DNA from: Nemertoderma westbladi | Taxonomy: Eukaryota; Animalia; Xenacoelomorpha | DNA: 51,476 nt | Direction of reading: 5' to 3' | NCBI GenBank assembly: GCA_032718475.1 | Contig: JAUCBJ010002447.1 | Span: 1 to 51,476 of the forward strand | Shown: piece after piece, positions 1 to 51,476 of the stretch | How the letters are laid out: each line of letters starts with the position of its first letter | How positions within the stretch are numbered: position 1 is the first letter of the stretch | Position numbers and translations under genes: made by a program | Notes under the pieces: model-generated | What the model saw: the letters and a program-made list of their open reading frames with translations, nothing else | Told to the model about the DNA's origin: nothing | The model's database searches: none

Positions 1-1256
1 AATCAGGCGGGGATAGAGCCCAAAGGGCTCGATAGAGAACTTTATAGAGGTAAATATACGCCACAGACCACAAAAGACAAAGTCCACAAAACACTTAGCA
101 AAAACTTATCCTGACTCAATTGTACAGGCATTATGGGAGGGGGTGACAAGTAGGCTCTTATGGAGAACTACAATAGGTGCGGTCATTCTGTTTTTTGCAT
201 CGTATAGAGGACCAATATCTAAGATCTGGGAGTTTTTTTCAAAAAATTTTGTTAATTAATTAATTAGTAATTAACGATTGAAAACTTTTAATCGATATAT
301 CTCGAAAACTAAAAGACTTTTTATATAAACAATGACTGGCGATATTGTTGGTCTCGACGAGCTCTACAAAAAACCCTGTCACGGCGAACCCATATCTATT
401 ACCGTTAATGAGTTATTAATTAGCGAAATCTCATTAGCGCTGTATCTCGAAAACGGCGGCAGCTACGAAAAAATTTTCTCTGGCAAAGTTGTAGAGAATG
501 GAATTTCGAGTATAAAAGTCTTCTCCGGCAAGTCCGTACGACCAACCCTTAATGAGATATTCGTTAATTACTAATTAATATATGGCCCGCCCCGATATCT
601 CGAGAATGGCTGCAGCTACGAAGATGGGACCGACGCCATTTTGTAGACAGTATACGAGTTGCTACTGAAGAGTGTCGTTAGTTTTGGGCTGCGACCCAGT
701 CCTTGACCTCCAGGGGTCAATGTTCTAGAATTTTCGGTTTTGGAGGCATTTTAACCTATAAGGAGTGCAGCTATCGAAAAACGTAACACAGCAAAAATGT
801 TCGCAATGGTCGACTTAGTAGGGGTAGGTAAAATAAAAAATGCAAAAACTGTAAGCGTTAATTAGTTATGTATTAATTAATAATTAATTATTGCCCCACC
901 CCAATATCTCGAGAACGGCTCTAGCTACGGACATGGGACCAACGCCGTTTTGTAGGCAGTGTATGAGTTGCTACTGAAGAGTGCCGTTAGTTTTCGGCTG
1001 CGACCCTGTGCTTGACCTCTAGAGGTCAATGTTCTAGAATTTAGCGTTTCGGTGACCTTTTGACCTATAAGGAGTACAGCTATCAAAAAACGTAACGCAG
1101 CAAAAATGTTCGCAATGGTTGACTTAGTGGGGGTAGATGAAATAAAAAATGGAAAAAGTTTAAATGTTAAGGGTCAAAAGGTCAAAGATCTTTGATGATA
1201 GTATTCGTGATAAAACATAAGGATATTTAGAAGTCAGGTTGTATACAAAAGTCATT

Positions 1257-1291
1257 TGGTTCACCCAGACATGAAATGGCTGGGTGAACCA
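1257..1291. other. Long subterminal hairpin present in every 1.73-kb unit
   Basis: TGGTTCACCCAG (1257-1268) pairs with CTGGGTGAACCA (1280-1291), with an inner CAT/ATG pair. Confidence 0.85.
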
Positions 1292-1702
1292 TCATTAAAC
1301 AATCACCCATGGTCTATTTGAAATTAAAGTAATCATGTTAAGGGTGGTGGGTGGGTGTTGCTATAGCTGTCTGTAAGCTATTACTAATATACTGAAGCTA
1401 TTACTAATATACTGGTCCAGTAGTACTACATTTAGTTAGAAGTTTTCTGAGGTATTAATCATTACATTTGTATAATGGAGTTAACCAATACAATAAATGT
1501 ATATGTTTGAACCTGCCTTACAAATCGACTTAGATTTCTTCAATGTTTTGAATTGTATAATTGAAGGCATCGCCTGTGTATGATTCCAAATGCATTGGTA
1601 TAAATAATAACATATCTTCATATTTACAATGTTTGTGTTGATACAACACAATAAAACCACAAGTACTATTAATTAAATTGCACCACGCAGTGATGCTTGC
1701 AT

Positions 1703-1770
1703 GCGCAAATGTCCTCATTTGCGCTCTACTCTAGATGGGATCAGGCGGGGATAGAGCCCATAGGGCTCGA
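1703..1770 (+). other. Structured module junction (9-bp hairpin, CTAG|ATGG, 6-bp hairpin); resembles a Helitron 3' terminus
   Basis: Stem GCGCAAATG/CATTTGCGC at 1703-1724, CTAG at 1731-1734, then GAGCCC-ATA-GGGCTC. A hairpin just upstream of CTRR is the established Helitron 3' signature; applying it here is inference. Confidence 0.6.
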
Positions 1771-4700
1771 CAGAGAACCTCATAGACCATAGAAAACGCC
1801 ACAGAGAACGAAACACAGAGAGCACAAAACATATAACACCAACCTATCCTGCTCAATATTTACAGGCTTATGCAGTGGGGTGCGAAGTAGGCACATCTCA
1901 TAGAAGGGAAATAGCTACGGTCGTTCTGTTTTTTGCATCGTGTAGAGGACCAATATCTAAGATCTGGGAGTTTTTTGCAAAAAATTTTGTTAATTAACTA
2001 ATTAGTAATTAACGATTGAAAACTTTTAATCGATATATCTCGAAAACTAAAAGACTTTTTATATAAACAATGACTGGCGAAATTGTTGGTCTAGACGAGC
2101 TCTACAAAAAACCCTGTCACGGCGAACCCATATCTATTACCGTTAATGAGTTATTAATTAACGAAATCTAATTAGCGCTGTATCTCGAAAACGGCCGCAG
2201 CTACGAAAAAATTTTCTCTGGCAAAGTTGTAGAGAATGCAATTTCGAGTATAAAAGTCTTCTGCGGCAAGTCCGTACGACCAACCCTTAATGAGATATTC
2301 GTTAATTACTAATTAATATATGGCCCGCCCCGATATCTCGAGAATGGCTGCAGCTACGAAGATGGGACCGACGCCATTTTGTAGACAGTATACGAGTTGC
2401 TACTGAAGAGTGTCGTTAGTTTTGGGCTGCGACCCTGTCCTTGACCTCCAGGGGTCAATGTTCTCGATTTTTCGGATTCGGAGGCATTTTAACCTATAAG
2501 GAGTGCAGCTATCGAAAAACGTAACACAGCAAAAATGTTCGCAATGGTCGACTTAGTGGGGGTAGGTAAAATAAAAAATGCAAAAAGTGTAAGCGTTAAT
2601 TAGTTATGTATTAATTAATAATTAATTATTGCTCCACCCCAATATCTCGAGAACGGCTCTAGCTACGGACATGGGACCAACGCCGTTTTGTAGGCAGTGT
2701 ATGAGTTGCTACTGAAGAGTGCCGTTAGTTTTGGGCTGCGACCCTGTGCTTGACCTCTAGAGGTCAATGTTCTAGAATTTAGCGTTTCGGTGACCTTTTG
2801 ACCTATAAGGAGTACAGCTATCAAAAAACGTAACACAGCAAAAATGTTCACAATGGTCGACTTAGTGGGGGTAGATGAAATAAAAAATGCAAAAAGTTTA
2901 AATGTTAAGGGTCAAAAGGTCAAAGATATTTGATCATAGTTTTCGTGATAAAACATAAGGATATTTAGAAGTCAGGTTGTATACAAAAGTCATTTGGTTC
3001 ACCCAGACATGAAATGGCTGGGTGAACCATCATTAAACAATCACCCATGGTCTATTTGAAATTAAAGTAATCATGTTAAGGGTGGTGGGTGGGTATTTGC
3101 TATAGCTGTCTGTAAGCTATTACTAATATACTGGTCCAGTAGTACTACATGTAGTTAAAAGTTTTCTGAGGTATTAATCGTTACATTTGTATAATGGAGT
3201 TAACCAATACAATAAATGTATATGCTTGAACCCGCCTTACAAATCGACTTAGATTTCTTCAATGTTTTGAATTGAATAATTGAAGGCATCGCCTGTGTAT
3301 GATTCCAAATGCATGGGTATAGATAATAACATCTCTTCATATTTACAATTTTTGTGTTGGTACAACACAATAAAACCACAAGTACTATTAATTAAATTGC
3401 CCCACGCAGTGATGCTTGCATGCGCAAATGTCCTCATTTGCGCTCTACTCTAGATGGGATCAGGCGGGGATAGAGCCCATAGGGCTCGACAGAGAACCTC
3501 ATAGACCATAGAAAACGCCACAGAGAACGAAACACAGAGAGCACAAAACATATAACACCAACCTATCCTGCTCAATATTTACAGGCTTATGCAGTGGGGT
3601 GACAAGTAGGCACATCTCATAGAAGGGAAATAGCTACGGTCATTCTGTCTTTTGCATCGTGTAGAGGACCAATATCTAAGATCTGGGAGTTTTTTGCAAA
3701 AAATTTTGTTAATTAATTAATTAGTAATTAACGATTGAAAACTTTTAATCGATATATCTCGAAAACTAAAAGACTTTTTATATAAACAATGACTGGCGAT
3801 ATTGTTGGTCTCGACGAGCTCTACAAAAAACCCTGTCACGGCGAACCCATATCTATTACCGTTAATGAGTTATTAATTAGCGAAATCTCATTAGCGCTGT
3901 ATCTCGAAAACGGCGGCAGCTACGAAAAAATTTTCTCTGGCAAAGTTGTAGAGAATGGAATTTCGAGTATAAAAGTCTTCTGCGGCAAGTCCGTACGACC
4001 AACCCTTAATGAGATATTCGTTAATTACTAATTAATATATGGCCCGCCCCGATATCTCGAGAATGGCTGCAGCTACGAAGATGGGACCGACGCCATTTTG
4101 TAGACAGTATACGAGTTGCTACTGAAGAGTGTCGTTAGTTTTGGGCTGCGACCCAGTCCTTGACCTCCAGGGGTCAATGTTCTAGAATTTTCGGTTTCGG
4201 AGGCATTTTAACCTATAAGGAGTGCAGCTATCGAAAAACGTAACACAGCAAAAATGTTCGCAATGGTCGACTTAGTGGGGGTAGGTAAAATAAAAAATGC
4301 GAAAAGTGTAAGCGTTAATTAGTTATGTATTAATTAATAATTAATTATTGCCCCACCCCAATATCTCGAGAACGGCTGTAGCTACGGACATGGGACCAAC
4401 GCCGTTTTGTAGGCAGTGTATGAGTTGCTACTGAAGAGTGCCGTTAGTTTTGGGCTGCGACCCTGTGCTTGACCTCTAGAGGTCAATGTTCTAGAATTTA
4501 GCGTTTCGGTGACCTTTTGACCTATAAGGAGTACAGCTATCAAAAAACGTAACACAGCAAAAATGTTCGCAATGGTCGACTTAGTGGGGGTAGATGAAAT
4601 AAAAAATGCAAAAAGTTTAAATGTTAAGGGTCAAAAGGTCAAAGATATTTGATCATAGTATTCATGATAAAACATAAGGATATTTGGAAGTCAGGTTGTA

Positions 4701-7700
4701 TACAAAAGTCATTTGGTTCACCCAGACATGAAATGGCTGGGTGAACCATCATTAAACAATCACCCATGGTCTATTTGAAATTAAAGTAATCATGTTAAGG
4801 GTGGTGGGTGGGTGTTGCTATAGCTGTCTGTAAGCTATTACTAATATATTGAAGCTATTACTAATATACTGGTCCAGTAGTACTACATGTAGTTAGAAGT
4901 TTTCTGAGGTATTAATCGTTACATTTGTATAATGGAGTTAACCAATACAATAAATGTATATGCTTGAACCCGCCTTACAAATCGACTTAGATTTCTTCAA
5001 TGTTTTGAATTGAATAATTGAAGGCATCGCCTGTGTATGATTCCAAATGCATGGGTATAGATAATAACATCTCTTCATATTTACAATGTTTGTGTTGATA
5101 CAACACAATAAAACCACAAGTACTATTAATTAAATTGCCCCACGCAGTGATGCTTGCATGCGCAAATGTCCTCATTTGCGCTCTACTCTAGATGGGATCA
5201 GGCGTGGATAGAGCCCATAGGGCTCGACAGAGAACCTCATAGACCATAGAAAACGCCACAGAGAACGAAACACAGAGAGCACAAAACATATAACACCAAC
5301 CTATCCTGCTCAATATTTACAGGCTTATGCAGTGGGGTGACAAGTAGGCACATCTCATAGAAGGGAAATAGCTACGGTCATTCTGTTTTTTGCATCGTGT
5401 AGAGGACCAATATCTAAGATCTGGGAGTTTTTTACAAAAAATTTTGTTAATTAATTAATTAGTAATTAACGATTGAAAACTTTTAATCGATATATCTCGA
5501 AAACTAAAAGACTTTTTATATAAACAATGACTGGCGATATTGTTGGTCTCGACGAGCTCTACAAAAAACCCTGTCACGGCGAACCCATATCTATTACCGT
5601 TAATGAGTTATTAATTAGCGAAATCTCATTAGCGCTGTATCTCGAAAACGGCGGCAGCCACGAAAAAATTTTCTCTGGCAAAGTTGTAGAGAATGGAATT
5701 TCGAGTATAAAAGTCTTCTGCGGCAAGTCCGCACGACCAACCCTTAATGAGATATTCGTTAATTACTAATTAATATATGGCCCGCCCCGATATCTCGAGA
5801 ATGGCTGCAGCTACGAAGATGGGACCGACGCCATTTTGTAGACAGTATACGAGTTGCTACTGAAGAGTGTCGTTAGTTTTGGGCTGCGACCCTGTCCTTG
5901 ACCTCCAGGGGTCAATGTTCTAGAATTTTCGGTTTCGGAGGCATTTTAACCTATAAGGAGTGCAGCTATCGAAAAACGTAACACAGCAAAAATGTTCGCA
6001 ATGGTCGACTTAGTGGGGGTAGGTAAAATAAAAAATGCAAAAAGTGTAAGCGTTAATTAGTTATGTATTAATTAATAATTAATTATTGCCCCACCCCAAT
6101 ATCTTGAGAACGGCTCTAGCTACGGACATGGGACCAACGCCGTTTTGTAGGCAGTGTATGAGTTGCTACTGAAGAGTGCCGTTAGTTTTGGACTGCGACC
6201 CTGTGCTTGACCTCTAGAGGTCAATGTTCTAGAATTTAGCGTTTCGGTGACCTTTTGACCTATAAGGAGTACAGCTATCAAAAAACGTAACGCAGCAAAA
6301 ATGTTCGCAATGGTTGACTTAGTGGGGGTAGATGAAATAAAAAATGGAAAAAGTTTAAATGTTAAGGGTCAAAAGGTCAAAGATCTTTGATGATAGTATT
6401 CGTGATAAAACATAAGGATATTTAGAAGTCAGGTTGTATACAAAAGTCATGTGGTTCACCCAGACATGAAATGGCTGGGTGAACCATCATTAAACAATCA
6501 CCCATGGTCTATTGGAAATTAAAGTAATCATGTTAAGGGTGGTGGGTGGGTGTTGCTATAGCTGTCTGTAAGCTATTACTAATATACTGAAGCTATTACT
6601 AATATACTGGTCCAGTAGTACTACATGTAGTTAGAAGTTTTCTGAGGTATTAATCGTTACATTTAGGAGTAATTTGTATAATGGAGTTAACCAATACAAT
6701 AAATGTATATGCTTGAACCTGCCTTACAAATAGACTTAGATTTCTTCAATGTTTTGTATTGAATAATTGAAGGCATCGCCTGTGTATGATTCCAAATGCA
6801 TGGGTATAGATAATAACATCTCTTCATATTTACAATGTTTGTGTTGGTACAACACAATAAAACCAAAAGTACTATTAATTAAATTGCCCCACGCAGTGAT
6901 GCTTGCATGCGCAAATGTCCTCATTTGCGCTCTACTCTAGATGGGATCAGGCGGGATAGAGCCCAAAGGGCTCGATAGAGACCTCATAGACCATAGAAAA
7001 CGCCACAGAGAACGAAACACAGAGAGCACAAAACATATAACACCAACCTATCCTGACTCAATTGTACAGGGTTATGGAGTGGGGTGGGAAGTAGGCACAT
7101 CTCATAGAAGGGAAATAGCTACGGTCGTTCTGTTTTTTGCATCGTGTAGAGGACCAATATCTAAGATCTGGGAGTTTTTTGCAAAAAATTTTGTTAATTA
7201 ATTAATTAGTAATTAACGATTGAAAACTTTTAATCGATATATCTCGAAAACTAAAAGACTTTTTATATAAACAATGACTGGCGAAATTGTTGGTCTAGAC
7301 GAGCTCTACAAAAAACCCTGTCACGGCGAACCCATATCTATTACCGTTAATGAGTTATTAATTAACGAAATCTAATTAGCGCTGTATCTCGAAAACGGCG
7401 GCAGCTACGAAAAAATGTTCTCTGGCAAAGTTGTAGAGAATGGAATTTCGAGTATAAAAGTCTTCTGCGGCAAGTCCGTACGACCAACCCTTAATGAGAT
7501 ATTCGTTAATTACTAATTAATATATGGCCCGCCCCGATATCTCGAGAATGGCTGCAGCTACGAAGATGGGACCGACGCCATTTTGTAGACAGTATACGAG
7601 TTGCTACTGAAGAGTGTCGTTAGTTTTGGGCTGCGACCCTGTCCTTGACCTCCAGGGGTCAATGTTCTCGATTTTTCGGATTCGGAGGCATTTTAACCTA

Positions 7701-10394
7701 TAAGGAGTGCAGCTATCGAAAAACGTAACACAGCAAAAATGTTCGCAATGGTCGACTTAGTGGGGGTAGGTAAAGTAAAAAATGCAAAAAGTGTAAGCGT
7801 TAATTAGTTATGTATTAATTAATAATTAATTATTGCTCCACCCCAATATCTCGAGAACGGCTCTAGCTACGGACATGGGACCAACGCCGTTTTGTAGGCA
7901 GTGTATGAGTTGCTACTGAAGAGTGCCGTTAGTTTTGGGCTGCGACCCTGTGCTTGACCTCTAGAGGTCAATGTTCTAGAATTTAGCGTTTCGGTGATCT
8001 TTTGACCTATAAGGAGTACAGCTATCAAAAAACGTAACACAGCAAAAATGTTCACAATGGTCGACTTAGTGGGGGTATATGAAATAAAAAATGCAAAAAG
8101 TTTAAATGTTAAGGGTCAAAAGGTCAAAGATCTTTGATGATAGTATTCGTGATAAAACATAAGGATATTTAGAAGTCAGGTTGTATGCAAAAGTCATTTG
8201 GTTCACCCAGACATGAAATGGCTGGGTGAACCATCATTAAACAATCACCCATGGTCTATTTGAAATTAAAGTAATCATGTTAAGGGTGGTGGGTGGGTGT
8301 TGCTATAGCTGTCTGTAAGCTATTACTAATATACTGAAGCTATTACTAATATACTGGTCCAGTAGTACTACATGTAGTTAGAAGTTTTCTGAGGTATTAA
8401 TCGTTACATTTGTATAATGGAGTTAACCAATACAATAAATGTATATGCTTGAACCTGCCTTACAAATCGACTTAGATTTCTTCAATATTTTGAATTGAAT
8501 AATTGAAGGCATCACCTGTGTATGATTCCAAATGCATGGGTATAGATAATAACATCTCTTCATATTTACAATGTTTGGGTTGGTACAACACAATAAAACC
8601 ACAAGTACTATTAATTAAATTGCCCCACGCAGTGATGCTTGCATGCGCAAATGTCCTCATTTGCGCTCTACTCTAGATGGGATCAGGCGTGGATAGAGCC
8701 CATAGGGCTCGATAGAGACCTCATAGACCATAGAAAACGCCACAGAGAACGAAACACAGAGAGCACAAAACATATAACACCAACCTATCCTGCTCAATAT
8801 TTACAGGCTTATGCAGTGGGGTGACAAGTAGGCACATCTCATAGAAGGGAAATAGCTACGGTCGTTCTGTTTTTTGCATCGTGTAGAGGACCAATATCTA
8901 AGATCTGGGAGTTTTTTGCAAAAAATTTTGTTAATTAACTAATTAGTAATTAACGATTGAAAACTTTTAATCGATATATCTCGAAAACTAAAAGACTTTT
9001 TATATAAACAATGACTGGCGAAATTGTTGGTCTAGACGAGCTCTACAAAAAACCCTGTCACGGCGAACCCATATCTATTACCGTTAATGAGTTATTAATT
9101 AACGAAATCTAATTAGCGCTGTATCTCGAAAACGGCCGCAGCTACGAAAAACTTTTCTCTGGCAAAGTTGTAGAGAATGCAATTTCGAGTATAAAAGTCT
9201 TCTGCGGCAAGTCCGTACAACCAACCCTTAATGAGATATTCGTTAATTACTAATTAATATATGGCCCGCCCCGATATCTCGAGAATGGCTGCAGCTACGA
9301 AGATGGGACCGACGCCATTTTGTAGACAGTATACGAGTTGCTACTGAAGAGTGTCGTTAGTTTTGGGCTGCGACCCTGTCCTTGACCTCCAGGGGTCAAT
9401 GTTCTCGAATTTTCGGATTCGGAGGCATTTTAACCTATAAGGAGTGCAGCTATCGAAAAACGCAACACAGCAAAAATGTTCGCAATGGTCGACTTAGTGG
9501 GGGTAGGTAAAATAAAAAATGCAAAAAGTGTAAGCGTTAATTAGTTATGTATTAATTAATAATTAATTATTGCTCCACCCCAATATCTCGAGAACGGCTC
9601 TAGCTACGGACATGGGACCAACGCCGTTTTGTAGGCAGTGTATGAGTTGCTACTGAAGAGTGCCGTTAGTTTTGGGCTGCGACCCTGTGCTTGACCTCTA
9701 GATGTCAATGTTCTAGAATTTAGCGTTTCGGTGACCTTTTGACCTATAAGGAGTACAGCTATCAAAAAACGTAACACAGCAAAAATGTTCACAATGGTCG
9801 ACTTAGTGGGGGTAGATGAAATAAAAAATGCAAAAAGTTTAAATGTTAAGGGTCAAAAGGTCAAAGATATTTGATCATAGTTTTCGTGATAAAACATAAG
9901 GATATTTGGAAGTCAGGTTGTATACAAAAGTCATTTGGTTCACCCAGACATGAAATGGCTGGGTGAACCATCATTAAACAATCACCCATGGTCTATTTGA
10001 AATTAAAGTAATCATGTTAAGGGTGGTGGGTGGGAATTTGCTATAGCTGTCTGTAAGCTATTACAAATATACTGGTCCAGTAGTACTACATGTAGTTAAA
10101 AGTTTTCTGAGGTATTAATCGTTACATTTGTATAATGGAGTTAACCAATACAATAAATGTATATGCTTGAACCCGCCTTACAAATCGACTTAGATTTCTT
10201 CAATGTTTTGAATTGAATAATTGAAGGCATCGCCTGTGTATGATTCCAAATGCATGGGTATAGATAATAACATCTCTTCATATTTACAATTTTTGTGTTG
10301 GTACAACACAATAAAACCACAAGTACTATTAATTAAATTGCCCCACGCAGTGATGCTTGCATGCGCAAATGTCCTCATTTGCGCTCTACTCTAG

Positions 10395-13311
10395 ATGGGT
10401 TGGTGTAGGATGGAGTCCTCCAGGACGACAGTACTGGCTCTAAGCATTGGTGCAACACCATTTTTTTTATAATTTTCAGGGCTCCCCGACGACTATGCCA
10501 TCTTGGCTTCTGGAGAGAACGGCTGAAGGGTTTGGGCTGAAATTTGGCATGGAGGGTCCATAGGCATTTATAATAGCCAGGAGTTTTTTTGGGCGCGAAC
10601 CGTACATGAGATCTTGGAAAAGTGCTATTTTATGTACTACATTTTGTAAATATTCATCACAATTTGTCAATATTCATCCGCGGGATCATTCTACATAGTG
10701 TGTTTTTTAACAGTATCTATGACGACATCTAAAACAATGGCCAATCTGCATACAGTATAGAATTGGAAGCTAAATCGCACTACCACTGTTCCAGTTGTTG
10801 TATTCCCTTGGAAACTGTACGAATTATGAATAGCTGGCTTTATGTTTATTATGTGTAGGCATTACTGCATTAATTAATAAATATACTGTAGTTACGGTGT
10901 TACGTAATCAGTATGTGTAGGCTGTATGCATAGAATTTAATTTACTACCACATAGCTATAGGCTGTCAGCATTGCCTGAATTACTGCATGCACAGATTTA
11001 TTTAATAGCTATAATAAATTATTGCCACTGAAACTGTCAGATGGTGTTGCAAGTGCCTACCACGGTAAATCAGATACGGTAATACTGCAGTGTATTTATT
11101 TGTAGTAGGCCTTTTAGAATAACTTGAAATAATATATAAACGGCCTCTCAGGCAATGCCAGTCAGTCAGTCAGGTCAGCAGGTAGCTAGCTATATTTAAA
11201 TAATAATTCATAATTATTGTACATACCGCATGTCTGCCAGTAGGCCTAAAGCTCTGTTATGGGAATTATTATTGTTATTATGTCGCTGTACAGGCTGTTT
11301 AGAATTAGTGCATTTGCTTACAATGCCGGCAGTTCTGCATTTGACCCCATTTCGTTAATATTGTAGTGTAGGCCTACCAGATCAAGTGGCATGGGATCGT
11401 GGTTATTTAGCTAGTACAGACTGACAGAGCACAGATATTAATTTATTAGTTAAAATTAATTATGTTGAAGGATTCTGCACTTTGTATAAATAGTTATATG
11501 TCATAAGCATGTGAGGGGGTGGGGGGTTTACCCCCCCCCCCCCCCCTAACTTTTTGCAGCCTTCTATAAAAAAAAGAACTAACGGTACTGTTTTTTCTGT
11601 GTTCAGTTCACTACCGCAATGCATTTTGACCCGGTTCTACAATAATTACACATTATTGGTGCGATTTAATATCGACTCAAACCATCCACAGAATACGGCG
11701 CGGTTCACCAACTCGGATCCACCAAACAACAACACGGTTTAGACGCGGATGGATCAATAAAATCGGCGCGGTTTCAACCGCAATTAAAACCAACCAGATG
11801 CGATCCAACCAAACATTGTAGCGGTTCGCACAGACTCGGTTACAGTCTTACAGTGGACACAAACGCGGTTTAGTTCCGGATCAATAAAAAACGGCGCGGT
11901 TTCAACCGCAATTAAAACCAACCAGATGCGATCCAACCAAACATTGTAGCGGTTCGCACAGACTCGGTTACAGTGGACACAAACGCGGTTTAGTTCCGGA
12001 TCAATAAAAAACGGCGCGGTTCCATCCGCAATAAAACCAACCTGATGCGATCCAACCAAACATTGTTGCGGTTCGCACAGACTCGGTTACAGTGGACGCC
12101 AACGCGGTTTAGTTTCGGATCAATAAAAAACGGCGCGGTTCCATCCGCAATAAAACCAACCTGATGCGATCCAACCAAACATTGTTGCGGTTCGCACAGA
12201 CTCGGTTACTGTGGACGCCAACGCGGTTTAGTTTCGGATCAATAAAAAACGGCGCGGTTCCATCCGCAATAAAACCAACCTGATGCGATCCAACCAAACA
12301 TTGTTGCGGTTCGCACAGACTCGGTTACAGTGGACGCCAACGCGGTTTAGTTTCGGATCAATAAAAACGGCGCGGTTCCATCCGCAATAAAACCAACCTG
12401 ATGCGATCCAACCAAACATTGTTGCGGTTCGCACAGACTCGGTTACAGTGGACGCCAACGCGGTTTAGTTTCGGATCAATAAAAAACGGCGCTTTTCCAT
12501 CCGCAATAAAACCAACCTGATGCGATCCAACCAAACATTGTTGCGGTTCGCACAGACTCGGTTACAGTGGACGCCAACGCGGTTTAGTTTCGGATCAATA
12601 AAAAACGGCGCGGTTCCATCCGCAATAAAACCAACCTGATGCGATCCAACCAAACATTGTTGCGGTTCGCACAGACTCGGTTACAGTGGACGCCAACGCG
12701 GTTTAGTTTCGGATCAATAAAAAACGGCGCGGTTCCATCCGCAATAAAACCAACCTGATGCGATCCAACCAAACATTGTTGCGGTTCGCACAGACTCGGT
12801 TACAGAGGACACCAACGCGGTTTAGTTCTGCATCAATAAAAAATGGAACGGTTTCAACCGCAATAAAAGCAACCATAATGGATCATCCCAACTCCCCACC
12901 CCCCCCCCCCCCCCCCCCCCAACGTAGTGGATGCAGCCCCGCCACCCCCCCCCCCCCCAGCCATGCTACCATTTCTAATCCATAATTATGGGGGGGGGGC
13001 CTTGCGCCTGTGTCAGCAGGACACAGGCGCAGTTATTGGATATGTCCGATTATACAATTACGCAAGTAAGTTATATAGACTAACCCATGTATCTTAAAAA
13101 TGAAATTTTTTAGAAATTAATTATTATAAAGTTATTTTTCTTATTGTATATATCAATTTATTATTATTTTCTCATGATTTGGATATTTTTTTCTTAAATA
13201 ATAATGAAATATTTAATAGATTTAATAATTTCTAAAAGTAATTTGTAATCTTCATGATTAAGTAAGTAATTCTTGCAACAGTGGAGTATGCGTATACTCC
13301 ACCATCTCTGG
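10395..13311 (+). mobile_element. Module 7: diverged 2.9-kb member of the array family, carrying a 119-bp satellite (putative non-autonomous rolling-circle element)
   Basis: Starts ATGGG...GATGGA-GTCCT-CC-AGGAC-GACAG. Ends with a 12-bp-stem hairpin (13003-13031), a 9-bp hairpin GTGGAGTAT/ATACTCCAC (13281-13302) and CTGG|ATGG. Confidence 0.55.
11751..12872. repeat. Tandem repeat, ~119-bp monomer, about 9.3 copies
   Basis: GGATCAATAA recurs at 11751, 11878, 11998, 12117, 12236, 12355, 12473, 12592 and 12711, with a degenerate copy at 12830. Flanked by G/C homopolymer tracts. Confidence 0.97.
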
Positions 13312-14260
13312 ATGGTCTGGCTGCAACCGGAGAGCCAAAGGCTCGACAGAGAATTATGAGGTATAGATACTGCAGCCTATTTAACGGAACATAGAACCCA
13401 CCATCAACACCAACAGAAAACCTCATAATTTACTATATATAGCAAACTCGTGTGTAGTAGGCACTTTGCTTTGATCTTTTTTAGGTCGATTTTTAAAGGA
13501 TTTTTCCAGGAGAACGGCGAAAGCTAGAACGATTCTGTTTGCGCGATCTTATAGATGTCCCGAGCGTGCACAGCAGAGAAATTTTTGGCAAAAATCTGTT
13601 AATTAATTAATTAGTAATTAGCGATTAAAGATTTCTAATTGATTTTTCTCGAAAAGTATTTGGTTTTTCACCTAGCAACGGTGTTTTTTTTTGTTCATCT
13701 CGGTAAGATCTAAAAAAAGTTCAGTCATCGCTATGGCCCTCCTATTACTGTTAATTAGTACTAATTAGCCGAAAACTAATTAGCGTCGTAACTTGAAAAC
13801 ACTAAGAGCTATGAAAAAACGTAACATCACAAAGTTGTTCGGAATTTTATTCTACACAAAAAAGTCTGTGGCGCCGATGCCGTATCTCCTACCGTTAATT
13901 AGTAATTAACTAATTACTTAATTACCTAATTGGCGGGGGGGCTTTGTCCCCCCCGCCCCCAAATCCTTATTCACAAGGTGTATCAAAGCGGTTTACTATT
14001 TTACAAATGATAATTACTCTAAAATCTTTTGAATCAAACTAATTAACGATTTTACTAATTAGTAAAGTTTCCCAAATTAATTAATAATTTATCCAATCCG
14101 GCTGCAATTAATTAAACAGCTGAGTCGTCAGCCTGGTTTGATGAACTTGATGAAATCATAAAGTCAGTAGTTGCTGTATGCCATTACTGACTAAAACTAT
14201 ATACCAAGCACCTCTTGCCGGTAGCTATCTCCACAGTCTGTAGTGAGCACCGGTGCAGGT

Positions 14261-14409
14261 ATGGTAGGCCTACATGTATGGCATATTTAGTGGAGGTTCT
14301 TTTGGCAGATAGGCCTAGTCAAAACGTTACATCAGATGCCGTATTTTAGTCAAAACGTACCCTATCTTCATATAGTTGAGTATTGTCAATACAGGAATAT
14401 CCAAGTACT
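14261..14409 (+). repeat. ~150-bp direct repeat, copy 1 (copy 2 at 15904-16057)
   Basis: ATGGTAGGCCTACATGTA...GTGGAGGTTCTTTTGGCAGATAGGCCTAGTCAAAACGTTACATCAGATGC...CCAAGTACT present twice. Confidence 0.93.
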
Positions 14410-14789
14410 GGGTACTCCTGTACTTAGTATACCCATCTGCCCATGTACAGTAACTGGCTGATAGTTACCCTTAGTTTGTAGGCTATAGATGATTGACGTT
14501 TCTAGCAATGTTCTTAACGTTGGGATTTTACTGGAAGTTATTAATACCATAGTTTACCCCAAAAAAACTAAAATTACCCAAATCGCACCAAATCAAAATA
14601 AATCTTATAACAGCAACACGGGCTATCTGACGATATGGATTAGATCAATGTAGCGGATAGTGACCATTGAAGGGCTTCTTATGCATGCAAAGGAAAATAT
14701 GATCAGACCCAAATCACACAGTCAGACCTGATCTTTTGCTGATCAAATACCGGTAGGTGACTTTGCTGATATGCAGTAACATTTTACGG

Positions 14790-15420
14790 TACAATTTGAT
14801 GCGAAAATGTTTTGGCCAGTACTCTGAACCTTCCATTGGGGTCTCAGGTCACGCGCGTACCGTGGTCACTGTATCTGGCACCTGATTGGCTCAAATATTC
14901 AAACGCTGAAAACTTACCTAGGCCTTGACAATTAGTGATAAGATTTTATGCGAATATGTTTTGGATGGTGTTCTGAATCTCGCGTTGAGGTCCCAAGTCA
15001 CCCCCATACCGTGGTCATCAGATACGGCGCCTGATTGGCTAATGCTTTGAACGACGATAACTCGAGTTTGCTTCACTTTGGGATGAAGTTTGAAAGCTAA
15101 GAATATTCTCTGGAGTATGCCCTAACTCACTGACGATGTTTTATAGCTGTTGGATTGTCGGGTTTTGCTATGTGGTCTATGATTGGTTAATTTTTTGAAA
15201 GGCTATATCTCAAGAAGTATTCACTTTGGAATGATGAAGTTTATTTTAAATGTTCTCTAGAGTGTTTCCGATCCTACTAAAGACATCCAATTGCTGTATG
15301 ACTACCGGTTTCACGCTTTTGATTGTTTGAATATGCATGAAAATTTTGCATATAATATATCAAGAAGAATTAATTTTTGCACAAAGGAAATAATACTTAC
15401 AATGCTCTCTGACATGTCTG
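14790..15420. repeat. Degenerate ~148-bp tandem repeats
   Basis: ATGCGAA.ATGTTTTGG...TACCGTGGTCA...CCTGATTGGCT repeated ~148 bp apart, followed by more diverged copies. Confidence 0.6.
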
Positions 15421-15903
15421 GTGTATTTTAAAATCACTGGGGTTGAACAATTGTAATTGGAATACACCTTCATGGGTTTTCTTTATGATTTTAGAGCTTT
15501 AAAAGTTCAATATTAAATTTTTTATTAAATAATTATTTTTGTGTTATTTGTTAATATGAGTATATTTCTGTATTTGCTGGTATTATATTTTGGGTGTTTT
15601 TTTTGTTATTAGTTTTGGTATTAATTATTTTTTATTAATCCAGGGAATATCCCTATTAACTCTGGGTCCTCACTCGTTAATTCAGGGACCACCCTCGATA
15701 GCTCTGGGTCCACCCTCGTCTCGTTAATTCAGAACCACCTTTGTCAATTCAACAAATTTGAATAATTTTTTTTATTAGGTTTTCCAAGGTGCTGAATTAA
15801 TTGATTGAAGATGGTTTTAAATGGCCTGCTTTTATTGTAATTCCATTTCGTGTGATGTGTTTCGTGCCACAAATTTTTGAAGTATAAATAATAATTTAAT
15901 AAT

Positions 15904-16057
15904 ATGGTAGGCCTACATGTAGGGCAGATATAGTGGAGGTTCTTTTGGCAGATAGGCCTAGTCAAAACGTTACATCAGATGCAGAATTTTAGTCAAAACG
16001 TACCCTATCTTCATATATGGTAGTTGAATATTGTGAATACAGGAATACCCAAGTACT
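15904..16057 (+). repeat. ~150-bp direct repeat, copy 2
   Basis: Matches 14261-14409 with a few substitutions and a small indel. Confidence 0.93.
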
Positions 16058-18899
16058 TCTGTAGGCCTACTAATGTACATGCGCAAGTAATATAAATTGG
16101 GGGGGTCTATGCGCCTGTCGATTCATACGAATCGACAGGCGCAACAAAAGTATTTGGAATATTATGCCCATGTATACTTATATATGTAAGCCTTCAAGTA
16201 TAAACAAAACTGACCTTAACAAAATCAAGGTAGGCATTTGTTATTTTCCATCAGCAATATGGGCTTTAACTTTTAACTTTACATGTGATTAATAATACTG
16301 TAATATTCTAGAACAATACCACATGGCCAACGCCGTCGGCCATGCGCTCGCACGGCGCAAATGCTCCATTTGCGCTCTCCACCTGGATATTCCCGTAAGG
16401 AGTCGCCTTTGCCTAACACCCTCAGATGAAATTACACTGGTGGAAGCTACTGTAGCTATCTGATTGGCGATGCCTATATGGATAATTCAATTTAATAGGC
16501 TTGACAGTAATTGGCTTATACTAAGGCAGTCAGAGGAGATAACAAATGGCCCTCCTTGTTCGCTCAGTTACCTACAATAATTATCAAGGCAGTATGGGCT
16601 GATGTTAAAGCTTTCTGTTACAAGCTATTGTATTGTACTCTCTTGGCAATGTTCCAATATAGACTAACAGTAACTGGGTCGACTGCAGGGAAGTTAATTC
16701 GATATATTGGCAGTTCCGAGTAACTTGTATGCCTGTAATGAATGATATAGACAAGTTATATTGATGCCGTATGTCTATGAAAAAAATGTGACCAAATTGC
16801 TTTGGTATATAGATTATTCTTATATTCCTGCAATATAAATTAATCTACTACAGAATGATAATGCAATAGAACGTACCTAATGATAATGCGTACTTAATAT
16901 ACAAAGAAAATTATTACAAATCAAAATATTACAAATCAATGGATAGGACAATTTAACGGGTTAGATTTATCAGGGGAGTAAATTTATGTTTATAGCTGGA
17001 ATTTAATTCCAACTATTTTGGGACTTCGGATTTTGCTTTCAACAATATTTATCATCTGTAGCACACAATTCCACTGTCAGGTTACGAACACACATAGACT
17101 TATGGTACGCCGAGACCTGCATAGATTTACAACGTCGAGTCTGACACGTGGAAGTTTCCCCAGCCTCCGAAACCGAACAGCGTCAAGGGAGAAACTCTTT
17201 AATTGCATACAATTTTCAAGCAAACACTGCTGTCAACAGGAATAAATTTTGCTTAGCCTTACCCGCTGGTAAGCAAAATTTAATAACTTGATATCAGGAA
17301 CTCGTGCTTACAATAAGAAATACGTCTGCTCAGTTACCCAACGATCATCGATACCCTATTCGCACGTAGCTAGGAATCTTACTGTCGATCTGCCGCTGAA
17401 CGCAATACAACTGAGCGTTCAAATCCCTTACCGTACTCACTATACCGAACACCAACAGGATTGATATGGGACCAATTAATCCAGTTTTCATGCAGTCAAG
17501 ACGGGAACAGCACAAACACATTCAGTCACCTGAAATCACACTCACAAATAAGCAATTCACAATCGAAACACAAACAACACAGTACAGAAAAATTTCTTCA
17601 AATACCTCTCCCAGAATATTTAGATAGATACTCGATTTACTATTAAGACGAGATTGACACCAAGCGAGATATAATTACGCAAGGGACGTCCGGGACGTCC
17701 TATCAAAAAGGTGGGGGACACGCAGTTCGTTAGCCGCTTGAAATATTTGAGTGCAGAATCTACACTGAACTATTAAATGCTACAACAATAAATGTACATA
17801 CTGTAAATGTAAACATTCAGGTAAATAAATTTTTACAACTCCTATTCTATACACAGTAAATCTATTTATAACACCGACAGTTGGAAACCTAAAATATTCT
17901 ATTCAGGGTGCGCAGTCCTAAATAGCCTACTCTAGAATTACAGATAAGGACAATGCAACAATAAATGCGAGGAGAAAAATTCACCAGGTGGATAATATTC
18001 GCTGGCGAAATCTTCACTGAGTTAAATATTCACTGTTAGCGCTACAATTCAATTTTGCAAATAATGAACCTAAACTTACGACCAGCTGTATATACAAGAA
18101 ACGGGCGCTAGTAACCGTTACTTGTACTCGTAGAATAATTTATTGTTGCATATAAAACTGGCGTTACTATAAACAGATTTGAAACCCCGTATAAATAGTT
18201 CCTTTAAGTTGTGTGTCTGGACTGCTTACGTCTTTATGTCTAACTGAAAACTGTATTCATTCGAGACTTATGGAAGTCGGATTTATGAAACTGACAATCC
18301 GAGATACCGATGTCACAGGAATTAATTTTGTGCACGTATTAAAATATGTTAGTTTGCTATTAATATTAGGCGTCATATGACAATACTGTAACACACACCC
18401 CAATGCGATGAGTTGCAATACCGTACAGTCTATAGACCACCAACCTCAATGTTATTGTGCTACCAACGTTAATCAACAACGGAATGACTTGAATCCATTC
18501 TCTTTATCTTTATCGATAACATAATAATAACATAAATCGCAATAATTCAACTGATATAACAAATTAATTAATAGACAAACAATAAATCGACATAATACGA
18601 ATCAATATCACAAATTGACATCGGCAATATCACGAATTGACGTGAATATTCCGACCCACAAATCTACTAACAGCTAGTGAGTTGTTAACTAATAAATCTT
18701 CAATAGTTAGGCTGACCAACTGATATAATGCTATACTATATATAGGCTGGGGCTGGTAAGCTGAATGCAAATGGGTATTAGCCAATCAGAGCTATTCTGC
18801 ATGGCCCTTGCCGTATAACATAATAATTCTCTGGCAGAAGTAAATTAACAATATGGGGCGAGCCTGCGAGGTAAATGCCATTCACTAGTGGCATTAACA

Positions 18900-19710
18900 C
18901 ATACACAATGCTGCACAATACTGCACACTAATCTGCCAATCTTCACTGATTTTAGTCACATATAAAAGGAACACAGACTGACTCGTGTAGGGTCTATCAA
19001 ATAACATTAGATTCACTTCAAACCACTTTAACATAAGTCACAATCGTTATTGGTAACCTTTCTCTCTTACCTTCGGTATATCAAGAATATTGGGTTTCGG
19101 GGTTATTTATCGTTATTCCAAATATAATAATTCATCAACCATATTATGAAGAACTGACAGTAAATAGCAGTATAAAACAACAATGAAAACACTGATTGTT
19201 ATGAGTTTGCAATGTTTCAGCAGTCAGTATGTATGATCAGTTAGCAGAGTCAGGTAGTTAAAGGATATATGTCCTTATAATTAAACCTACTAGTGTAAGA
19301 CTAAAAACTGAAACACGGAGGTGCCAAAAGCCGGTTCTTAGGCTCTGGGCAAAAACATAACACTGAACTACTGAGTTTCTGTATATACCTCCAACACAGA
19401 GACAACAAACGCTCTGATTGGTCCACCTGAACAACGAGAGAACAAAGAAACAAAGAAACGTCGACGTGGCAATATCAGCTGCTAGCCGTCGTCATGGTAG
19501 CGACACTGTTTTCAAGAGTATCGAGCTTTTACGTCACGGAATTACGGATTATGTCCTCTAAAGTACAAATACAGAAGAAATAGCTTTTATGTCCGCTAAA
19601 ACACCAGTACAGCAAGGACACGGCCTTTTTATGCCTGGTAAACCAACTACAGAGTATTTTACGGGAAAAATAAGGAAAAATAACCGGACAATTCAGCAAA
19701 AGCTTTTACA
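18900..19710 (-). mobile_element. Diverged partial LTR of the BEL family (5' ~810 bp), inverted orientation
   Basis: The reverse complement starts TGTAAAAGCTTTTGC at 19710 and aligns with 24029-~24881. Clear similarity stops near 18900. Confidence 0.88.
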
Positions 19711-19972
19711 AAGTAAACACAAGAGTCTTACACCCCTTAAACTACAAAAAAATAAATAGAATCAGGACATTAAGCCCAAAATACTTCTCAGCCCCTAGGG
19801 CCATCAAAGGACACAATCAAAACAAACAAAAAAAACAAACAAAAATAACATAATAGCTCTACATACAGTTATGTATCGCAACCCTAACCCTAAAACCTAA
19901 CCACCATACACTAAATGATACCGGTAATAAACTGCACGAAAGCTAAGCCTATATTCTATAAGAAAATATATG
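19711..19972 (+). repeat. Left arm of a ~260-bp inverted repeat (right arm 23033-23300)
   Basis: Reverse complement of 23033-23298 with few differences; contains a CCCTAA-like tract near 19881-19902. Confidence 0.92.
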
Positions 19973-20125
19973 AGAATTTTGTCGCCGTGAAAGGGGTAGG
20001 ACTAAGGAAAAAATAATTAATTTGTGAAAAATATGGTTGCGTTTCGGTGTCTTGGACCAGTACACGCTAATCCTCGACACCATCGTCAGCTGGACAGTGA
20101 ATTAGCCAAGCCTAACTATATTGCA

Positions 20126-21150
20126 GCAATCAGATCAGTATACGATGGTTCGACAACATTTGTGTCTACTGTTGATGGTGACACAGAACCATTTGAAGTG
20201 TTATGGGGCGTCCTCCAGGGAGATACACTTGCACCATTCTTGTTCATAATTGTGGTTGACTATGTTCTACGCATGTCCTTAGATCATCATAATGATGATG
20301 GGGTGATGATAACTCACCTACTGGCTCCAGAAGTCGAGGAAATCCTGCCAAGTACCTAACTGATATAGACTTTGCTGATGACTTAGGAGTACTCTCAGAA
20401 TCACTAGAGGGAGCCCAACGGCTCCTCAGCTCATTAGAACATGCTGCTTCTAGTGTTGGTCTTTTTATTAACTCCAAAAAGACCAAAATTTTGACAGTTA
20501 ACTTTGAAAGTTCTCAGCAAGTCTCTGATCGGATGAGGATAAGCTCAAAGGATGGTATGCTTGAGCATGTGGACGACTTCTGTTACCTGGGATCATGGAT
20601 CCGAAAGTCAGGTGAGGACCTTCGAATACGTAAGGGAAAGGCATGGGCAGCCTTGAATAGGCTTTCTAGGATTTGGAAGTCACCGAGAATTAATCGGAAA
20701 CTTAAGGTCCGATTATTTAGAGCAGCAGTAGTTCCAGTACTCCTCTATGGGAGTCCATGCTGGGCTCTAACTGCTGAGGACACCAAATCTCTGGATGGCA
20801 CATTCACAAGAATGCTACGCCGGGTTCATTGTGTCAAGTACAATGCACACATCTCCAACCAGACACTATATAACATTGGAGGTGTCTCATTGGTTCCCCC
20901 AAACTTGACACTAGAACAAAATCGCCTCCGCTTTGCAGGACATTGCTTTCGCCGTGAGGACCAGCCAGTGCATAATCTTGTAGTTTGGCAGCCTCATGGA
21001 GTGAATAAGCATGGTGGACAGCCCATGACTTTCTTGAAACGCATCTTAAAGGACACCGGCCTTGAAGATGCGGATGATCTAGCAAATGTCATGGGTGATA
21101 GGGAGTTGTGGCGGCGCAATTTTGTCGACAAGCCGGCACAGCATTCTTAA
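20126..21150 (+). pseudogene. C-terminal part of an RTE reverse transcriptase, frameshifted near 20320
   Basis: ORFs 20024-20359 and 20491-21150 are in different frames; the FADD motif lies in the second frame upstream of its listed start. Confidence 0.85.
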
Positions 21151-21196
21151 AAATGCAGCTGCAATGCAGCATGCCGATATTAGTAGTAGTAGTAGT
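20126..21196 (+). mobile_element. 5'-truncated RTE-clade non-LTR retrotransposon with (TAG)n tail and 44-bp TSD
   Basis: RT motifs GVLQGDTLAPFLF, DFADD, GLFINSKKTK, FCYLGS, RLRFAGH. Tail at 21181-21196. Direct repeats 20082-20125 and 21197-21240 (2 mismatches). Confidence 0.88.
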
Positions 21197-21533
21197 ATCG
21201 TCAGCAGGACAGTGAATTAACCAAGCCTAACTATATTGCACCAATGACCTATATTAATCGCACCATCAACTCAGTTGCCACCTAGCCTAAGCAGACGTCA
21301 GACCTCAGAACATTGGAATCCTATAGGCCTATGGTAAGTAAACATGTTACCGATGGAAAACTGCTAGATTGCTAAGGCAAACACACAGTACAAAAATTAT
21401 ATAAGATTTGACAATATGCAGTGATGTCGGAATTCTGCTATTTACTTCATATATATGTGATAATTGAATGTACCGACTTACTGACTGACTGGGGGTTGTT
21501 ATGTATATATTAACTTAAATGCAAGAAAATAAG

Positions 21534-22686
21534 TTTTTTTTATTTATGACAATACATACAATGCTAGTATTAGGTGAATTTATTACGTAATGGTTGTATT
21601 TATTCGAGTAAGTCAAAAAGCCCGTCAGAGTTACTACTGTAGAGTCCACCGTTCCCAGGATAGATGCGGCGTTACCCATTAAAAAAAAAAGCAAATTGCT
21701 ATTAACAGCCTCTGCAACAGGAATCGATGGGATCGTGGCTCCATGGTAGCGTTGTAGAGTCGTCTTCCTACGTCTTTCAGGAAGGTTGCAGTGGCTGGTC
21801 CGGGTCGGCCAAAGGTCTCAAAGGCAACAGGAGTAAATTGATAACCGCGGTCTATAAGATCCTGGTACTTTCGTGTTTTTATTTTCTCCTGTTCCTTGGC
21901 AACGCGTCCTCCCATCGAGGGGGTCCACCACAGAGGCGTCCCAGGTCAAGGTCTTTCCGCTCTCCCAAGACACTAGAGTCATCCCATCTACCCGTTTACC
22001 ATCTGTTCTAGAGAGGCTGGGTGGTTCTAGAATAGAGGGGATATTACAGCTGGCCAACCCACCATGCTTCACGATCTCATTCCACATTGAATGGCGGGTG
22101 AATCGGCCAGCACTCTTCTGGCAATAAAGGCCGTGTAGTTCATCCGCATGGACTGAGCTTCCACACCTGGTGCAGGAGTGGGGCTCGGTTAATTTGCAGC
22201 CGAGGCGGGTAGCGATTGATACGCGGAGCTGAGAGTTAGGTAGGGAACTGCAGGGAATCTCGTCTAGCCAACATCCCGCTGTGCGATCTTCTATTGAGTT
22301 AAGCGCCGGGCAATGTCAAGACGAGTGGACGTGGCGCGAAGGGTGGCCAGATTATTTTGGTAGACTGGGCCAGACCAATCAATCTGCTTGGAAGAGTTCA
22401 GTGCTTCGAGCACGGGTAACACTTGTAATTTCCATAACTCAAGGGCGTGGGCACGAGCTGGATCCAGAGCAGGTGAAACCATGGAAGTAAAAAGATGGCT
22501 CGAAGAGTGTGTGGCAGGCAGCCGCTGAAGCCAGGAGGGGGCAAGCTGAACTGCCGAACTTAAATAGAGACCACCAAGTCGCGCTGGTAAACAAGCCTGG
22601 ATCCAAGTGGGGTCAGGGATGGAAACATTCGCGACCTGCTCGAGTGTGGATCTGAGAGATTGATCATACTTCTCTAGGAGGTCAGG
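21534..22686 (-). pseudogene. Decayed 3' fragment of a CRE-like non-LTR retrotransposon (zinc finger plus restriction-like endonuclease)
   Basis: Minus-strand peptides CTRC...HGLYC, EPPSLSRTDGKRVDGMTLVSWESGKTLTWD, KYQDL..YQFTPVAFETFG and GNAASILGT, with several frameshifts. AATAAA plus an A-run near 21534-21545. Confidence 0.78.
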
Positions 22687-22729
22687 TTTTATTTATTGCC
22701 TGAAGATAACTTTTAGTTTGAAATGCATT

Positions 22730-22925
22730 GCAATTTTAACAAAATATTTTAATTAATAATAATAATAATATTTTTAACATTGATTTTAGCAATTTTAACA
22801 TAATATTTTTAACATTGATTTTAGCAATTTTAACATAATATTTTAACATTGACTTTAGCCATTTTAACATAATATTTTAACATTGATTTTAGCAATTTTA
22901 ACATAATATTTTAATATTGATTTTA
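22730..22925. repeat. AT-rich minisatellite, ~33-34-bp unit
   Basis: ATTTTAACATTGATTTTAGCAATTTTAACATAAT repeated about 4-5 times. Confidence 0.9.
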
Positions 22926-22995
22926 TTTATATTAATTTTGAGAACATTATATATTGAATTAAAATTTTAACTGAATCTTAGAAACTTTTTATTTG

Positions 22996-23311
22996 TATTA
23001 ACTTAAAGGTCTTACACCCCTTAAACTACAAACATATATTTTCTTATAGAATATAGGCTTAGCTTTCGTGCAGTTTATTACCGGTATCATTTAGTGTATG
23101 GTGGTTAGGTTTTAGGGTTAGGGTTGCGATACATACCTGTATATAGAGCATGCTATTATGTTATTTTTGTTTGTTTTTTTTGTTTGTTTTGATTGTGTCC
23201 TTTGATGGCCCTAGGGGCTGAGAAGTATTTTGGGCTTAATGTCCTGATTCTATATATTTTTTTGTAGTTTAAGGGGTGTAAGACACTTGTGTTTTTACCT
23301 TTAAGTTAATA
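22996..23311. mobile_element. MITE-like element with short TIRs; includes the right arm of the ~260-bp inverted repeat
   Basis: TATTAACTTAAAGG-TCTTACACCCCTTAAACTACAAA on the left and TTTGTAGTTTAAGGGGTGTAAGA-(insert)-CCTTTAAGTTAATA on the right. TTAA|AGG...CCT|TTAA at 23003-23009 and 23298-23304. Confidence 0.55.
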
Positions 23312-23366
23312 TATAAAAAATTTACCAGTATGATATACAATAGATTACACAAACATAAAAATAACG

Positions 23367-23470
23367 GCATCCCCGAGGCTAGTCTCACCCGCTCTCTACC
23401 AGCATCCCCGAGGCTAGTCTCACCCACTCCCTAACAGCATCCCCGAGGCTAGTCTCACCCACTCCCTAAA
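23367..23470. repeat. 35-bp tandem repeat, 3 copies
   Basis: GCATCCCCGAGGCTAGTCTCACCC at 23367, 23402 and 23437. Confidence 0.95.
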
Positions 23471-24028
23471 CACGCCAGTCTGTTTATTGGCCTGGTTACA
23501 CATCGGACATTGTCAATACTGTTGAGTCTTGTATGGAATGCCAGCGACATCGACCATCGCTTCCAAACCAACCCATGATGCACCAAGAAATTCCTTCTCG
23601 TTGTTTTCAAGCTATTGATTTCTTCGCACATGGTGGTTCCCATTATCTTATTTACGTAGACCGTTATTCTGGATACCCTATTGTCGAATACTTTCGAAAT
23701 GTACCAACAGCATCGGAAACAATTTCGGTTTTCCGCAGATATATTTCTATGACAGGGATTCCCAATATACTCACTTCTGATAACGGTCCACAATTCATGG
23801 CAGAAGAGACCCAAAAATTTATTTCCGAATGGGGTGTAAAATTCTATTACGGACGTTCGGCGATAGCATTGAAGTCAATAAAATCAGGAACTACTGTCCT
23901 TGTTCAAGACACAATTTCGAAAAAGTGGGACAAACTCGCAACAGTTGTAGGAACAGCTGATCGTCGCCGATATAGACTTCAGTCACATAAACCGCAGTCA
24001 CATTCGTCCAATTCAACCTGAACTACTG
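23471..24028 (+). pseudogene. Internally deleted Ty3/Gypsy integrase remnant, target of the first BEL insertion
   Basis: CMEC, AIDFF, VDRYSGYP, SDNGPQF, WGV; the segment carrying the catalytic E is missing. A probable tail (..RYGR..) resumes after 35910. Confidence 0.82.
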
Positions 24029-25274
24029 TGTAAAAGCTTTTGCGTAATTAGCCGGTTATTTTCCCTTAAAGTACTCTGTAGTTGGTTTGCCAGGCATAAA
24101 AAGGCCGTGTCCTTGCTGTACTGGTGTTTTAGAGGACATAAAAGTCATTTCTTATGTATTTTTACTGTATTTGTACTTTAGAGGACATAATCCACAATCT
24201 CGTGACGCAATAGCTGGATACTTTGAAAACAGTGTCGCTACCATGACGACGGCTAGCAGCTGATATTGCCACGTCGACGTTTCTTTGTTTCTTTGTTCTC
24301 TCGTTGTTCAGTTCAGTTCGTTCGTTGACCAATCAGAGCGTTTGTTGTCTCTGTGTTGGAGGTATATACAGAAACTCAGTAGTTCAGTGTTATGTTTTTG
24401 CCCAGAGCCTAAGAACCGGCTTTTGGCACCTCCGTGTTTTCAGTTTTTAGTCTTACACTAGTAGGTTTAATTATAAGGGCATATATCCTTTAACTGACAT
24501 ACCGATCAAACTCATGGAATCACTGATCTGGGAATACACTGACTGCTGACACACGGCTTTTAATAACTGCTGAAACTGCTAAAATTACCTGCTCAATCGA
24601 TACTGTGTACTGCTATTTGTTGTCGGTTATTCATTATATTGGTTGATGAATTATTATATTGGAATAACGAGAAATAACCCCGAAAACCCAATATTCTTGA
24701 TATACCGAAGGTAAGAGAGAAAGGTTACCAATAACGATTGTGACTTATGTTAAAGTGGTTTGAAGTGAATCTAATGTTATTTGATAGACCCTACATGAGT
24801 CAGTCTGTGTTCCTTTTATATGTGACTAAAATCAGTGAAGATTGGCAGATTAGTGTGCAGTATTGTGCAGCATTGTGTATGAGTGAGTCTGTTAAAGAAG
24901 CAATTCCTAAAGAATGCGCCATATATGTGAATTATAATTAAGCCATATCGTTGTGAGTAGTTTAAGTCATAACTCTGTTTATATAGATAAAGCGCCACGT
25001 CCTAAAGGAACTGTTAATATTCCCCGAAGGTGAATAATATTGTCAGAGATTATATAATACTGTCAGTCGAATAATACATTAGGCTTACATAGCAATAAAA
25101 TTAAACCGTCGAACCCAATCTCCCGGGAATATCCAGCGGGTGAATGATCGCGCACAGATTGGTTTCGACTAGTGTAGTGAATCAAATACTTGTCATAGAC
25201 TAAAAACCGATTTAATATCTAGAAGACATCTTAATTTGGTGGGTTAAACTGCCAAAGGTCTGAAAGCGCGAACA
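24029..25274 (+). repeat. 5' LTR of BEL copy 1 (1246 bp)
   Basis: TGTAAAAGCT...GCGCGAACA. Appears identical to the 3' LTR apart from a 12-bp indel near 24311-24323. Confidence 0.96.
24329..24388 (+). promoter_or_regulatory. Candidate LTR core promoter (CCAAT, TATA-like, TCAGT initiator-like)
   Basis: CCAAT at 24329, TATATA at 24363, TCAGT at 24376 and 24384. Largely conserved across the LTR copies, but the TATA-Inr spacing is shorter than canonical. Confidence 0.35.
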
Positions 25275-25286
25275 TTAAAGGATATA
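25275..25286 (+). promoter_or_regulatory. Non-tRNA primer-binding-site position, complementary to LTR 24482-24493
   Basis: TTAAAGGATATA directly follows the LTR-terminal CA. Its exact reverse complement TATATCCTTTAA is at 24482-24493 and 35113-35124. No TGG start. Confidence 0.75.
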
Positions 25287-25555
25287 GCTTCTGTATTGCA
25301 GTAGGCAATAAAGCTGAAGTACCGGCAACCGGTACCCAGTAGGCCTGACTACCTAACCACCCGGACCGGTACCTACAGCAGTACAGGTACAGCAGTATTA
25401 TTCGATTTTGATAATTATATACCGGTAGGCCTTAATAATTAATCAGGGAGGGCCCGCCCTGGTTTTTTATTGAGATTTTTACTTATTTCTGTCAAGTTTT
25501 ATTTGTTTGTAGGCCAGTATTGAACAGAAGGCGTGTAAGCCTGATCAGATTGTAC

Positions 25556-26120
25556 AGACAATTTGTAGGCTGAGCTGTTGTCTGATTGCTGTTAAGTCTG
25601 AACGGATTGCAGTGTGTGTAGATCACCTGTCCGATTAAGTACGGTTAGGAAGTAGGGGCAGCGAACGCTGTAAGGTAAACCCCCAACTAAAGAATAAGTC
25701 GCACTACTGGGTTAGAGCCTAATTATTTCGGAGTCTGCATGTCCTGTAGTTTATTTAGGCTTGAGAGTAGTCTGCCATCGTTTAGTCTGTACTTTGTTTG
25801 TGTAAGTCTGTACGGGTAGCGTATAATTTTATTTAGATAATTTGTAGGCTGGATAGTTGTCCGGCTGTTGTTAGGTCTGAACGGATTGCAGTGTGTGTAG
25901 ATCATTTGTCTGATTAAGTACGGTTAGGAAGTAGGGGCAGCGAACGCTGTAAGGTAAACCCCCAACTAAAGAATAAGTCGCACTACTGGGTTAGAGCGCA
26001 TACTCCCTAATCATTTCGGAGTCTGCATATACCGTAGTTTGTTTAGGCTTGATAGTAGTCTGTCAGTGTTCGGTCTGCATTTTGTTTGAGTAGTTTGTAC
26101 GCGTAGCGTAATATTTATTA
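25556..26120 (+). repeat. ~280-bp tandem duplication in the BEL 5' leader (also in copy 2, ~38700-39270)
   Basis: TAAGTACGGTTAGGAAGTAGGGGCAGCGAACGCTGTAAGGTAAACCCCCAACTAAAG occurs twice, ~279 bp apart. Confidence 0.9.
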
Positions 26121-27448
26121 TTCAGAGTTTATGCGATTATCCGCAACATTCATTCCCCAAGTTTGTTCCTACAGTAATTGTGTTTGTTATACATACCGCT
26201 ATAGTTAAATTAACCTCGGTACTACACGGGCTGCTTGGCGTAGGTAAAGACTGGTGATTTTGTGCATCGGTCACTCCAGCAGATGCCGTGGTTCTTTTAG
26301 CTGTTCAAGTATATTTAACTACTGATTATCTGTTATACAAGTACTCGTACCTAATTTAGGGTTTAGTGTACAGTGCTTTCCGAAAGTAATTAGTGTAGGC
26401 ATTACATTTGTGGTGTAAAGTGGTTAATAGGCACGTTCGATTAGCTCTATTAACTTCTAGGTAGGAACACTCCGTGATACATAACGTAGTACCTATAGCG
26501 ATACGGCTATAGGTCGTCAGGCGGTGGTATTTTCCTATCTGGACAACGCAGTGTATTTACTACTACGTATTATTTTCAAATACCGCAGTACCCTGTCCGT
26601 TGTAATAACCAGATTCTAACCCTTTGTTAGGCTGGTTAGTAGACTTCTTATAAAATTACCCTAAAAATTCGTATTTTGTGTTTTTGTAAATTTTTGTGTT
26701 TATTTAGAGATTGTAATCTCAACCCGAATCGTACGTAATTTGTAGTATTAAGTAACTTAGGTAAATTAGAATCATTTGTTTTAGTGTCCTGTACGTAACA
26801 CTTCACTAAAAGCGCACCGCTTTGTGTAGTGATTACTCCCCAGAAATAATAACATTTATTTCAAATACTGACAAAACCCATTAAAACGGGTATATATATA
26901 TTATAAATCAAATCTAACGATTTATAAATAGTAGGCCTACCATATAACAATTAGGTCTCAATATCAGTTGGACTACTGCTCAAATAACGGTAATAAAGTA
27001 AGTAAAGTAACCAAGTAACCCTAAAATTCAGAAATTCAATTATTTAAAATAATTGGTATACCGGTATTTACGATAGGCCTATTATCTTTATTTCTATAAA
27101 TTTTAGGTTGAAATCATACCGGTACTCTGTAATTAATTCTAGTCTGTAATTATACTTATATATATACCCTATAAGTGTAAACTGCATACCGGTATTCCGA
27201 TAAGCCTATTATATATTTATATATATTTGTGCTAAAATTATACCGGTATTCTGTGATAAACCTAGTCTGTAATAATACTTATATAGTTATATATACTATA
27301 AGCATACCGGTATTCTAATATATTATATATATCACGCTACACTGAGTAGCAGTACCGGTAATTAATTACTAGGCTAGCAGTTAATACTGAGTTACTAGAC
27401 TTGCTCAGACTGTAATACAGCAGTAGACATTCAACTGTACACATAAGC

Positions 27449-30400
27449 ATGTCTGACGCAAAGCAGAACCTGTCAGACAGTCTACTAGATACAACTGAGA
27501 GCGAAGTGACAGCAGAGAAACCGCATAAGAGGGATGCCATTGACATCTATCTGTCAGACTATCAACGTTTTTTAGGTGATGACGAGTTGAGGAGAAGGTT
27601 AGAGGGACTTAGCCCTAATAGTGAAGGAACCAAGCTTGTGTTGGATGCCATCGATGTGGAAATGAGGGCTGCGAACCAGGCTAAATTTGATGAACAACTC
27701 CGCATCACCAGAGTCCAAGAAGAACAAGTAAAGAAAAAACGTATAGAAGACAGAAAGGCAGCGGCAGTAGCAGCAGCAGTGGCAGCTGCAGAAGCAGAAA
27801 GAAAAGCGGCAGCGGCAGAGGCAGCGGCAGAGGCAAAAGCGGCAGCGGCAGAGGCAGCGGCAGAGGCAAAAGCGGCAGCGGCAGAGGCAGCGGCAGAGGC
27901 AAAAATGGCAGCGGCAGAGACAAAGGCAGCAGCCGAAGCGGAAAGAAAAGTGGCGGAGGCAGTGGTAGAAGCAGAACGGAGAGCGGCTGAAGAAACCACC
28001 CAATTAGAATTGGAAAACATTCAGGAGAATCAAGACTGCATAAATAAACAGTTAACAGCTAGTAATATGCAGATGATGAATCGATCTACTCCCAAAAGAC
28101 AGGGATATACATCATCTGAGGAAGGCGATACCACCGATACTGAAGGCAAGGGAAATAGATCTCGTCTAAGTAGACGTAAAAGAACATTCCACCGTCAGAA
28201 ATTGCCTGATTTGCCTCCAGCTGTTAGAAGGCAACTAAATAACACCAACTTAGGTAGTACAGAGCCCACAGACCAAATAATTAAAATAGAAAGACTCCCT
28301 ACTATAGTAGATGAGCCTGAAATAATTAGGCCTGTTCTTGAAATCACCCCTTCGGTGATAGACACACATGTGCTCCCTGAAACTACCTCTAAATTCCCTC
28401 TGCATAGCACTAAGCTACCTGTGCCCCGCAGAACTGCCCAAGAGACAGTTCAGGTCCTGGACCCCGAGCGAAATATTCACAATTTGTCGCCCGTTGTCCC
28501 TCGTCCGCCCGCTACAACGTTGGCGACTCCCGCTTCGGCGGTCGAATGGGTGGACGAGAGACGGCGGGGGATGGATATCCTGCTCGGGCAGATGCAGGAG
28601 ACTGTCCAGCAATTCAAGGGCACAGTAAGGGAAAGTAGGCTAGAGTTGCAAGAAGTGCAGCAAAGTATCGCGCTTGAACGCGATAAATTAGTAAATACCC
28701 AAAAGGGTATACCACCACCCTCTGTAACAATGTGTCAACCTGTTAGGTCTGAAGTATTGCATGCGCAAGGTGTGGAGCCTACACGCATATATACTGCTAG
28801 CGAAGTAGAAACTCCTATAGTGAACCCTATTAAGGGTAATTATAGACCTGTTGATAATGACATTCCCTATAGACCTGATCATAATCCGAGAAATTTATAT
28901 ACCGATAACTCGATATTAAATAACACGATGGCCCAAGAAAGTTTTACGCGTCAAATGGCTAGAACCGAAGCCCGGCAAGCGGTAAAGGTGGGAGAGATCG
29001 TCAAGTTCAATGGAGATGAGATGAAATGGTTACATTTTTTAATGAATATTATAAAGATAACATACAGAACTCTGTACTATCTAACGGAGAGAAACTTAGA
29101 TTCCTCATCGAATGTTTGGAAGGACCTCCCAAGTCAATGGCGTTAAAATTTATTGGACATCCAGATGGATTAAGACAAGTTTGGGATACACTAAACATCA
29201 GGTATGGTAATAGGACTAACATAGCTAGGTATTTATATACGAAATTAATGGCGCCCCGAAAGTTTCTTAGCAGCGGGATTATAGAGTTTTCCGATGAGAT
29301 TCAGGAGATCTGTAGACAACTAGATTGGTTAGGTAAGTCTCATGAATACCAGAATTCTATGGTTGTAGGAGCCTTAGCATCTACTTTGCCCAAGGGTGGA
29401 GTAGGTACACGCTGGGACAAGAAGGTGTTATATATGATGGAACAACAACAACGAGACCCTACCATGGCTGATCTCATGTCATTCTTAGATGGAGAAGTGA
29501 AATTACAGCTCCTAAGACAGTCCAGAGAGAAGACACTGGAAGACAAGGTAAGTGAGAAACCCGTTTCTAGGAGAAGGGTAACACCAGTATGTTATACCGA
29601 CGACGGTGAAAGCCAAACTTCTCAAGGAGAGGACAGCGGGAAAGACACTGACAGATCTTATTATGTCAATAAATTGCCTAAAGATCAGGTAAGTAAATCC
29701 GAGTCTCGACCCAATGACAGAAGGGAACCGGTACAAAAAACCCTTCCTACGTCTCCTAAAAGAATTCAGGTGAGAAAGCCCGAGGAAAGAACAAGTGTGC
29801 ACCACATAGCACAGGTTAAAGTAAGTAACATCAAGCCGAAATGTGTGCTGTGCGACGGGCCCCACCGTTTAAATGCGTGTGATAAATTCCTGAGGAAATC
29901 ACTAAAGGATAGACGTGAAGTCATATGGGATAAGCGGTTGTGTTATAATTGCCTCATACGAGGACACCAACGGCGAACCTGTAACTCCGACGCAAGGTGT
30001 GCAAAGTGCGGCGCAAAACATCATATCTTGTTGCACACGGAATTCGAACGAAACAGCCCGAGTCAGGTAAGTGAGTCCGAACTACATGTCCAATTCAGTG
30101 ATGTGAACGACACTGATCAATCTGAGATGGAAGGATTCTATACGGACGAGTTTTCCGACCAAAACGAATCCTGTTACCTAATAAACACCACCGCAGTGTA
30201 TCGAGCACTTGTGTATGAAAAAGACACAGACAGCGACCTCACCCTAACTACTTCAGATCAACAACCATCTTGGAAAGCGCCAACTTCCAATATAGGAATC
30301 CGAGAATTTCCTGTAGTCCAGTTACGGGTCCACGGACCTCAGAAGAGCTATATAGTGAACGCCCTCCTGGACTCCGGTAGCACAGGAACATTCATCGATA

Positions 30401-31581
30401 AAGAACTAGCCGAAGTCATCTTTGCTGGACAACCCAAGTTCCGAACCAAGCTAAACATGTCAGGGATCATGCAGGTTTGGAATTCTACTGTAGCTGCCGA
30501 CTATTATGTAGGCGTGTTGTCCACCCCCCAGGACGAACTAGGAGAACATAGCATAAGGTCAGTGAAAATGGTGGCTATAAAGAACTTCGCTACTACTCAA
30601 GCAGACCTTTATAATTGGGACGAGGATGAGAGCATCCAACATCTTAACATACCTCGATTCCAGACTGATTATCCTGGAGTGCAAATACTCATCGGCCAAA
30701 ACGCGCATGAGGCGCTGGAGACATTAGAGAAATGACCTGCTCAACCGCAGCCACTACAGACCTATGCGGTAAGAACTAGAGTAGGTTGGTACCTTACTGG
30801 ACCTTCCCGTAGAACGCTCAGGGAAAGACTGCTTCAAGATCGCGTCTGCCAGGTAAGTGAATGGGAAGATGATACTAGTGAGGGAGACGACCCAACTGAG
30901 GGAACACCACACTCCTCAGATAATGACAATCTTAGCTCCAATGTAGATCAATGGAGATATTGCCCCAAGAAGTTTAATCCAACGGACATCGCTTCCAGAG
31001 GAGCAACTCCTCAAGAACTGACAGATACTATAGACCGGTTAGGTGAACCCGACTTCCTGAGTAAGGAGAATGAATGGCCTCCCCATCTTACTCCGACTGA
31101 GATTAGACCAGCCAAGGGAGCGGAGAAAGTTAAACCTAAAACCCGGACGGGTGGAGCGGAGTTATTTGAACCCGGGATAGATCTGTCGGTATTGCATATT
31201 GCCAGGGACGACGCCATGGATCTAGACCTCCCCACCGCGAGTGGATCCTTCATGAAGATCAGAGAGAGCGATTGGAGCTCTGGAACATCAGACGTCTCGC
31301 AGGGACTCTCACCTCTCCTGCAGGGAGCGACGGACCACTATAGCTCCTGGAATCGGCTTTGTAAGGCCGTCGTGTACTTAGAGCGATGTTTCTATCGTCA
31401 CTATTCCAGGACGAAGAGGAAACCTGGAATTGTATTCGGGATGCAGCGACTCAATCACCCAGTCGGTCGTTTGTGTTTACCGGAAGGGAATGGAGGACTC
31501 TCCGGAAACTGTGGAAGGCAAGATTCTCATCCCACGACCACCTCCCTAATCCTTCAAACATCTAGGGACTCCATAACGTAA
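27449..31581 (+). pseudogene. gag-pro: BEL Gag-protease polyprotein with RT and most of RNase H deleted; frameshift near 29036, TGA at 30733
   Basis: FNGDEMKW..LSNGEKLRFL (BEL Gag); CVLC..H..C, CYNC..GH..C, CAKC..HH..LH; ALLDSGS, ILIG, TRVGWYLTGP; then directly QWRYCP..NPTDIASRG and YSSWNRL. Confidence 0.9.
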
Positions 31582-32129
31582 CAACATATGGAGTGGGTGT
31601 GTGACTCTATTATTTTATATTATTTTATTATTTTTATATTTCTGTATGTATTACTATGTAATTTTATTATAATCGTTTTCTTTAATTTTATTCAGTAGAA
31701 TGTTATTTTAGCGATTATTTAGTAGATTAGTGCAATATATATTCGCGTTTATTACTTAATTACGTATGTATTATATTTAGTGCGACGGCAAGGGATAATT
31801 CTTTTCTCTTTCCTTACTGTCCGTATCATATTATAAATACGTGACTACAGTAAGATGAAATGTCCGTACTTATTAAAGTACAATAAAGCCACTACTATAT
31901 TCAAGTATTATTGGTAGGCAGAGTATTAGGAATGCAAAGATCAGATCCTCGTGTCTCGGCTAAACCAAGCTCTGGGTAGACCTTGGAAACGACTTGCCTC
32001 TTCACACTGACATTGCTTTGTGCGATATTGCTCTCATACCGTATATTAAATAATACATATAGTAGCGTGATGTCCCTTTAACAGTAGCGTATAACGCAAA
32101 ATAAATCTGTTAAACCCTTTGACCATCTG

Positions 32130-32410
32130 CCATTCTAGTCGATTAAGATATCGTGGCACCCACCGATATACTTGAAAGACAAATTATAGAATCAGTGGTT
32201 AACGTCCCCAGACAAGTTCTGGAATAAATCGGTGCCCATCTCAAATATTAATTAGTTAATATTTACAAATCAAATAAGTCAAAATCTGTAAAATTCAGAT
32301 CCTTCAACAATTCTAGTCAATTAAGATATCGTAGCATTTACCGATATTCTTAAAAAGACAATTGTCATAGAATTAAGGATCTTGTGTCCCCAGACATGTT
32401 CTGGAATCCA
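32130..32410 (+). repeat. Degenerate ~180-bp duplication in the BEL 3' non-coding region
   Basis: ATTCTAGTC.ATTAAGATATCGT.GCA...GTCCCCAGACA.GTTCTGGAAT twice. Also at ~46096-46333 in copy 2, where the Gypsy element inserted. Confidence 0.75.
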
Positions 32411-33251
32411 AATATGTCCATTTAGTTGTCAAATAATAAAATTTCAGGGAATAAATTTAAATTCATGCCTTTTAATGAATTTAATAAATTGCCATTTTTA
32501 CGCAGTTTATAAAGTTCCCAAAATTCCATTAATTAATAGATCAAGGGAGCGGAGATTTATCTTATCATGCGTATGAGTGTGTGAAAGTCTCCCAAACATA
32601 GTCAATAGCCGATAAAATTCATAAAGTCATGTATAAAACAGAACATTGACTATTAAAGAATACTATTAAATAACATCCCAGATCTGTATGCATTGTAATT
32701 ACTCTAATTCTACCGCTAGCTTTGCATAATGTCACCATAGCAACAACCACGCTAGAATTATAATTGAGTTAAAAGAACAATAGAAAGCTTGTCCCATTGA
32801 ATAGCATAGGGAATAAATAGCGCACTACTAGTATCCAAGGATACATCCAGAATACAGTGACATTCTGGAAGGCATTGACTAACGGACAAATGGCCCGAAT
32901 GTGCGTAGTTGTGACCAGTTGTGTGGTATTTGTGAATTTATAGGTGAATGTTACTGCTAAAGTGTGTTTACAGTAGCTAGTCGCAATCGTAAAGTAACCT
33001 AACTCTCCAAGGAATACCTGAAGTACATCTAAGCCTTTGGGACGGACAGTCGAGTGACTTGTGCCGGTTGTCGTTGTCGTTGTGCGGCTACGTCGTTGGC
33101 GAAAGTACAGCGGCGACGACACATCGGCGCTGAGGATCTCGTACTGTCCGGGGGTTGATTGGGGTAGGCAGCGACGCCCGCTCGCCTAAATATAAACTCA
33201 TTATAATATGGATGAACTCATATATAGCAGATATGACGGAGTTGATAGAAG

Positions 33252-34593
33252 ATGGTCTTGGTATCGGGGAACGATATATTCTACTTTCAAACGTTTGTTG
33301 ATAGCTTGATACGCGGTGATACTAGTCCAACTACTACGAAGGATGATGGTCGTTATATCGAACCGCCAATGTCCCAAGAGCAGCTTACGCGTGAGTTGGA
33401 CTATAAGAAATTCACTGCTCGATATACGCAGCGTAATGGTACGTATATGGGCTTCTTAACTACTGGTCATTCTATCAATTTACACAATACGGACTATGTC
33501 GACTATATATCCTGCCCAGCGGAGTCGGAACCATAAACTGAAATTCGAATGCGAAAATTCTATTCGAAATCGGCTTGAAAGAAAAGACATTAAAGAAACA
33601 AATAAACGCGGTAACTCCAACATATATTTGGAATTCTTGATAGAAGCATTGTAACAACAAATAAATATCATCCGCGTTTCCACTACCAGACGTGCGTCTT
33701 TGGTATTATTACGGTAAATGCCCTAGACCCAGCCAATAAACGGAAAGACATAAACATCCACGGAAACGTCGTGTTAAACACAGTTGTGTTCGTTATATTT
33801 ACTGGAGTTTCGAGCGAAACTTGTTTGACGTATCACCTATGCTCACTCGGCTCTAACGATCCTAGAGTAAACCTACGATCAGAGTCCCGGAATACTCGGT
33901 CAAACCTCCTCATTCCTTAGTTGGACCTCAGACCTGCGATCCTGGTGGTGTCGCGGATCCTCGCGGACGGTATTCACTGTTCAAGATCTATTGCTACCCT
34001 AACAATTAATCGGTAACACTCCGACAGTGATTTCTAGCTAGCCGCCCATCTTACCTAGCCGGATTATGACGCAGACACCTAATATCATGATCCAACCGTA
34101 TGGTCGTCCCGTTTAACGCGATACAACCCTTCATCAAGGTGAAGGAGAGCGTTGTACGAAACGAGTTAAACGCTATTCTATAAAGATCAAAAAAGAAACC
34201 TGCGTTTGTTCAGATAAACGTAAGTTATAACAGTAAGTCCAATCGATAAACGAATTGGCCTTATCTCAGTTCGATTGGGAAACCTCGAATCTCAAAGAAG
34301 ATATCAAGCTTAGAATTATATTAGCCCTATTCTCGCCCTATTATTATAGCCCTATTCTCTGCGAGAGTTTTGGACGAACGTATCCCATGACAAGCGGAGG
34401 AAAATCAGCTCGAGGAGAAGCATATCGAAATGGACGAGACACCGACCGTAAACCCAAACCTTTTAATGCAATCATATTGCACCCTTCACCCAGGAGTTAT
34501 GGCCCTCCTAGTAAAGTGGCTCCCCCCAAAGAGAAAAGGACTCTTGCTAGCCTCAAAAAACTGCGTAAACGCCGTCTGCGTAAGAAAGGCTAA
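33252..34593 (+). pseudogene. Possible highly decayed BEL integrase remnant
   Basis: Weak motifs in the expected order (SLIR, MGFL, TDYVDY, NIYLEF, TTRR, HPG/YG..KV, KKL) just upstream of the PPT; multiple stops and frameshifts. Confidence 0.3.
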
Positions 34594-34663
34594 CTGTTTA
34601 GAGTATCTTTATATTTTAGAAACTGTGATTTGTTATATTTTATAGACTTAAATCCCATTTTCT

Positions 34664-34671
34664 GGGAGCGG
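34664..34671 (+). other. Short polypurine-tract-like sequence of BEL copy 1
   Basis: GGGAGCGG immediately precedes the TGT of the 3' LTR. Confidence 0.6.
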
Positions 34672-35905
34672 TGTAAAAGCTTTTGCGTAATTAGCCGGTT
34701 ATTTTCCCTTAAAGTACTCTGTAGTTGGTTTGCCAGGCATAAAAAGGCCGTGTCCTTGCTGTACTGGTGTTTTAGAGGACATAAAAGTCATTTCTTATGT
34801 ATTTTTACTGTATTTGTACTTTAGAGGACATAATCCACAATCTCGTGACGCAATAGCTGGATACTTTGAAAACAGTGTCGCTACCATGACGACGGCTAGC
34901 AGCTGATATTGCCACGTCGACGTTTCTTTGTTTCTTTGTTCTCTCGTTGTTCAGGTTGACCAATCAGAGCGTTTGTTGTCTCTGTGTTGGAGGTATATAC
35001 AGAAACTCAGTAGTTCAGTGTTATGTTTTTGCCCAGAGCCTAAGAACCGGCTTTTGGCACCTCCGTGTTTTCAGTTTTTAGTCTTACACTAGTAGGTTTA
35101 ATTATAAGGGCATATATCCTTTAACTGACATACCGATCAAACTCATGGAATCACTGATCTGGGAATACACTGACTGCTGACACACGGCTTTTAATAACTG
35201 CTGAAACTGCTAAAATTACCTGCTCAATCGATACTGTGTACTGCTATTTGTTGTCGGTTATTCATTATATTGGTTGATGAATTATTATATTGGAATAACG
35301 AGAAATAACCCCGAAAACCCAATATTCTTGATATACCGAAGGTAAGAGAGAAAGGTTACCAATAACGATTGTGACTTATGTTAAAGTGGTTTGAAGTGAA
35401 TCTAATGTTATTTGATAGACCCTACATGAGTCAGTCTGTGTTCCTTTTATATGTGACTAAAATCAGTGAAGATTGGCAGATTAGTGTGCAGTATTGTGCA
35501 GCATTGTGTATGAGTGAGTCTGTTAAAGAAGCAATTCCTAAAGAATGCGCCATATATGTGAATTATAATTAAGCCATATCGTTGTGAGTAGTTTAAGTCA
35601 TAACTCTGTTTATATAGATAAAGCGCCACGTCCTAAAGGAACTGTTAATATTCCCCGAAGGTGAATAATATTGTCAGAGATTATATAATACTGTCAGTCG
35701 AATAATACATTAGGCTTACATAGCAATAAAATTAAACCGTCGAACCCAATCTCCCGGGAATATCCAGCGGGTGAATGATCGCGCACAGATTGGTTTCGAC
35801 TAGTGTAGTGAATCAAATACTTGTCATAGACTAAAAACCGATTTAATATCTAGAAGACATCTTAATTTGGTGGGTTAAACTGCCAAAGGTCTGAAAGCGC
35901 GAACA
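34672..35905 (+). repeat. 3' LTR of BEL copy 1 (1234 bp)
   Basis: Direct repeat of 24029-25274, followed by the TSD TACTG. Confidence 0.96.
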
Positions 35906-36456
35906 TACTGCCTCCAAACGATTACATCAAATACCAAAATATCGATACTCGAAAAACCGATATGGGCGCAGATATACTGTTCCCAAGTGAACAAACTTAT
36001 AACATTCATGGTGGCGGTGAAGAAAGAGACTATTAAACAACATGTTTGAAACTGAAACTTTAACATATATTCATGGCTATATATATACGTTTAATAGAGA
36101 GAAAAAAAAAAAAAACTTGGTATAACCTAATTAGGATACATTAGAAAGGTTGATAATTGAAGGTCAGGCTTAAGCCCTGGAAGCCTACCTCCCTGGATAT
36201 TTTAGTAGAACTGTGCTGTACTATGTACATTGGTTGTGCACCGGTAGGTACCTGGGTGGTATTTATTCATATATTGTAATAACAATTGTTTATTATTGAT
36301 TTGAGATATTATAATGCCATATGTTCATACTAGTTGTTGTTGTCTCATATGGGATCATTATAGAATGTACCTGAGGCTACTGAATTATGCATTAGTTATA
36401 TATATTAAATAAATATATTAAAAAAATATATATCGCCAATTTTTTGGGGAATCAAT

Positions 36457-36618
36457 AATAATTGTTTTTGGGGGACGAATAATTGTTTTTGGGGGACGAA
36501 TAATTGTTTTTGGGGGATGAATACTTGTTTTTGGGGGATGAATAATTGTTTTTGGGGGACGAATAATTGTTTTTGGGGGATGAATACTTGTTTTTGGGGG
36601 ATGAATAATTGTTTTTGG
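36457..36618. repeat. 21-bp minisatellite, about 8 copies
   Basis: AATA(A/C)TTGTTTTTGGGGGA(C/T)G repeated. Confidence 0.95.
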
Positions 36619-37218
36619 TGAGAGGGATATTCAATATTGGGGGATGTGAATTGGTGCTACAAAAAAATATATTTGGTGGAAAATAATTTATGTTGGTGTT
36701 AAATCATCTAATTTGGGGTGGCATTCAATTAGTGGCGTTATTTTAATTTCTCAAGGTAGTTAGGAATTAGGGAGTTCATTTGTTGATATCACATGATCAG
36801 CCACAGCACCCTATAGTCAGACCAAGAAATAAAGCCGCCCAAGCAATAGGGTCAGCCATACTTGGAAGAAGACGAAGGTATTGATTGATTGGTCACCATG
36901 TTCGTACAAGACAAAATATTGTCACAATGATGTGAACAGGTTGATCCACCTGGTGATAGCAGAGACCAGACCATCATGCAATAATTAACAGTATTGCAGG
37001 GTAGAGCTGGTTAGAGCAGGGTAGAGTTGTACATCTCCTCTATAAATATGCCATATTGCGGACCCAAACAGTGTATCTGGTGTCCTCAGTAGTAATCAAA
37101 TCATGGGAAACCATTGAATCATCAAACCATTGAATGCCAGCACATCTCAGACTGAACTGCTGCTCTCTACGCAACTGGTCTGATTTCCAGATTCGGAACT
37201 GCTGGTTGGTGGCACATC

Positions 37219-38406
37219 TGTAAAAGCTTTTGCGTCATTAACCGGTTATTTTCCCTTAAAGTACTCTGTAGTTGGTTTGCCAGGCATAAAAAGGCCGTGT
37301 CCTTGCTGTACTGGTGTTTTAAAGGACATAAAAGTCATTTCTTCTGTATTTGTACTGTATTTGTACTTTAGAGGACATAATCTGCAATCTCGTGACGCGA
37401 TAAGCTGGATACTCTTGAAAACAGTGTCGCTACCATGACGACGGCTAACAGCTGATATTGCCACGTCGACGTTTCTTTGTTTCTTTGTTCTCTCGTTGTT
37501 CGGTTGACCAATCAGAGCGTTTTTTGTCTCTGTGTTGGAGGTGTATACAGAACTCAGTAGTTCAGTGTTTGTTATGTTTTTGCCCAGAGCCTAAGAACAC
37601 CGGCTTTTGGCACCTCCGTGTTTTCAGTCTTTAGTCTTACATTAGTAGGCTTAATTATAGGACGTATATCTGTTATCTTAACTAATCATACAAAATCAAA
37701 CCCTACTTACTTATCATACATATCTATGCAATTCATATCTTGCATTACTGCTTTTGCTGTCTGTTGTTCATTATATTTGTTGATGAAATATTATATCGGA
37801 AAACTGATCAATAGTCAGACACCCCACCTTCTTGATATACTAAAGGTTAGAGAGACCGGTTACAGGTAAACGATTGCGACCTATGTTGAGTGGTTTGAAG
37901 TGAATCTAATGCTATTTCATATGCCCAACATAAATTGTCTGTTGCTCTCTTTATACGTGAACAAACTTAGTGAAGGTCGGCAGATTAGTGTGCAGTATTG
38001 TGCAGCATTGTGTATGATTGTAACTGATAACAAAGCATCTCCTAAAGAATGCGCCATATACGTTAATCTATAGCCTTTTCGTTGTGACTAGTTTAAGTCA
38101 TAACTCTGTTTACATATTTAGAGCGCCACGTCCTAAAGGAACTGTTAATATTTCCCGAAAGTGAATAATATTTGTCAGAGATTATATATTACGATCAGTC
38201 GAATAATACAGTAGGCTTACACCATCAATCATTAAGCTCCGAACTCAGTCTCCCGGGTATATCCAACGGGTGAATGATTGCGCATAGACTGGCTTCGGCT
38301 AATGTAGTGTATCAAATACTCGTCATAGGCTAAAGACTATCTATCATCCAAAAGACATTCTAATTTTGGCAGGTTAAACTGTCAAAGGTCTTCAAAAGCG
38401 CAAACA
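37219..38406 (+). repeat. 5' LTR of BEL copy 2 (1188 bp)
   Basis: TGTAAAAGCT...GCGCAAACA; aligns end to end with the copy 1 LTR. Confidence 0.9.
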
Positions 38407-38417
38407 ATAACAGATAT
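38407..38417 (+). promoter_or_regulatory. Non-tRNA PBS position of copy 2, complementary to LTR 37666-37676
   Basis: ATAACAGATAT is the exact reverse complement of ATATCTGTTAT at 37666-37676. Confidence 0.75.
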
Positions 38418-40586
38418 TGCTTCTGGATTGCGGTGTAAGCAATCCAGTCTAAAGTACCGGTACCGGTTGAACGGTAACCTGTACCACTGTAGGCCTGTAG
38501 GCCCAACTGCCCGAACCGGTACTTACGGTACAGGTACAGCAGTATTATTCGATTTGATTATTATATGCCGGTAGGTCTTAATAATTAATCGGGGACGCCT
38601 GGTTTTTATTGGGATTTTACTTAGGCCTATTTCTGTCAGTTTTATTTATTTGTAGGCCAGTATTGAGCAGAAGGCGTGTAAGCCTGCTCAGATTGTACAG
38701 ATAATTTGTAGGCTTGACTGTTGGCTAGCTGTTAATTAGGTCTGAACGGATTGCAGTGCATGTAGAGTGTATGTCCGATAAAGAACGGTTAAGAAGTAGG
38801 GGCAGCCATCGCTGTAAGGTAAACCCCCATCTAAAGAATAAGTCGTACTACTGGGTTAGAACGCGTACTACTTAACCATTTTGGAGTCTGTATGTCCTGT
38901 GGTTTATTTAGGCTTGATAGTAGTTGGTCAGCGTTTGGTCTGTACTTTGTTTGTGTAGTCTATACGGGTAGCGTATAATTTTATTTAGATAATTTGTAGG
39001 CTGGATAGTTGTCTGGCTGCTGTTGGGTTTGAGGAAATTTCGGTGTGTGTAAAGCATCTGTCCGATAAAGAACGGTTAGGAATTAGGGGCAGCCATCGCT
39101 GTAAGGTAAACCCCCATCTAAAGAATAAGTCGTACTACTGGGTTAGAACGCATACTACTTAACCATTTCGGAGTCTGCATATACCGTAGTTTGTTTAGGC
39201 TTGATAGTAGTCTGTCAGTATTTGGTCTGCATTTTGTTTGAATGGTTTGTACGCGTAGCGTAATATTTATTATTCAGAGTTTATGCGATTATTCGCAACA
39301 TTCATATCCCCAAGTTTGTTCCTACAGTAATTGTGTTTGTTATACATACCGTTATAGTTAAACTAACCCCGGTACTACATCAGGGCTGCTCGGCGTAGGT
39401 AAAGACTGGTGATTTTGTGCACCGGTCACTCCAGCAGATGCCGTGGTTCTTTTAGCTGTTCAAGTATTTTTAACTACTAATTATTTGTTATACAAGTACT
39501 TGTACCTAATTTAGGGTTTAGTGTACAGTGCTTTCCGAAAGCAATTAGTGTGTAGGCAGTGTATTTGTGTTGTAAAGTGGTTGATAGGCACGTACGTTAG
39601 CTCTATTAACTTCTAGGTAGGAACACTCCGTGATACATAACGTAGTACCTATAGCGATACGGTTATAGGTCGTCAGGCGGTGGTATTTTCCTATCTAGAC
39701 AGCGCAGTATATTTACTACTACTTATTATTTTCAAATACCGTAGTAACCTGTCCGTTGTAATAACCAGATATTCTAGCCCTTTGTTAGGCTGGTTAGTAG
39801 ACTTCTTGTAAAATTACCCTAAAAATTTGTATTTGTGTATTTGTAATTAAATTTTTGTGTTTATTTAGAGATTGTAATCTCAACCCGAATTGTACGTAAT
39901 TTGTAGTATTAAGTAACTTAGGTAAATTAGAATTATTTGTTTTAGTGTCTAACAAGTAGCACTCCACTGAGAGCGCACAGCTTATGTGTAGTGACTCCCC
40001 CAGAAATAATAACATTTATTTCAAACATTGACAAAACCCATTAAACGGGTATATATATATTATAAATCAACTCAAACGATTTATAAATAGTAGGCCTGCC
40101 ATATAACAATTAGGTCTCAATATCAGTTGGACTACTGCTTAAATAACGGTAATAAAGTAAGTTAAAGTAACCAAGTAACCTTTAAAATTCAGAAATTCAA
40201 TTATTTAAAATAATTGATATACCGGTATCCACGATAGGCCTATTATATATTTATATTTGTGCTGAAATCATACCGGTATTCTGTAATTAATTTTAGTTAA
40301 TAATTATACTTATATATACTATAAGTGTAAACTGCATACCGGTATCCACTATAGGCCTATTATATATTTATATATATTTGTGCTAAAATTATATACCGGT
40401 TTCTGTGAAAAACCTAGTCTGCAATAATACTTATATATACCATAAGTATACCGGTATTCTAATATTATATATCACGCTACACTGAGTAGCAGTATCGGTA
40501 ATTAATTACTAGGCTAGCAGTTAATACTGAATTACTGGACTTACTTAGACTGTAATATAGCAGTAGGCATTCAACTGTAAACAAAC

Positions 40587-43500
40587 ATGTCTGATACTAA
40601 GCATAGCCTGTCAGACAGTTTATTAGATGTAACTATCTGCGACTCAGATAAAGGTGTAGAACCGTCTACACCTAAGTTCAGTTCACCTCCCACTGTGAGG
40701 AAGGTCATCCCTCCAGTAGTAATAACAGAACCTAGGCTGGTCCAACATCGTAGGTCTATCATAGGCACTCGAGCCCAGGTCAAGCGGGACCAAGAAGCAG
40801 CGGAACAGCAACAACCCGTGAGCCAAGAACTTATTTCTCAGCGGCCCGACAGCTCCAGTAGTGAAGATACTGTAGAACTGACACCCGAGCGCGGAGCAAG
40901 GATGACTGATGCGGTTTATTCGGATCCCCTTCTCATCCTTCCTGCAGCCGTACTTACCAGGTTATTGATCGCGGTGGAAGAACACCAGATCGATTGGGCG
41001 AGAAGTAAGCGCTCAACTAAAGATAGTTATGCGGGATACACAAAGGAAGAACTGAAATCTATGGTCGAGTCGCAATGGAACTTCCCCGGACCCGGACTCC
41101 CGTTTGATTTATCAGAAGCTGCCTGGGAAGACATACACCGGATGGGAGTAGCCAAGGAAACCATCGATCCAGCTGTGTGGAAGAGGTCCGCAGCCGGATA
41201 CGCACAGGGATTCTTCAGCTCTATGGAGCGAGTAGAAAAACAACTGTTACAATAACCTCAAGGACCTCAAGAGCAGGGACAACTGCTTTATCAAGTTAGA
41301 GAAAGAATTCTGCGAATCAGGCTAATATTATCAGCCTTTGAAGAGGCTTCTAAAAGAAGACAAGACACGTCGTTGCAAGTTGCCGTAAAGACTTGGTTTC
41401 AACGGGTGAGTCGCCAGGTTCAAGGAACAGCTCAGTGGAAAGCTCAGCTGGAGGAGCGCTCAACCAATGGAGAATCAACAGACGCTACTTTTTCCCAAGT
41501 GGAAAGTGAAGCGACGGCAGAGAAACCGCATAAGAGGGATGCCATTGACATCTATCTGTCAGACTATCAGCGTTTTTTGGGAGATGAAGAGTTGAGGAGA
41601 AGGCTAGATGGACTTAGCCCTAATAGTGAAGGAGCCCAGCGTGTGTTGGATGCAATTGATGTGGATAGGTTAGCGGCGAACCAAGCTAAATTCGATGAAC
41701 AACTCCGCATCGCTAGAGACCAAGAAGAACAAGTAAGGAAAAAACGTATAGAAGACAGAAAGATAGCAGCAGTGGCAGAGGCAGAAAGAAAAGCGACCTT
41801 GGCAGGAGCAGCGGCAGAGGCAAAAGCGGCAGCAGCAGAAGCAGCGGCAGAGGCAAAAGCGGCAGCAGCAGAAGCAGCGGCAGAGGCAAAAGCGGCAGCG
41901 GCAGAGGCAAAAGCGGCAGCGGTGGCGGAAGCAGAACGGAGAGCGGCTGAAGAGATCGCCCAACTGGAGTTGGAAAATCTTCAAGAGAAGCAAGACGACT
42001 TCAGTAAACAGTTAACAGCTAGTAATATGCAGATGATGAATCGATCTACTCCCAAAAGACAGGGTTATACATCATCTGAGGAAGGCGATACCACCGATAC
42101 TGAAGGCAAAGGAAATCGATCTCGCCTAAGCAGACGTAAAAGAACATCCCACCGTCAAAAATTGCCTGATTTGCCTCCAGCTGTTAGAAGGCAACTAAAT
42201 AACACCAACTTAGGTAGTACAGAACCCACAGACCAAATAATTACAATAGAGAGACTCCCTACTATAGTAGATGAGCCCGAAATAGTTAGGTCTGTTCCCG
42301 AAGCCACCCTTTCGGTCGTAGAGACACCTGTACTCCCTGAACCTACCTCTCAATTCCCTTTGCACAGCACTAAGCTACCTGTGCCCAGCAGAACAGTCCG
42401 TGAGACAGTTCATACCCTGGACTCCGAGCGAAATATTCATGATTTGTCGCCCGTTGTCCCTCGTCCGCCCGCTACAACGTTGGCGAATCCCGCTTCGGCG
42501 GTCGAATGGGTGGATGAGAGACGACGGGGGATGGATCTCCTGCTCGGACAGATGCAGGAGACTGTTCAACAATTCAAAGGCACAGTAAGGGAAAGTAGGC
42601 TAGAGTTGCAAGAAGTGCAGCAAAGTATCGCGCTAGAACGCGATAAATTAGTAAATACACAAAGGGGTATACCACCACCCCCTGTAACAATGTGTCAACC
42701 TGTTAGGTCTGAAGTATCTCATGCGCAAGGTGTGGAGCCTACACGCATCTATACTGCTAGCGAAGTAGAAACTCCTATAGTGAACCCTATTAAGGGTAAT
42801 TATAGACCTGTTGATAATGATATTCCCTATAGACCGGATCATAATCCGAGAAATTTATATACCGATAACTCGATATTAAATAACACGATGGCCCAAGAAA
42901 GTTTTACGCGTCAAATGGCTAGAACCGAAGCCCGGCAAGCGGTAAAGGTGGGAGAGATCGTCAAGTTCAATGGAGATGAGATGAAATGGTTACCTTTTAA
43001 TGAATATTACAAAGATAACATACAGAACTCTGTGCTATCTAATGGAGAGAAACTTAGATTCCTCATCGAGTGCTTGGAAGGATCTCCCAAGTTAATGGCG
43101 TTAAAGTTTATTGGACATCCAGACGGATTAAGACAAGTTTGGGATACACTAAACATCAGGTATGGTAATAGGAATAACATAGCTGGGTATTTGTATGCAA
43201 AGTTGGTAGCGCCCCGAAAGTTTATTAGCAGCGGAATTATAGAGTTTTCCGATGAGATTCAGGAGATCTGCAGACAATTAGATTGGCTAGGTAAGTCTCA
43301 TGAGTATCAGAATACTATGGTTATTAGAGCAGTGGCTTCTACTTTACCGAAGGGTGGAGTAGGTACACGCTGGGATAAGAAAGTGTTATATATGATGGAA
43401 CAACAACGACGAGACCCTACCATGGCTGATCTCATGTCATTCCTAGATGGAGAAGTGAAATTACAGCTCCTGAAACTGTCCAGAGAGAAGACACCGGAAA

Positions 43501-45544
43501 ACAAGGTAAGTGAAAAACCCGTTTCTAGGAGAAGGGTAACACCAGTGTGTTATACCGACGACGGCGAAAGCCAGACTTCTCAAGGAGAGGATAGCGGGAA
43601 AGACACTGAAAGATCTTATTATGTCAATAAAACGCCTAAAGACCAGGTAAGTAAATTCAAGTCTCGAACCAATGACAGGAGAGAACAGGTAAGAAAAACC
43701 CTCCTACGTCTCCCAAGAGAATTCAGGTGAGAAAGCCCGAGGAAAGAACGAACGTGCACCACACAGCACATGTTAAAGTAAGTAACATCAAACCCAAATG
43801 TGTGCTGTGCGACGGGCCCCACCGCTTGAATATGTGCGATGAATTCTTAAAGAAATCATTAAAAGAGAGACGGGAAGTCATGTGGGATAAGCGGTTGTGT
43901 TATAATTGCCTCAGACGAGGACACCAACGGCGAACCTGTTACTCCGACGCAAGGTGTGCAAAGTGCGGTGCAAAACATCATATCTTGTTGCACACTGAAT
44001 TCGAACGAAGCAGCCCTAGTCAGGTAAGTGAGTCCGAACAACTACATGTCCAATTCAGTGATGTGAACGACACCGACCAAAGTTCTGAGATGGAAGGATT
44101 CTATACGGACGAATTCTCCGACCAAAACGAATCCTGTTACTTAATAAACACCACCGCAGTGTATCGAGCACTCATGTATGAGAAAGACACAGACAGCGAC
44201 CTCACCCTAACTACTTCAGATCAACAACAATCTTGGAAAGCGCCAACTTCAAATGTAGGAATCTGAGAATTTCCTGTAGTCCAGTTACGGGTCCACGGAC
44301 CTCAGAAGAGCTATATAGTGAACGCCCTCCTGGACTCCGGCAGCACAGGAACATTCATCGATAAAGAACTAGCCGAAGACATCTTTGCTGGACAACCCAA
44401 GTTCCGAACCAAGCTAAACATGTCAGGGATCATGCAGGTTTGGAAATCTGCTGTGGCTGCCGACTATTATATAGGTGAGTTGTCCACTCCACAGGATAAA
44501 CTAGGAGAACACAGTATAAGGTCAGTCAAAATGGTGGCAATAAAGAACTTCGCTACCACCCAAGTGGAACCTTATAATTGGGACGAAGATGATCATGCCC
44601 AACAACTTAACATTCCTAGATTCGACACCGATTATCCTGGAGTACAAATATTAATCGGTCAAAATGCGCATGAGGCGCTGGAGACATTGGAGAAACGACC
44701 TACTCAACCGCAACCACTTCAGACCTATGCGGTAAGAACTAGAGTAGGTTGGTACCTTACTGGACCTTCCCGAAGAACGCTCAGAGAAAGACTGCTTCAA
44801 GATCGCGTCTGCCAGGTGAGTGAATGGGAAGATGATACTAGTGAGGGAGACGACCCAACTGAGGGAACACCATACTCCTCAGATAATGACGATATTAGCT
44901 CCAATGTAGATCAATGGAGATATTGCCCCAAGAAGTTTAATCCAACTGACATCGCTTCCAGAGGAGCAACTCCTCAAGAACTGACAGATACTACAGACCG
45001 GTTAGGTGAACCCGACTTCCTGAGTAAGGAGGATGAATGGCCTCCCCATCTTACTCCGACTGAGATTAGACCAGCCAAGGGAGCAGAGAAAGTCAAACCT
45101 AAAACCCGGACGGGTGGATCGGAGTTATTTGAACCCGGGATAGATCTGTCGGTATTACATATTGCCAGGGACGACGCCGTGGATCTGGACCTCCCCACCG
45201 CGAGTGGATCCTTCATGAAGATCAGAGAGAGCGATTGGAGCTCTGGAACATCAGACGTCTCGCAGGGACTCTCACCTCTCCTACAGGGAGCAACGGACCA
45301 CTATAGCTCCTGGAATCGGCTTTGTAAGGCCGTCGTGTACCTAGAGCGATGTTTCTATCGTCACTATTCCAGGACGAAGAGGAAACCTGGAATTGTATTC
45401 GGGATGCAGCGACTCAATCACCCAGTCGGTCGTTTGTGTTTACCGGAAGGGAATGGAGGACTCTCCGGAAACTGTGGAAGGCAAGATTCTCTTCCCACGA
45501 CCACCTCCCTAATCCTTCAAACATCTAGGGACTCCATAACGTAA
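40587..45544 (+). pseudogene. gag-pro: BEL Gag-protease polyprotein of copy 2 (~1650 codons if repaired); TAA at 41253, 1-bp deletion near 43701, TGA at 44264
   Basis: ORFs 40587-41255 and 41373-43730 share a frame, as do 43727-44266 and 44318-45544. Same motifs and same RT deletion as copy 1. Confidence 0.9.
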
Positions 45545-46333
45545 CAACATATGGAGTGGGTGTGTGACTCTATTATTTCATATTATTTTATTATTTTTAT
45601 ATTTCTGTATGTATTACTATGTAATTTTATTATAATCGTTTTATTTAATTTAGTAGAATGTTATTTTAGTGATCATTTAGTAGATTAGTGCAATATATTA
45701 GTGTTTATTACGTACGTAATTACTTATAATATATATTTAGTGCGACGGCGAGAAATAATTATTTTTCTCTTTCCTTACTGCCTGCCCGTATTACATTATC
45801 AATACGTGACTACAGTAAGATGAAATATCCGTACTTATTAAAGTACAATAAAGCCACTACTATATTTAAGTATTATTGGTAGGCAGAGTATTAGGAATGC
45901 AAAGTTCAGATCCTCGTGTCTCGGCTAAACCAAGCTCTGGGTAGACCTTGGAAACGACTTGCCTCTTCACACTGACATTGCTTCGTGCGATATTGCTCTC
46001 ATACCGTATATTAAATAATACATATAGTAGCGTGATGTCCCTTTAACAGTAGCGTATAACGCAAAATAAATCTGTTAAACCCTTTGACCATCTGTAATTC
46101 GAGTCGATTAAGATATCGCGGCACCCACCGATATACTTGAAAGACAAAATTCTAGAATCAATGGTTAACGTCCCCAGACAAGTTCTGGAATAAACTGGTG
46201 CCCATCCTAAATATTAATTATTAATATTTACAAAATCTGTCAAATATCAGATCCTTTAAAATTCTAGTCGATTAAGATATCGTAGCACTTACCGATACTC
46301 TTAAAAGGACAAAATTCCTAGAATCAAGGATCC

Positions 46334-46514
46334 TATAATATATTGATCCCGAATCAGATATGATACATTGAACATATATAACAGTATTAACAGCGGTATA
46401 ATATAATCACGGATTCTCTCCTACCGGTACAGATACATACCTATACTGTCCTCCAGATCTACCGGTACCGTCCTAAGCCTGACAGCCTGACTACTCGCTC
46501 CTCAATACACTACA
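46334..46514 (-). repeat. 3' LTR of the Gypsy element (181 bp, TG...TA)
   Basis: Minus strand reads TGTAGTGTATTGA...TCAATATATTATA; repeated at 51308-51476. Confidence 0.9.
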
Positions 46515-46524
46515 TCTCTCCCCT
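46515..46524 (-). other. Polypurine tract of the Gypsy element
   Basis: AGGGGAGAGA directly before the TGT of the 3' LTR on the minus strand. Confidence 0.88.
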
Positions 46525-46850
46525 ACGTAAAAAGAGCATAAGACCGATATTCAATTCATATTTTCCTACCTATGATTGATTAGTAATAGACCGATTGAAT
46601 GGAATCACAATAGAGAACCTAAAGTAAGCTTGAGCATTATCTATTCATACGGTACAACTATGGTATAACCAAAAAAACAATATGACGAAAAAACATACGA
46701 AAAGTACATAAGTTAATACAGTGTTTCATAATATAAGGCACGTTGTCCACATAGCTTGGATAAAATGATTGGATTAATGTTTCTAAATTGTTCACCCAAT
46801 TCTCTCCTTTCAAGCAGACACGCTGTTACAACTACCCCAATTTATTTATT

Positions 46851-49800
46851 TTACGGCCATGGCTGTGGTCGAATAGTAGATCGATTGCGGAGCATGTAAG
46901 GATCCCGCAGACCCAAGGGATTCGGTAGATTATGTGGGACATTATCATCGCGCCGGTCCTCATTATTATTCCCATTCAATTCAACCTCATAATCATCAAT
47001 ATTTGGGTCATAAAGAGCTGCTGGTGCATGTGGGATGTGAGCAGATCGTGAGATCGGTTTGATATGTTGTATATTACGAGTGATATATCTCCCATCGGAA
47101 GTGCGCCTTCCAGAAACACGTGATCCTTTCACTGCTGTGACAATGTAAGGTGTCGGTTCATAGTGCGATGTAAACTTGTTGAATCTTCGTTGCCGGATTA
47201 ATATGTAATTTCCAGGTTCAACAGAAGTTTCTCGAATATTTAGTCGTTTCTCTGCATATGATTTCATGTTTTCTTTCGCTTTACAGTCAGAAGATAATAG
47301 ATCCTGATTTACTGGAGGGTTTATGTGAACTGGGAGTCGGTGCCGTGCCGTGTATGATTTAACGATGTCATTCGGTGCTACACCAGTTGAAGTGTGAGGC
47401 GTATTCCGATACGAATCAAGAAGGTTATAACATTCCTCTTTCCAATCTTTTCCTTCGATTCGTGCTGATTGGATGGTTTTTTTCAGAGTACGATTGAAGC
47501 GTTCTACTTCCCCGTTTGCTTCTGGGTGTTCTGGTGTTATGCGTTGATGTTTGAAACCCTGTTCCTGGGCCAACCTTTTGAAGTTTTGTGAGTTGTAAGG
47601 GGGGCCATTATCGGTTTTAACAACCTCTGGGTGGCCATGTGCAGCGAACATTTTCTTAAGTTTCCCAGCTGTTTCCTTGAATGATGTTCCTGTAAATTCA
47701 ATGTCAGGGTATCGGCTGTATTCATCTATCATTACGAGGGCCGTGTCGCCTGTGGGAAAAGGCCCGCAGTGGTCCACAGCAACCTTTTGGAATGGGTAAC
47801 TTGGCAATGGAGTCATTTGCAGAGGGGCCCTATGATGACTCACCACAACTGATTGACATGCAAGGCAGTTTGCGACCAATGATTCGACTTGTCTATCCAT
47901 GCCAGGGAACCAACAAAATCTGCGTAAGAGTGATTTCGTTTTAACAACCCCTTGGTGTGCACTGTGACCAACATTAAGAACTCTCTGTTCAAGTTGGGGC
48001 GGTATTACTATTCGATTCCCCCTCATTACGATATTATCAATTAGAGACAATTCATCTCGGATCATATAAAATGGCTTAAACTTGGCTTGGGTCTCATTGT
48101 TCCATTTGCCAGATATAATGGCTTGTTTTAATTCGCAAAAAGCAGTTTCTGATGCAGTTTTTACCTCCTCGACTGTCACAGCACTATCTAGGGACTCCCC
48201 AACCATGTGTCTTATAGATTTGGCAATGATGTCATCATCAGCTGTCTCAGGTGCGAAATTCTCGTTAGATTGGATATTGTTATGCCTTGAGAGATAGTCA
48301 CTTATGTTACTAGATCCACGGCGGTATTTAATTATGTAGTCGAACTCTTGGAGATACATGATCCATCTCTCTATTCTTAGAGGAAGACTCTTTAGAGGGT
48401 GTTTCTTGGATAACATTATCTCGAGAGGTTTGTGATCGGTTATAATGGTATATGGGTTACCCAATAGAAATAGTCGAAACCGGTCTGATCCCCACCTTAC
48501 AGCTAAACATTCTCCCTCAGTTTGACTATATCTAGATTCTGGGCCTGTGGTAGATCTACTGGCATACATTTTTGGAATCCATTCACCAGTTTTGTTGTCG
48601 AGTTGAACCAAAATGGCACCGATTCCAGTTTTGTGAAAGTCCACATGAAGCTCCGTTTGAGATTGTGGGTCAAAATGGCCCAAAAGACAATGTTCTGATA
48701 AGCAATGGCGAATCGCTTCAAAACATTCCATTAGATCATTGTTCCAGATGAAGGGCACGTCATCTTTGGTCAATTCTCTCAGTGGAGCAGTGAGGATGGC
48801 GAAATTTGGAATAAACATACGGGATGCTCCTACCATGGCTAAGAGAGATCTCACATCTTCTTTGCATGTGGGTGGTCGCATATCCTTTATGGCTTGTACT
48901 TTACTGGGATCAGGTGATATGCCGTCCTTGCTCAAGATAATCCCAAAGAACTTGGTTTTAGAGACTCTGAATTCGCATTTCTCCCGTTTCAGTGTAAGCC
49001 CAGCGCTTAGTAACGCTTCCAATACTAGCTGCAGAGCTATATCGTGATCGTGGGCGGTTTTCCCAAAGACAATTATGTCGTCGGAGATATTCCTCGCCCC
49101 TGTAATTCCAGAGATAGTTCGCCTTATCACCCGATCGAACTCATCCTGGGCAGATATTATACCAAATGGGAGGCGTTTATATCTCATGTTTCCGAGGTGT
49201 GTATAAAAGGTAGTGATAGGTCTACTTTCTGCAGACAGTTCTAGTTGATGGTATCCATTATTGAGGTCTAGATGACTGAAAACTGTGCTGCCTGTAACAG
49301 CAAACAGTATATCATCGAGTGTGGGCAGATCATTCTTGTTACGGTATATAGCTGTATTAGCCGCTCGACAGTCCAGACAAAATCTCAGGGCATTTGGGTC
49401 TGAATCCTTCGGTTTGGGAGCACATACAATATTGGATACCCATGTCGTTGGGATGTTAGTTGGGGCGTGTTCGATGATGTCCTCTTTTAGCAGTTTGTCC
49501 AAATGTTGCTCTAGGCGTTCCTGGTAACAGAATGGGATCTTCCGTGGAGTTTGGGTAATGGGTTTGACCGTCGTGTCTATCATTAATTCAACTTGACCAT
49601 GAAGATACTTGCCAATGGTGGATCTGAATATTTCATTACAATGTACAATGTTCATTGGTAACATATTCTTATCAGCATTGTTAGTTGATTTCTCTGCATC
49701 TATTTTCTTAAACACTAATTCATTGGCAATATCATTGAAATTGTAAAAGTTTCCAAAAGAGTCAGGGCTGTTACTAAAACAATGATTCTTCCTGGCAACA

Positions 49801-50369
49801 GCCAGAATACCCAAGTTAAGTGCAGTTTTTCCCGAAATTAGCGGTTTTGAAGAACTTTTACCAGATACAACCATTATACGGTCTTGTATAGATGCATTTT
49901 TGGTTGATATTTCCGCCATAAACCAACCTTCTATAGGAATTTTATGATTACAATAAGTAAATGCTGGTCGTAAGGGAGGATGCAATCGTGGGGCGTTGGG
50001 CCAGAGATTATTAAACGTGAATGCATCCATCATCGTTACAGAGCAGCATGAGTCTATTTCAACCCATATCAGAGTTCCATTAATTTTCAGTTGTAAGCTA
50101 ACATCCTCGAAGGGGTCGCCACTAACTTTGTGGCACCATTCACCGAAATAATCTGGATCCTCGTCTGGAAACTGGGGGTCCTCTTTGTAGGAATCATCAA
50201 CACAGGAGCAGTAATGATCACCGGTACTGGTACCAGTTTCATCAAAAACCTGTTCTTCCAGATCTTCTCCATCTATTCTTTTGCTGTAGTGTGGCCCACC
50301 CATGGGTCTGTTCATATGAAACTGCTGGCGATAATTAGATCTGCCTCCTCTAGCTTGAAAGGGACCCAT
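46851..50369 (-). CDS. pol: Gypsy Pol: protease, reverse transcriptase, RNase H, integrase (1172 aa)
   Basis: EIDSC (protease site); LDLNNGYHQ, YKRLPFG, NISDD (RT); TDHKPL, DYLSR (RNase H); HSAH..CLAC, VDHCGP, TDNGP, NGEVERFN (integrase). Confidence 0.95.
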   Translation of the reverse strand: MGPFQARGGRSNYRQQFHMNRPMGGPHYSKRIDGEDLEEQVFDETGTSTGDHYCSCVDDSYKEDPQFPDEDPDYFGEWCHKVSGDPFEDVSLQLKINGTLIWVEIDSCCSVTMMDAFTFNNLWPNAPRLHPPLRPAFTYCNHKIPIEGWFMAEISTKNASIQDRIMVVSGKSSSKPLISGKTALNLGILAVARKNHCFSNSPDSFGNFYNFNDIANELVFKKIDAEKSTNNADKNMLPMNIVHCNEIFRSTIGKYLHGQVELMIDTTVKPITQTPRKIPFCYQERLEQHLDKLLKEDIIEHAPTNIPTTWVSNIVCAPKPKDSDPNALRFCLDCRAANTAIYRNKNDLPTLDDILFAVTGSTVFSHLDLNNGYHQLELSAESRPITTFYTHLGNMRYKRLPFGIISAQDEFDRVIRRTISGITGARNISDDIIVFGKTAHDHDIALQLVLEALLSAGLTLKREKCEFRVSKTKFFGIILSKDGISPDPSKVQAIKDMRPPTCKEDVRSLLAMVGASRMFIPNFAILTAPLRELTKDDVPFIWNNDLMECFEAIRHCLSEHCLLGHFDPQSQTELHVDFHKTGIGAILVQLDNKTGEWIPKMYASRSTTGPESRYSQTEGECLAVRWGSDRFRLFLLGNPYTIITDHKPLEIMLSKKHPLKSLPLRIERWIMYLQEFDYIIKYRRGSSNISDYLSRHNNIQSNENFAPETADDDIIAKSIRHMVGESLDSAVTVEEVKTASETAFCELKQAIISGKWNNETQAKFKPFYMIRDELSLIDNIVMRGNRIVIPPQLEQRVLNVGHSAHQGVVKTKSLLRRFCWFPGMDRQVESLVANCLACQSVVVSHHRAPLQMTPLPSYPFQKVAVDHCGPFPTGDTALVMIDEYSRYPDIEFTGTSFKETAGKLKKMFAAHGHPEVVKTDNGPPYNSQNFKRLAQEQGFKHQRITPEHPEANGEVERFNRTLKKTIQSARIEGKDWKEECYNLLDSYRNTPHTSTGVAPNDIVKSYTARHRLPVHINPPVNQDLLSSDCKAKENMKSYAEKRLNIRETSVEPGNYILIRQRRFNKFTSHYEPTPYIVTAVKGSRVSGRRTSDGRYITRNIQHIKPISRSAHIPHAPAALYDPNIDDYEVELNGNNNEDRRDDNVPHNLPNPLGLRDPYMLRNRSTIRPQPWP

Positions 50370-51296
50370 TTATGGGTTAATTTGCGGACATCGTGTCCGC
50401 CAATGGCCCCTGTGTCCGCATATAAAACAGCTACTGTTATGGGCTGGACAATAGCGCCCTCTGTGTTGTTTATTACACCCAAGGCATCGTTCGGTTTGTG
50501 GTGCCTGATTGGTTTGGTGTGAGTATCGATAATTGTTGTCAACTTGACTCCTCTCATTGTGTGGATTCTGTTGTGAACCGGAACTTTGTGGAGATATTCC
50601 AGGTCTTGTATTTCCGAATCGGGTTTTCATATTCAGGTGAGAATATCGGTGCTGGATCTTTTTGGCTTCCTCGGCCTTATCGGTTTCCTCGAGTTTGACT
50701 TTCTGCAGTAGTCGTGTAGTTTCGCTCATGTCGGCCAATTGAAGTTTAGAGTCTTCCATAATCTTTGCATGTCTTACAATCTCGTCGATTGTCCAGTCCT
50801 GTTCAATTGCCTTGGCTTTCAGCCGCATATTTGTTCCTTTTGACAGAACTTGCTCTTTCAAGCGGCGATTAACTGCTGGTAAGTCGCCAAACTCACAGTC
50901 TACAGCTAACTCGCGAAGTTTAACCACATAATCGACTGTGCTCTGATCTTCGAACTGCGAACAATCGATGAACCGCATTTTAGCGTGCGATACGTTTCTG
51001 CACGGAGTGAAGTATTCAGTAAGCTTGTCCGTCACTTCTTGGTACGCGTTTCGTGGCGGTTCTATTGCAGGCAGGTTAGGTAGGTGCTCCGCTATATCTT
51101 CCAATGATCGACCCGATTCGTAGAATAATGCATCGAGTTTAGTTTCAGGATCCACAAATCTCGCTAACCTCATCGCTCGTTCCAGCGATCGTAACCATTT
51201 CGTGAACTCTTTACCCGAATTCAAAGGGTCAGTGGCAGTAAATTTGCCAATTCCTAAACCGTGATAACCGGTGCCTCCGGCTTGAGCTTCGCCCAT
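50370..51296 (-). CDS. gag: Gypsy Gag (308 aa) with two zinc knuckles
   Basis: YVVKLRELAVDCEFG (major-homology-region-like); CLGCNKQHRGRYC and CFICGHRGHWRTRC. In frame with pol across a single TAA. Confidence 0.93.
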   Translation of the reverse strand: MGEAQAGGTGYHGLGIGKFTATDPLNSGKEFTKWLRSLERAMRLARFVDPETKLDALFYESGRSLEDIAEHLPNLPAIEPPRNAYQEVTDKLTEYFTPCRNVSHAKMRFIDCSQFEDQSTVDYVVKLRELAVDCEFGDLPAVNRRLKEQVLSKGTNMRLKAKAIEQDWTIDEIVRHAKIMEDSKLQLADMSETTRLLQKVKLEETDKAEEAKKIQHRYSHLNMKTRFGNTRPGISPQSSGSQQNPHNERSQVDNNYRYSHQTNQAPQTERCLGCNKQHRGRYCPAHNSSCFICGHRGHWRTRCPQINP

Positions 51297-51297
51297 T

Positions 51298-51306
51298 TCG
51301 TCGCCA
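51298..51306 (-). promoter_or_regulatory. Primer-binding site, tRNA-Ser(GCU) type
   Basis: TGGCGACGA one base after the 5' LTR; complementary to the ...UCGUCGCCA 3' end of metazoan tRNA-Ser(GCU) as I recall it. The gag ATG follows 2 nt later. Confidence 0.82.
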
Positions 51307-51307
51307 A

Positions 51308-51476
51308 TATAATATATTGATCCCGAATCAGATATGATACATTGAACATATATAACAGTATTAACAGCGGTATAATATAATCACGGATTCTCTCCTACCG
51401 GTACAGATACATACCTATACTGTCCTCCAGATCTACCGGTACCGTCCTAAGCCTGACAGCCTGACTACTCGCTCCT
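51308..51476 (-). repeat. 5' LTR of the Gypsy element (cut by window end)
   Basis: Matches 46334-46502. Confidence 0.93.

Follow-up and report, generated by a model that had tools for sequence, protein, structure and literature searches.

A candidate self-derived primer in place of a tRNA primer binding site in a non-autonomous BEL/Pao retrotransposon family of Nemertoderma westbladi

Two copies of a BEL/Pao retrotransposon family in Nemertoderma westbladi carry, at the position of the primer binding site (PBS), the exact reverse complement of a short stretch of their own LTR. Both copies lie in the window, the whole stretch of 51,476 nt of contig JAUCBJ010002447.1 that was analysed here. We propose that minus-strand synthesis in this family is primed by the first ~13 nt of the element's own RNA, in the manner of Tf1, and not by a tRNA. 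We put the probability of this reading at about 0.6. That the primer is self-derived in one way or another is considered very likely.

On protein and LTR features only, the family is placed in BEL/Pao (Belpaoviridae), and on its gene content it is classed as a non-autonomous LTR retrotransposon of that group. The parts of the two copies, and of a partial third LTR, are as follows.

24024 to 24028, + strand: left copy of the 5-nt target site duplication, repeated at 35906-35910
24029 to 25274, + strand: 5' LTR of copy 1, 1246 nt, TG...CA
27416 to 31581, + strand: broken gag (DUF1759, zinc knuckles), protease and short pol-tail remnants of copy 1; RT, RNase H core and integrase absent
34664 to 34671, + strand: purine-rich tract preceding the 3' LTR of copy 1
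34672 to 35905, + strand: 3' LTR of copy 1, with the copy of the LTR site at 35113-35124
37219 to 38406, + strand: 5' LTR of copy 2
40581 to 45544, + strand: gag-protease region of copy 2, followed by the same shortened pol tail as in copy 1
18897 to 19710, - strand: partial third LTR, with the copy-1 site at 19258-19269 and differing sequence directly after it

Copy 1 spans 24029-35905. Its two LTRs are identical at 1234 of 1234 aligned bases and differ by one 12-nt indel, and the copy is therefore young. Copy 2 begins at 37219 and is broken at 46333 by a Gypsy insertion, with its 3' end beyond the window. The DUF1759 domain (PF03564) was detected in gag with E values of 1e-10 and 7e-11. Among the longer relatives found, PF03564 was present in 6 of 6 and PF05380 (Pao peptidase family) in 5 of 6. 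The coding region also contains zinc knuckles and an aspartic protease motif, the latter weak. Downstream of the protease, the frame skips to pol-tail remnants that correspond to residues 801-816, 1377-1426 and 1464-1498 and to the C-terminus of a full Pao-type protein. RT, RNase H and integrase are missing from both copies, a lack that the first-pass annotation did not mention, so a helper element is needed for priming and mobility. A close autonomous helper was not found, the best relatives being ~30% identical. Copy 1 has the LTR features of BEL/Pao, namely the TG...CA ends, a target duplication and a polypurine tract. As the first-pass annotation had reported, there is no TGG at the PBS position of either copy, and the 18-nt PBS that would match a tRNA-Arg or tRNA-Gly 3' end is therefore absent. 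The Ty3/gypsy RT, integrase and chromodomain features of the Tf1/sushi group were not found either; gag and the remnants are Pao-type. Searches with the exact LTR motif gave no matches in metagenome or viral contigs, and BEL/Pao protein queries gave none in viral contigs. Both copies have a tandem duplication of 280-290 nt in the 5' leader (25556-26126 and 38699-39278), and decayed extra frames lie ahead of the 3' LTR of copy 1 (32700-34600), one with a basic tail and none with a Pfam match.

Other repeats occupy much of the remaining sequence. The Ty3/gypsy element inside copy 2 (46334-51476, - strand) has LTR parts that are 100% identical over 169 nt and a pol frame of 1172 codons. It carries an ordinary TGG primer site, which argues that the elements of this host do not generally go without one. 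An integrase fragment (rve, H2C2) at 23470-24021 lies directly upstream of copy 1, so copy 1 seems to be nested in an older LTR element. The element at 19715-23294 has ~260-nt inverted ends, 97% alike, and an RT fragment with DUF6451 at 20299-21150. Six tandem units of ~1.73 kb, 96-100% alike, are found within 1-10650, and 8.6 units of 119 nt within 11848-12874. A search against Rfam gave no matches anywhere in the window.

The complementary sites of the two copies are listed below, together with a second stretch in copy 2.

24482 to 24493, + strand: candidate self-primer of copy 1, with a predicted RNA start near 24481
25275 to 25286, + strand: PBS position of copy 1, no TGG, pairing with 24482-24493
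37666 to 37676, + strand: candidate self-primer of copy 2
38407 to 38417, + strand: PBS position of copy 2, pairing with 37666-37676
37563 to 37575, + strand: second, wobble-rich stretch of copy 2 that can pair with its own PBS (13 bp, 3 G-U)

When the matches were recomputed, the exact complementarity noted earlier was confirmed over 12 nt in copy 1 and 11 nt in copy 2. Both PBS-position stretches open at the first base past the LTR-terminal CA, and the pairing is not continued into the CA, offsets of -1 to -3 yielding 5-6 nt only. The first-pass annotation was thus right that the pairing ends at the CA, but its view of this geometry as something a primer needs did not hold, since relatives leave a gap of 0-6 nt. 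The LTR sites of the two copies are homologous, with distances to the LTR start of 453 and 447 nt, and in copy 1 the primer is separated from the PBS by ~790 nt. We simulated first-order Markov LTRs (n=20,000 per copy), counting a match anywhere in the LTR. A match was held by 7 of 20,000 simulated LTRs for copy 1 and by 27 of 20,000 for copy 2. Among internal pseudo-PBS positions, an equal match length was reached by 1 of 9,346 in copy 1 and 2 of 7,873 in copy 2. Crossed pairs matched over only 5 nt (PBS of copy 1 with LTR of copy 2) or 6 nt (PBS of copy 2 with LTR of copy 1). The duplex energies were -16.4 and -13.8 kcal/mol for the copies' own pairs, compared to -7.1 and -6.6 kcal/mol for the crossed pairs.

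Three differences between the LTR sites of the two copies are mirrored in the PBS, as had been claimed. The PBS differs at a fourth place, position 12, with no matching change in the LTR site, so that copy 2 pairs over 11 nt. Two of the three mirrored changes are adjacent and the site borders an indel-rich region, and the changes need not be three independent events; the covariation comes from the two PBS-bearing copies that can be read in phase. An equal of the wobble-rich match of copy 2 was not found in copy 1. Conversely, copy 1 allows the pairing to be extended to 24365-24375, a possibility that was dropped because copy 2 does not keep it. A splice junction gave no better match in either window copy. 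Bases 38407-38411 of the copy 2 PBS are the first five given for Tf1 in the accessible part of PMC11042837, probably by chance.

In the mechanism that we propose, transcription would start at ~24481 in copy 1 and at 37664 in copy 2, and the 5' end of the RNA would fold back over ~790 nt onto the PBS. The RT-RNase H of the helper would then cut after 24493, as in Tf1, and the freed 3'-OH would be extended into U5. Finally, the primer would be copied into the plus-strand PBS, by which changes in the LTR site would be carried into the PBS.

The regions of the LTR that bear on the site and on the RNA start are the following.

24331 to 24368, + strand: CCAAT-like and TATATA boxes, candidate rival upstream promoter; TATATA is changed in copy 2
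24444 to 24496, + strand: conserved island that includes the site, a TATA-like box (24471-24478) and a predicted small hairpin, kept in contigs that differ upstream, downstream or both
24496 to 24610, + strand: hypervariable stretch directly 3' of the site, with 60% identity between copies 1 and 2
25235 to 25256, + strand: predicted U5 hairpin, 18 nt ahead of the PBS, with its copy 2 counterpart at 38364-38387

Public contigs from four runs (X1, X3, X4 and X5), which report the presence of variants and not their phase or the RNA ends, were aligned to the LTR. The summed contig depth over the LTR was very high, which suggests a large family and is not a copy number. Depth was high through the site; from 24487-91 to 24497-501 it dropped by a factor of more than ten in X1 and X3 and of about seven in X5. 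The site is retained across family contigs, whose sequences part ways 2-3 nt past it; some differ on both flanks and align only over ~24444-24496. Between copies 1 and 2, identity is 96% upstream of the site, falls to 60% right after it and is 83% further downstream. At the first PBS position (25275), the base of copy 2 accounted for 29% of depth in X1 and 37% in X3 and was absent from X4 and X5. A variant at 24466 appeared in one alignment of the contigs and was missed by another, whose lack of substitutions inside the site is therefore given no weight. The predicted pairing of the U5 hairpin survives three differences in copy 2, a comparison of two sequences only. The variant 25240 T>C, which made up 62-100% of contig depth in the four runs, would strengthen this hairpin by replacing a U-G pair with C-G. 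A U5 stem-loop adjoining the PBS is reportedly a requirement of Tf1-type self-priming. A variant at 25293, at ~58% of depth in X1 and X3, would break a hairpin predicted 3' of the PBS. Past the primer site, the LTR contains several splice-donor-like sites (24711, 25030 and 25140, within 24700-25145), and the highest contig depth was seen over a conserved block of ~40 nt (24991-25030) that is bounded by an AG and a donor-like site.

The PBS position was then compared among distant BEL/Pao relatives, for which 80 loci were retained from 473 BEL/Pao matches in metagenome contigs. These relatives share 21-28% identity with the window family in gag/protease and have no DNA match to it. The 3' end of the LTR was placed in 10 distinct families from the point at which two LTR copies diverge. 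In L054, L061 and L037 the end was shifted back by a few bases to the terminal motif; the LTR pair of L061 is only 70% alike, and the LTR of L049 is partial. Pairing was counted if it was Watson-Crick only, began 0-6 nt after the LTR end, and was contiguous or ran across a GTRAG...AG intron of 55-200 nt. By this rule, nine of the ten families self-pair over 10-15 nt. The pairing runs across a predicted LTR intron in seven (L003, L027, L028, L036, L037, L054 and L061) and is contiguous, as in the window copies, in two (L005 and L049). For each of the nine, 0 of 1000 pseudo-PBS controls reached the match, counts that are optimistic because the rule was widened after first looks, and the relatives are not independent of one another. 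In the tenth family, L063, no self-match was seen, and a TGG site follows a 5-nt spacer. The gap between the CA and the paired stretch is 0-4 nt, reaching 6 nt in a wider set, and the PBS letters of the nine self-pairing families are unrelated to those of the window copies.

Six further families (L009, L013, L014, L016, L048 and L057) show junction pairing of 10-14 nt, that of L048 being 10 nt, with LTR ends that were placed partly by the pairing itself. The remaining loci were duplicates of counted families or had no placeable LTR end, and matches at a CA not shown to be an LTR end (e.g. L017, L064, L065) were left uncounted. Across the 13 junction-pairing families, the predicted introns measure 74-163 nt and imply a first exon of ~5-11 nt. 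Between two related families, as seen at L048 (222-245 and 655-690) and L031/L054, one predicted first-exon base differs, and so does the PBS base paired with it. The self-pairing families are spread across a quick RT tree that is poorly resolved and from which the window element, having no RT, is absent.

The window family may represent an intron-less form of the arrangement that, in many relatives, seems to be assembled over a predicted LTR splice junction. Such an intron-less site could arise by reverse transcription of a spliced 3' repeat. Extended to the superfamily, this would mean that much of animal BEL/Pao is tRNA-independent, using as primer the capped first 12-16 nt of the RNA, mostly drawn from a spliced first exon of 5-11 nt, while the high-copy family of the window is intron-less and primed in trans by a helper. 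We offer this wider proposal tentatively and judge its chances to be somewhat short of even. If the primer is assembled by splicing of a first exon, host splicing would gate reverse transcription.

A start-like motif recurs in these relatives. The first A of a YACA motif lies 12-16 nt before the primer 3' end in six of nine families, and in 9 of 12 rows of the wider set (background 0.05). The motif holds this position whether or not it is paired, and the pairing ends within ~2 nt of it. We infer that YACA may mark the start of transcription in the relatives. YACA is missing from the window copies, where a pyrimidine-purine step is found 13 nt ahead of the primer end (24480/24481 and 37663/37664). 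In 5 of 13 relatives the paired stretch follows a GGA-pyrimidine motif (background 0.03), as it does in copy 2 and the partial LTR, and L061 and the partial third LTR have 11 upstream bases in common. The predicted probability of the site-PBS helix exceeded 0.8 only for RNA starts within 14 nt of the site in copy 1 or 6 nt in copy 2, and was 0.1 or less with starts at -18 or further upstream.

The element's own RNA might also supply the primer by a part other than its first bases, either as a 3' end formed in the 3' LTR at the site or close to it (35124) or as a longer 5' piece cut after 24493. The TATA-like box lies 10 nt upstream of the site and would direct a start near 24500, downstream of the site. 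This counts against a 5'-end primer, as the site would then fall in U3 and be present at the RNA 3' end only. In X1, X3 and X5, 10-49% of the contig depth carries an extra A that turns the box into TATAAA. With this extra A the box may be read as a poly(A)-signal variant ~16 nt before the end of the site, which would favour a 3'-end primer. The CCAAT and TATATA boxes at 24331-24368 would fit an upstream start, and the drop in LTR conservation directly after the site is also in line with a primer of this kind. However, once the RNA includes 18 nt or more ahead of the site, folding predicts that local hairpins lock it up, and from a start near 24390, as the CCAAT/TATATA pair would give, the fold is predicted not to form. 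A 3'-end primer is further disfavoured by the lack of a U- or GU-rich stretch after the site and by the poly(A) tail, which would block the 3' end. In the relatives, moreover, the paired stretch reaches at most ~2 nt past the start-like motif on its upstream side. We regard priming from these other parts of the RNA as unlikely. The folding predictions and the start-like motif of the relatives are indirect evidence that favours a 5'-end primer over a 3'-end primer.

Covariation demonstrates pairing and not priming, and the pairing could instead belong to a selected long-range RNA structure, acting as a packaging signal, dimerisation element or translation switch, in an element primed by something else. 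The accessible part of PMC6934838 describes fungal GalEa copia elements and bivalve TRIMs that have no PBS; the role of the other hairpins that they carry is unsettled. Such a structure would not account for the location of the paired stretch, which in all self-pairing families examined lies at the PBS position, 0-6 nt past the LTR end. The stretch is also of primer-like length, and no other primer site is visible; we therefore find a structural role without priming improbable. Priming of each subfamily by a host tRNA half or fragment, with the LTR match as a by-product, appears still less likely. The first 6-7 PBS bases could presumably pair with the anticodon loop of a Lys tRNA (copy 1) or an Asn tRNA (copy 2). 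Half-tRNA primers do exist in copia lineages, according to the accessible part of PMC6317226. But two different tRNAs would be needed, and neither the match of both PBS variants to the same LTR position over 11-12 nt nor the match of nine other families' unrelated PBS letters to their own LTRs would be explained. No tRNA genes were found in the window or in the 49 of 80 relative loci that were scanned. The site is AT-rich and the LTR long, and unanchored scans over all CA positions give wobble matches of 10-16 nt off the LTR ends, as a chance match would predict. The anchored match, on the other hand, was rare in the simulations, occurs at a homologous position with different letters in the two copies and recurs in relatives, and we give chance almost no credence. 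Collectively, these results support the claim of the first-pass annotation that priming is self-derived: the match is far beyond chance, it covaries, and the PBS position proved self-complementary in nine of the ten distant families with a placed LTR end.

BEL/Pao is one of the three LTR retrotransposon superfamilies in animals. If many of its lineages self-prime, self-priming would have arisen in, or been kept by, all three LTR superfamilies. Annotation tools that demand a tRNA PBS would under-call such elements, and host control via tRNA fragments would not reach them. Junction-built primers, as predicted in the relatives, would link the start of reverse transcription to splicing. What appears to be new here is the self-priming signature in BEL/Pao; the mechanism has already been described for fungal and plant elements.

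According to ICTV, BEL/Pao elements have an 18-nt PBS for tRNA-Arg or tRNA-Gly, and their replication is poorly understood and taken to be tRNA-primed (PMC8742986). We found no published case of self-priming in BEL/Pao, although subscription journals, Repbase Reports or supplements may hold one. In the accessible parts of the main texts, priming is not discussed in PMC3118150, PMC554778, PMC6238403 or PMC8556966 and receives a generic mention in PMC8220671. The accessible parts of PMC3601003, PMC6934838 and PMC3286476 likewise contain no BEL/Pao case. For Tf1, the parts of two reports available to us state that the first 11 nt of the RNA serve as primer, with RNase H cutting between bases 11 and 12 (PMC7175516), and that the end of the cDNA comes to include a copy of the primer, about half of the cDNA keeping the copied PBS (PMC11042837). 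For Tf2, a downstream start without the primer is described in the accessible part of PMC5341516, and self-priming is predicted for Tcn1 and for the copia TAR lineage in that of PMC6317226.

The window family resembles canonical Belpaoviridae (Semotivirus) in its DUF1759 gag, zinc knuckles, protease, Pao-type pol remnants, TG...CA LTRs, 5-nt duplication and purine tract, and differs from them in that it has no tRNA PBS and has lost RT, RNase H and integrase. With the TAR copia elements Houba and Osr1 it shares a self-priming prediction drawn from PBS-LTR complementarity alone (PMC6317226, as far as accessible); TAR elements, in contrast, are plant Ty1/copia and belong to another superfamily. 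The closest likeness in arrangement is to the chromoviruses Tf1/Tf2 of S. pombe, Tf1/sushi and Tcn1, which also have no tRNA PBS and carry an LTR stretch of ~11 nt complementary to the bases after the 5' LTR. Unlike Tf1, the window element is BEL/Pao and non-autonomous, has a 1.2-kb LTR and ~790 nt between primer and PBS, and has a start and cut site that are predicted from sequence. Many BEL/Pao relatives also appear to build the primer across an intron, for which no report was found for Tf1. Together, these comparisons indicate that the window element, as judged from its sequence, probably works like Tf1 in its self-priming, yet is not a member of Tf1/sushi.
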